Positions 1-64,000 of a stretch of DNA of 64,000 nt are shown here, one piece after another. Origin of the DNA: Obrimoposthia wandeli. Lineage: Eukaryota. The stretch is taken from NCBI GenBank assembly GCA_977020255.1, contig CDROCS010002188.1, positions 1 to 64,000 on the forward strand. Direction: 5' to 3'. The translations under genes were made by a program, and so were the position numbers. Under the pieces are notes generated by a model. That model saw nothing but the letters and a program-made list of their open reading frames with translations. It was not told the DNA's origin and did not search any database. Position 1 is the first letter of the stretch, and each line of letters starts with the position of its first letter.

Positions 1-816
1 CATTGTGCAACTCAGCCAGAGTCACAGGGTTCTCGAAGACAAGCTAGCGAGTCCAATATAAAACGCCACATCAGACACAGACATTAACCGGGCCATCATG
101 AAGGGCCGTCTGACGTACCGAGGGTGGTTCTTCATCCACCGCGCAAGGTGCGGGCGCATGAAATTGCTGAGGCCCCAGGACTGATATGGTCGCCCCATGC
201 AGGAAGGGATGCCAAGAGCGAGAGTCGATGAGCCATGCAATCGTTGGTTGTAGAAGCTCATAACAAACCTACGAATTCAAAGACGACATGATCTGCCGGG
301 AAACTGCAGGGGTCGCTGGAACTAAAATATCAGGACAGGTAACTCAAAGAGCTGACCCACTTATGTGTAGACGATAACGGAAACAGCCGCAGACCACGAC
401 CAGACATAACGATCGAGACTGACTATAGGTGATGCTGATAGAATCAAGATCCCGTTTGACTCTGACGTATCATTGATCTGAGGCTCACGAGAGCTATGTC
501 CAAATACGCGGGCTCGTTGAAATGCTAAAGACCACTGCAGAAAACTCTACGTGCAACTCTACGCGCTAAGGATCAGGACCCTCGGCTTCTGGCCTGAAAT
601 CAATAACCGGATCTTTGCAAATGCTGGTTTTTAAAGCAAAAGGAAATCAAAGGATATCAAGATCCGACTAACCTGAAAACCATCAGACATACAGCGGCCT
701 CGTGGGCTAAATTCTCGGAGTCATACAACTGGGATCCTGGATAAGTTGTCAGCCGAGGAGCTGGAGAAAGGTGAGGCCTGGAACTGTGGAAATAAAAAAA
801 AAAAAAAAAAAAAAAA
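1..816 (+). mobile_element. 3' end of an RLE-type (R2/NeSL-like) non-LTR retrotransposon with poly(A) tail, frameshifted
   Basis: Frame-hopping translation gives W-F-F-I-H-R-A-R, a CCHC knuckle CRKGCQERESMSHAIVGC (198-251), R-H-D (284-292), endonuclease motifs RPDITI (397-) and LIE-x-KIPFD (to 460), then TLGFWPEINNRIF; stop near 744, AATAAA at 791 and A23 at 794-816. Not in the supplied ORF track. Confidence 0.85.
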
Positions 817-1016
817 GCAACAGCAACAGCAAACAACAAACAACAGCAACCAACAACCAGCAACCAACAACCAACAACCAACAACCAACAATCAACAACC
901 AACAACCAACAACCAACAGCAACAGCAACAATCAACAACCAACAACCAACAGCAGCAACCAACAACCACCAACCTACAAACACAACCAGCAACCAACAAC
1001 CAACAAACAACAGCAA
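817..1016. repeat. Imperfect (AACAACC)n / (CAACAG)n microsatellite
   Basis: Direct reading; explains the poly-Q/N/T and poly-L/V/W ORFs at 657-1128. Confidence 0.95.
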
Positions 1017-1739
1017 TTTCGTGTGCCGAAAATGAGCCTTTTATCAATGATCCAACAAACAAAAAATAAAAAAAATTTGTTTTATAAATATCACAAGATA
1101 AAATAATAAAATCTGAAAACTTCGACATGGTCAGGAAGAGAGAAAAAATGAAGCGCAGGTAAACAGCAGATAATTATAACCTCCTGCAGGGGGCCCAAGA
1201 CGACAATTTTGGAGTTGCACGAAACTATGATGTCAACGAGGGTGCGCAAAGATACTGTCTGTGTATCAGCAAATTTGTAATAGCAAAGAACAACATTAGT
1301 CACAGAGGAAGCAGCAAATTCGTATGCCGAAAAGGCCTTTTATCAACAATCGAACAGATTTGTTGGGAGATTTGAATAGTGGTGGTCGAGTTCGAAATCT
1401 CGACATGGACGGAGGAGAAATCGTACCCGAGCAAAGCCTGCGGTCGCTTACGGGTAATGGCCGAAAGAGTGGCCCCGCTACAATCGAGACTGCCAGGGGC
1501 CTAAAACTGGCACCGACGATGACGTAATAGTACTGAAAAAGTACGCGGACCTACTCAAAGTTCAATAACGAAACCGAGACCCCCAAGCAGCTACTGTTAC
1601 TGCTACCGAGGGACCAACAGCATATTGAACCCGGACCTACGTAAAGTAGAAAGAGAGGCCCCTATAGGGGCCTTTTGAAAACAGATTGCATTCACATTAA
1701 TAAATATTTGTCAATAAATAATAAATAAATAAACAAATA

Positions 1740-4366
1740 TAATACTGATATCCCCAGTTAATGCCAACAAGATGAAGAAATATTTAAAAATCCTTTTGTA
1801 GATTTAATTTATAGGAGCAAAAATGAGGGTACTCAGGTCAACTTAATTTTGCTCGAACAGAATAATAAATTCCATTATGCTGCAATTCCCAGTTTAAATC
1901 GTCTTCTAAATTTAGATAATGGAGCCTTACCGGTTAGGATAAGGTGTAAGTGGTGTCATAGATGTTTGCATGGATTCCGATCCGAGCTCTCTTACAGCAA
2001 ACATCTGACATTATGTTCACTGAATCCTGATGACAATACGCTATATAGCATGCCTAAGGATAAGGATTTAAAATTCAGGGATTGGGCAAAATGCATACCC
2101 GTGGAATTCAGGGTGTATGCAGATTTTGAGTCAATTTTAGCATTGCACGACCAGTATGAGAGTATTCACCTACCGGCTTCGGCAGGACTACTATTCTTAG
2201 GCCCTAATATTACACAGTATCATAAATTTTCCGGTCCAAATTGTATTTTAGATTTTATGTTAAAATTAGAAGAATTAGGAACAACAAATGTCTAACCGTG
2301 GTATGATCCTAATGCTCATCAAGCAATGATCATGACAGGCATAGACTGGGTTAATTTTAATTCTTGTAGATTATGTTATTTGTGTGGAACCCAGTCTAAG
2401 TTAGTCAGAGATCACAATCATGTTACGGGGCGATACTTGGGAGCGGCGTGCTACCTCTGTAACCTTGGCCGTCGTCTCCCTAAAAAACCACGAATTCCCA
2501 TCGTGTTTCATAACCTTAAAGGATATGATTTGCATCATATACTTAAATATGCGTTGGGTACATAAGGCTCTTGGGAAATTTCATGTATACCTCAAACTTC
2601 AGAGAAATATTTATCTTTAACTGCATATACTGAATTCTGCAGTTTAAGATTCATAGATTCTCTGCAGTTTTTGAGCGGGTCTTTAAAAAATTTAACGGCA
2701 TCTTTAAATGCATGGCCAATCACACAGTCAGTGTTCCCAGCTTCGGTTAATGATAAGGGGATTTTTCTGTATAAATTTGCAAAAACTTTTGCAGATTTAG
2801 AAAATACAACTGAAATCCCTTCCATAACTGAATTTGAAAGTGTAAGTCTTCAAGACTATAATGAGGCCCGTACATTTTGGGCGAATAATTGTCGAAATCT
2901 TTTCGAATATATGCTTTTTTATATGAAATTATACATTTATCTTTTAGCTGATGTTTTTGAGTCCTTTCGTGTAAAGACTTTAGCAGAAAATGGGCTAGAT
3001 CCCATGCATTTCTTTAGTTTACCTGGTCTTTCATAGGCAACAGCAATAAAAACTCTTAAAATAAATATCGAGTTACTGCATGATCCCGCGATGTATCAAA
3101 TGTATGATTATGGTATACGCGGTGGAATGACTTTTGTCAACAAACATCATGTTGTCAAAAATCAATCCACGGAGATTCTGTACATCGACATTAATAATAT
3201 GTATGGGTGGGCGCTTACTCAACCTCTACCTCATGCCAACTTTAAGTGGGTTTATGATGAGGAAGAGTTAAATAAGTTGATGACAGATTTGGCTACTGTT
3301 GATACAGTTTCATCAGACATCGGCTATTTGGTTGAGGTTGACTTAACAATCCCTTCCAATGAACATGATAAATTAGATGATCTTCCAGTAGCGCCTGTTC
3401 ATCAATGCCCACCTAATTCAAAGGTTAAGAAATTATTGTTAACTCATGAAGACAAGTTGAATTATGTCGTGCTTCTTCAATTCTACTTAACGTTGGGAGC
3501 GAAAGTCACTCGAATTCATCGTGCTATAAGCTTCAGTCAAAACTTTGTGTTTAAAGACTATATTGAGAAGAATTCTAGAAAACGTAATTTGGCCACTAGC
3601 AAATTCGAACGGGATTTTTACAAGTTAAAAAGTAATAGCCTCTTTGGAAAAACGTTAGAGGACTTGCGGAAACGTATTTGTCTACGGTTTTGCAATGATG
3701 AGCGTAAACTATTAAAAAAAAATAGCAAGTACAACTTCAAGCGTAGTTTTACAATTGCAGATGACTTGGTAGCAGTGTTATTAGGAAAACAGAGTAAACG
3801 GTTTTAGACATTTCTAAACTCAGAATGTACGAGCTTCAATACATAGAATTGGAGAAATATCGACGAGAATTCAATTGTGAGATCAAAATCGCAGCTGGGG
3901 ACACTGACTCTTTCTTTTTAGAATGTAGGAATGTTAGTTTAGATAATCAATTATTAGCGGCAATGTTTAGGGACAACTTACTAGATACCCATAAATATCC
4001 CGCTAACCATCCTCTACACTCTATGAGTTTAAAGGACATTATCGGGAAATTTAAGGATGAAAGCGAGGACAGGTTTCGTATGATGATTGTATTTTCTTAC
4101 GCCATAAATGCTACAGTTTACATGCATCTAATAATACATGTTCAATGAGAGCAAAGGGTGTGGGAAGAAACAATCTTACACATGAGGCATACCGGAAAGT
4201 TTATGATACTGGGTGTATTGAAAGCGTTGAGCAAACTAGATTTATTTCAAGAGCCCATCAACTGTATTCCCATAAATCAACAAAAATCGCTTTGAGTAGT
4301 AATGACGACAAGCGCTTTTGGGTAGAAAAGAACGCTAGCCTGGCTTATGGACACTTCCGAATTTAA
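1740..4366 (+). pseudogene. polB: Protein-primed family B DNA polymerase of Polinton A
   Basis: EndoVII-like insert CYLCG..DHNHVTGRYLGAACYLCN, Exo II HNLKGYD, motif A YIDINNMYG, motif B KLKSNSLFGK, motif C AGDTDS, C-terminal DDKRF; one frame from 1849 to 3807 with in-frame stops at 2293, 2563 and 3034, then a deletion and frameshifts. Confidence 0.95.
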
Positions 4367-4630
4367 ACGGTTTTCATTTTTTGATTTTTTTAGTTTAGTT
4401 TTATAAAATTTTAGATCCTTATGGCACCTAGAATCTAACTTATTGTTAATTCAAAACATCTTTTAGGATGGACCTTATCTTTGCTGACAGACTTCATTGT
4501 GATGTTGTTTTTAATAAATGTATTAAAAAAAAATTCGTTTTATGTCTTTTATTATTTTACCCTTATATTTTTAGGGATTTAAAAAATTAATTCAAAATAA
4601 AACATTAAAAATATTTATTTTTATAACACA

Positions 4631-5011
4631 CTAATCGTTTTGCAACTATAACCATAAAATACATCAATGTCCACAGTTTCTCGTCGCAGGATCCTGATAT
4701 TGTATCTTGTTGTAAAATACTCTTCTTCGTCCTTTTTGAATAGTTGAAACAAGTTTGTGTGGATAATACATTGCAAGTGGATCAAATACATGTATTGTCC
4801 ACTCTCTAACATAAATAGCTATCCAATGTTCTCCTGGTAAATTCGAAGTATGAGTATTGATAATGTAACCTCCAGATTGAAAAAATGGAATCATATCAAT
4901 AGGATAAACTCCATTGAATTTATCACCCAAGACCTTCTCTGCTGATTCTTGTACTTGTACTGAACTAAATAAAAATTAATAAATATAAATTTTAAAAATG
5001 TCTTACTTCAT
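4631..5011 (-). pseudogene. Adenain-like cysteine protease of Polinton A, with a 42-nt intron (4965-5006)
   Basis: Spliced start MN-SVQVQESAEKVLGDKF; catalytic GEHW, VFDP, Q-DPATRNCG; in-frame stops near the C-terminus. Confidence 0.88.
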
Positions 5012-5012
5012 T

Positions 5013-6240
5013 CTATAATATGACAGTTCTGTTTTTATTGATTTGTATTTCGGAATCACACTCCGTAAATAAGCACCGTAGTAGGATGTGTTAAATCTGC
5101 ATTGAAATTAATTTCTAGTCGTAAATTTCCATCCTTTGGTAGTTGGCATTGGTTTATATCAAAGTCTGGTGCCAAAACAAATGTGAAGAAGGGGCAGCTG
5201 CTTTTAAACTCAGTGAAAGAAATGCCATTGTTTATATTTTTATCTAGTTGGCCCAAATTCCGAATAATAGATTGCGTATAAGCCAAAGCATAAGCTTTAC
5301 CTTCGAAATCTGTTTTATATGTTTCGCGATAATCAGTATTTCTTGAAAGTGTCACTGAACCTACATTAAGATTGTCAAATTGAGTTGCATCTGTCGTATA
5401 ATTTCCTAGAAACTTTGCAGTTTTTTGAAAAGAAATTAAAATGAATTTTGGTAATCTTACATCACCAAAAATTTGATCCTTATTAAAAGCTTGTGTACCC
5501 GTACCTAAAGAGTAGGATATAAGTTTAGTTTCTCTAATAGGATAACAAGCATTGTTTTTTTCCATTCCTATATTATGTGCCATTAAAACTGATTGCTCGG
5601 TTTTAACTCTTCGGACATACAATTTTGCATCCAAAATATCAAGTCTAGGTTTTAGAACGTCTGTGCTTATCAAAGAAAAATTCCATTTATTACGTTTCAA
5701 ACGAAGATGTACATTAACACCGGGAATTAAATATTTCGGTTGTTCAAAGAAATTCAATCTCAAAGACTCACACATTTCGTAAGCTTTAGAACCTGCAATC
5801 CATTCTTTGCGAGTTGCGACCGTTTTATCATAACCAATGGTTGCCAAATTGGTATTTTGTGTATCAGTACTATAATTCAAAAGACTTTCAATCAAAGCTT
5901 TATGAGCATAGGAAGAATTTCCATCTTCAATTTTGACATTATTAAGAGTAACAATGGCATCATTAAATAAAGAATTAAAGAGATAATTTACAGGTGTTAC
6001 ATCTGCATTTTCATCTAAATTAGTACCATTCCGATTTAATACTTTTATTTGAACATAAAGCAAAGTATCATTCAAATCTAAATACTCGCTATTGGAACCA
6101 TTAATATTAAATTCTAAATCGGTTAAAGTGGTTCCTGAAACTGAGTTAACTAGAAATATTTCTTCAAAGGAAGCATTATCTACAACTACTTGTGGAAGTG
6201 GTTTATCAAAAATACACAATTCAGTTTTGGCGCAACTCAT
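5013..6240 (-). CDS. Major capsid protein (double jelly-roll) of Polinton A
   Basis: 394-aa ORF starting MSCAKTELCIFDKPLPQ; restoring a 2-nt deletion at about 5058 gives C-terminus YGVFDSEIQINKNRTVIL, matching the second copy at 22011-23212. Confidence 0.9.
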
Positions 6241-6614
6241 TTTGCAAATATTGTTCCTTCAACATTCTTACGTTTGTTTATATTGATTTTTTGCTTCTTT
6301 TTACTTTTAAATCCACTACCTCCTTGGCTTTTATTTGATTTACGTTTTCTAATCAAATTAGCAACTCCAGGTAAAACATTATCAAGTTCATCAAGTGCAT
6401 GCTTCTTAAAAGTTGATATTAGTTTATTGTCCTTAGATGAAAGGTAGTCCTTTCCTAATTTTGATATAAATCGCCCGAGTCTCTTTAAAAGAGGAAAGGC
6501 AAATCTACCTAATGTTCTAAGCCAGCCAGATCCGTATTGTTTTCCAACAAAATACGGTAATTCTCCACCTTGTTGGCTTTGACTATAAGCTTCAATTATT
6601 GCTGGATTCGCCAT
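6237..6614 (-). CDS. Small basic core / membrane-active protein (adenovirus pX/pVI-like) of Polinton A
   Basis: Intact 125-aa ORF with QQGGELPYFVGKQYGSG, an amphipathic helix (WLRTLGRFAFPLLKRLGRF) and a Lys-rich tail; sits between minor and major capsid genes. Confidence 0.72.
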   Translation of the reverse strand: MANPAIIEAYSQSQQGGELPYFVGKQYGSGWLRTLGRFAFPLLKRLGRFISKLGKDYLSSKDNKLISTFKKHALDELDNVLPGVANLIRKRKSNKSQGGSGFKSKKKQKININKRKNVEGTIFAK

Positions 6615-7656
6615 TTTGTTTTCTTAAATGTATTGTTAAACTTGTCTTGGTCCCGTACGTGAAATCTATTAGTTGTCCGGAATCATCTCTAATATTTACT
6701 TCAATATTGTTTATAGAAAAGAGAGAAACTGAAAGATACATTGGTTGATCTATACACATGCCGACAGCGTCCCCATCTCTAGTTTCATTTTTAGATATCC
6801 ATATTGTTCTCAAAAGTGGAACTCGCTGTCCTCCTACAAGCGTTGGTTCTATTAAATTAGTATAAATATATAAATGATTAACAGCATTTAAATGTTTTGC
6901 CTTATTTTTAGCTTTTATGGTTTTTTATTATATGGGTTTCAAAGGTATTTCTGATTAAACCAAGGTTTTTAGCGAGTTTATCATCAAATAAAACTCGTAT
7001 TATATTGTTCTTTACTGTAAACGTTATTTTACCATTTTTTAATGTTACACATTTATCGAAATATTCACTACATTCCTTCTGTATTAATTTACAGAAATTC
7101 ACTTCACTATCTAATTTATAATCTTTTGAAAACATTTTCAGTTCCACTACATACTTTGGTCTCGTTTCAACTAAAAACACTTTTGTTACTCTATCAGGAA
7201 CATTTTTAAACGATTTAGATGAGGCTATATCAGATCTCTTCATACCTACTACATGTCCACTGTCAAAACCGAATTGAAGAGCTTCTCTATCAGATCCAAA
7301 TATAATTTGAATAGGTTTTAAAAATGTTTTAGTCTATTTTTAAATCTGACTTTGTTTTTTTCATATATTACTTTCACTTCTTTATCTATACAATTGTAAT
7401 AGAATTTTCCTTTACTATCAAACCCAATCACAACTTCAATTGATTTTTCATGATCAACTTCTTTTGTAAACGAAATATGGGAGTTTTTTCTGATAGTAAT
7501 TGGAGAATAATAAAAGGAAAATTCTGTTAAAGCCGCTTCCCATTCTCCTTGGAGATTTATAGGATTTTCCCAATCGATAATAAAGCTACTAGCGTAATTA
7601 TCTGGTTGAGTCTTCGGACATCCGTTACTAGGTAAAACCATATACATAGACTTCAT
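6600..7656 (-). pseudogene. Minor capsid (penton-like) protein of Polinton A, frameshifted
   Basis: N-terminus YMVLPSN..PDN..SSF...GEWEAALTEF; C-terminal block HLYIYTNLIEPTLVGGQRVPLLR..IEVNIRDDSGQLIDF..LTIHLRK; split over three ORFs. Confidence 0.85.
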
Positions 7657-8679
7657 ATTATATTAGATGCTGATATCCAAGTTGGATCTGAATAACCATT
7701 CCATTTAACATAGTATTGTTTATGTTTACCGGCACCCTTAGATTTTAATATTTTTTGAATACGGAAAACGCTAGGTTTATTTGATATTACTTGTAGTTCT
7801 TGCTCGTAAAATTTACCGTGAACGATATTATTGTCAGCATATTTAATAGTATACATTATTGGATTACTCTTTTGATCAATTTTACTTATACAAAATATTT
7901 CATCGCTCCAATTCTGATCAAAGTTTTTAATATATGGAGTAGAGCTAATTTTAGAAATTCGGACATATTCGTTTTTCTTATATTTAGCTTTTTTAATATT
8001 TTCTTTATTATTCCTGTTCATCTAAATATCCATAGAATTTTTATTAGTAACATCAAGAGGTCTCATTCCCTTGAGACCTCTATGTTCCGAGAGTGATTAT
8101 ATGCATGTATTATTTTAGGTAAAACTTGGATCCATTTTTTATTTCTTTCTTTTGTGAAATACCTTTTTATTCGATCTCTTAAAGTACGATTAAATCTTTC
8201 TACTTCTGCTGCTTTATACTGTGAAAACACAGAGTAGTGATTTATATTATTTTGTTTAAATAAAGATTGAACTTGCTTATTATAAAAATCTTTTCCTAAA
8301 TCCGTTTGCACATTTTGTGGAATGTCCTCTTTTAATATTTCTTTAATGGCTTCAAGCATAGCTATTGAAGACTTTGCTTTAACTGGAATTGCACGAACAA
8401 ACCTGCTAAATACATCAATACATGTTAAAATATATCGATATCCCTTATTAATGGAAGAATATATTGTTCTTTACTGTAAACGTTATTTTACCATTTTTTA
8501 ATGTTACACATTTATCGAAATATTCACTACATTCCTTCTGTATTAATTTACAGAAATTCACTTCACTATCTAATTTATAATCTTTTGAAAACATTTTCAG
8601 TTCCACTACATACTTTGGTCTCGTTTCAACTAAAAACACTTTTGTTACTCTATCAGGAACATTTTTAAACGATTTAGAT
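7001..8679. repeat. Identical 220-bp direct duplication (7001-7220 and 8460-8679)
   Basis: Base-by-base comparison showed no mismatch; the second copy caps the broken end of Polinton A. Confidence 0.9.
7653..8450 (-). pseudogene. Retroviral-type (rve) integrase with C-terminal chromodomain, 5'-truncated
   Basis: YILTCIDVFSRF, QTDLGKDF, VERFNRTL; C-terminal FRIQKILKSK..YYVKWNGY..TW; first catalytic Asp region missing; one frameshift and one stop between 8021 and 8063. Confidence 0.92.
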
Positions 8680-9842
8680 TTTTCTATAATGTAATCATAA
8701 TGTGATTCTTCACAATCATTTCACACATAATTCTAGTCAGAAAATGCATTATTATATCAACTGTATTTCATCACATAAAACTATACTTAACCTTTTTAAA
8801 ATCATATACAAACGTTAACTCTTATGACAATAAATATATATTTTATGTGGAGCTATAAATCACAATAATGCCCAATTCATCAAACACACACTCCGACATC
8901 GTCGATAAGAAACAAAGCACTGAAAAGCTTTCACAACATTCAAATCAAAATTTCAAATTATTGTGATTCAGCATTTGCTAATATCAAGGCAGCACTTAAT
9001 ACATTTATTTTATCACTTTCAAACACTTTCATATCACATATCTTAAACTAATATACTGACAAATTTAAATATCCATAATTAGAAATAATAAAAACAGAAA
9101 TAACAACATGGCGATAATATATTTAATATATCGCTAGAATCCAATAAATATATGCTTTATTACTTCAAAGTACTTTCAGTTTTTCTATTCAGGAGCTCTA
9201 TAAAAATAACTAACACTTTTCTTTGATTTGAATATAATTTTGACGGCTTTCTTCGAATTTTTGGCAAGCCACGTTTCTGATATATGTTTAAAAATTACTT
9301 TTAAATACCAGTATAACGTTTTAAAATTCATGAAATTTAATTTATTTAATCAAACTTGCGCTTCAAAGTATTAATGTCAACAATAAAACTTGTTTTTTGG
9401 CTATCTGCTTTAAACCTGGAAAATATTGAAAACAGTTGTTCATTAGATAAACTGGTATTAAGAAGGAAATCTCTGATAAAGAATGATCCCAAATGTTTTG
9501 ATACTCAAGTTTTACACCTGACCCACATGACTTAACTGTTAAGTCTTGCATTAATGCTATTGGGGATTATGACGCATGAGAATTTTGGCTTGTTTGAATA
9601 TTTTTTAGTGTACGTTGAAATATAAACTTTGAATAATCATGCGTCTTGTACTAGTATCAAATAATTTCTTGGAACAGTGTTGAAGCAGAATTCCCCTTTT
9701 TATATTACAGAATTCGTAGCAAAGTCGAACACTATCGTTAGCTTACTTTTATTGTGTCATAAAAATGGTCAAGATCCAAATTTTTAAAAATGACCCAAAT
9801 TATATAATTAGGAAGTGCTAATCAAACCAGTAAGATATTCAC

Positions 9843-10175
9843 CTGCATGGCCTCCATAGCCCGCAAGATAGTGGCCAGGCTCTGCACGATGTTGGCATAG
9901 ATGACAGGTATGAATTCCTTCTTCTCCAGTTCCTTATTGAAACCGCTGCCGTGGATGATGGTCATCTGCTTGAGCACCGTGGACTTGCCGCACTCACCGG
10001 CTCCCAACAGCAGCAGCTTGATCTCGCGCATCGCCTTCTCCTTGTCGGCACGCAGTTGGCGTTCGATCTCCTTGTTTTTGTTGCCCTGTACTGCAGTGCC
10101 GCCTACACCACCTTCCGACGTGTCCCCAGCACCACTCTGGCCGCTGCTTGTACTGTTGCTGTTAATGCATCCCAT
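9843..10175 (-). CDS. Heterotrimeric G protein alpha subunit (Gi/o-like), first coding exon (111 codons)
   Basis: MGC lipidation start, [20 protein letters not shown]-loop, [17 protein letters not shown]; donor CAG|GTGAAT at 9843/9842, phase 0. No downstream exon found in the window. Confidence 0.92.
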
Positions 10176-10879
10176 CCACGGTAAGAATATGCACTCAGAC
10201 ACAAACCCTCTTCTTATACTCGCCTTACCGGAGCATCATTGGCCGCCTGAGACCCGGCAATGCGAGACTGACGAGCAGGATATATCAGCTTCCGGCCACT
10301 GTTGACTGTGTGTGTGTTCTAATACTGTCCAGGAAACTGCCAGGCAGTATGTTAGTCAGCCATATACATTTTCTTTAGACTATTATGAATCACAAGCTGC
10401 ACCATATCTAGGACAAAATAGCTTTTAATGCAATACAAATTTTGCAGGTATCTAAACGATTATTAAGTTTAGTTAATTTACTACATTTGTAAAAAATATA
10501 TTTTCTTTCTGAAAATTTATATTTTAATAGGAAAACAATTTAAATTTTTAAAATTTTTTTTACAAATTTGAATGCAACTCGCTTGTTAATTCGAGTGCAC
10601 ATGTCAATCCTCGAAACTATTTACCGACAATATATTTAAAATATTAAATGTTTTATAATATATATGAATTCAAATATGAAATATTATTTATGTGTTTTTT
10701 ATGATTTTTTTGCATGAACATTTCAATTAAAAGTCAAATCACAAAATTAATTTTTTGATAATTTTTATCAAATTAAAATTTGATATTTTGAGGAATAAGA
10801 CTTCTTAGGAAGATCTTTGTAATTACGTATTTGATTGGATTTTCAAAAAAAAAAGATTTTAAGTGGAAAATTATGAACT

Positions 10880-11200
10880 CAAGAAAGTGAAAAAAATTGA
10901 ATGGAAAGCGTCTGGACAGAAAGAAACAGAGAAGTTGAGAAATATGCAAAAGCTACAAAATCTATTTTGGATTTAGTTGAGATGTATTTTAAACCAAAGC
11001 CGGTTGCTGTATCATTTGATGATATAGCCGTTCATTCTGTTTCTGATTCATATGCTTATATAGCTTATTTTTGTTAAAATGTTGTTCACAATGCTAAAGT
11101 TCTCCTCTACCAAGATTTTGGAATTGGTAAAGAATTTGCAAATATATCTTGGGGAGATTTGATGTTCAGCAATACCAAAAAAGCCATGGTTATGTACAGA
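10880..11200 (+). mobile_element. Highly degenerate Bel/Pao RNase H remnant
   Basis: Interrupted translation VHSVSDSYAYIAY..AKVSPLPR resembles the Pao LHxFxDAS..AY..AKxKVxP..IPRLEL block. Confidence 0.35.
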
Positions 11201-11772
11201 GCTGTGGCACTAGCACCAGGTTGTAAATCTATCATTTCATTTACCAGCATATTTTTGTTTTAAATTTGCCCTAATTGTAAATTTATTTTAGTAGTCATTT
11301 CACTACTAAAATAGAAAAATGCAGGTTTTCTGACAAGTCCGACAAGGGAACGAACGATAAGATAAAATGATTTTTTAAAATTTGTTTTGAACTCTTACAC
11401 TGGTAATCGTGTAACAAAAGCTTGATTCTTCGATATAGTCAACTCAATTCGATTTTCTGTTTCTAAGTTTGTCTCAGTTTCTAAAGAGCAGAATAAAGCA
11501 GATATGTATTGATTTTTAATTGCTACTTTAATTTTTTCATCAGTAACAAATTGACAGATTGGTAACCAACTTTAAAACACAACATTAAGTTATTTTAGCA
11601 ATGGGTATTGTAATATTTTGACATTTCTGAAAACAAATTATAATAAAATAATAGACGAAATAGCAAACGGAATATTATAAATTTTAAATATCATTAAAAA
11701 ACATCTTAGTAATCTTTGAAAATTAATCTATAAATCAGTAACTTAATAATTTTAAAAATGTATTAGATATAT

Positions 11773-12109
11773 CAGGGCGGATCTGAGGAAGGGTGCTCGA
11801 TGAGTGCCCCTAAATTATAGTATTTTAATTTTTGGAAGCGTTAGCATTCTTATACGTCAAACCAAATACACAGCTGTGACCACACTAAAGCTAGCGATCA
11901 GTTTCCCTGACCACCAACATCATCATTAATACGAATTTATTTTGTTATTGATTTCGCACCTACCTATCTGTTTTTCTGTGCTTATATGAAACAAAATGAT
12001 GATATAACTATCAACGCATTCTATATAGGTGACAAATAATTGTGGAACTCAATTTTTGTCCAGTTAGGCGCCTATCTTACAGTCAACTAAAAATCCAGGA
12101 TCCACCCTG
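11773..12109. mobile_element. Small hAT-like MITE (337 bp)
   Basis: Terminal inverted repeats CAGGGCGGATC / GATCCACCCTG; no clean 8-bp TSD. Confidence 0.45.
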
Positions 12110-14076
12110 TAAATGTAGATATAAAACCAAATTAAAAATTCAATTTATTTAGAAAAAATAACTAACTTATATCATGAAATATCGAAATTCCATTTCAAAG
12201 TCTCACAGTCTATTAATTAAATATATAGATCAGGTTTATAAAGAAAAATATAAATCATAATATTTCAATTGTATAAATCGATTTTTACTCACAAAAATAA
12301 TAATTAAGCTATTTTTTGATTCTTTATTTTGATTTTTAAATTCATAAATTCATTTCAAATATTTTTTTGGTATTTGAATTTTATAATTATTAAAATAATT
12401 ATAAGAAAACACATTGAATTAACTTAAAACGTCATAATATTTTTTTCTTTTAATTTAATTTATTCAGAAATTTCAAAATATTACAATAACTTTTGTTAAA
12501 ATAACATAATAAATTTGCAAATAGGATATTTATTACAAAAATAGTTAATTCTATATTTTTATGCATTTTAATTTATTTTTTCATCAAATTATTTTTTTCT
12601 TAATTCCAAACTTAAATGATAGATTCTTAAATATATTTAGAATGAATCGTTTGCCTAAAAGCATAATTATTTTGAGCTCGTACAAAAAATCCTTTGGATG
12701 TTTATTATTTTGCCATTCTCGTTCTTAAAGCAAAATTTTATAAGAAATAGAAGTTGGCAGTCTATCTTAAGGATAGTAAGGAAAGTATCTGCAAACATCA
12801 ATAACCTTTCACAGGTGAATGTGTAAGCCAAAGTCTTGTTTAGGGTGTAAATCTTGATAGGTTTCTTCGACGAGAATAATTTAAAACTAGAATGATACGC
12901 TTTTATTTTTTGTGTTTTATTTGTGTATTGTAGTAGCTAAAATAAATTTAAATGTTTCTTTCAAGTTTTTAAATAATTAGACTTGGAAATTATTAAAATA
13001 TCTAATTACAAACTTATCATTTTAAGTAGAAGAAAATTATTTCCCTTATTTAAAAACGAATACAAATTCTAAAAATGAACAGTAAAATAGAAATTACTTT
13101 AGGAAAGCTTTTTATAGGCATTATAATAATATGTAAACTGAAAATGATGTAAAATAATAAGATTTAAGAATTAATAATTTCTAAATAAATATTAGTTTCG
13201 GGAATTTCATTTTATTTTAATTATTTCTTTTATTTTTGGGTTTAAAAAATTTATCACATTTTATATATTTGGCATAAACGAATTAAGCCATATTAAACCT
13301 AAAAGTATTATCATTTTTCGAGTACTGATTGATAAATATAAGAGGATATCATACATATATTTTGTAGATAGTAATGATGAAATAATTCTTTAATCTCAGC
13401 TTAGCTTTGAAGGTTCTGTAGTTTTAAGTTGTGATATTAGTACCTAGACAAGACAGGCACATTTCAAAGAGGCATCTTGCTTGTTTTGATGCTAAACTGA
13501 AGCTCACGTTTCTATGACAACAAAGTGGTAAATGTATTTAATTTATAGGAACTGTTTTATATCGAATATAAAAAAGGGTGGTGAAATAGAAAAATTAAAC
13601 AGTTTTCAAATATCCAGAGAATTACCGCGAGTGCTTGATAGCCAAAAATATATTAAAATATTTAAATACACAATTTACTATTGAATTATAATATAAACAA
13701 TCGTATTCAGTAAGTGATAAATGTACAAATCATTAAAATTATGATTACTAGGTAAACTATTCGAAATGTTGTAAAATAAAGAAATAAGTTAAAAATATTC
13801 ATAGTTGAACAACTCATAACTGAAATTTACATTAGTTTAGTATTGTATTATATCAATCATATACCTATACGTTTTAAATAAAGTTACTTAAAAAAAACTA
13901 TTGATTTTAAGTATTTCATGTTAAACATTGGTTTTAAAGAAGAATTTAGCATTGTAATATCATAAATTTAATTTAATTTATCTACTTTTATTTATTTATT
14001 TATTATTTGATAATTAACTTTATATGGCTTTTAATTATTGAAATATCTACAAATTTTGTACAAGTACACAAGTTCG

Positions 14077-14665
14077 AATAACTTACAACATATTAAATTG
14101 AAAATATGCAAAAATATATCATGTTTACAAGTAAATTTATTGTACAAATCATTAATATTATGATTATTAAGTAAACTACTTGAAGATTTTGTTGAAAATT
14201 ATATTAAAGTAATAACTTACAACATATTAAAGTGAATATATGCATAAATATATTATGCATACAATTAAATTTATTGTACAAAACATTAAACTTATGATTA
14301 ATAAGTAAACTACTTGAATTTTTTGTTGAAAATTATATTAAAGTAATAACTTACAACATATTAAATTGAAAATATGCAAACAAAAATATTATGTTTACAA
14401 GTCAATTTATTGTACAAATCATTAATATTATGATTATTAAGTAAACTACTTGAAGTTTTTGTTGAAAATTATATTAAAGTAATAACTTACAATAAATTAA
14501 ATTGAAAATATATATGCAAAAAATATATTATGTTTACAAGTAAATTTATAGTAAACGACAGTAAAATATCAATTACTTTTTATGTAATGGAAAATTACAG
14601 TAATAATTTACAATATATTAAACTAAATATATGCAAAATTATATTATGTTTACAAGTCAATTTTC
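14077..14665. repeat. Tandem repeat, about 134-bp unit, about 4.5 copies
   Basis: AATAACTTACAA anchors at 14077, 14211, 14345, 14481 and degenerate at 14602. Confidence 0.9.
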
Positions 14666-15760
14666 GAATGTCTAGTAAACAAAACTAAATAACTCGAAAG
14701 AACTTTTACTATTTGAAAGAATACATTTAATAGTACTTTATATTTGAAATTTATATTATAGACAGTCGGTGGGGTACAGCTACTAACTTTATAATTAAAA
14801 TATTTTTAATAGTTTAAAAATAAAATCACTTGATAAAATACCACAATAATGTGGTAAAGAAATATTATATAACATATAAAAAGAATTTTTGAAGAAATAA
14901 TTGAATATTCATATTATATTGATAAGAGAATGGCAAAAATATCAAGTAATTAAAAAAAAATAAAATTGTTTGTTGAGTTAATTTACTAAATTTGTATATA
15001 AATATATTTTCGAATAGTTAAAAAGAGAAACGAATAATGATAATTTCAATTATATTTACGAATATAATTTTATAATCAAGTTATTTAAAAATAAAGAATT
15101 TAAATTTATCTAATTATTTTAAAATATTTCAATTAAGGAATGTTATTAAACGAGATATACATTTTAATTAATTAATTGCATGAGTATGTATGAAAGGTTA
15201 ACTTTAACATGGAGGTAAACTATGTGAAAATATGAAAGTTCACATCTTAATTATTATAACTTCATCAGGTTGTTACATCATCTTCATTGATTGATAGTAT
15301 TAATTTAATAATTAGCTAGTACTCACTTGCATTTTTAGATTCACTTGCAAAGATTCTTACTTGTATTTGCATTCATACTTGCATTCACTTACATTCATTC
15401 TAACTCTCATATATTTAAACTAGCATTCAAATTCATTAATATATTTACTAATTTTCATTCATAATTGACATTTGTACTTGCAGTCGTATTCTTTCTTACT
15501 TGTACTTGTAGATGCATTCAATCATACTTGCATTCATTTACATTCAATCTAACTGTAATTTATTCAAACTATCATTCAATTACATTCAAATACATTAATA
15601 TTTTACTAATTTTCATTCATACCTTCAAACTTAGTGTTGTTTTCTATTAATCTTGCATTAACTTAGTCGTTCTAACTTTTAACATACTTCAGTTTCCCTG
15701 ATTTTTTATAGTTGCTTACTTGTTATTAATCTAACTGTAACTTAACATAACTTTATTCAT

Positions 15761-16330
15761 ACGAAAACTCTATTTTAATTTACTTATAGTCTAAATTACA
15801 CTCGCATTCAATCAAACTATCGACACTCTTATTTATTTATTTTTTTCAATTACATTCACTTGCTAAGACTCTTGCTTGTATTTGCATTCACTTGCATTCA
15901 TACTTGCATTCATTTACATTCAATCTAACTATAATTTATTCAACGAAAACTCTATTTTAATTTACTTATAGTCTAAATTACACTCGAATTCAATCAAATT
16001 ATCGACACTCTTATTTTTCAATTACATTCACTTGCTAAGACTCTTGATTGTATTTGCATTCACTTGCATTCATACTTGCATTCATTTACATTCAATCTAA
16101 CTATAATTTATTCAACGAAAACTCTATTTTAATTTACTTATAGTCTAAATTACACTTGTATTCAATCAAACTATCGACACCCTCTTTTTTAAATTACATT
16201 CACTTGCTAAGACTCTTACTTGTATTGACATTCATACTAGCATTCACTTGCATTCATACTTGCATTCATTTGCATTCAATCTAACTCTCATTTATTCAAA
16301 CTATCATTCAAATATTCAAATAAATTAATA
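15761..16330. repeat. Tandem repeat, about 172-182-bp unit, about 3 copies, built from CTTGCATTCA sub-repeats
   Basis: ACGAAAACTCTATTTTAATTTACTTATAGTCTAAATTACAC recurs three times; degenerate precursors at 15300-15760; related to the 61650-63494 array. Confidence 0.88.
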
Positions 16331-16407
16331 TTTTACTAATTTTCATTCATAGCGTTAAACTTAGTGTTGTTGTTGTTTTGTTTTTTTTCCGTTGTAACTT
16401 AGTCGTT

Positions 16408-16509
16408 GAAAAGAAAAGAATGTATAAAGAATGGACTTTCTTACTTTGTAAATGTTATTCACTTAAGTTTGAAGATGATATTATGAAATTACATAATAAA
16501 TGTGTTTAA
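16408..16509 (+). pseudogene. polB: Short polB C-terminal remnant inside element X
   Basis: EKKRMYKEWTFLLCKCYSLKFEDD aligns with FLSCKCSPIKFEDD (17860 region) and FLRHKCYSL (polB A). Confidence 0.65.
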
Positions 16510-16629
16510 TTTTGTATTATTATATGACTTCTTTCTTATTTTATTTTTTTATTTTAATATATAATTTAAGTTATTTAAAGAAATTTTATCTTAATTCTAT
16601 AGATGTATAAGCCTAGGAAAAAATTTTGA

Positions 16630-17480
16630 TCTAAACTTTCACATAGAATAGTGTGTGTGTTAAAAACCACATTCCTTAACTGATAAGAGTGAACTTTAGA
16701 CTAAATTTTCACATAGAATAGTGTGTGTATGATTACGTAATACATTCCTTAACTTTTAAGAGTGAACTTTCACATAGAATAATTGATTGAATACTATATA
16801 ATTTCTTAATTTATGCCAAATCTGACCCTTAACTTGTGAACGACCATAAAATTTTTACATGAATAACCTCGTAATATGTTGACAAATACAACCATGTACT
16901 TGAAACTATGAAATTCCAACTTTTTTTAAACCCTTCATCTATGGACGACCATACATATATGGATGAATTCGTCTTCTAAAGATGATTACAACCATGTATT
17001 CAAACCTTGACATTTAAAACTAGATTTGGTCTATAGCTCGACCCTTTGATTTATGGACAGTCATACTTTATGGGTGACTTCGTCTTCTAAAGATGATTAC
17101 AACCATGTACTAAAACCTTGATATTTAAAAAAAAAATTTTAGCTCGACCCTTTGACCTATGGACGACCACAACCCTTTAGATGTGCCGCCCAACCATAGT
17201 TGACCTTAATTATACTTTCAAAGTTTCAAGTCAAAACTGAGTCTGACCCTTTGATTTATGGACGACCACAACCCTTTAGATGTGATGGCCAACCAAAGTT
17301 GACCTTAATTATACCTTCAAAGTTTCAAGTCAAAACTGACCTTGACCCTTTGATTTTTGGACGACCATGACCCTTTAGATATGTTGGTTGACCATAGACG
17401 GTCATGACCATACCTTAAAACCTTCAAGTCAAAACTGACCTTGACCCTTTGAATTATGGACGACTACAACCCTTTAGTGG
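16630..17480. repeat. Polinton subterminal arm: about 70-bp repeats (x3) grading into 99-bp repeats (x4-5)
   Basis: TTCACATAGAATA at 16638/16708/16769; GACCCTTTGA at 17040/17146/17245/17344/17443. Confidence 0.88.
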
Positions 17481-17488
17481 TATACCAA

Positions 17489-17673
17489 AGAAGGTTGGAG
17501 ACTAAGCCACTTAACCCTTCCCCCTCCCCCCTATCATAAACTTTCTGAGCCAGACCCTTATGGTGTGGCAAGACACCCTTATGGTGTGACACCCTTATGT
17601 TGAAAATCCTTTAAAATTGTGTGCGCACAAGGGGGGGCGGTCAAGTGGCTTAGACTCCATCCTTCTACCTACT
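17489..17673. repeat. Terminal inverted repeat of element X with an internal 28-bp inverted copy of the terminal motif
   Basis: 17489-17516 is the reverse complement of 17639-17666 with 3 mismatches; terminus reads AGTAGGTAG from outside in. Confidence 0.85.
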
Positions 17674-17962
17674 TTGGAGATACTGATTCATTTTTTTTAG
17701 AATGCAAAGGTGTTAATTAAGAAATCAGTTGTTACCTCAAATGATTGCAGATGGAGCATTATTTACGTCAAATTATAATGTGAATGCTCAATTATATTCT
17801 AATGAATTTAATAGTAAAATAGGATTATTTAAAGATGAATCGAAAGAAAGAATGGATTTCTTATCTTGTAAATGTTCCCCAATTAAGTTTGAAGATGACT
17901 TTGAAAATAATAAAGCAAAATGAGTAAATCTTAAACGATCAACAGTTGTACACCAAACATAT
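17674..17962 (+). pseudogene. polB: 3' half of a split polB (element P)
   Basis: Starts at the TSD and reads G-D-T-D-S-F-F-L-E-C-K, later IGLFKDES and KCSPIKFEDD..KAK; truncated near 17962. Confidence 0.9.
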
Positions 17963-18700
17963 TCTGGGAAAACTTTTATCTAAATTTTCACATAGCATAG
18001 TGTGTATTATTACATAATACATTCCTTACGTGATAAGAGTGAAGTTTGACCTAAATTTTCACATAGAATAGTGTGTGTATTATTACGTACTACATTCCTT
18101 AACTGATAAGAGGGAAATTTGATTAAATTTTCACATAGAATAATTGATTGATTACTATAGGATTCCTTAACTTATGCCAAATCTAAACATTAACTTGTAA
18201 ACGACCATAAAATTTTTACATGATTAAACTCATAATATGTTGAAAATCACAACCATGTACTAAAAACTTTGAAATTCCAACATTTTTTAACCCTTTCTTT
18301 TATTGTCAACCATAACTTTATGGATGAATTCGCCTTCTAAAGATGATTCCAACCATTTACTAAAACCTTGATATTTTAAACTTGATTTTGTCTTTAGCCC
18401 GACCCCTTGATTTATGGACGACCATAACCCTTTAGATGTGTTGATCAACCATATTAAACCACAATTATACTTTCAAACCTTCAAGTCAAAACTGATCCCG
18501 ACCCTTTCATCTATGGGCGACCACAACCCTTTAGATGTGATGGCCAGCCATAGTAAACCCCAATTATACCTTCAAACCTTCAAGTCAAAACTGACCCCGA
18601 CCCTTTCATATATGGACGACCACAACCCCTGGGGTATGTTGGCCGACCATAGAGGATCACAACCATACCTTCAAACCTTCATAACCATATGGATATGAGC
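17963..18700. repeat. Second copy of the subterminal arm (70-bp and 99-bp repeats), terminus missing
   Basis: Colinear with 16600-17450; TTCACATAG at 17987/18058/18130; 99-bp units at 18410-18690. Confidence 0.88.
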
Positions 18701-18823
18701 ACATTCAATTTTTCACATAAATAGCTTTGTACCAATTTCATCCTTCTTGTAACCATACAATCGAATTGTTACAGTTCATTGCTTCTTTTTTGGAAACGCA
18801 TCAACATCTATTTATCTTCTATA

Positions 18824-19162
18824 TTAATCTAAAAATGCTGTATCAGCTCTGCAGAAATAAAATTCGTCATTGTTGAATGTAAAACTTGGAACTGCCTTTT
18901 TAACTTTCTGTTTAAGATATTGAAAGTCTGGGTTTTGAATATTTGATAGATAATAGTGATACTTTCTTTTTTCAATTGTAACATGATTTACTAAAGCAAT
19001 CAGTTGAGCCTTCTTCAAGAATCTGAATTTGTATTTGAAGTATTGTTTCACTTCTTCATATATATTCTTATCTGAATCTTCAAACATTTCTAAACCTTTA
19101 TCATCACTCAATATCTGTTGGCCATCTTCCATCACTGATAATTGTTTTTGAAATGAATGCAT
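18824..19162 (-). other. Orphan 112-aa ORF at the rearrangement junction, function unknown
   Basis: ORF track only; no motif recognised. Confidence 0.25.
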
Positions 19163-19376
19163 TTATAATGATTTGTTCTCCAATGGCTAATTTTTTTATA
19201 CTAATTTGTAACAAAGACATGAATCATCATGAATTAATATAACTACAATATTGAATTTGATTGAACTAAATCAATATTTAAAATTCAAATTGATTGTAAG
19301 AAATATATTAGATTTCAATCATCCAATTATAATAGGTTTGCAAGATATTTACAAGAAATGTGCAATAAAAAAGCAA

Positions 19377-19486
19377 GTGTGGCAAGACACCCTTATGGTG
19401 TGACACCCTTATGTTGAAAATCCTTTAACATTGTGTGCGCACAAGGGGTGGGGTCAAGTGGCTTAGACTCCATCCTTCTACCTACT
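19377..19486. repeat. Terminal 110 bp of the other TIR of element X
   Basis: Nearly identical (2-3 differences) to 17563-17673 in the same orientation; followed by CTCCAA, the reverse complement of the TSD. Confidence 0.92.
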
Positions 19487-20890
19487 CTCCAACAACTATA
19501 TTAATTGAACAATTAAATAGTGATCTATAATTTTGTAAATCATGATACTGAAGATTATACATTCCTAATTTGCTAATGTCTAGTACAGCTTGACCTATAT
19601 AGTTTGGACGATCGAGACAAATAAAATCTTTTCTTAATAAAACAGCTATTAAATTAACATGAATTTCAATTGATCGTTGAAACATAGGTTTGTTAGTATA
19701 TGTGATTACTTTTGTAGAACTAGTGCAGATGCGAAGATTCAACCGTTTCTTAACATTTTCAACGGTATTTCAATACAAACTAACATTTTTAAGTTTATAA
19801 AAAAAAATTGTTACATTTATTCGTTGCTTGATATAATATTTCTGAATTATATTCTATATATTCTGCGAATATCTTAGCCCGAGAGAAATATACTACTCGA
19901 TGAATAATTGTTATCACTGCTCCTAAATAAACATACATCTGCAATAGTCTCCAATGAATAACGTAATGACGTTTTGGCGAATGTGTCATTAAAAGTTTTT
20001 AATTTTTTTTACCAGGTGAACATTTCTTTTCTGGAGCTATATGTAGATCGTCTAAAAAGTAATGAAGGTTTTCTGGTCTACCTCCATAACATAACCATAT
20101 TCAATATGTTCCATGTTCACATTTTCATTTCATGTAATATTTCGTTTAATTTATATCATCAAGAATCCATTCAAAATCTCCTTTTGGTAAAAGTTGATCA
20201 AGAGCCCATCCATATAAATTATTAACATCTGTATATAAAAGACTCGTTTCTTCATCAGCAACTACATGATGCTTATTGAAAAATGTCATTCTTCCACGTA
20301 TACCCGAAGAAATTATGTTGTACATTTCAGGATCCAGCATCAGTTCAACTTTATGTTTTAACATTTTTAGAGCACTTGCCCAGCTCAACCCAGGAATGCT
20401 AAAAAAGTTAAGTGGTTCTAAACCATCTTCGCTGAGAGCTTTTCTTCTGAATGTTTGAAACACGTCAGCTAATAAATATACGTCAGTCTTTAAGTAAACT
20501 AATATATAATCCATCATATTTCTACAATTTGTTATTCTCCAAACATCTTGTGCATTTTGATATTCAGTGTCTTTGATTTTATCATTCCATTTTACTGATA
20601 AACTTAACTTATTCTGGAGGTCATTTAATGATGTAGCAAAATCATATGGGATTATTCCTTTACCATCAATGAGTTTAGATGGATAAACTGATCTTGTTAA
20701 TGGAATACTTGGTAATTAACTGGCTAATTTCTCCAAAGATGATTGTAAAAATAACAAAGAATCTATAAATCTCAGAGTTATTTGACCTAATCTTACAATC
20801 ATTGCTTGAAATATTTCTGTCGATTGAGGTAAATATGATGTAAATCATAACCTCTGAGATAATGAAACACAATGACAGTGGGATCAATTT
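19487..20890 (-). pseudogene. polB: 5' part of the split polB (element P)
   Basis: VFHYLRGYDLHHI, RFIDS, KTDVYLLADVF, YTDVNNLYGWA, FYKLKN, PNYIGQAVLDISK..MY; ends IVVG at the TSD; several frameshifts. Confidence 0.93.
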
Positions 20891-21259
20891 CCATGGCCAG
20901 GATCTCCTTGCTGCTACTGCCGAAGTTGCTGGACGAACAGCTTCTATGTTTTGCCTGAGAGTACAGTCTCCCCAATTCTCCATCGAATCCTGACTTGTCA
21001 GGTCAATATATTGGGATCTCTGTACCCCGCCTCTCACGTCCATTGGTTCTTCTCTTGGAGTTGAGCTGGCCAATGGGGCTTCTTCTTCCAGCAGGTCCGC
21101 TCTTGCTGCTGCTTCTCCTTCGCTCACCACCGATGAGTCTTGACTATGTAATTCAATGTATTGCGACGGTGGTGGCGTTAGCTGCTGCACTGGATAGAGA
21201 TCCCCATAAAGTTGAACTTCCGTCTCTTCGTCTAGATCAACGTTGTTGTAGAATGGCAT
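20890..21259 (-). CDS. Acidic, predicted disordered ORF upstream of polB (separate gene or polB N-terminus)
   Basis: ATG at 21259 (MPFYNN); internal repeat SQYIELHSQDS / SQYIDLTSQDS; GC-rich; joins polB sequence out of frame near 20890. Confidence 0.5.
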
Positions 21260-21289
21260 TGTTGATTTATGAAAAATAATGAACGGAGG

Positions 21290-21345
21290 TGTCTTTTTAT
21301 ACACGAACATCTTACTAACCCTCTTTTATTGTCCAATCAGAGCCT
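21290..21345 (-). promoter_or_regulatory. Candidate Pol II promoter (CCAAT box plus TATAAAA)
   Basis: Minus strand CTGATTGGAC near 21335 and GTATAAAAAG near 21300, about 40 nt before the ATG at 21259. Confidence 0.45.
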
Positions 21346-21470
21346 ATTATTTATATAATTTATTTTTGTAATGTTTTTCGTTCCTGGAGATCAAGAATGA
21401 AGCCCGCCCGAAGGGGCGGGTTGTGTATGTTAGGGGCTGGAGTGTGACACGGGTCGTCTACATGTGTAGT

Positions 21471-21870
21471 CACCAACACCCACCGACTTTCACCCACCAC
21501 CCAACACCCACCACCTACCACCCACCACCCAACACCCAACATCCAAAACCCAACACCCACCGACTTTCACCCATCTCCCAACGACTTTCACCCAACACCC
21601 AACACCCACCGACTTACACCCACCACCCAACACCTACCTACTTACACCCATCACCCAACGACTTACACCCATCACCCAACACCCACCGACTTTTACCCAC
21701 CACCAAACACCCACGGACTTTCACCCACCACCCACACCCAACGAATTTCACCCAACACCCACCGACTTTCACCCACCACCCAACACCCACCGACTTTCAC
21801 CCACCACCCAACGACTTACACCCATCACCCAACACCCATCGACTTTCACTCAACACCCACCGACTTTCAT
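21471..21870. repeat. C/A-rich composite minisatellite (ACCCAACACCCACCGACTTTC-type units)
   Basis: Direct reading; source of the His/Pro/Thr ORF at 21423-21971. Confidence 0.92.
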
Positions 21871-21879
21871 CCAAGGACA

Positions 21880-21923
21880 GAGGGGGGAGGGGGTGTGGAT
21901 TAGACCGGACACATCCACCTACT
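21880..21923. repeat. Second type of Polinton terminus
   Basis: Reverse complement AGTAGGTGGATGTGTCCGGTCTAATCCACACCCCC resembles but differs from the X terminus AGTAGGTAGAAGGATGGAGTCTAAGCCAC. Confidence 0.7.
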
Positions 21924-22014
21924 GTGTTGAACAAAATGGAAAGGGTCTTAAACGTAAAAGAAATAATTTAAATAGTATAAACAAACGTCTTAAAGGTACT
22001 ATTTTTCAAAATGA
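21924..22014 (+). pseudogene. C-terminal remnant of the pX-like gene of element M
   Basis: VEQNGKGLKRKRNNLNSINKRLKGTIFQ aligns with the Polinton A protein tail QGGSGFKSKKK..NKRKNVEGTIFAK; cut at the 21923 terminus. Confidence 0.7.
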
Positions 22015-23212
22015 CTAGTGTAAATTCTGAATTGTGTATTTTCGATAGACCATTGCAACATGTAGTGATTGAAAATTCAAGTTTTGAAGAAATATTTCCA
22101 ATCAATTCAATTACTGGTGGAAATTTAAATGTCATATAATTTAATATTCATGCATCTGAAGAAGATTATCTATATTGGAATGATACTTTGCTAAATATTA
22201 AATTAAAAGTTGTAAATTAAGATGGTACTGATTTAATGAAAGATGTAACTCCAGAGAATTACGTTTCAAACTTTGTTTTGAGATGTTATTCTAACACTTA
22301 ATAATGTTAAGATTGAAGGAGGTAATAGATCATATACTCATAAGGCTATTTTCGATACTCTTTTGAATTTTAGTAGTGATACCAAGTAACCTTGAATTCT
22401 CCGGGTATGATGATCATGCAGAAAGTCGTAAACAATGGATTAGTGAATCTAAAATATTTTCATTGTGTAATTCAATTAGATTCTTTGATCAACCAAAATA
22501 TTTAATTCCAGGAATTAATGTTCATTTGAGATTTATGAGAAATCAGCATAATTTTTCGCTCTACTCAGAAACTTCAAAACCAATTATTCAAATTCTAGAT
22601 GCCAGATTGTATGTTAGACGAGTAAAAGTTGATTCTTCAATAATATTTGGACATCAGTTAGGTTTGCAAAGTCAGAATGCAGTTTATCCAATTAGAAAAA
22701 CTCAGTTAGTATCATATTCAATTCCTCAGGGTTCTTTAGAAATTAGTAAAGATCAAATATTCGGAGACTTTCGTTTACCAAAGCTCATTTTGATTGCTTT
22801 CAAAGCTACACCTCAGGGTGGTAATGAATACAAAGTTACATATTCTAGGTTCAATACATTTAATGTTTCAACAATATCATTAGCTAGAAATACAGAATAT
22901 CGAGAGACTTATAATCTAAATAATTTAAAAAATTCATTAGCATATATGCAGTCAATTATTCGAAACATGAATATTTTAGATAAAAATTTGAATAATGGTA
23001 TCAGATTTTCTGATTTTAAATCAAAAAGTTCAATTTTCACTTTTCTATTAGCACCAGATTTTGATATAAACACTACTCAAGTACCGAAAACTGGCAATTT
23101 AAGGCTTGAAATTAGATTTAATTCTCCTTTGACTGCTCCAACAAGTGTTTTGATATACGGAATATTTGATTCCGAAATTCAGATTACGAAAAATAAAACT
23201 GTGATTGTATGA
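22011..23212 (+). pseudogene. Major capsid protein of element M
   Basis: MTSVNSELCIFDRPLQ.. to ..YGIFDSEIQITKNKTVIV; clearly homologous to the Polinton A capsid; stops and frameshifts in the first 370 nt. Confidence 0.9.
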
Positions 23213-23585
23213 AGTAAGTATATTGTATATTATTTTCTTTATTTAAATTAGTACTTTAGAAATTTATAAATCCGGAAAAATATTATTGAATAACAAATTT
23301 AATGGAGTATATTCATTGGTTAAAATTTCATCATTAAAACCCAGGGGCTACTTTATCAATACTCATACTTCAAATCTACCAGGTGAACATTGGATAGCAA
23401 TATTCGTTGACAGGTTCGAGATTCGAGTGTTTGATTCTTTTAGATTCTATTATCCTCCAAAGTTGGTGTCTACACTTGAAAAAGAAAACATTCCAATCTA
23501 CTATAATCGAATTAAATGTCAGAATCCATTAACTAAAATCTGCGGACCTTTGAGTTTTTTATGGTTGAAACTTCAATACAAATAA
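23209..23585 (+). CDS. Adenain-like protease of element M, with a 38-nt intron (23214-23251)
   Basis: Spliced MN-TLEIYKSGKILLNNKFNGVY..PGEHW..VFDS..QNPLTKICG; open to the stop at 23585. Confidence 0.88.
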
Positions 23586-23629
23586 CTTTCAAGTATAAAC
23601 AAATATATCTTTGAGTATTTCATTTTTTT

Positions 23630-24095
23630 CAAAAGGCTTTTATTGATTTAGAGTGTTTTATTAATAATAATGGAGAATATATTCTTAAAGAATTATGTAT
23701 AATGTATCATTTATGTGAATGATATGACTTGTCCATTTCATTACGTATTTAAAAATCAAATACCGTGGAATAGTTTATCATTTTCAGTTAAAAGAAAAAA
23801 TCTATATTTGATAAATCGTCATCATCATCAGTTATCCTGGTTTGAAGGTGAAAGCTCTGATATTCATATTGATGATCAAGAAACAATATTCTATGTTATG
23901 GATTCTATTGATGGAAAGAAGATTAATTTAGTAAAACGAATGTTTCCAAATTTAAGAATTGTAAATTATAATAAAAGTTTCAAAAATTTAAAGTAAATGC
24001 CAAAAAATATTCGATGTCCATTTAGAAAACACGGAAAATATTGTGTTTATTTAAAATGTTTTTCTATATGTATTGATTATGTAAATTGTATATAA
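23630..24095 (+). pseudogene. Small Polinton accessory protein with D-x-E-x-F..KEL and C-terminal C..H..C motifs
   Basis: AFIDLECFINNNGEYILKELC / HYVFKNQIPW / HHQLSWFEG / CPFRKHGKYC; one frameshift and one stop. Confidence 0.55.
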
Positions 24096-24119
24096 ATAAA
24101 TTTATTAATGATATTTTAT

Positions 24120-24325
24120 TTTATTTTTAAATATATAATTTAAGTTATTTAAATTAATTTTACCATAATCCTTTAGATGCGTAAGGCTGGGAAAACTTTG
24201 ATCTAAATTTTAATTAAGTGATAAGAGTGAATTTTGACCTAAATTTTCACATAGAATAATTGATTGATTACTATAGGATTCCTTAACTTATGCCAAATCT
24301 AACCCTTAACTTGCAAACTACCATA
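24120..24325. repeat. Third, truncated copy of the subterminal arm
   Basis: ATATAATTTAAGTTATTTAAA..CTGGGAAAACTTTGATCTAAA..TTCACATAGAATAATTGATTGA matches 16560-16850 and 17965-18205. Confidence 0.85.
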
Positions 24326-24769
24326 ATGTGAGCAGTCTTAGAACAATTTATATAAGGGAATTCGTCAAATTATATTCGTACTTTCAATTTAAAATTATTT
24401 TCATTAAAATAAAATAATTGACCGATTGGTAATTACATATTTTACTATTTTTACATTATTAGTTTTAATTTTGTCAATATAGTTTTAGTACAAAATTGAA
24501 TATTTGAATAAACATACAGTTGAACTTTTAGTGCAACTGTAGCTTTTTATATTTAACAATATGTTCTTTACTCCAAATAATGGTAACATCTAAATTCCAA
24601 ATTAAGAAGATAAAATGTATGTAGTTTATTTTAAATCTCATCCCAAATATTTGTTTTTGCAATTTAAGGTTAAATCCTATTAATAATAAATTTAACTATC
24701 TAATATGACAATTTTTTAAATTTGACTTTAAAACATATTTACTTCTTAGATTTGATTATTAGTTCTCGT

Positions 24770-25000
24770 CTTCTTTACCTGCACTTAGCTTTTCACAAAA
24801 AACATCCAAATTTGTTTCTGATTCATTGTGGATTTTCAACAATTATGCAAATGTTTCTTATTCGCTGAATGAGCGTTCTGGGATAGTTGCTGACATATTC
24901 TTTTACCAACTATTAAAATGATTTAAACCATGAACTATGTTTGAAAGTTGGCTTTTAAGAAGTCTCTTGTGTGAAACTTTTTTTACACAAACGTTATCTT
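24770..25000 (-). mobile_element. Possible hAT C-terminal remnant
   Basis: SATIPERSFS followed by STMNQ in an interrupted translation. Confidence 0.3.
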
Positions 25001-25659
25001 GGTATTTCTAAATTCGAATCAGCGAATAATTTAGAGATATTAATGTTACTTAGGCTCCTAATTATTAGTATATACCGGCGTTAGAGCCAGATATAAGTAT
25101 AGAGAAAATAGAAAAAAAAATGAAACAATTTACAAAACAGAAAATGAGTTAGAAACTTCTAATTGAAATCAAATATCAATTCTTTACAATAAAATTCATG
25201 CATTAATCTACAAAAAGGGTGACAGTTAAAATAAATTTTTAACTTTTTCTACAATTTTTGATTAAGTGAATAACTTTTTTACCATGAAATTATTTCAGAA
25301 TCAGAACTTTACCAAAATCTATAATTAAATACTCATCCATGTCCCCTTCGATGTAATTTTTTTCAGTTGTCTAATTTTATATTTTTTTTGCTAAGGACAA
25401 TTATATACATTTATGACGTTAATTTTTCGAAAAACAGAATGTTTTCAGAAACCTATCATTGTGATTAAACGGATAACTTTAGTTTAAAATTGCAATATCG
25501 ATCATTGGATTAGGTACACTGCATTATCTTGAAGGCGGAAGTTGACATGTGAATTGTATAGCACCAGGTGTTAATTCGCAGATATTTATCAATTTTGAAG
25601 CGTTTTGTTTACATGTAGTACCACCAAACAACTTATCATTAAATTAGTTCCTAACAATT

Positions 25660-25774
25660 ATGATGAAGTGGATCTCTCGTCAACTAATTTTATTGCTTCT
25701 ATTATTTTCCATCGAATTGGTATCCAGTGTGCCAACAGAGAACAACAGCACAACAGCAGAGTCATGGAAATACG
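25660..25774 (+). CDS. Putative signal-peptide exon 1 of a secreted lipid-binding protein
   Basis: MMKWISRQLILLLLLFSIELVSS-VPTENNSTTAESWKY; phase-1 donor G|GTTTGA is compatible with the acceptor at 26773; donor is weak. Confidence 0.5.
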
Positions 25775-26772
25775 GTTTGATTCTATTTCATTTTCAGGTC
25801 TACAGTGGAGCTTAAGAATCGCTTACAAAGTCTAGATGGATTATTGTTTTATAAGCATACTCATATAACAAAATGTCATAGTTAATAGTTATTAACTGTT
25901 GAAAGAAAGTATCGAACAACTAGAAAAAATGGAATAAATTACCCGTTAGTGTTGCAGAAGCTTCAATTCGAGAAATAAGAAAGAAAGGAATAAGGCTTAC
26001 TCCAATATATTTTGAGCAATAAAATAATTTTTATTTTGAAATTATAATCTCGTAAGGTAACCAGGAGGCTCTCACTTTGTTGAAAGTTTGAGTACATAAT
26101 GAAACTATAGAATAAAGAGTTATCTAAACATGCTCAAACGTCCAAAACGCTCAATCTTAATATTAGTTCATTAACGTTATTTGAATATAGTCAACGTTTA
26201 CAAACCCCCTGATTTACATTCCAATGGATGTCAAGATGTTATAAGATATCCTTATACCAAGCTTTGTCTGATTATGAAAATATCACAATATAGTGAACTA
26301 TTTTTTATAACGTATATTCATTAAAACAATAAAACTACGATAATAGAAATAGGAAATGTTATAAAACAGCGTGGTGTCTTTGCCACTAAACGCACGGCTC
26401 AACGTTTATGTAAGTTCGTTTGATTGTTACTAGGTTAATGTCGGCTAAACAAATTCCCACGAACATGATCACAAATGGTTAAGTTGAAGCTTCACAGTAA
26501 TCATTCTATGGACCCAGATCTTCCAATCCACTGATTATTCAGCCTTTCATCAAACATATGTCAAACATCTAGGCCAATGAGCTGAGTCCCCGTCGTGAAT
26601 ATAGATATGTTAGTTGAAGCAGTTACTTGTTAAAATTGAAAAAACTATTTCATTTAGAATAACATAATACATTTGAATGTTCATTAAGGTGTCAAAATGT
26701 TTAAGGTTCAAATACTTTACTTGTTAGTGAAAAATGTATCAAACAACTGAAAGTTCGTTATTAAATTGTCAG

Positions 26773-27206
26773 TTGCCGCACTGGCAAGGCAAGATGTATC
26801 CCAGGAAAAAGACAATACAACAGAGATCAGAGAAAAGGAGAACCATTGTCAGCAGTTCAGTGACGGCTTGACAGACCAGATGGTAACGGAACTACTGAGG
26901 TCTCTGCAGCTGGACGGGCCTCTGCCCAGCTACTTCAGCTCGCCCATCAACTTGACGGAGGTGCGTGCCCACAATATGCACCTGACAAGGCGGTCGTGTC
27001 CAGTGCTGGCGCGGCCAGGGCCTGATGCCAACAGCTGGCATGTAACCTTATGCCTCGAGGCGGGGCCCAATGTGGGTATATCTGCGGTGGCCAACTACCG
27101 TGTCTTATGGTTCCAGTACGGTCCCGACAAGCTCAGGCTCACGGTGCCCAATATCACTGCCGTTGTGGTGGTCAACATCACCTTGGGTCATGAGGTCACC
27201 ATCACC
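26773..27206 (+). CDS. Exon 2 of a secreted TULIP-fold (JHBP/takeout/group-7 allergen-like) protein
   Basis: GC-rich exon, acceptor TTGTCAG|, donor ACC|GTAATT; alternating beta-strand pattern and several N-glycosylation sequons. Confidence 0.65.
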
Positions 27207-28427
27207 GTAATTTATTTTCTTATCCCCTTTAAACCAGACGGAAGAAATGACAAGAAAACGTTTAGTAAGTTTAATCTAGTTCCAGAATCATCGTAGTTGT
27301 TTGTGCAGTTAACTGGATTAATACTACTCACTATTTTCTCAAGTGTTCTCTTCATACTGCCGATATAAACTGTTTTTAATCCTTGTTACTTTCCATGACT
27401 TTAGATAATGAATATTAATAACAAATGAATTTACAAAACAAAGAAATCAGATGATGGCAAGTCTTTAGATCGTGCTGTTAAAACCATTGACATACATACC
27501 ACAAAATCGTTGGCCTAAAACAATTCTTGTAAGATGAGCTTGTACTCCATTTGGCTAAAACACTATTTTTCGGGCATGTAATAGCGTTAAATAATGACGC
27601 TTAAATATGTCAAAGTAGTTTTCACCATTGATGTTAGTGTCAAAAAAGAATGGGTCATAAATATGGTTGCTGAACAAACCAATCAACACATTGACTTTTA
27701 GACTTGAATGGCTCTTTTGGATGGTTTCGTGTGGTTATTCAAACCCGCAAATTCTGTGATTATGTCTATTTACTGAGCCATCCAGCTTAAATGTTGATTC
27801 GTTAGAAGAAAAAAAGATTTCGAAGGAAGTTATCATAATTTCCATATTTTTCAACAAATTTCCACAGAGACTGACTCTCAAAGCTAAATTATCTCCATGA
27901 AGCCGCTGTGTCAACTGTATCTTGAAGGGATTAAACTTAGCTTATCTCGCACAACTTTATAGATTGTCATATAGTAAATATTTTTTCCTTGGCAGCTTGC
28001 CTGAGTGAAGGTTAACTAAAGAAATTGATGCCCCATACACACTTCCGGTTTCTTTAAATTTATAATAAATCTTCCTTACAGTGTTTTCATAACAGATGCA
28101 TTTATAATGTATATTTTTGCAATTCCCGTCACTCTAATGTGACTGACTCAAATTTGGCCATAAGTAACGCTGATTTCTGTCCATTTCAAACTTAAGTAAA
28201 ACAAATAATTTCACATATTGATTTAAATAAACCTTTATTATTAATTACGACTTAAATTTTGTAATTCGAAATAATATTTGACTCTTTCAGATATATAATC
28301 GATTATTTCAAAATTTAAATATTTTGGGCTACATAACAGGGTGACTGAAACCCCATAAAATACACCCGAGAGGCACGTTTCCGGTACAAATGAGAGAGTA
28401 GGGTTAAACAGCTGGCCTATTCTCAAG

Positions 28428-28646
28428 ATTGACAGTGTGGATGTGAAGATCCCGGGATCGGCGAAGCTTGTGGGCAGGGGCAGTGGCGTTTTGGTGCGCT
28501 GGAGCAACTCGATTAGCTGGATCCTGAACACCAACGTGCTACCAGCCCTCTCCAGCACCTACGGCCACGATCTGCGGCGTCTTCTACAGAGGAGGGTTGA
28601 CCTGTTCATGGAATTCCTGGTGAATTTCATGAAGATGTGGCACTGA
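28428..28646 (+). CDS. Terminal exon 3 of the same secreted protein
   Basis: Acceptor CCTATTCTCAAG| in phase 0; IDSVDVKIPGSAKLVGRGSG then a long amphipathic helix to the stop; spliced product 255 aa. Confidence 0.65.
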   Translation: MDSVDVKIPGSAKLVGRGSGVLVRWSNSISWILNTNVLPALSSTYGHDLRRLLQRRVDLFMEFLVNFMKMWH

Positions 28647-29059
28647 TCAGTTCTCATCTCAGGCACTGGACTTCATTATGAACTGATATCTGATCATTAA
28701 CTTTTACCTTTACTTATATTTACGCCATTTTAAAAAATAAATGTTTATTAAACAATTATGCAAAAAAGTTAAATCTTCCGTCTATAATTCTTCAATGAAT
28801 TGTGTCATTATTTGACACAATTTTTTTTCAGCCCAGATTATTTTTTTTACAAATGATGTTAAAACATTAATTCACAATAATTCACAAAATAAAATAGGTT
28901 TTATTTCATCATTATTATTCATCGTTAAATCATAGAAGTTTCAAAATTAGGTACGACGCCAACGAGCTAAGAAGTTATTGATTTCATCTATTATGAAAGA
29001 CCAATAAGATGAAAATCATTAAACAACTTCATTACTCATATATATAGGTGCCATAATAT

Positions 29060-31588
29060 TTTTTTTTCATTAACCTCTGGGCTATCGCTAATCTACTTCC
29101 TTGCAATCATCCCTGCATTCCTCCATATTTCCACCAACTGATCTTTTAGCTTATCTACTTCGGTTACTGAAGACACTGAATCTAGACTAACGTCCATGTA
29201 GGTTGATTGCAAAATTGTCTCACTGGCTCTTGGATTCTTCACTTTAAAAGTTTCTGCGTTTACTCTGGTTACCAGTTGAGCCAAGAATGGTGAGGCATTT
29301 ATTCCAAAGACTACTCTCTGAAATTCATACATTTCCTTCTGATTCTCTCTATTTCTCCATAAGAACCTTATCCATGGCCGGTCTTCCTTACATACCTTGA
29401 TCTGTAAGTACATCTCTACTACTTCTTTGATACATCGGTGTAAATCCAGGTGGTCAGCTCCAATCAGTATATCAACCTTCTTCTGGGACTCTGAATTCGG
29501 AAATGCAATACCTGCTAAATGTTGCCATTAAGATGATTCTTCAGACCAGTTTATCACCTCCAAGCTGTCAGCAATTTCCTCCAGGTTCAACATCTTTACT
29601 ACTCGTTTAAGTTTCCCATTTCTGCTGCTAATTTCGGCTTCTATCTCTTCACAATCTAACTTACGCACCTCACCATCAATAACTTCCACAGGCAGTTCTA
29701 TTTTTGTACCTCGTGCTCTGAAAGTGCAAGCTATTTCCTTACTTATATATGATAGGGTACTAGCGTCATCTAATAGTGCGTTCGCGCATGTTTCAATTCC
29801 TTTTCTCCTTATTATCACTGACACTGTCCTTAGCACTATGAATGCGCGTGCCTTCTGTTGATTGTCCTTTATTACCATTGTTTGACCTACTATTCTTTCC
29901 CCCCTTTGTCGTGCAGAAGCCAGTGATGCTTTTCGTGGCATCCATATGTCTGACATAACTGGTTAAATCTACACTTCTCTACTGTGTGATTACTACGTCA
30001 GCAATTCTTGCATATTTTCTCTCTATCGACCCACTTCTGCCTCGCTGCCACTGTCAACTCTCTAACTTGCTCACATTAATCAGTATAGTGGTTGGCTTTA
30101 CATTTTGCACATTCGGCCTATCTTTTGATTCTTGTAGATTGGTTTATACCGTTTTCCTGTTCCCTTTACTATTCGCAAAAAAAAGTGTGATGGTAATGAT
30201 GTGTATCATTGTTCCATCTCCAGTGTTTTTCAACGTAGATGGTTCGTATTCTTTGATTCTCACGACTTCCATTAACCTCATTGGCTCTTCTTAGATTCTC
30301 ACTTTCTTGCTGGGCCCATATCTTTACGTACTTATATTTTCTTTATCCCTGTTTTGTTGGACACACTTCGTCCAATCCTTCAGTTCTAACATTGGCAACT
30401 TTCTCAAAAGCTTGTTGAACAGAAACCCATTTCCAAGATCAACTTTGTTGCCTTCTTCTCTTGCTCTGATTACTATCTTGTTTGTTAATAGTACAAGTGC
30501 GTCCAGATCTTAGTCTTCTCTCCATCTTATCACTCTAAACATTTCAACTTCGTCCACCAAACCTCTATTATTTCTTTCCCTTCCTCCGTATCTTTCTTTT
30601 AGCAATCTTAAAGTTTCGTCATAACTTGCATCCATGAACCCAAGGTTTTGAATTAACCTGTAAGGTTCACGCCTCACATACTCCATCAGTTGCAGCATTT
30701 TTTTCTTGCTTTGACGCATTGGTCTGATCGATGACAGTATCAAATATTGCCCTCCAACTTTCGTATTCCTTATAGTCCCCGAATAAATATGAAATCCTAA
30801 TCTTTTTTAGCCCCTTCCATACATTTTGGCCTGACTTATTTTCCCTGAGTTCATCTCTCATATTCCTTGATTCTTTTGTTGTCCTATTTTCAAATTCCTT
30901 TTCTGCTTTTGCTATTTCACTCTTTATTTCCTTTATCTTGAGTTGGTCTTTGTTTTTCACCGCCTGCTCCAACTCTATGTTCTTCTGGTCACTGAATCTT
31001 CGTACGATATCCCTATACCTCTTTCTCTTGTCTGAATCCTCTTCCGTATTCCGTGCTTCCGTCCATTCATCCCCAGCCAATATTATATCCAATCTCGTAA
31101 CCCTCTCTGCTCTTCCATTGTTTTCCTCCCCCATTCTGCTACCATGTTTGAGGGAATAACATCATTTGATGTTATAGGGATTTCTGATAACATTGTTACA
31201 ATTGTTACAAAATGGTAAGTTGAAGGTTGAGAGGATAAATAGTGACTGGAAAATTGTCGAGATGATGATGAAGGTTGAGGCACCGGAATATTTGAGGGAA
31301 TAACTTCATAAATAAAAACATAAATTCAAAATCACAATTTTTTATTGATTTACTTTAAACTTTTAAACTATAAACTTTATTCTTAACAACATTAACTTTT
31401 AAGTTACCAACTACCTTGGTAAAACACCTGGTAAATTCATGTTAAAAACCTTCATAAAAAAGGACCTTCATCACTACTTCTACTACCCACCTATCATCGT
31501 CATCTACTATTTAATTTATTTTATTAATAATATTTTAATGTATTTAATTCCATTCTATTTAATTCTATTCCATTACCATTCTTCAACA
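29060..31588 (-). mobile_element. Bel/Pao LTR retrotransposon, internally deleted and 3'-truncated
   Basis: Gag (GDYKEYESWRAIF..LLKERYG), protease ALLDDAST, RT MYLQI..FLW..RVVFGINASPF..YMDV; about the first half of RT and everything after RT is missing. Confidence 0.9.
31145..31588 (-). repeat. 5' LTR (444 bp, TG..CA) followed by tRNAi-Met primer binding site
   Basis: Minus strand starts TGTTGAAG, ends ..AAACA, then TGGTAGCAGA (31144-31135) immediately before the gag ATG. Confidence 0.75.
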
Positions 31589-31658
31589 AGGTTCTTTAAA
31601 GATGATTTTTGAGAAAATATTTTTGTTGTTGTTTTTCTACTTTATCATATATATGATA

Positions 31659-33088
31659 GGTTTGGTTCGATCTTAGTCAGACCTTCGAAGGTCAGACTTT
31701 TAAAGGTCAAAAATTTTAAAATAAATTTTGGCGCAAAATTAAAAAGTTATTAAATCACTTGTACATCATTTTCTGAAAAAAAAACTTGTACAGGAAATTT
31801 TTTACCTTAAAGATTTTTTCCCATAATTTTTTTTCTTCAAATTTTAACCTGTAATATTAGCCCCCTAAATCAGTTAGTTTTGACCATTTGTTTAAAAATA
31901 TAATAATCGCAAAAAATACACATCTAGATAATTCATCATATTTGTTTATTCATCAAACTTGTAGCAAATTTCAATATCAAATGTTCGATTTCAATCCAAA
32001 CCTGAACCAGAACTCGTTGAACCAAAAATTCAACTGATTTGGGTTCCAAAAATATTTATCTTAAAAAATCATAAAAAACTGATTTTATCTATTTTGTTAT
32101 TAACCATAAGTGCATACAATTTCAGGTAGAATTTAGATTTTTTTTCAAAATAAGATAAATTGCATGTATGATGAAAATGAGCTAACGATATTATCATTTG
32201 AAGAAAAGGCCGATATTACATAAACTCTACATCCAAATATAAAACATAAAATGTGTTGCAAATACTTTTATTCAGTTGGAAGTTCAAGATTTGGATTTAT
32301 TAAAGAATTTATTGGTTGGTGCATAAACAAGTTGAAACAAATTAAAAACTTCAAATATTGTAAATATAGCTAGAAAGCTTAATTTTAAAAAGCCATCTTA
32401 GATTCCCCAACACGATGGAACTCAACTTATAATATGCTTCAACGGTTTGTAAGATTTGAATACGTTTTGTTTTGGTCTAATGGCTACCTAATAGACAATG
32501 GATGGTAGCGTTTGAGAATTGTTCGCATAATTAGTTGAAAGTTTTAGGATTGTTAAAATTCGGGCTCCAAAATTGCAGAATGAGCTACTTAAGCGAATTT
32601 AAGCGATTTTTAATAAACTATGGATACAATTGAAATCAGATATTCAAAATGTAAAATGCGAAACCAAATTCACACTTGCTGCAAATCTGTATTCAAATAC
32701 CAACATCCGAGAAAATAGCTTTATTGATAATAAACTGTTAAATGTTGCAATATAATGTGATATATGATTCAGATTATTGTTAAATATTCGACAAAACCAG
32801 AAAGCAGATATTTACCCTAATAAAAAAGTAATCCAGTTTCAGGAAACGCATAAATTTGAATGTCATTACGTTATCAAGCGGTTCAAGTGGTCCTAGTTGG
32901 CCCAACAGCTCAAGTTAGCGTCGAGAGATCTTTTTCAACATTTAGAATAATGCTATCATCGGATAGGGCTCAATAAAAAGAGAATTCGCTACAAATATAT
33001 AATTTGTTAACTTAACAATTTTTCTTAAAAATGCATTTCTTTTGAATATTATTTTGTTTTCTATTTGAACACGAACCCGAACCAAACC
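31659..33088 (+). mobile_element. Degenerate hAT DNA transposon
   Basis: DSPTRWNSTYNMLQR (about 32400) and VSVERSFS (about 32915); inverted GGTTTGGTTCG motifs at 31659 and 33078. Confidence 0.7.
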
Positions 33089-34743
33089 GATATTTCTTTG
33101 CTATTGAAGTTATATAAAAATATAGTTAGAATAAATTTGAATAAATTGTCAATATTATCAAGAAGAAAATGTAAATAAGTTTTAAGGGCATCATATTTAG
33201 GCGTTACCTTGGTTTGCTCACACATTCTCTTCAAAACACATTAACACATTAACACATTCTCTTCAAAAGTATCTTGAATCAGCATTTCTTTTAAAATTGA
33301 AAACTTTAAGAGTCATTTGTGACCTTTAAAAATGATTTGTAGCTTTTTTGGTAGTCTTATTAATAGGAAGTGAAAACTTTAAGTTTACACTTCTGTCGAG
33401 AGATTCTCGGTGGTAAAAAAAGGTGACCGCAAAACGTTGTTTTTCGCCTTTTACAGTATGATGAAGACACCATCTTTGAAGGACGATATACTTTTCAGGT
33501 CCCACGACGTTTGAAAATGTAGGTCATTTTTTGAAAAATTATGTAGGTCATATAGTTGATGACCCAAATTTTTGTAAAAGAATGGCGACTGCTTCTTTTT
33601 ATTAAAGTTTTGGAGGCGCTTCTAAGATATATTGACCCTATATGTTTTCAGATTTTTCATATATTTTTTCATTTGACTGACATTTGGAAATTTGTCCGAT
33701 TTTCAGTACCCTCTTTGTTGCGTTTTTCTTCAGTTAAAATTATTTAATTTTTCTGAATAACGTTTGATTGTGTAGAAGAAAGAAAGCTTTACAACGTATT
33801 AAAAATCCATTACTGATTATTGCGTATTGACTGAGAAATCAATGTTTTTGAAGTATTTTTTTAAAAGGCCTTAAAAGGAAAATTTAGGGCTATCTGATTT
33901 CACTTTGCTTCATTAGTAAGAAAGGCATAAACGAGTTCATACATTTATATTTTTGTTCAATTTTGATTTTTGTCTAGCAAACGTGTTCTGAATATTTTAA
34001 CAACCGATGAACGCTACCAAATAGATCTCTATCTTTATTTTTGTGACTTTGTTAGGCACATCAAGATCAACATGTACGTTAACAAAATAAGAATGAAGGA
34101 ATATATTAAAAGAAAATTTCAGATATGAAGTAGAAAAAATAAAGTTTAAGGAACCCAGCAAACCAAATCTCAGTTTTATCTGACTGTGAGAGTCTCCAAA
34201 TTTCCAGGGCGCATGTCTAAACAATATAATTATCTGCAAACACACAAAACCGGTAGATTTCTTATTTACAGAAGCCTCTACAAACATTCACCTCATTTTC
34301 AGGGAGCATATAAGTTACTCTTAATTGAATGCGAAAAGTAGAAAAGTGTTTCAGCTCAATTGGAGTATTTTCTTCTTGCAAAATGAACTTGCTAACAAAA
34401 CATCTTCTAAAACGTACATTGCACTATCCGTAAACTTTGAAAGATTCAAGCAATACATTATGTGTAAAGTTTTTTAAAAAATCGAGAAGATCCAATGCAA
34501 ATTGAACCAAAAACAAAGTCACATTCACTGAAAATTCAAATTTTGAAATTTTTGATTTATTAGACAATTCTATGCTCTGAAATTAATTATAGGAAACATA
34601 AGAAAGGAATTTGAAAGTTTTGATTGGCAGTGACAGTGACTTTGAATCTCTGGACATAATTCAGAAATAAATATACACAGCTAGCTATCAGCTGTGCTAT
34701 CATATTGACGAAGAAACTGCAGGGAACTTGGAGAATGCCATCG

Positions 34744-34850
34744 TTACAGATAGTCCTCGGAGTCCCCAAACTCGTCCAGTACGTTAATTGGCTTTCGTTC
34801 GTTGAGCTTCCGAATTTCGCTGGCTCGATGAAGACGGGGATTGACAAACT
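34744..34850 (-). CDS. Terminal coding exon of the KIF19-like gene
   Basis: Acceptor CCCTTCTCCAG|, phase 1, FVNPRLHRASEIRKLNERKPINVLDEFGDSEDYL-stop; phase fits the exon ending at 42730. Confidence 0.6.
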
Positions 34851-37799
34851 CTGGAGAAGGGTCAATGTTGAGTCAATAGTGAAAAATAAACTTTGGAACA
34901 AAAATGTTTCGTTCTACTATAGAAAATATGTAAGGTTACATTAGATAGTTTGAACCTCTTGATTACAAATCTGCAAACTTTTGTTTTATCTTATACATCT
35001 TGAAGTTAGATTACGATTATTATGTAAATATCCAATATCATAATAGCTAAAGATTTATATCATAGTATTTATTTATGAGTATAATTTTATTTTGTTTTAG
35101 ATTGTATGTACTGCATAACAGATTATATCTGAAGAAACCAACTCGTCATTACTATCGTTGACTCTTTGTCGAGATGTACTGATGGAATCTTTCACAGTGT
35201 TCATCAGATATTTCCCTCAAGTATTTTAGAAAGAAGTTGATAATGATGATAATGAAGTAAAAATCATTTCAGCAATAGTATACATCCCATGACATTGTAA
35301 TATTTCAGAAGATCATTTACAATCGCAATGAGATTATCTGATCTTCTTCATCTTCCTCTCCTCATTCTTCAATGTTCCCACTTGGCATTCGTATAAAATC
35401 GAACAGCATAATTGTACTCCATTTTATGCTAAGAAGAATATATTGAACCCAATTGTATTGCCCATATGAGTAGTTCTCCATGTTGTCATATTATTCGTTC
35501 ACCGAAACCATATATGCAAGCAGAAAAGCTAATTGTTAAGTTATTTGAGAGAAAAAGCTTACAAAGACGTAGGAGAAGAACGTAAATTGTACCATTTGAA
35601 TACATATGAGATACATTTGTATTGAAAAATTGTGACATGTTATACAATAATAATTGTCAGTTTCACCTTCAGCACCATCAAATTATTACATCAGCAGTAT
35701 AATTTTGAAGGTATACCCCTTAATGCCCGCTTTAATTTTTGTTGTTTAATTTATTTTTCCGACAAATAAATAATCATGACTTGAATTATACACTGAATTT
35801 TTAAACAAATTATGATTTAATAACATTAATGAATAATTCTTAATCCACATATTATTTTACATTATATTAAAGAATATCATATTAATTATCTACTGAAATA
35901 TTAACTGTTATGGAATTTTAAAACCAATTCGAATTGTAATTAAACAAGCAAATATGTGTAGTAATCAATTACCAGTCAAAATTCCCAAAACGATTAAAAC
36001 AAAGGATTTATGGAAACAGAATCTTAGCTTTAGAAAAATGGCAGAAAGTAAAGGTAAGAGCCCCAATGCTTTTTCAAAATTTATCAAAAATCTATAACAA
36101 AAATATTGAAGTCAAAATTGAACGCCAGAGTAAAACAAAGTACCAGGTTTAGTGCTCGTGTGAAACAAAAATCGTTCGGATGTCAGCTATGTAAGTATTC
36201 ACAGAATTATGAAAACATCTTATTAAAATTATTGAAAATGCTTAAACATCCGATAAGATCCAATAAGAATAAACAATCACGATTAAAATTTATCTAATCG
36301 TGTTTAAAAATTGAAAATGAACAAACGTATGAGATAATGTTTAGTGAATAAAAATGGCCCAAACAATTGTCGTTAATATTGGCGGGTTCGGATGAAAGAG
36401 ATCAAAGTATAACCCTATTGTCCAAGCTTCTTTATGCTCAAACGTTAATGTCTATCTTGTATTAATAAATTTTAGATATCAAACAAAGTGACAGTCTACA
36501 ATACATACGTACAGAGCCATTAAGCCTGAGACTAAAGCAAAGGCAATTAAAAAATTGCGAAGGTACGGCTACAAATCAGTACGTATATTAAAAGTTTCAG
36601 AGCCCTTGACTTCAGGATAATGATAAAAAAATTATCAGTATATGAATAATCGTCAATTTTTTCAAGTTGAAAGCATCTACATGTGTTCATTTGTGATCAT
36701 TTAAACAAGTTTCTTCAAGCTTTTAAAACTGAACAATTTGCGAAGGACCTGAACTAGGATAATTATTTTTGTAGCTCTTGGTTTATCTTGTAGTTTATTG
36801 GTTCTAAAAATCGCCACAACATTGTTATGAAAACGATATGTTGTGAATCAAATGATTGCTCTACTGATGATGTTAGGGATTTTTTAAGTGGAAGCTTAAG
36901 TGACGTAATGGAACAACATTCAATGATGTGTATGAGGTGTTGGACACTGATGATTGAGAGGATATACTTGACAAATAAGTTGCACCAAAGTCTATATCAC
37001 TAGCATTGTCAGCCTTAAATATGTTGTACTTTACTGAATGACATGGATATTGATTTGTCAAGAATTTTGTTCAAGAATACATAAAACATCTAAGATTTTG
37101 TTAAAATAATCTAAACTTGACAGTTTTTTTAAAAAAATAATACAAAAAAATGTTTTATATTGTTTTTGGTTTGTTGTAAATTATATTAAATACTTGCATA
37201 ATTATAATTAGAGATCGAAATTCAACAAGGTAAATTCATTTGAATACATGTCAACTCGCCCATATCTATTAATACAAATTATCCCTATCACATTGATTAA
37301 TAAAGATTTGTTTCAATGCATAAATAAATCATTTTTTAATAAAAGGTTTTGTGAAATTTATAAACAATTTTAAAAAGTGTGAATTGTTTTTTTTACAGAA
37401 AAAAAGGCTAATTAATATTTAATTTTACAAATTTTTTGTTCATTTATAAGAAGATTGTTAAACTACGGAAAGGGAATGTTCGCTCTCGCATAGTATTTTA
37501 AATAAAAAAGTTTCAGCCATTTCTGTTCCATTAATGTAGAGCATATTCAAATTTAATATTACAGAACAAATAATTTTATAATTTTGTTTAATAAAATATT
37601 ATACACAAAATCATCTCAAAATCGTAATTAAGATAATTTTAAGCCATATCATAAAAATGTAGGCATAATTAAAATTTGTTTTATTATTTTTAAAAAACAC
37701 GCAATATTGAAATCATCACCAAAGCATTTTTTGTTTAATTATATAATTAATTCAGCACAGGTCTGCAATTATATCTCAATGAAACGAGAAATATATCGG

Positions 37800-38320
37800 T
37801 TGATAAGCGATGGGCAGACAAAATGAAAATAAATTCCAATATTGAGGTGTCAATTCGGACTGTACAACGTAAAGTGAGATCATTGAATTGTGTTTATAGA
37901 AATAGTCAGATATTTGAATAATCAGAAAAAATAATTGTACGGAATGGATTTTAGGTGATGGTAAAAGTTCATTCTGATGGGATCTGACTGCTGGAGATCG
38001 TATTTCCAAGAAAACGTCAATGTATACAACAAGGAGCCATTATCCGAGGTATGGGAATGGTATTTATAATGGGTAATATATGTTTAAGTATACTCAACGG
38101 GCAACAAAATTCAAGAAAATAATTACTGACTCCAGCAAGATAATTGTTCCATTTTTATTTCGAAGGAAACCCTAAACTATGAAGCTTAAAGCAACAATGT
38201 GTATCATAAAATTAACGTTAAGACAAAATAGATACATTACCTATCCCATTAGGGTGTTGAGACATAACATTTATCCAATTCTGGGATTATTTGAACGATG
38301 AAAAGTCAACATTTTACACC
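37800..38320 (+). mobile_element. Highly degenerate Tc1/Tc3-like transposase remnant
   Basis: Traces of SDEKKFNLDGPDG (about 37955) and LQQDNCSI (about 38130). Confidence 0.45.
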
Positions 38321-40719
38321 ATATTTTCCCCATACTAGGCCACATATATCGATAAACATTTTTTATGAGTTTACAATCGCAGAAATACGGATAGAAATAT
38401 GATTATTCATCGTTAATGGTGATAAATCCGATTGGATCTCTTCAATACATTGTCGGTGGACTGATCAGTTTGGTGGTAATGATGAATACATCATTTAACC
38501 GTGATAAGTCCGCAGTCATGTACAGGGAGATTCAAATAACTGTTACAACTTCAATTCGTAGTAATTCACAAAACCCTAACGATACATTTCGTGTGTGCAA
38601 GCAAAATACTTCAAGTTGCGCGTAGGGTTTAATGCATAAATCGTGTGAGGTTTACTCTTTTTGCGTGTGAGGGTTATATATTAAGAGAGAAATAAAACCA
38701 AATAAATCTTTCACAATTTCAAGTAAGTTTTAAGCGAAATCTTCTAATGCAGGTGCCTCTTTTAAAAATGTGAAAATGTCAGTTTGTCTAAAAAAATACA
38801 AATGGAAAATTATGATCATTGGACATTTTATATGAAGACTTTCACAGGCATTGCCAGATACGAATTTTATACCACAAGCAAAGGCGTATAAATCGTTTCG
38901 TAAGTCTTAGGCCATTTGAAATCCCAATTTCTAAAATTCTTTTAAACGTTCAAATTGAAAATACTTAGAGGAAACCTTTTTTATATGTATCTGCGCAACA
39001 TCGATTTGTTTGATAATCCCCATGAAGCAAAAACCTTTCTTTTTTTAAGGATTCTTTTAACAATGTTATTTAATTATAATTATAAAGCTTTATTATAAAA
39101 GAATACTATGATATTTTAATTTTGGGAATAGTACTAGTTTGAACTTAGACGTAGTATAAAATGGAATTTCTTCTCAACTGTGCTTAGATATTTCTGCAAT
39201 TTGGAGGAGTGCTTCTGGAAGAAATGTGTGATGGAAAACTGTTCGCATCCGAAATGAAAACTGCACAAATATAAAGAAAGTTACCTACCAGTTATTCAAA
39301 CGTTCACATGGCGTCAATAATTGAATAAAACGCTGAAGGAGAACGGTCATTTTCTAAATAGAAATTAACATATATTTATTTGAATACGAGCATCAGACAA
39401 CAAAAACTATCATCATCCTTTCCATTGAAAGTGTCGTATTGAAACAAAATACTCTCGGAAATGAATTTGCCCTTAAAAGAATCGTAAAATAGAGATTCTT
39501 TGAAATGCTTCAATAAAAAAGGATATAAACATGTATTTAATTTTCTTAAGATTTCGTAGGCCCTAAGTAAAGTGCCTACTTTGCCTTTACGTCAATCCAT
39601 CCCTGATCACAAGTTTATTAGTATGTAAATTACTACAAACCTTTGCATAATATAAGGGAAATAGCGGTTTTAGGTGATATATTAATAATTGAGAGCTTAG
39701 ATAATAAAGCAAAATCGTCAACTTACCACTTCTCTGTAAGGGAGATGCAAAAGGATCGATAAAAAGTTCGCATTTAAGATATTCGGAATATAGAAAATAT
39801 CAAAATAAATTAATTCAGATATAAATGAATTTTATAATCCATTAATGTTTAAAATATACTGAAAGAAATGTATTTGAAAAGTGAAAATTTCACCAACTTT
39901 TTAGCACAAATTTTTACAAATATTTTTGAAATAAAAAGAACTTTTTTGAGGTTTATAAAATACATTTAACTTTTAAAGCATTTCACAGTATTTGTCTTTT
40001 AAAGTTGATTTTGAAATTAATTTTGAGTATGACATTTTCGTAAGATTTTCATTTATTTCCGTTAACTTTCTTCGTGCATATATTTTATTTTTTAAATAAA
40101 ATTGTACAAATAAATCTCCAAAATATATTTTTCCAAAGTTTTAACAAAAACGCATTTTTGAAATCTTTCTTTTCTTTAACCTTGATATATTATTGAACTT
40201 TTCTTTTTAAGTTTTTTAATTATTTTAACTTAATTTTGTTTTCATCTAGAACAATGTTTTAAATAACATAATAAAAATTAAATAACATATACAAGAAAAT
40301 CGCTATTTAAACAACAGTCTATAGTAGGTCCTCAAAACATGGTTTTTCTATTTTGAGAAAAGTTTCAATCGCGGGTACGAATATTTTTCAGAAAAAAGAA
40401 ACTTCGTTCCACTACAGCAGATGTTGGTTGATATAACTCAAGCCGCAGAAACGTAGCAGGTGCGATTTCTTGTCGAATGTGCTTCATTATTTATGTAATA
40501 TCGTTGTTCAATATGGATTTCTTAATATATTCTTTGATGCTAAATGATTTACAGACAAAATTCAGCACTTTCAGGTCATTAAGAGCCGTTTGAATTGCGT
40601 AATCTGTGTTTTTGGTTTTTAATACTAAAGTACTCAATATACGATACTTTGAGATTTCAATTGATATTCATTGACAAAAGTTTTAGTTTTACTTGCTTTT
40701 CTTGAGTTATTATAACTAC

Positions 40720-41610
40720 ATTACATTCAAAGTTTCCCACAATGCTTCGAACAACAGGAAGATTATTTGCGTACCACAAAGCTACTTTCAACCAAGTCGC
40801 CCGCCATTGATTGTGGCTGTTGACCCATCATTGAAAACCTAGAGCTTCTTTACCACTTGCTATTGGATCGTCCTCCAGGATAAATATCGCGAATATTCAT
40901 TGCACAATTATGTAGTAGATAACTTAACACAAAACATGTATAAATGTTGAATAAATAGTCTTTAGTACTTTTCCTCCCACATACATTTATCTAGATGGAT
41001 CCAATAATAGCACAGCAAATGCATCTCTAGGTGTACCAAGACATCGAATGGCACCATCAATACATAAACAAACAATTGTAATATTAACACTGTCAAATAA
41101 TGATACACAATCTAAGAAATATGTTATTTTCGGTCTATCAATAGATCCAACTAAAATATTGATAAATTCAGTGCTAACTGTTCCATCTACAATCATGAAT
41201 ATATCTTTTAGTATACGTAGTTCTTTCGGAAATTATTTGCTGCTACTAACTGTAGGACTCTATACCAATTGTGAACGACACTATTTTCCAATAAATATAA
41301 AGAAATTAAATACAGCAGCGTAAATTAACGTGTGCAAAGGAATATTAGCTGATAGAAATATTTCTGCTGCCTCAAATATTATGTTGGACTTACACACTGG
41401 TGAATACGACTGAAGACTTGAGTCTCCTTGTTTCTTTTGCATGTGAGGTCGATGTTCAATGACGCTACGTAATGGCATTTCTCATGTTTCACAAACGTTT
41501 TGCATAAGTTACAGAATAACGTTTCACTCGGTAACATTGAGAATTCACATTTGAAGTTCTTCATAATACGAAGACTTTTTGATTTGTTCTTCTCTGGCGT
41601 CTTTCGGCAT
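40720..41610 (-). mobile_element. Degenerate hAT-like (CGGBP1-type) transposase
   Basis: MPK..EF..LFCNLC zinc finger, FLSANIPL, IVDGT..NILVG, HNCAMNIR, RW.TWL.VALWY across several frames. Confidence 0.7.
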
Positions 41611-42729
41611 ATATAAGTATTCTAAATTCTATAAAAATTGTTTAAAAATTATTTAAACCGTGTATCGGTTTAAGCCATAAGAGTTTATAAAATAATGAAA
41701 AAATTATTTAAATTTTTTTACATTCTATTACAAAATTTCTTACAATAAATTAATTATTTACTAATTTTAGCATTATTTTTAATAATTCCTACACTTTATC
41801 CTAACCTTCAATTTTTAAACATATGTTAACGTTTTAATCAAGACACTAACTGATATATAATTACAGATTTAGGCATATAAAGTAAAAAGAACCCTTAGAA
41901 ATTTCTTAACTTTAAAAATTGCCTTACTTATTCCTTTCTATATATAAGAATAATAGTAAAATATTTATTGTTTAGATTACCCAAATGTCACCCAACTAAT
42001 TGTGAGTGTGCCACTGAATTGCTCCATAAACCAAAATGGACGCTCGTTGGAACCTTATTCGGGTCTCAAAAAGGAATGGTAGGAGATTTAATTGAGTATT
42101 GTAGCTAATGATATCAAACAAAAATAAATTACGCTGTTTCAAAATTTTGAAATTCATCAAATGTTCTAGCATGGAATACAACAAATATTAACCAGTAAAA
42201 GTACCCAAGATGTTATAATGTAAAATGAATGATAACTACTAAACAGAAATGTGACACTATAATTTTGGGTCAGGGTATATTTGCGCATCTAAGTAAAATA
42301 ATAAATCATCATGTCTTAAGCTGTATATCACCATGGTTGCAACATTATTACTAAAAGCAGTAAGTGCATATAGAAATACGGTTTCATAGAAATTTGATTA
42401 GTTTTGAGATCTTAATTCGTCGATCGTTGAAAATTTATGTATTAAGTTATTTAACTTTTTATCTACAAATAAAATTGAGGTTTCGTTTCTATATAGAGTC
42501 AATTTATCACAAGTTCAAATGCAAGCAACAAATTGTCAAAAATACAAATTAGAAAATGCATTCACATAAATTTCCTAGAATGTTATGCAATGTGCCTTTA
42601 GTGGTCATTAACAGTTTCACTTCAAAAAACTATAAATCTAATAAAATTTCATTTGAAGATTTTTAACAAATGTATTCTACTTACAATTATCATTCGTTGA
42701 ATAAATACCAAATAAAGAATGGGACTTAC

Positions 42730-42997
42730 TCTCTTCTCTGATGCTGGAGTCCACCGTGCTACGAGGTACCCGATTCTGCTTCCTGTGACCGGCCTGTCTA
42801 GCATATGATTGCTGTTTGTTTGGGGCCGCCAAATTCTGGTTGCTGCCATATTTGGCACCTCCTGCACCACCTCCGCGGTAATGGTAATAGTTGGTTCCCC
42901 GCATGTCCATGTCAAAGAGCAGGTTACCAGCCGCATCTAATCTTGGTCCCACTAACAAACGACGGCGGTTGCTTTTGCTGCCCACCAGTGGGTAGTT
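42730..42997 (-). CDS. KIF19-like tail exon
   Basis: Acceptor TTTGCTTTCGTCAG|, donor A|GTAAGT; phase 0 to 1; NYPLVG..SSIREE. Confidence 0.7.
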
Positions 42998-45248
42998 CTG
43001 ACGAAAGCAAATGGAAGCCGTTTTTTAGTTCATCCAAAAATAATAAAACATATTTTTATAGTGCCGGAATCTAGTGACCATACATTATCCCATAGCGCAT
43101 CCTAACAGGATCTCTTGGACGGGAACAATATGGTACAAGCACTATTCATAATGCTTCTTAAAGAGGGAAGTCTTCCAATAATTAAATAAATATTTATATA
43201 CTTTGCAGTCAAAAGGATTTTAGAAATATATAAAAACCAAAGAATATTTATTTGAATATTATAAAACTAAGATTTTTAAATCAATAAAATGTTTTTTCGC
43301 TTATTCAAAAATCTTTCGGTTTGAATTGCTTTACAAGTGATATCAATGAAATTTTATAAGTTGTCATAACTATCAAAATTTCAATCAAAACTTTATTATC
43401 TAGTCATTACTACTATAGAATGAAACTGTTGATCGTAGTCATCTTGTTATTTTTTTTCATTGGTTCAGCAGCAGTTTGACCAATGTTTGGTTGCTTTTTC
43501 TGGTGCAACATCAAGAACCCTTTTTCATTGACTAGAACTTACTTTACTTTTTCGTATTTTCTCCCGATTTTTGAACAACCAAAGTTAATCAACTTTAATA
43601 CGAATTTTCATTTCGGAATCCATACGCTTCATTTATGTCGTAAGTTAAGTGATTTCGCTAAAATATCATATTTATAAAATCATGACTAATATTTGTTTCT
43701 TCAACAATTTCATTAATTGTTATTCGAGGATCTTAAGTTAATAAATTTTTACTATTCGACACACTTTGATCAATTCTTTTTGCATCTGTGAAACTGGTAT
43801 CTTTGTGGTTCAAATGCTTATAAACGGTCAGAAAAAAACAAAGTTATTGAATATAAATTACTTCTTGAACTGATGTAAGCACTTCATGACATTTTGATTG
43901 ACAGAAGTACTTGCTGTTTCTAATACATAAAAAAAATTAATTATACAACATTGCACTGTAAATGGCCAATTTGCAATATTCCTGGGTTGCTTTTAATGGA
44001 CGCTTTTGCTGATAGCTGTTGTGACTCCCTATTTCAGTGTCATATAATTTGAATTTCAGTTTGAATCTCGATCTCTACCAATGCACTTTAAAGTGAAAAC
44101 TATAACTGATCCACATACATTTCTCATAAAACACATTTAGATAATTTTTTAAAGTATTTAAAATCTCAATTAAATTATTTTCATGTTTTGTTTTAAGTTT
44201 TCAGTATTTTTATAACTCTTCCAATGATGATAAGTGCAATTAAACCAACCAACAATAAGCGAATGTTTACAAATCTTGACGTGGAAAACGGCATTACAGA
44301 TAACAAGCCACCCACGAGAAGAATTCATCAACTCATATTTTAATAAGATAATTAACTAAAGGAATTAAAGAAAACTCTCTTGCAAATCCAAATGTGGCAT
44401 TATCATTTTTGAAGGATGATTTATGTGTAAATTTAAATTATGTGAAATAACTGGCCAAGATGACCAAAACAGAACATATGCATTTTTATTGTCCATGAAT
44501 GCCTCAAAACATCTCAGCTTGGTTCAATAAAAGAGTAATTCATTAATGCTGTAAATTTGCAAGTGTTGTGTAGAGAATTTATATTATACTATTCAAAACC
44601 TCACAAGGAAACATTTCGCACGGTCATAAAAAGAACTCAGTCAAATTTTAGTATATGATAAACATAATATATTGCAATATTAAAAACGTAGTTTTAGCTG
44701 CTATTTATTTAAAATAAAAAAGTTATATGTATTAAATTTTTATAAAATAAATTTTATGATTTGGTTTAATTGAAATAATTTAAATCCAAAAATTTAAGCG
44801 CACTAGTTGAAATAGTGTTGCAAGTTTTAAAATCAAATAGGAATTTGGTAAGGTTTTATTTTAAACCAATAACAATTTAATATTTTAGGTAATTAATTTT
44901 TATTTGGTATTTATTGATATAATCACGTTAGTGTTTCTATAATTTAATATATTTAAACACATTTATAAATTTCGATAACTTTTTATATATTGAAAATTAG
45001 CAGATAATGAAATTACTTTTATATGTAGAATTCATTTCATAATTTTTATACAAATTGTGAACTCCTCATTTTTATGACACCTAAAGTACGTTTTCTTGTC
45101 AGTAATAAATACACGTTCAACATAAAAATGTAAATAGTATTTGATTATAATTATTTTCATTTATCGATTTTATTTTAAATTTGGCTTTTTACTGATGGAT
45201 TTGTCAACAAAAATACTTCAATCCTGCATTGGGTTTCTGCTACCATAC

Positions 45249-45496
45249 CGGCTCCTGGGAGCGCGAGCGAGGTCCGCCCCGGTTGGCACCCGGCTCGATC
45301 AGCTGGCGCCCGCGGATGCCCGGCAGCATTGAGATCTGCTTGGTCTTGGTTGGATGTCGCGGGGGCCAGGCGGAACCTTGTTTGTTATTGCTGAGTCCTA
45401 GCTCGGTACCCGTCATATATCCGGCTTGCTTATGCATACTACTGCCACTCTCCGCTGTGCACCGCTTCTCTGCCCCACCACCGAATGAGCGATCCG
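45249..45496 (-). CDS. KIF19-like tail exon
   Basis: Acceptor CCTGCTGCAG|, donor CCG|GTATGG; phase 1 to 0; GC-rich low-complexity peptide. Confidence 0.65.
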
Positions 45497-46960
45497 CTGC
45501 AGCAGGATAGGAGCACTGAGTTACAACACCGTTTGAACCTAGAGGAGTTGCCAGAAACTCAGCCTAGTGCATTATCTGAAAGCAGTCCCTCAACTTAACC
45601 AACAAATAATGTTATACTTAAAGATTTCTATGTACTTATTTTCAACTTCTTCAGGCAATCCAAGAAATTCACAATAATTTTGTTTACAGACTTTACAAAT
45701 TTTCATTACTAATCAGCGAAAAATCAGCGAACTCAAGAAGTCTAAAACACGTCAAACAACTATATACAAAAACAATAGAATGACATGAATAACTGGTAAA
45801 ATCCTTACTAAATGACCTCTGACTTTAAAAAATAAGTTTATTAATGAAAGAAGAAAAGTCATGATGATGATAGTGCTCATGATCACGAGTTGACAATCAA
45901 TTTGAAGGCTATCAAACTCATCTTCTTGCCTCGGAATTGTACCATGTGATAAGAGTAGTATAAATAAATCTCAAAGTAGAGTCCAAAAAGTAACTTCTTC
46001 ATGAGTTTCTTTCTGTAATGAAGACAAGCAGCATATTTGAATTTAAAGTGAACATCCTCATATGTATCAGGGGGTGGCATCTACATTGAGAATGATGTCA
46101 ATCTAAAAATGTTTTATAACTGCTTCCGAAAAGATGGCTTCACCAAACAGGATTTCGAACAAGAAGAAACACCCACCCATATTTATTAAATGAACTAGGG
46201 GCGATCTTTGAAAGCTTGGTGAGAAACTTTAACTATTTTGAAAGTGAAAATATTCCAAGTGTCGATTTTTGGTTAGAATTCTCAGTATCCGACATCGTCC
46301 AAGAAATTCAAGTCAACACATACAATCAAGCAGACGATGATTAAAGCAGCGAATAGAATGAAGAAATAAAAACTACTGCATCCAATATTTTGTGAAGCAA
46401 TATTAGAGTTAACTACATTACAGCGATGTGTTGAGTCAACCGATACATTTTATAATATTAGAGTTTTTGAATCTCTAGGAAAATTAGATGCTTCTTTGTT
46501 TCAAACAGCAGCTTCCAAATCAGTGCAGGAAAATTTAACTGACTTTATGTTTGGAATTCAAGTGAATATAATATAATTTAAATTATAATCTTAATTGTTT
46601 TACACGTTATTTTTATTTAATACCCCATTATAACATACAATGCATATATTGTACAACCCGTTATAACGTACTAAAATTCGGATCCCTTATAGCGGGCTAT
46701 ACCGTATATTTTATTTTTGATTTTAATTTCATTGAAATTGAATGGGAACTTTGTTAAAAAATTATCTCAAACTCAATATAGGATGAGATCTGTTTAATGT
46801 CTTACTGTTATGAAAAGATATACATCCTAGTTATTAAACCCAGATATTTAAATCTAAAATATCAATTTTACATTAAATTCAAATAAAATTGTTTCCATAA
46901 AGACGTTCAAAAACTTATTAAAAACTCAATTTTTCCGACAAAGTTTCGCAAATGTCTCAC

Positions 46961-47124
46961 CCTCCAGTATGTTCAGAACGCGGTTGTTGAGGATCTTGAC
47001 TTGCAAACTCTCGTTATCCCAGGTGTCCGGTGAATTGGTGGGATGATGGCCAGCAATCCCACTGGAGTCAGATTCGCCCTCCGCCACCGCTCCATCTCGC
47101 AGACTCAGATTAGAGGTCATTTCG
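46961..47124 (-). CDS. KIF19-like tail exon
   Basis: Acceptor CCTGTCGCAG|, donor G|GTGAGA; phase 2 to 1; ends LQVKILNNRVLNILE. Confidence 0.7.
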
Positions 47125-50100
47125 CTGCGACAGGTGACGTCATGTAAGCCACACACCCCGAAATAGGAGAATCAACATGCATTGTTATATTTTGACAGTT
47201 CAACGAGATTAATGGACGGATATAACACAAACTGAATAAGAGATTCATTGCAGAAAGTTTCTATAATTGTGAACACCCTTAATAAAACTAAAATGATTTA
47301 ATTTGGATTGCCGTTATTACTATTTTACCATTATTTGCATTTAAAAGTTATTAATATATTCATAACAAAATCGAAAATTCAGTCAGACCTTTAAATAACG
47401 AACGATGCTATAACTGAACACAGTCTAAAATGAAGAAACATGTAAAGAAATATGACTTCTTGTGGAGATTTTCAGCATAAACCTGCATTGTCTAAATTGA
47501 AAGATGAACACAATGAACAAAGAACTACCAGAAATATATGCGTATATAAATGTACGTTGGTGTGTAAAAGGCGGGTCACAAAGAAGAGTATGTATCAGGA
47601 ACTAAGGAATTACACGAAAATATCAAAAAGACTCATTTCAATGTATCCCCCGAAAAAATACAAAGATACTTGAAACAAAATTTAAAATATAGAAACGTGA
47701 AACGAGAAGTTTATATAACGAAGATCTGAAGTGCTACAAAATTGTACTTTTAAAAATTATGCTTGAGATATCACTTTGTGCTTTGTGGTGAGTAAAAAAT
47801 TCATTTAGATGGCCCCAATTTTATAAATTCATATTATTTAAAAAACAAACCAATCATTCGTGAAATGCAGCAAAATAAAGGGGCACTTTAATTATTTGGT
47901 AATGGCAACACTAAATGGACAAAACCTAAGGCAATTTAAATTCAAATGATTTTTCAATATTCTACAAAACCACGTCATTCTTTTGAAATTAGGACTTTTT
48001 AGAGGAAATTTCTTCGTTTAAAATATGATAACGGTTCTGTGACTAAGCTCAAAAGCAGCCCAAATTGACAGATATATTTCGCCGACTAAAACTTAATTGA
48101 AAGCACTTGAAAATTTGTCAGATAAAAAAAATTGAAGAAAACGGTCGAAAAATCAGACTTGCTGATTAATATAAACAAAACAAAATCAAAAGTTTGTAGG
48201 CTCAAATCTGCCAAAAACTTTGCAGAACCTTAATCAAAGGAGATGCTAAAAATTAAATTCAATGACAAGATTCTAATGGGATTTTGAGTTCCAATAAAAA
48301 TACGGTGTAAAAAATTTTATCGTTATTATTTTTTTAGCTTAAATTTAAATGGAGTTTTTAAAAACTTAATTTGGTAAGAGAAATATAAATTAATATTAAG
48401 ATATTATGAAGAAATAGTCAGTCACTTATTTTGCTGAAATCGTTATTAGCCTTTCTTTCAATGTTGCTCACGAGTACAATTTTACGTAGGTGGCCTAAAG
48501 CAATGCTATTACTGATTAAACGTACTACTAGGAGCAAAGTTTGTTCATTTATAATTAAAAAGACTAGATTTACAAAAATTCATCTTAGAATTAGACTATA
48601 TCAGTAATGCATATTATTAAAAAATATGTTTTCTAATTAATTATGATTTGTTGATTACCATATTTTAATCCTTTCAAAGAGAAATTATATTTTTTCTTAA
48701 TAATATTGATAAAATATATACAATATAGTCAATCCTGCAGTTGAAAGTGCTACATTACATAAAATCATGGTACATTATGCTTAAATTATTAAATAAGCAT
48801 GGAAAAAAAATAACACAAGATTGAACAAATTAGAACCTTCTACAATTTGGAAATTCACATAAAGGATGCTATGCCAAAAGTTAAATTATGTCTAGAGAAA
48901 TGAAAAATAAAGTTTATTTGCAGACATGAAGAATCTAATTCAAAATCAGCTTGTAAAATGAGTATGTCAAAAAAGAGCTGAAAAGAAGGAAAAAAAGAAT
49001 GAGATGATGGTATAAAAGAAAAGTTGGTGACAACTCTATAGAAACATTTGCGCGTTTTTAACATAGATTTTTTTTCACAGTTTGAACTTTTGAATAGGAA
49101 TACAAAGCAAGGGATAAATTAACAGAGACAATAGTTGCTAAGCAAAACATGTATATATTCTATGTACAAATGGCATGCGATATTAGCTGTATCACGATAT
49201 ATTTTTTTGTATTTGAACTGAGGTTTTGTTGAACAAATGGAAAATTATGAAATACGGAACTGAGCGAACCCGTCTAAATGATAGAGGGGTTTTTAAAATA
49301 CAATTTTAATCAGGTGAATATACATGTAAAAGTTTATTTTGTTTGTATTTGTCATTGTTTTAAAAATACACACAGTTTTAAAGTGATACAACACCCTAAA
49401 TTATTCTATAAATACAATTTGGAAACATATTTACAAAAATTACATGATTGATGAAGGAAACAAAATATATGAATTGATAAATCAGTACAATTAAACTCGC
49501 TATGAATATATGATTATCTGCAGTTTCTCACTGTTATAATTTTTATATTTGGAACTCATTTGAAAGAAATTGACCAAAAATGTCTGAATACTATTAACAG
49601 ACATACGTTTCTTTTAACTTAACAAAAACAAAATTTTCCTTTAAATCGAAATGATTCAGAATTCTGGAAATAAATACTTCTTGAAAAGAAATATTTTCCA
49701 AATAAAACTCTTTAGGATTAAATATTCTTGCGATTTCTCATACGAAATAGCAACTAAGTTCGCATTACATATTTTAAATGTACCATCTTACTACAGAAAA
49801 GTACAATATATTCTGTGAGTAATTTTACAGGAAGACAATTTTATTTTTTGAAATTAAATTAAATTTTAAAACCCGAAAATATATCGTACGGGGTAGTTCA
49901 GAATCACTTCTCAACGGTGTATCAACTTATATTGAAGATTTATGAGCATTGAATCACTGTAATCTAATCTAGAAAAGATAATAGGATATGTTAAATTCTC
50001 AAAAAAGAGTCAAACAACCATTATCTTAAAATTTAAAAAAATCTTACTTCCTTTTATGCAGAGTATTATTACATTGAAATATCACAAATCGGCTAGCAGT

Positions 50101-51139
50101 TTAAATTTCGAATTTTCTTTACAATTTTTTAATAAAATAAAGTGACTAAAAAGATTTTAGAATTAAGCAAACCAAATAAATTTTATCATTATCCGAAGTA
50201 ATTATGATCATTTTCGATTGCTTTTTTTATTTATTATGAGAAAAATCATTTTAATTTCAGTGTTATAGAAAAGCGAAATTGAATTTTCGATTTTACGTAA
50301 ATTTGAAATTAGAGTTTCAAAGTAACAAAAATTGAAAATTTATCAAACTTTTCATCTTATGATTTTTGGTGTAACAATACTCAACGATATTTACAAGTAA
50401 TAAATTTATGTATATTTTAAGTTTAACTTAATAATATTTTGCAAACTTTGTATAGTATTCTGAGCAATAAAATTACTTCATACCAAAATAAACATGCAAT
50501 TACTGGTACTTTAATAATTTACTATAATAAATTTAATTTAATTTAATTTAGATCATCAGTTTGAGACTGTTTCAATTCTGGGGCATCATTAATCTGAGAA
50601 ATGCTGCGGCAAATCAAACTGGAGAAAATCAATTTAGAACTTCATTTAGTTAAGAATTAGATCTTCAAATCATTAAACAATGGAGTCGAAAACTGTGACC
50701 ATTGAAAGCATTCGATCTTCGGAAAGAATTTCAATTTCACTAAATTTGACGTTACCGTTTCTTTGATCTGTCATAGCCAATAGGTGAAACGGGAAATGAA
50801 GAAGCTGAGAACCAATGAAAATGATTTCTTCATATTCTTAATTTAAAATTTTATAATGGAAAATATCTTACTGAATTTGATATGTTAATCTATCTTAAAG
50901 AGCCATTATAATAATTGTAGTTTAACCGATATAGATTTTGTAAATTTGTTTAATTTGATTGGTTTAATACCAGAATGGTAATTGACCGGTAAGTTACAAA
51001 ACATAGCACTATACTTTATAATTCTATTGCATAATCCTAAATAATGTTCAAAAAACTGTTTAAATTGTTACTATTTTTGAAATTGACACTATTCTATTTA
51101 ATTATTTTAAATTTAAATAATATATAACTACTTTTACTT

Positions 51140-53428
51140 AAAACAGCCATTCGGGTCTGTTGGCCGATAGAAAGAACTGATTTACAATTTTGTTTCAATA
51201 ATAAATTTGTGATTCAGTGTAATTCAATTAAATATTATGCCATAAATAAAATTAGCAACAAAAAATATTGCGAAAATTGAGAAAATTGAGAAATGAAAAC
51301 GTAAATGAAGAAAATGAATCGACTACGAATGAAGAAGAATCAAAATCAACAAATGTTTCTATTTCCAAAACGGAAGAATTGACATCGAACGAAGATACTT
51401 TATCCCAACACCAAGCTATGCAACACACAAATTGTTGAATTGTTTCTCAAAATTTCCTGAAACATCACGTGGTTCTACAAAATGATTATGTCAAAGAATT
51501 GATTAAATATAAAACTGTTGTAGTAAAAGAACACGAGTCTATTGTATGATTGTTGTTGTGGTAAGAGGAACACGAGTATGTTGTATGATAGGTTGGAGTT
51601 TGGATGATGGGTTGTTGATTGTTGTGAGAGTTTGTCTGGTTGTTGGACGGACGATTGTTTCGTAGGACTGCTTTTTAATTTTGTTGTCGATTTTCGTTCA
51701 ATTTGATTTTTGAACTGGTTTGTTATTTGATTTTTTGCTAATTAAATTAGCAACGGGTTTCTCTTAATTCCTGTATCGATATTAATCGATACCATAATGC
51801 ATCTATTTTACATCTATCTTTTAGGGATTACTATTGCCATCACACACATCATCATTTTTACCACTATTTATTCATTTTTATTTTATAAACTTTATTTTTA
51901 TTTGATTTTATTAACAATTCTATTTGAAATTAAGTCACAACAAAGACATATTTGTGGAGTTATTTGATAAATGAAACTCCGAAGATATTGTTATATTTAC
52001 TAATCTGGAACCTGAGACTAAAGGAATTAAGGATTTCGTTATAGATACATTAGAGCTGTAAGCACTTATTGGATTGTGTCTATAAAAAGGAGGGTTGAAA
52101 GTCAGAAATGAATCATTGAACAATTTTTGGAGTACTGAAACATGTCGACCAATCTTTACTAAAACGATATCAAAAGTAGATTTAAAGTATAAGGTTTAAA
52201 GGATATTGTGACACAATTCTCAAAGGAATGAAGATCCCTTTTTCTTTTTATCAGAGAAATTTTGTCACCTTCAATTCCAATAGCGTCAAAAGCATAGAGC
52301 TCATGAATCAGTTCAAGAAATTTAGTATCAAATTTTGGCATCGTGATTTAAGTTCTTATTATGTATTAAATTAATTTCCTTTTATTGGAAAGGATGCTGA
52401 TCGAGCTGAAGTTGGACTTGTTGATGAAACTGTGTTGAAGTTAGTGAATGATTTAGAAGTTGGTATAAATATTAAAATAATTGACTCCCGCAAATCTTTG
52501 GTTGGAACAGCATGAACAAGTAGAAAAAATCCAAATGAAATTAAACAATTATTGATAAACATTATATACGTCGAAATACCTTTATTCGGATGTATCAACA
52601 TAGTTGGCATATAAATCAAAACAGAAAAATCAGTGTATTTACCTTTAAATTCTATAAACAAATAAAAACTTGTTGATTTTTATAATGACTAAAATAGGAG
52701 TTGATATAACTGATGAAATTCTGAAATTTTACACAACGAAATCTAGTTTGGAAATTTGTACTTTGAATTCGTACATAATATCTAATGATTTTAAAATGTG
52801 TTCTTTATCAAGACGAAACTTTTTATTTTTCTTAGTTAAGTCTTTATGTGAGAAGCATTTGAAAAGAAAAAAGTTAAAATTAATGAAGAACAGCTTGTTT
52901 ATGTAAAAAGATTAAACAAAAATTATGTATTCAGGTTGTTCGTTATATCAATGTGGCACATGTTCTTCTGAAACCTGTATTAAATTTTTCCATAAATATA
53001 ATTTGGTCTTACATTTTTGTCCACATACTCGGAAAGTAGCTGAATAATTAGGCACCATAGTACATTTTCTTTCTTGGTATATTTTGTCAGAACATAAATT
53101 ATAAACTCCAATACTGATATTTTTTTTAAACCACAAATTAAATACATCTCGTACACATAAATTCTTTACAACTTCAAATTCTTTTTCAATTTCAAATCTT
53201 TTACAACTGCACACTTTAATGCACATAATTGTTGGTGCATTTTTATATTAATAAATACAGTTTTGATTAGTTTTTAACACTTATTCTTTATAGTTCATTC
53301 ATAAATAAACTATGGGTATTGGTTTTAACAGTAAACATTAATAACTTATACACGTTTGTTGAATCTATCGCCGGACAATTGACTGGTAGATCTGTTTATG
53401 TAAATAAATGTTGGCCGTCTTGGGGTTA
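51140..53428 (+). mobile_element. Degenerate piggyBac transposon (left boundary approximate)
   Basis: ALIGL..FWS..RPIFTKTIS, KFGI.FW, TKIGVDITDE, C-terminal YQCGTC..C; right end GGCCGTCTTGGGG-TTAA. Confidence 0.7.
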
Positions 53429-54344
53429 AGTGATGAAATAAAATTTTAAAGAATATATGGAAGGCGATCAGTTGAATTCCAAAGTCGAGAGAAACGATTG
53501 TTTCGCTAATTAATTCGGCTAAGTTAACAGTATATTGGAACTCAAATATTGAGCCGAAAGAACAAAAACGGCTAATTCAATAATTAAAAGTTAAAGATTT
53601 CTATTTTATTTTAGAAAGTTCTCTTTTCAAACAAAAAGAAAACGCTAAACAAATAATTCCATTAAACTTTGGCATTTGTAAACACGAAAATTATTTTCAC
53701 AAGTTCAATAAAGAATCCTTATAGGTGGCACTTTACTGAAGGATCATGAAAGTATTTTGATTAATGGTGCCATTTTTGTTTTATGTTTTGGGCTCTCTCA
53801 ATTGTTAACATTCTGGTTTTATGATCATTATATGGTTTTAGTTTCAATATTTAAGTTACATTTTAATTTCATTATTAATGCATTTTAATCAGATAGATTT
53901 ACGACTATCTTATTCAATACTTATTCAATAATAATCAGCTTAGGACTTTCTAAGTTTTCGTCGAAATCAGAGTTTGGTTTAAACTCTAATACTGTCCGTT
54001 GGGAAATAAATAATTGTGGCGAACAGTGCCCATAAGAATGCCTTGGATTTGATTGATAAACGGACAGGATTCAGCCGGGACTTAGGTGACGATATGCAAA
54101 CATCAGCAGTGCACAATAGAAAAACAACTCGGTCGAGTTAGCAATACAAGATCATTTGGACTTACTTATCTTCAAATTAAATTTTAGGTAGATATGAATA
54201 AAACTTTTATTGTATGTAATTTCGAGAATTGTCCTGCATTTCGCGACCGCAGGCTCTTACCGGGATTTAGCCAAGATGTAAATGAGTTAATACAAGAGAA
54301 AGGGGTCAAATGAAAAATCCATGACACCGCTCTAAAACCCCAAT

Positions 54345-55115
54345 AAGAGCCCACTGGCACACTGTTCCTAAAGGGGGAAAAGGTTGAATGAAAATAACAC
54401 CAAAACTGGCCTATGCCGTGTAAAAGGTACTTTAAATATTTAATTCAAATAAAGTTTGTTAACTTTTAGCAAATCTTTATCAAGACCATTAATAATAAAT
54501 GTAAGTAGTTTATAATGTATGTGATAATATAATTATATAAAATTTTGCAGATTACAGTGCACCTGATACAAATAATGGAAGGACATCCTAGGGTTGCATG
54601 TCATCATGATAGAAACACAGCAAAAGTATGCACCTGTTGTGGTAAAAAGATTATATTTGGAAAAAACAACCTATAAAACAGATCAAAGAATGCTGCTCTA
54701 TCATGTGCAAAGATTTTCTAATAAAAATTAAGAAACAAGGAATAGCATGTTTCCAGTAGCTCTTCATATTTCATTTAAACTTGGTCTTTGTGAAGGTGCA
54801 AAAGGAACGTATCAGATCATTTTAATTCCGACACCAAATTTCAAAGACATTGTGCTTCATAAAGTAACCAGGAGTCGTGATAAAGAATGCAATGGTTACA
54901 TATGTTTGACCGATAGACCTATAAGTCACAAAACAAGTTGTGAAATGAAGAAGCCATGTAAGAAATATTAAATAATAAGGAGCAGCTACAATTTTATAAG
55001 AGACAGTTTTGGAATGCTAAGACAAGTACCTTTTACAAGGCATATGCCATTTTGGTGTCATTTTCATTCAACCGTTTTCCATTTATGAACAAGGTGCTGA
55101 ACATTTCCCAGTGGG
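54345..55115. repeat. Diverged inverted-repeat pair (about 85-bp arms, 590-bp spacer), probable non-autonomous DNA transposon
   Basis: GGTTGAATGAAAATAACACCAAAACTGGCCTATGCCGTGTAAAAGGTACTT (to 54432) matches the reverse complement of 55023-55075. Confidence 0.6.
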
Positions 55116-56042
55116 TGAGTTTTGGTCCCAATCAAATGATGATGGAGGTTTTCGAATGTTTTACTGAAAATTTAACCGGTAAAGGTATAGGAAAACAATA
55201 ATAGAAAGAAAACAAAGCCGTGATAGCATCTGAGTCAGACAACTGAATTTTTCAACAATTCACCGTATGACAATTCTCCCTAATATAAACTTTTCCAACG
55301 TTTACTTACAAAATGTTTATATTTTAAAGCCTCTTTCTCCTTATAAAATACAGAGAATTGGCCTAGGAAGAATTGAAGTCAGTGAATTGATACTTTGATA
55401 CACAATTACCCTCTCAGAAATTGTCTATTTCGGGGTTTCAATCACGGTCAAAAACAAGTACGAGTACGAGTGCAGAGAATCAGAAACAGCCACCCCGGGA
55501 GTGCAGTGAGGGATCGGTAACTAGGGGTGAATCTAGCCACTCACCTGAGAAGCAACAGCAACCTTGGACACGAAAAACAGGTCAAGGGCTTGATAATTAC
55601 AGTCGATTAAATACACAGTTCACACACGCACAAAATGACTATTAAACAATCGTATTAAATCAAGAATCTCAACAAAATTTCTGGTAACACTTCATTCCTT
55701 AATTATAATACTTTCTAGAATTAGTAAAATAAGAAATTCTACATATAAAGTTATAAGTAAAATAATTAAATAATATGAAATCGTTGAGCAATTATTTTAC
55801 AATGTATTCAAAAATGATAAATAAAGCTTCAATAAAATCATATCAAAACATTAATATTTCTGTTCTTAAGATTGTACAAACGGATATTGAGGTATTGAGC
55901 AGAATATTATATAGCTTATTACACTTTTTATCATCAAAATGAAATATGATACGACACTAGAATAAAATAGCAAAGCTTGACGGACGAAACAATTGACCAC
56001 ATTAAACCTATATTATGGGATAAATCGTAAAAAATGTCCTAC

Positions 56043-56101
56043 CGGATATCACTGGTCGAATCGGCAGCAGCTTGGTCGATCTCCCTGAAGTTGTTGGACA
56101 T
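56043..56101 (-). CDS. KIF19-like 59-nt exon
   Basis: Acceptor GTGTTTTCAG|, donor CG|GTAGGA; phase 0 to 2, the bridge needed between the 57803 and 47124 exons; MSNNFREIDQAAADSTSDIR. Confidence 0.7.
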
Positions 56102-57802
56102 CTGAAAACACCGAAATGATCCCATTACCCGAATAAAACCAAGTTTTAAAATATAGTTCTTCAGCTGATAAAATTTATTTTAATAGAATAACATTTATTT
56201 TAAGCGCATAAATCTGACAGATGTATACAACTGTTGAAATATTCACGATTTTTTGGCCAGTGTGTTATACATCTTTGGAGCAAAGGCCGAAAATATTTTC
56301 TTTTTAATTTGAATTCACTTTTTGTTTCGTCATTTCTCTAATTTATTGCAGTTCAAATCGTAGTTTCGGTTATTAGTTCACATGGGCTTTCTGAATGATT
56401 CACTTCTTTACACTTCCTTATTTTACAAACTTATTTTCTTTAACGGGCAACCAACCAGGCTTCTGATCTATTTATACTTTCAGTTGTTTTGAAAGCCAAT
56501 CGAACCATGAAAATATAATTTATATGATAAAAACGTTGTGTAATTTATACTGTTTGTTTTAACAAGTATTTTTGTATTTTAAATATTTTCTTATATTCAT
56601 AATTGCATCTTTTTACTGTTTTGTTCATTTGTGAAAAGCTTTGAAACAGAAATTTTAAATTCATTCGTGTTCACCGGCTTCGATACCGGATTTAATTACA
56701 TTCAAGTGGATAAAATTTAGTTCAGTTTAATCTTTCTCGAGTTTGAAGCATTTTGATTTCATCCATTGTTAAGGTCGTTTGGCATACTTTTAAATTTCAT
56801 GATTTGAAAGTACATCTTATGTTCTCAAGTAGATCGTAAACAAATCTGTTCTAGAGTTAATCGCTGAGGAACACCTGGTTTTAAACACAACTTTCTCATG
56901 TATATTGTTCGATTTTAACAATTTGTTTATGGGACTTCAAATAACTTTCAAATAATTCAGTTCAATATGAGGCAAATAAAATGATTTCGAAAAATAAAAT
57001 TGTATATTTTATTATTGTGCCTTTATATTTTAAGGCAATTTATCTACGCATTCAAAATTGAAAGTTATGTATTCTCAAGTCCTCGTTAATTATTTTAATT
57101 AATTCGCTACACTGTCGAGTTGAAAAGTCATTCTAACAACTATACCATTTGACTAACATTTTATAATTCACATTGATGAATTTAAAACGTGAGTCAATAA
57201 CTTTCCAAAATATATAAAATAATAATCCATCCAAAATGCATGATAAAATGTTAAATTTATTTTTAACTTTGAATATATAAATAAATAAAAAATACTTAAT
57301 TCAGTGGTTTGTAAAACAATAAGTAGGATTAATAAAAATATCATTTAGAGTTGAAACCAACCACTAGCCGACCGGAAAAATAAAATCAATTAGGAGACCT
57401 TTTACTATTTTTTGCGATATGCATTTGTCAACAATATTTGACCAAAATAAATAGGTTATATCCAGTTAACTTTATATTTTCTTTTTTACAACTGAAAAGA
57501 TAAACTTTAGTTATACGTTAATGTATTACTGATTCATAAAGGTATTAACATGTTTTAAATATGTAATTTTTCAGAAATATGGCCTGTTCAAACTATGATA
57601 GATTGAACATGTAAGTGCAAATGCCATATTTCAAAATCGTTTGTGTAATAAAAATCAATAGAAATCAACACATTTACGCACTGAATATATTTATTTACAT
57701 TTTGGGACTCATGCCTTTACTTTACATTTTTTATATGTTAGGGGACAATTTTGAAATTAAAAGACATTTCAATTTAATAGTCAATAGCGGATAATGCGTA
57801 AC

Positions 57803-58129
57803 CTTTTCCAGCTCCACAAGATCGCGCGCCAACCCCACCGCGATCTCGGGTTCGTCCTTGTCGTAGAGCTCCATGAGCATCTGAAGATCCTTGGGCAACG
57901 GCCCGGGCACGTTCTCAGCTATGTAGGCCGCCTGCGCGGCGATAACGCGGCTCGACAGGCCACAATGACGCAGTAGCGCCGCCTGCACCAGCTCGTGTCG
58001 AGAGCAGTGCTGCCGCAGCACCGCATTGTCTGTGCGCAGCTCTGTCTGTTGGATCTCGAGCCGGTGCAGACGACACAACAACTCCAGCGTCTGCCGTACA
58101 CGCCCGTGTCGCACTCGCTCTGGAATCGT
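57803..58129 (-). CDS. KIF19: Kinesin-8 (KIF19-like) stalk exon
   Basis: TIPERV..LELLCRLHRLEIQQTEL..VIAAQAAYI..LPKDLQMLMELY resembles, from memory, the KIF19 stalk LSLLCRVHELEVENTEM..IIQGQRQII..VPQRLEELYEVY; GT-AG boundaries, phase 0 to 0. Confidence 0.75.
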
Positions 58130-58205
58130 CTGTGCAGATTCGGAATTACCTTCAGCTTCATCTACTCCATAATTCATTGAATATCGATAATAAATTTCAA
58201 CCGAC

Positions 58206-58384
58206 CTTCTCCAGCTGCCGAATCTGACCGACATGGCCATCTAGCTCCTGCTCGAGCTTTTGCCGCTGAACCAGCAGCTTTTGTCTCTCCAGCCTGGTGA
58301 TGCGCAGCTCATTCCTCGCTATACGGACTTCCTCAGAATCCGCCAGAAAGTCCAGACCAGCCAGATCCAGAGACTTCTCCTCAA
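58206..58384 (-). CDS. KIF19: Kinesin-8 (KIF19-like) coiled-coil exon
   Basis: EEVRIARNEL..QKLEQEL..RQLEK; acceptor GTTTTGTCAG|, 76-nt intron to the next exon; begins in phase 1, so upstream exons exist. Confidence 0.7.
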
Positions 58385-59199
58385 CTGACAAAACACACAA
58401 TATCATTAGTCAATTTCCATTGTATGTTAAATGAGATTTTAACAAGTTTAATTGGTCACTGAAGTGCAGAAATTTAACTTTTTTAATGTTACGCAATTTC
58501 CGCCAATTAGTTAAACCGGAGCAAGTTATCGCAGATAAGTCCCTTGTCTTGGGGACTTTCTGGCATTTTTGTAATTGTTACGCGGTGATTCATTTCCCGG
58601 ACCAGGCGTTCGGCCACTGGACTAGTCGTTGTATATGTGCCGCGGTGAGCAGCAATTCAACTTGATTGGACAAAAGATGATCGTGGATGATTGTGAAGGC
58701 GTTATAAATAACACATGGAATGTTAAGAAGACGCTTTTTCTAAGAATTTTAAAAGAAAATACAACACAATAGCAATTTTAGATTTAAATTTAATTTTTTA
58801 TGCCAAGAAAGCATAGATTAATTGGTTTTTTAAAATAAAATATGAAATTTACATCGATAGATAAAACTTAGAACCAATACGAAATGTCTCAGAATTTCGT
58901 TTATATTTCACATAGTAAAATTATTAAGTTAAGTATCGATTTAGAATCGGGATATTTTATTATTCCATTATTTCAAGAGTAAATTAATCGTAAAATAACC
59001 CAATGCAGTCTTTATTATTTTGATTTAGTTATGTATTCATTGAAACAAAAATTTAGATCTAGTCAATAATAAGCCACAGAAACAGAGAGATACATCTTTT
59101 CTCAATTCTATTTTTAGTTGGGTCAGTCTTGGCTTAAACGTGTGTGGAGTTACACCATTATCATACTGACCCGTCTATTACGTTATCTGTCAGCTCATT

Positions 59200-60100
59200 T
59201 ATAGTGAGGGTCTTTTGTCACAGAAATTCGATTCTAACACTAAACCAGGCTTATATTGCTGTTGGTATATAATTAATGATTTCAATGTGGTCGAGCATAA
59301 AAGACTATGGCCACAGCACCTAGGCACCATATAGATCTCATGAATAATTCAGACATACAACTACAACACACTTCAAATTCAGCCTACAGTGCGGGGTTGG
59401 AGAGTCAGAGTTTGAGATTTTTGAGAAGTGTAGGAATGAGCCAGAGATGCAGATGTTGTCGACTCTTTTTTCTAAAAACATAAACAATATTTGTAAGATT
59501 TTCCACGATTACCTTAACCACCATCATCACTTCAGACAGGATCTATTAAAAAGCACCAGTATCTTCGCTAAATGCTTCTGTCATCAAGATACTATACTAC
59601 GACTCGATAGGCTACTCTGAGTAAACTTTCATCTATATAGCTGGAACTGAAGTTCTTCTACGAAATAACCCCGTTTTACCTAGCTCGATTCACAACTGAC
59701 AGGAGTGTTGATACCCAAAGGAGAGTGTGTTTCACGTTTCATGTGTTGCATTTGCGGCACCATCTATATGTTAACCCGGTCCCAACTCAACGTTGTCCAG
59801 GCCTTGGAAGTGTGGAACCAGCAGCGCGCTCAAGACTATCGCATCATTGAGGACAGCATCTCGAATACTGATCTTCCTCCATACCTACAATTGTAGACAA
59901 GTGCATGTGCCACTTCCTCCTCCTTGGCATTAAGTGCTCATTCGACGAAATGGGGAATCTGACGATGCCTCAGAGCTGCAGCTAGATCAATTGCAGTGGA
60001 AAAGGGTTCTCGCCTTTGTCATCACTGTCTCCATCAGCAGTCTCAGTCCTCTATCGATTTGGTCTGTCGACATCCTCAATCCGAGAACTCACAAAGAAGG
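59200..60100 (-). mobile_element. Probable very degenerate Ty3/Gypsy RT-RNase H remnant
   Basis: Traces of INTP, FQ.YID..L..VV.YLDD and a downstream LGAV motif; many stops. Confidence 0.35.
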
Positions 60101-61649
60101 TGGTAGTCAACTCAGTTAAGTGGAGTGTGAAGATCTACCACTTCCATTACTCAGCACCTTCGGCTTTACGCTAGCCGTCAATTGGGGAGAAAATGGTTTT
60201 AAATGTTTCATGGTTTCTTCAGGTCATATTTAGTGATTCGTCGGGACGTATATTTGCATATTTTCAACAAATCGTGAACTACCATCATGTATTTTATTTC
60301 ATTTTAAAACTCAGCTGAAGTAAAAATTGAATCTAAAAGCGAAGTCACTTCTGCATCAGTGATGTTCTGAAGAAGCACATGTGAGACTACAGAATCAACT
60401 GCAACGTATTACCACTTTTTAGCAGAGTTGTTGTGCTAACAATTCGTATGTAACCCACTTAAATCACGAGGCCAATGACCTTGAATTTAAATATAGCTCA
60501 TCTCCACTACTACATCAACTAAGAGTGGAGTAGAAGTCGGTCATACAGATGAGCAATGTGGTTGAGCTCATTGTCTCGTTTATGTTTCTAATGACACTGT
60601 CAACAACATTACAGAATCCCAATTCACCATAGACAAAGCTAGATCAAAGTGTAGACAATACAATACTGACTTTGTTTATAATAACACAACTACTGTACTA
60701 AACTTTCCAAAGTACCATTAAGTTAAAAGATAATAAACTCTTCGCAGCCCAGTTTATTATAACTCATAGAAGCTTATCAAATGGATGGGCTCCGCGACAT
60801 TAACACTTAAAATTATGGTTGCATACCTGAAAGATTTACTTTTAGAAAATTCCGTATAATTCGTCGTTAGTAAGGAGTACTCAGCGACATTATGGATAAA
60901 AATTCCGATTTAGTACATAAGTAGGTGGAAGGATGGAGTCTAAGCCACTTGACCCCCCCCCCTAAAGGGTGTCACTCCATAAGGATGTCACATCATAAAA
61001 GGTGTCTTGCCACACCATAAGGGTATATGTTGCCTCACCTTCGGTGACCCAACATGAAAGGGTAAAGTGGCTTAGTCTCCATCCATCTTTTAGTGATCTA
61101 GTCTCCACCCTTCTTTTTGTGATCTAGTCCATAATGAAAATTTATGATAAAGTTCACACTTAACAATTAAGAATGTATGACGTAATCATACACACACTAT
61201 TCTATGTGAAAATCAAGGCTAAAGTTCACTCTTATCAGTTAAGGAATGTGGTTTTTAACACACACACTATTCTATGTGAAAGTTTAGATCAAATTATTTT
61301 CCTAGGTTTTTCACATTTATAGAATTATGATAAAATTTCTTTAAATAACTTCAATTATATATTAAAATAAAATAAAATAAGAAAGAAGTCAGAGAATAAT
61401 ACAAAATTAAACACATTTATTATGTAATTTCATAATATCATCTTCAAACTTAAGTGAATAACATTTACAAAGTAAGAAAGTCCATTCTTTATACATTCTT
61501 TTCGTTTCAACGACTAAGTTACAACGGAATTAATAGAAAATTAGTAAAAATATTAATTTATTTGAATATTTGAATGAGAGTTTGAATAAATGAGAGGTAG
61601 AATGAATGTAAATGAATAAAATTATGCATGCAAGTATGAATGTCATTTA

Positions 61650-63494
61650 CAAGTAAGTGGGTTTAGCAAGTGAATGTAATTTTAAAAATAAGAGTGTCGA
61701 TAGTTTGATTGAATGCAAGTGTAATTTAGACTATAAGTAAATTAAAATAGAGTTTTTGTTGAATAAATTATAGTTAGATTGAATGCAAGTATGACGAGCA
61801 AGTGTTTGATAGTTTGAATTTTCAATACAAGTAAGTGGGTTTAGCAAGTGAATGTAATTTTAAAAATAAGAGTGTCGATAGTTTGATTGAATGCAAGTGT
61901 AATTTAGACTATAAGTAAATTAAAATAGAGTTTTTGTTGAATAAATTATAGTTAGATTGAATGCAAGTATGACGAGCAAGTGATTGATAGTTTGAATTTT
62001 CACAAGTAAGTGGGTTTAGCAAGTGAATGTAATTTAAAAAATAAGAGTGTCGATAGTTTGATTGAATGCAAGTGTAATTTAGACTATAAGTAAATTAAAA
62101 TAGAGTTTTTGTTGAATAAATTATAGTTAGATTGAATGCAAGTATGACGAACAAGTGATTTGATAGTTTGAATTTTCAATACAAGTAAGTGGGTTTAGCA
62201 AGTGAATGTAATTTTAAAAAAATAAGAGTGTCGATAGTTTGATTGAATGCAAGTGTAATTTAGACTATAAGTAAATTAAAATAGAGTTTTTGTTGAATAA
62301 ATTATAGTTAGATTGAATGCAAGTATGACGAGCAAGTGATTGATAGTTTGAATTTTCAATACAAGTAAGTGGGTTTAGCAAGTGAATGTAATTTTAAAAA
62401 TAAGAGTGTCGATAGTTTGATTGAATGCAAGTGTAATTTAGACTATAAGTAAATTAAAATAGAGTTTTTGTTGAATAAATTATAGTTAGATTGAATGCAA
62501 GTATGACGAGCAAGTGATTGATAGTTTGAATTTTCAATACAAGTAAGTGGGTTTAGCAAGTGAATGTAATTTTAAAAAAATAAGAGTGTCGATAGTTTGA
62601 TTGAATGCAAGTGTAATTTAGACTATAAGTAAATTAAAATAGAGTTTTTGTTGAATAAATTATAGTTAGATTGAATGCAAGTATGACGAGCAAGTGATTG
62701 ATAGTTTGAATTTTCAATACAAGTAAGTGGGTTTAGCAAGTGAATGTAATTTTAAAAAATAAGAGTGTCGATAGTTTGATTGAATGCAAGTGTAATTTAG
62801 ACTATAAGTAAATTAAAATAGAGTTTTTGTTGAATAAATTATAGTTAGATTGAATGCAAGTATGACGAGCAAGTGTTGATAGTTTGAATTTTCAATACAA
62901 GTAAGTGGGTTTAGCAAGTGAATGTAATTTTAAAAAATAAGAGTGTCGATAGTTTGATTGAATGCAAGTGTAATTTAGACTATAAGTAAATTAAAATAGA
63001 GTTTTTGTTGAATAAATTATAGTTAGATTGAATGCAAGTATGACGAGCAAGTGTTTGATAGTTTGAATTTTCAATACAAGTAAGTGGGTTTAGCAAGTGA
63101 ATGTAATTTTAAAAAATAAGAGTGTCGATAGTTTGATTGAATGCAAGTGTAATTTAGACTATAAGTAAATTAAAATAGAGTTTTTGTTGAATAAATTATA
63201 GTTAGATTGAATGCAAGTATGACGAGCAAGTGATTGATAGTTTGAATTTTCAATACAAGTAAGTGGGTTTAGCAAGTGAATGTAATTTTAAAAATAAGAG
63301 TGTCGATAGTTTGATTGAATGCAAGTGTAATTTAGACTATAAGTAAATTAAAATAGAGTTTTTGTTGAATAAATTATAGTTAGATTGAATGCAAGTATGA
63401 CGAGCAGTGATTGATAGTTTGAATTTTCAATACAAGTAAGTGGGTTTAGCAAGTGAATGTAATTTTAAAAAATAAGAGTGTCGATAGTTTGATT
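61650..63494. repeat. Satellite array, about 178-bp monomer, 10 full copies plus a partial
   Basis: CAAGTAAGTGGG at 61650, 61828, 62003, 62182, 62362, 62540, 62720, 62898, 63077, 63256, 63433; differences mostly in homopolymer length. Confidence 0.97.
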
Positions 63495-63779
63495 TTTTTT
63501 TAAATTACTTGATATTTTTGCCATTGTCCGTTTAATATAATATGAATATTCAATTTATTTCTTCAAAAATTCATTTTTTATATGTTAAATAATATTTCTT
63601 TACCACATTATTGTGGTTTTTATCAAGTGATTTTAACTTTAAACTATAAAAATATTTTAATTATAAAGTTAGTTGCTGTACCCCGCCCACTGCATATAAC
63701 ATAAATTTCAAATATAAAGTACTATTAAGTTTATTATTTCGAATAGTAAATGATTTTTCGAGTTATTTAATTTTGTTTA

Positions 63780-64000
63780 CTAGACATTCGAAAATTTACT
63801 TGTAAACTACAATATTTATTTGTTGTTGTATATATTTAGTTTAAAATGTTGTAAGTTATTACTTTAATATAATTTTCAACAAAAAACTTCAAGTAGTTTA
63901 CTTATTAAACATAAGTTTAATGTTTTGTACAATAAATTGACTTGTAAACATAATTTATTTTGATATATTTTCAATTTAATATGTTGTAAGTTATTACTTT
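63780..64000. repeat. Start of the 134-bp tandem repeat in element C
   Basis: Reverse complement of the 14077-14665 unit (TTGTAAGTTATTACTTT twice). Confidence 0.85.

Follow-up and report, generated by a model that had tools for sequence, protein, structure and literature searches.

The window analysed here, that is, the whole stretch of 64,000 nt from Obrimoposthia wandeli (contig CDROCS010002188.1), has a GC content of about 30% and contains satellites, a reverse-transcriptase fragment, one exon of a G-protein alpha subunit (G-alpha) and two decayed copies of a Polinton-type element, referred to below as A and M. On its minus strand, element A carries integrase pieces with an rve core and a chromodomain (7653-8470; rve match at 8063-8470, E 4.5e-9), broken ORFs at the minor capsid gene position (6592-7656; no Pfam match), a small basic ORF at the PW gene position (6237-6614), a major capsid protein gene of double jelly-roll fold (5056-6240) and a protease gene. 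The minor capsid and PW names were given from gene order only, following PMC8097293; the order of integrase, two ORF groups, capsid and protease, including its capsid-protease end, matches the vertebrate Maverick gene list in the sections of that source that were covered. The genes of A abut, with no promoter room between them, and stop and start codons overlap both at the integrase/minor capsid boundary and at the PW/major capsid boundary, where the stop of the PW-position ORF overlaps the capsid ATG. A family B DNA polymerase gene (DNA_pol_B_2) on the plus strand (1762-4366) converges on the protease and is split by stops and frame changes. Element M lies on the plus strand and comprises a major capsid gene (22011-23212), the 5′ third of which is broken, followed by a protease gene; no integrase was found in M. 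Between A and M, the capsid-protease region shows about 66% DNA identity and the protease frames 49% protein identity. DNA_pol_B_2 matches were obtained at 3037-3807 in A (E 9e-18) and at 20146-20715 near M (E 6e-11), both of them broken. The decay of A also affects the two genes at its protease end, with an early stop of the capsid frame near its 3′ end (5058-5056) and a stop of the protease frame (4666-4664) before the end point of its relatives.

No packaging ATPase was found among the 33 + 104 ORFs scanned, the copies being partial and A possibly running past the left edge of the window, and no inverted pair among the 25 longest of 69 repeat pairs flanks A or M. Within the A polymerase, 2296-2565 on the plus strand encodes an endonuclease VII-like zinc domain (Pfam E 2.6e-5). 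Additional disrupted fragments of family B polymerase at 19485-20880 (minus strand) and 17693-17851 (plus strand) are 40-60% identical to that of A, and their orientation to the M capsid-protease region is unlike the convergent layout of A. On the 5′ side of the A integrase lies a second copy of a segment of about 220 nt from the presumed minor capsid region (8460-8688 vs. 7001-7229, 98-100% identical), a recent local rearrangement. CA-rich tandem arrays with 7-, 14-, 21- and 28-nt units occur at 788-1016, near the start of the A polymerase, and at 21452-21908, just upstream of the M capsid gene; such arrays may be subterminal repeats of A/M-type elements. Outside the elements, a GC-rich first coding exon of a G-alpha subunit, followed by a GT donor, was located at 10175-9843 on the minus strand, with generic G-alpha matches only and no second exon recognised before element A, which may mean that A is enclosed by a large host intron or that the exon is an orphan. 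Among the 104 further ORFs of the window, no host gene exceeded curated cut-offs. Long inverted repeats at 14077-16800 and 61000-64000, about 45 kb apart, are 89-95% complementary and contain 134-, 172- and 178-nt tandem units; they could represent the two arms of a foldback-type element of very large size, with M inside it. The degraded reverse transcriptase and its upstream ORFs at 29093-31161 on the minus strand (RVT_1 E 3e-4) presumably derive from a BEL/Pao LTR retrotransposon.

The assignment of the protease and the capsid relied on profiles and structural models. Searched singly, neither the window protease nor the window capsid was recognised by Pfam, the best PDB hit of a single protease had an E value of only 0.2, a PDB profile search with the capsid gave no match, and a single-sequence search with the M protease returned 0 matches among 13 candidates, so profiles were needed. 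The results showed that a profile of 118 protease sequences matches the adenovirus protease (E 8e-9), and that 104 of the 118 aligned members match Pfam Peptidase_C5, although the M protein alone does not; His, Gln and Cys are invariant in the alignment. The protease model (pLDDT 89.5) had the adenovirus 2 protease, 1nln, as its top Foldseek match (TM 0.75), and the capsid model (pLDDT 89.8) best matched the capsids of iridovirus, PBCV-1, mavirus and Sputnik (E 3e-13 to 7e-12). Family B polymerase, rve integrase, double jelly-roll capsid and adenain-like protease are thus all present, as in Polintons/Mavericks (eupolintoviruses, "adintoviruses"). The related proteases P0121-P0380 are unusually short, about 110-125 aa vs. 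about 204 aa for the adenovirus protease, and end soon after the helix of the catalytic Cys.

Inspection of the protease start revealed the same arrangement in both copies. In element A (minus strand), the ATG at 5011-5009 and AA at 5008-5007 are followed by a GT...AG segment of 42 nt at 5006-4965 with the donor GTAAGA and the acceptor TTTAG, and then by exon 2 (4664-4964), which carries the His, Asp, Gln and Cys-Gly motifs. In element M (plus strand), the ATG at 23209-23211 and AA at 23212-23213 are followed by a GT...AG segment of 38 nt at 23214-23251 (donor GTAAGT, acceptor ATTAG) and by exon 2 (23252-23585), which has the adenain fold and the His, Asp, Gln and Cys residues. The coding part of exon 1 therefore consists of the ATG and two bases of codon 2 (5007-5011 in A, 23209-23213 in M), and both putative introns are in phase 2 inside codon 2, with U2-type ends (GTAAG-type donor and YAG acceptor) in 2/2 window copies. 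The initial annotation had described this anatomy exactly, down to the Met-Lys-stop that both copies give when unspliced; only the span it assigned to the intron of A, 4965-5011, proved to be exon 1 plus intron, the intron alone occupying 4965-5006. Its further statement that both ATGs abut or overlap the capsid stop was correct for M, in which the capsid TGA overlaps the protease ATG (ATGA), but not for A, in which the capsid frame stops early and the TAG at 5015-5013, one base before the ATG, is in another frame. This TAG sits in a pyrimidine-AG context (5018-5012, minus strand) and could act as an acceptor for an upstream leader, giving a 6-nt exon; M has no AG there.

The base composition of the two introns (55% T and 2-3% C) differs from that of the downstream exon (31-34% T and 16% C), and the intron interiors of A and M resemble each other no more than shuffled sequences do (p = 0.74); the initial annotation had already noted that the interiors differ. 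The 10-mer ATGAAGTAAG occurs exactly twice in 128 kb (both strands), at the A and M intron sites, against a dinucleotide expectation of 0.23, the two occurrences not being independent draws since the sites are homologous. Excision of the intron restores the homologous reading frame: when relatives starting with Met-Asn or Met-Asp were aligned by tblastn, 6 of the 8 alignments began at residue 2, the acceptor-spanning codon (4966 or 23250), and the other two at residue 1 (4969) and residue 10. The M protease frame contains zero Met codons, and the first Met of the A frame comes only after helix 1 and strand 1; a normal AUG start would therefore need the splice. The dependence of a normal protease on host splicing proposed earlier thus follows for M, as far as its reading frame indicates.

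A wider comparison was made with relatives of the protease, taken as the best 150 of 1737 and the best 120 of 960 matches, which gave 260 distinct proteins, 4 of them dropped for length. These relatives are protein calls, so we infer the origin of many of them from unspliced contigs from their N-termini, and their splice sites from translated read-through. A quick tree of 148 relatives together with A and M, built on the core only (93 columns, first 19 positions omitted), separated a far group of 85 rows (SH-aLRT 82) from 57 near rows, with 6 outlying rows left uncounted. The near group with A and M is an unresolved fork rather than a proven clade, and the following counts are phylogenetically non-independent. 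Met stands at position 1 in only 4/57 near rows vs. 75/85 far rows, the N-terminus is absent from 24/57 vs. 3/85, and Ser occupies position 2 in 29/33 near vs. 2/82 far rows among those having the column. In 28 of the 57 near rows the protein has an N-terminal extension ending in this Ser; one near row, on a long branch, fits no class.

AG followed by the pyrimidine of a phase-2 codon encodes Ser, so that the Ser at position 2 represents an acceptor that has been read through. In all 28 rows, this Ser is preceded by I, F, N, C, Y, V, L or S and never by K, E, Q, M or W; codons that can end only in a purine are thus found 0/28 times, vs. 13% in the rest of the extensions, which fits the requirement of a YAG acceptor. 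The last ten residues of the extensions consist to 81% of F, L, I, Y and N, vs. 37% in the core. Moreover, all 10 extensions of 13 or more residues contain a donor read through 35-47 nt upstream, in one of three forms. The footprint x-Glu-Val was seen in 5 relatives, with introns of the 3n+2 class (35, 38, 41, 41 and 47 nt); Trp-Ser, from ATG GA followed by GT, in 3 relatives with introns of the 3n+1 class (37, 40 and 40 nt), whose spliced start would be Met-Asp; and Met-Lys-Tyr(-Val) in 2 relatives with introns of the 3n class (42 and 45 nt). The donor count never exceeded 4 in 20,000 shuffles, and among 15 control extensions a single one scored, at the 60-nt edge; the Trp-Ser class was added after one example had been seen, which makes the shuffle test partly post hoc and, together with the non-independence of the relatives, these figures descriptive. 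The 12 visible intron lengths fall into the three phases as 6, 3 and 3. Three frame-specific footprints within one narrow length range would be hard to explain otherwise. A conserved spliceosomal micro-intron missed by ORF callers, as first proposed from the two window copies, is therefore strongly supported beyond them, as judged from read-through in conceptual translations.

The four near rows with Met at position 1 are P0272, P0276, P0126 and P0287, which may be spliced transcripts or intron losses. Three of them (P0272, P0276 and P0126) begin with Met-Asn, the start expected after splicing and here seen in close kin, and each represents either a transcript or an exact loss of the intron; P0276 stands beside two rows of the intron type (support 93). 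Truncation at contig edges may account for some of the N-terminally short calls, and a genuine new ATG may lie in the six 2-residue extensions. In about 52/57 close relatives, the N-terminus called from the contigs appears to be wrong or absent.

The association of such proteases with intact capsids was also analysed. Eight N-terminally short proteases could be paired with full-length capsids (402-418 aa) by identical contig size and source, on contigs of 3-28 kb, where chance would give 0.14 matches at 3 kb or more and 0.7 overall. In a capsid tree of 113 rows, all 8 paired capsids group with A and M in a clade of SH-aLRT 98, and the capsids of 5 far-group proteases paired on contigs of at least 5 kb lie outside the A/M capsid clade. 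Two shorter source-sharing pairs were split, P0323/P0102 agreeing and P0368/P0002 (2817 nt), a Met-start protease with a near-clade capsid, disagreeing; the latter may be a chance pairing or a counter-example. Capsids of the A/M clade are mostly only 50-60% identical to that of A. The protease intron, as read from these N-termini, is found in elements with intact capsids. No intron was seen in the capsid genes of A and M, and the A capsid gene shows no intron-sized gap relative to intact relatives.

Taken together, the segment inside codon 2 is very likely a spliced intron, a clade-level, start-proximal one rather than a peculiarity of the window. The reading we favour, with a probability of about 0.7, is that the intron was gained once, inherited within a clade and is removed constitutively by the host spliceosome. 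According to this model, a single U2-type spliceosomal intron would have entered codon 2 of the protease in the ancestor of one Polinton (eupolintovirus-like) clade, whose members would have retained it in a minimal, AT-rich form of 35-47 nt. The late cassette would be transcribed by host RNA polymerase II in the nucleus, and excision of the intron by the host spliceosome, most likely constitutive, would rebuild the usual Met-Asn or Met-Asp start and the first helix. The protease ATG may be reached through a separate promoter within the capsid gene or through reinitiation at the overlapping stop. Selection would act only on the splice ends and the length window. The intron would persist because splice sites are essential once present and exact loss is rare, so that regulation is not necessarily the reason. 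Whereas the DNA anatomy, the fold and the footprints in the relatives are directly observed, the occurrence of splicing, its constitutive mode and the single gain are what we infer from them; accepting these, the elements probably need host splicing for a normal protease.

The initial annotation went further and suggested that splicing gates the protease, slow or conditional removal of the intron keeping it low, late or tissue-restricted relative to the capsid, with unspliced RNA yielding a two-residue peptide. The Met-Lys-stop of unspliced A and M would suit such a gate, as would the retention of the intron across a clade of such divergent capsids, with no intron seen in the A and M capsid genes, and a maturation protease is needed in small amounts. 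However, 2 of the 10 introns visible in relatives (P0296 and P0366) are of the 3n class and stop-free, where a neutral simulation expects 1.4-2.1 among 52, and their unspliced RNA would yield an in-frame protease with 14-15 extra residues. In addition, the donors are near consensus, the 75/85 distant relatives with Met directly at position 1 lack such a gate, the stop/start overlap is not special to the protease given two more in A, and any intron in an essential gene is expected to be retained. The capsid stop is only a few bases away from the junction, which would be too near for junction-dependent decay of a shared mRNA. Gating is thus unsupported by the present comparison, and we consider it unlikely.

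Considerably less probable is a real acceptor whose splicing partner is, additionally or predominantly, a donor further upstream, belonging either to a late leader of the adenovirus and adomavirus type or to the capsid gene; in the latter case a capsid-protease fusion would result. According to the portion of 10.1101/341131 covered, late-gene splicing in adomaviruses joins a leader of three exons to acceptors located immediately 5′ of the ATGs, potential hexon-adenain fusions, for which frameshifting was proposed, are described in the available part of PMC11071296, and the abutting genes of A leave no space for a separate promoter. On the other side, the acceptor here is downstream of the ATG, unlike in adomaviruses, and a local ATG with a donor is present in 12/12 visible cases, an arrangement that a start supplied from another place would not require. 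Least probable of all is that no splicing occurs and that the segment is an AT-rich spacer with a downstream or non-AUG start, or a chance similarity in decayed copies: the degraded state of A and M and the Ile, a possible non-AUG start codon, just before Ser in 9/28 relatives could be taken in its favour, but the residue is another one (F, N, C, Y, V, L or S) in 19/28, a downstream start would delete helix 1 (residues 2-15 of the predicted model), and the fixed Ser and the 10/10 donors at 35-47 nt would be left unexplained.

Some narrower candidates were ruled out. A translated N-terminal extension is incompatible with lengths in all three phases and with the stops in the window copies, and a non-AUG start at the codon before Ser fails in the same 19/28 relatives. 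A flatworm-type spliced leader joins in phase 0, so that an AUG supplied by it would give a phase 0 junction and not the phase 2 junction found here. A special meaning of the capsid/protease stop/start overlap was also discarded, as overlap is general in the cassette.

The putative clade-level intron was compared with known systems. The ORFs of intact vertebrate Mavericks are intronless in the sections of PMC8097293 consulted, and the core genes of a nematode Maverick are likewise intronless, with introns only in cargo genes, in the part of 10.1101/2022.07.12.499685 that was covered; in contrast to both, a core morphogenesis gene here appears to carry a clade-conserved intron. The portions surveyed of 10.1101/2023.08.22.554363, PMC8502044, PMC11296320, PMC6431247 and PMC8363768 contain no mention of a spliceosomal intron in Polinton genes, and no report of one in the Polinton protease was found in the parts of papers that the literature survey comprised, although an annotation of this intron may exist elsewhere. 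The introners of dinoflagellate eupolintoviral proviruses, as presented in the available part of PMC12166617, likewise generate introns within Polinton-like elements, about one in four being located in coding sequence; they are young, scattered transposon copies with selection against gene insertions, whereas the protease intron occupies one old, fixed position with randomised interiors. Adenoviruses and adomaviruses resemble the present elements in being nuclear dsDNA systems with hexon followed by adenain and late genes expressed through host splicing, but they join a distant leader to acceptors 5′ of each ATG (10.1101/341131, covered sections), instead of removing an intron of 35-47 nt within codon 2. 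The group I introns of cryptophyte Polinton-like viruses also reside in a small gene adjoining the capsid gene, but this is a different gene upstream of the capsid, and those introns are self-splicing, 309-376 bp long and not spliceosomal (PMC12220804, in the part covered). Introns of such a length are normal in some animals, whereas the window itself yielded no short host intron. Examples come from flatworm host genes: in the liver fluke Opisthorchis felineus, intron length peaks at 37 bp and microintrons, with near-consensus splice sites and a weak polypyrimidine tract, are enriched near gene starts (PMC6530080, in the sections consulted); these are host-gene introns, and the comparison gives plausibility only.

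Relative to the literature surveyed, a micro-intron close to the start of a core morphogenesis gene and shared across a Polinton clade appears to be new. It is a tentative and rather unlikely extension that a widespread, apparently intact lineage uses a host-sized protease micro-intron as a switch for virion maturation. If this were true, mature virions would be limited to hosts or cell states able to excise introns of 35-47 nt, setting a silent transposon apart from a virion-making state, and the splice junction, present only in RNA, would mark late-gene activity of Polintons and point to the hosts of metagenomic elements. Independently of such a switch, the retention of splice signals across a deep clade implies that the protease has been transcribed in the nucleus, spliced and needed as a protein. 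Polinton virions have not been observed according to the covered parts of the literature surveyed (PMC8097293, 10.1101/2023.08.22.554363, 10.1101/2022.07.12.499685), and the kept splice signals would provide independent evidence for a virion-forming cycle. Since the wrong or missing N-termini concern so many calls, other Polinton genes may likewise contain introns that have gone unnoticed. The narrow length window points to hosts with very short introns, and because the junction k-mer exists only in RNA, public transcriptomes could show when, where and in which host late genes of the elements are active, free of confusion with genomic copies.

Follow-up and report, generated by a model that had tools for sequence, protein, structure and literature searches.

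A non-coding Polinton derivative nested in the probably broken polymerase gene of an older relative, with a likely inversion between their ends, in Obrimoposthia wandeli

At the C. elegans eri-6/7 locus, Polinton terminal inverted repeats (TIRs) occur as direct repeats around an inverted part of a gene, and ectopic recombination between inverted sequences is proposed in the available part of the report (PMC11414722). Criteria for ectopic recombination as against hybrid-element insertion, and a link between long TIRs and breaks, are given in the available part of PMC2775673. We analysed a 64,000-nucleotide stretch of the Obrimoposthia wandeli assembly GCA_977020255.1 (contig CDROCS010002188.1, positions 1 to 64,000, forward strand), hereafter the window, in which a Polinton polymerase gene, polB, is divided between opposite strands beside two Polinton termini that face the same way. 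We refer to the element inserted into polB as X, to the Polinton that carries polB as Y, and to a second Polinton family as A. The features of the locus, in window coordinates, are as follows.

13677..17673, plus strand: X remnant, comprising part of the central spacer and one arm (satellite repeats, subterminal region, terminus)
17489..17525, minus strand: inner degenerate inverted copy of the terminus (84% inverted match), predicted to form a hairpin with 17630-17666
17563..17673, plus strand: TIR1, terminus of X (the part common to TIR2), off the majority of 14 close copies at 1 of 110 columns
17674..17679, plus strand: target-site duplication (TSD) copy 1, TTGGAG, a rare allele (1 of 36 uninterrupted copies)
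17676..17963, plus strand: 3′ part of the Y protein-primed polymerase gene (pPolB) from motif C, with a stop and gaps, by sequence comparison with other loci
17964..18686, plus strand: Y right subterminal region, of an older subfamily, about 79% identical to that of X
18687..19378, minus strand: filler, 6 untemplated bases and an internal gene piece of about 686 bp from Polinton family A
19377..19486, plus strand: TIR2, outer 110 bp of the other end of X, now a direct repeat of TIR1
19487..19492, minus strand: TSD copy 2, TTGGAG on this strand
19488..20873, minus strand: 5′ part of Y pPolB (PF03175), with several frame-breaking indels and the start deleted
20874..21923, plus strand: end of an A-family Polinton inserted in Y at 21923/21924, by colinearity with the Y copy L106
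21924..24326, plus strand: Y capsid module (major-capsid-like and protease-like) and a stub of the other subterminal region, terminus lost, 92% identical to L106

The termini ending ...ACCTACT at 17673 and 19486 both lie on the plus strand and are followed by TTGGAG and CTCCAA, respectively. They have 110-111 bp in common and are identical at 108 of 111 positions, in keeping with the original prediction of near-identical, same-direction termini with reverse-complement 6-mers. The further claim that polB is divided at GDTDS, with its halves on opposite strands, is borne out as well: ...IVVG closes the minus-strand piece, and GDTDSFF opens the plus-strand piece, which meets a stop 14 codons in. 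The insertion site is the Gly codon just 5′ of two Asp codons, in what we take to be motif C of family B polymerases. By Pfam, the 5′ piece matches PF03175 (DNA_pol_B_2) at 20149-20715 with an E-value of 6.4e-11, and the ORF nearest motif C has no match on its own. The 5′ piece lies directly upstream of the 3′ piece, on the same strand, in 29 of 29 other loci retrieved with the 3′ piece, so the pairing in the window is more than chance. Among 36 distinct uninterrupted copies, the 6-mer at the site reads CCGGAG in 28, CAGGAG in 4, CTGGAG in 3 and TTGGAG in 1. Both polB pieces in the window carry this last, rare allele; they therefore come from one copy, and the duplication is a true TSD. Across the terminal family to which X and Y belong, 14 of 17 end pairs (8/9 and 6/8) have direct 6-bp TSDs.

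An assembly misjoin is most improbable because both breakpoints are unique junctions, host to spacer at 13677 and filler to tip at 19377; a flip made in assembly would require inverted repeats in both places. The region is dense in repeats, as a misjoin would have it, and none of the short contigs listed for 17400-21400, from four runs of one sample, crosses 17673 or 19486. Against this, a 93-bp contig, from a sample that may be the one assembled, spans 18686-18693 without differences, the two TSD copies are exact duplicates of a rare allele, and an 11-kb long-armed X element in the same contig was assembled with its TSD. Within the assembly we found no second copy of either host flank and no empty or uninverted allele.

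Natural copies of Y, such as L105 and L106, are about 11 kb long, have termini of the same family as X and are colinear with the window over 19493-24326. L106 carries genes for a pPolB, an A32-like ATPase and an rve integrase, capsid-like and protease-like ORFs, and a TATA-binding-protein (TBP)-like gene. The protein-primed family B polymerase expected of a Polinton is present in Y, PF03175 being matched in L106 (E 3.7e-08) as in the window, and at the family level so are the integrase (PF00665, E 4.7e-10) and the packaging ATPase (PF04665, E 1.3e-06) of L106. The protease-like ORF of L106, a candidate for the adenovirus-like protease, reached PF00770 at E 0.034, under the cut-off. For the capsid-like ORFs, the top Atlas clusters stood at 0.98 and 0.97, PF21738 being carried by 17% and 10% of their members, and recognition was 1983, below 2300; a double jelly-roll capsid identity is a lead from these comparisons. 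Long TIRs with 6-bp TSDs likewise occur at the level of the Y family, in the 14 of 17 pairs above and in at least 26 perfect, inward-facing direct-TSD pairs, counted by eye among 120 listed ends with a full 6-mer (20 of 20 and 100 of 164 from two 6-mer classes). The TSD of Y itself is unreadable because both Y tips are lost. The TBP-like gene of the Y family lies at L106:1643-2191 (PF00352, E 8.5e-09).

In the window, the rve integrase and A32-like ATPase of Y are deleted and are known from the colinear L106. About 5 kb of Y middle genes is absent, together with the rest of the A-family insert. The surviving A-family terminus at 21923/21924 stands in a Y gene just upstream of the capsid gene, with the flank GTGTTG and its other end lost, and brings the nested insertions in this copy of Y to two. 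The view that one Polinton had here knocked out another is not upheld, as polB was probably dead before X arrived. Sequence comparison points this way: Y is about 3-fold more diverged than X (see below), a frame-breaking gap in the 3′ piece is common to 3 of 29 other loci and was therefore likely inherited from a source element, and in the 5′ piece there are five indels of non-triplet length, every one of them seen in comparison with 60% or more of the 36 copies.

The inserted element had been described as a Polinton that entered another. X does belong to the same TIR family as Y, but it is a non-coding derivative of that family, and its full-length relatives are often near-palindromic. The longest stop-free frame in the X remnant is 61 aa, and those in three full copies are 138, 65 and 94 aa, L184 being left out of the count as mis-bounded. 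X does not encode the core genes of an autonomous Polinton; it has the family TIRs and 6-bp TSD, without genes, of a non-autonomous derivative. Seven other X copies match the window from exactly 13677, and this left break falls in the X central spacer. The arms of the full copy L186 are 95-97% identical, and among seven X-type loci inverted arms exceed 1 kb in four and measure 457 bp in one, with none longer than 400 bp in two. Exact copies of the X/Y terminus number 11,588 in a genome of 1.35 Gb.

A neighbouring X element, which extends from window position 60920 to C2188:72030, is flanked by TACATA as an ordinary direct duplication. This element (60920-64000 in the window), L186 and C1470:73289-80325 are X elements without genes, 7-11 kb long, whose inverted arms extend over several kb and are 93-99% identical. 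They keep intact direct 6-bp TSDs and are Foldback-like Polinton derivatives. A literature search conducted mostly without subscription papers found neither a Polinton nested in a Polinton nor palindromic non-autonomous Polintons, an absence that we do not claim. As DNA, 17474-17673 at the end of the X remnant has a predicted fold of -39.3 kcal/mol (z -6.3 against 100 shuffles). In the copy L257 (C1470:80134-80325), a copy of the outer terminus and about 80 bp of its flank stands, inverted, in place of the inner degenerate terminus, an arrangement consistent with template switching in the terminal hairpin.

Both termini at the locus had been attributed to the inserted element, and tests of TIR subfamily and age place both with the younger X. 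TIR2 is 97-99% identical to X-type termini. All 32 other termini that are at least 96% identical to TIR2, a biased sample since most were retrieved with TIR1, score as well or better against the X subterminal region as against that of Y (three have almost no subterminal region and about four are near ties). No terminus so close to TIR2 occurs among the 29 closest relatives of the Y subterminal tip, the best reaching 87%. Measured from column majorities, X diverges at 29 of 1,957 positions (1.5%) and Y at 191 of 3,798 (5.0%; Fisher p 1e-12), and letters seen in no other copy make up 0.5% of X and 2.8% of Y, giving Y a divergence about 3-fold (majority-based) to 5-fold (private letters) that of X. 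Each tip differs from the majority at 1 of 110 positions. The age test on TIR2 alone returned P 0.023 under the majority-based rate of Y and 0.18 under its private rate, and because the outcome depends on the rate, the subfamily test weighs more. By these comparisons both tips are those of X, and self-integration by Y is accordingly disfavoured. An attack by Y on its own polB, through self-integration or reversed-ends transposition with its own end or ends, would suit both the TIR family common to X and Y and a geometry that fits an inversion-type autointegrant. We regard it as very unlikely, since TIR2 is not Y-type, TIR1 is attached to the X satellite arm and not to the Y capsid module, and both tips seem younger than Y. 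Autointegration by Y was rejected on the ground that the joined ends are not those of the element hit.

Moving 3′ from the plus-strand polB piece, the Y right subterminal region runs to 18686 and is followed by the 6 untemplated bases, the A-family piece of about 686 bp and TIR2. The best genomic match of the filler is 88%, and its junctions, with a 2-bp overlap on one side and the untemplated bases on the other, look like end-joining in their sequence. Leaving aside about 690 bp of filler, the 110-bp tip of X is no more than 21 bp away from the homologous position in the right end of Y itself: the same two points are 21-23 bp apart in 16 of 29 relatives, 12 lacking the exact marker 10-mer and one having it at 125 bp. 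A 37-bp block at the breakpoint is common to X and Y-type ends, with at least 34 positions identical in 13 of the 29 relatives. The original prediction had a free break 110 bp inside a TIR; instead, the break lines up in register with the right end of Y itself and is marked by filler DNA. Its broader outline, an insertion at motif C with a 6-bp TSD followed by inversion with deletion, agrees with the junctions and the subfamily tests. The breakpoint has the chimeric element copy looked for in ectopic recombination, Y-type subterminal DNA and then an in-register X-type tip, with filler between. As to TSD exchange, that of X is flipped, and the tip and TSD of Y are absent from the window.

With the junctions, one rare allele in both TSD copies, TIRs of a single family in X and Y, their difference in age, the X tip in register behind the Y subterminal region, and the filler as observations, we assign a probability of roughly 0.6 to a nested insertion of X into the likely broken polB of Y, followed by an inversion between the far end of X and the right end of Y. 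The young, non-coding X would have inserted, with a 6-bp duplication, into polB of an older Y of the same TIR family, and its far end and Y's own right end would then have formed inverted repeats. Exchange or break repair between these similar, oppositely oriented ends would invert the stretch between them, making the X ends direct repeats and flipping one TSD. About 135 bp common to both ends, with the 37-bp block near-identical, may have guided the join, the break perhaps being supplied by the long arms or terminal hairpin of X. The filler would have been captured during repair, and the second arm of X and the tip of Y deleted at or after the inversion; we infer the order of these events. 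As counterpoints, the filler sits exactly at the would-be crossover, where a clean chimeric junction is unreadable, and the register is possibly due to chance, which we estimate at 3-4% (42 of about 1,200 bp). The expected second product, a Y tip with Y's TSD to the left of X, is absent from the window, and the 120 listed ends include no second case of the window's architecture.

The filler could also be read as a leftover neighbour. After the insertion of X, two unrelated breaks, one in X and one beside the Y end in old A-family DNA, might have been end-joined without guidance by homology. Such a course is doubtful, though it has several features of the breakpoint on its side: both sides of the filler resemble end-joining, the A piece is old by its best match of 88%, a similar non-homologous deletion junction is found at 20873, and the inner limit of TIR2 falls in the loop of the predicted X terminal hairpin. 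On this reading, however, chance would have to place the two breaks no more than 21 bp from homologous positions, at the 3-4% given above, and there is no A-family DNA at the left junction, 8680-13640 being unmatched by the retrieved A copies.

A hybrid-element insertion would produce the inversion and the flipped TSD at once. Here X would lie just left of Y and integrase would join X ends of sister chromatids into polB, with deletions between the resulting direct repeats coming later. The geometry of ends and TSD is thereby explained in a single step, the two ends are near-identical and of X type, the register would also follow from a later deletion between direct repeats, and the outcome closely resembles that of ectopic recombination according to the available part of PMC2775673. 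We nonetheless think it improbable. X must begin adjoining Y, a literature probe under the word autointegration only found no report of such a reaction for Polintons, and ordinary insertions prevail, with 26 perfect direct-TSD pairs among the 120 listed ends. None of the three same-direction candidates inspected is a simple inversion. These reverse-complement candidates were rejected as a local fold-back duplication in C1470, where about 80 bp of the flank is copied in inverted form, as 99% identical segmental inverted duplications in C2696, and as unrelated flanks in C2744. If true, the one-step course would be direct sequence evidence of aberrant transposition by Polintons, as in cut-and-paste transposons, and would bear on whether the Polinton integrase acts on chromosomal ends.

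The idea that motif C is a preferred target falls away. Gap patterns reaching about 28 bp from the polB site, which would catch any terminus that ends in ACCTACT, found, genome-wide, this locus, itself chosen for its position, and one other, L254. With 11,588 ends the chance expectation per pattern is 0.31, and it rises to 0.66 if all families together are assumed to have 25,000, given 2,543 genomic copies of the exact 18-mer beside the site. L254 (C1559:263930) is an independent A-family insertion in a Y polB, 8 bp from the site, of which one side survives. Of the 11,588 ends, three are followed by TTGGAG and five by CTCCAA; six of these lie elsewhere in the genome, none of them in polB motif C, and a hot spot there was rejected. 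The repeated insertions at one site that mark a site-specific element are not found, other nested insertions lying in the integrase, the capsid module and other polB positions. Polinton DNA directly adjoins the outer side of 2 of 30 ends taken without selection and of 6 of 28 ends of X type, which we give as counts and not as a nesting preference. The TSDs of the family show a base preference in raw counts, with 164 ends of the form S-T-N-N-A-S against 20 of R-C-N-N-G-Y, and TTGGAG falls in the common T..A class. In TSDs with G at position 2 and C at position 5, the central step is almost never purine-pyrimidine.

The surroundings hold further elements. A truncated A-family Polinton occupies 1762-8688, with polB on the plus strand and protease-like, capsid-like and integrase genes on the minus strand; at its broken end, 8460-8688 is a 98% copy of 7001-7229. 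Minus-strand positions 9822-10235 presumably contain the first coding exon of a host G-protein alpha subunit, with a GAGECGKS motif, and minus-strand 28241-31161 has broken ORFs that by eye resemble gag-pol of a BEL/Pao-type LTR retrotransposon. Segmental tandem or inverted duplications with family ends or polB copies occur at C2696:227-274 kb, where the units are 99% identical, C868:962-973 kb and C117:97-187 kb. A third terminal type, ending ...ACATCTACCTACT, is found at L103, L104, L044, L182 and L185 and suggests at least one more Polinton family in the genome.

The event is real and of a known kind, an ordinary genomic scar and not targeted sabotage, and the locus is a dead fossil. For a genome in which Polinton copies run to thousands, it is a clear illustration of nesting and of TIR-associated inversion, with little wider import. 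A more useful lead is the existence of multi-kb, gene-less, near-palindromic Polinton derivatives that are still inserting with 6-bp TSDs; these may act as fragile sites.

Like the Polintons/Mavericks described in the available parts of PMC8097293, PMC6431247 and PMC3014272, the X/Y family has pPolB, rve integrase, A32-like ATPase, protease-like and capsid-like genes, long TIRs starting AGT and a 6-bp TSD; compared with what these sources describe, it is compact (about 11 kb), numbers thousands of copies, carries a TBP-like gene and includes multi-kb non-coding, near-palindromic derivatives such as X. Polinton-like viruses, in the accessible portion of PMC12220804, also have genes of integrated elements interrupted by younger ones, but the invaders there are retrotransposons in protist viruses, and X is related to the element that it entered. 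The window locus appears to work like the eri-6/7 and Galileo cases, as far as can be read with one breakpoint lost and filler at the other. With eri-6/7, as far as the available text of PMC11414722 goes, it has in common several Polinton insertions at one locus, an inverted gene part and TIRs as direct repeats. Unlike that host gene, which is rescued by trans-splicing, the gene here is a dead Polinton polB with no function indicated, and one partner is the invaded element's own end. Galileo/Foldback of Drosophila buzzatii, in the available part of PMC2775673, is a cut-and-paste element of the P superfamily involved in a chromosome-scale inversion with both breakpoints intact, whereas the inverted stretch in the window is now about 5.7 kb, with one breakpoint deleted and filler at the other. 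Both have long, internally repetitive TIRs, TSDs that are reverse-complemented after the inversion and a chimeric copy at a breakpoint, with breaks proposed at stem-loops.
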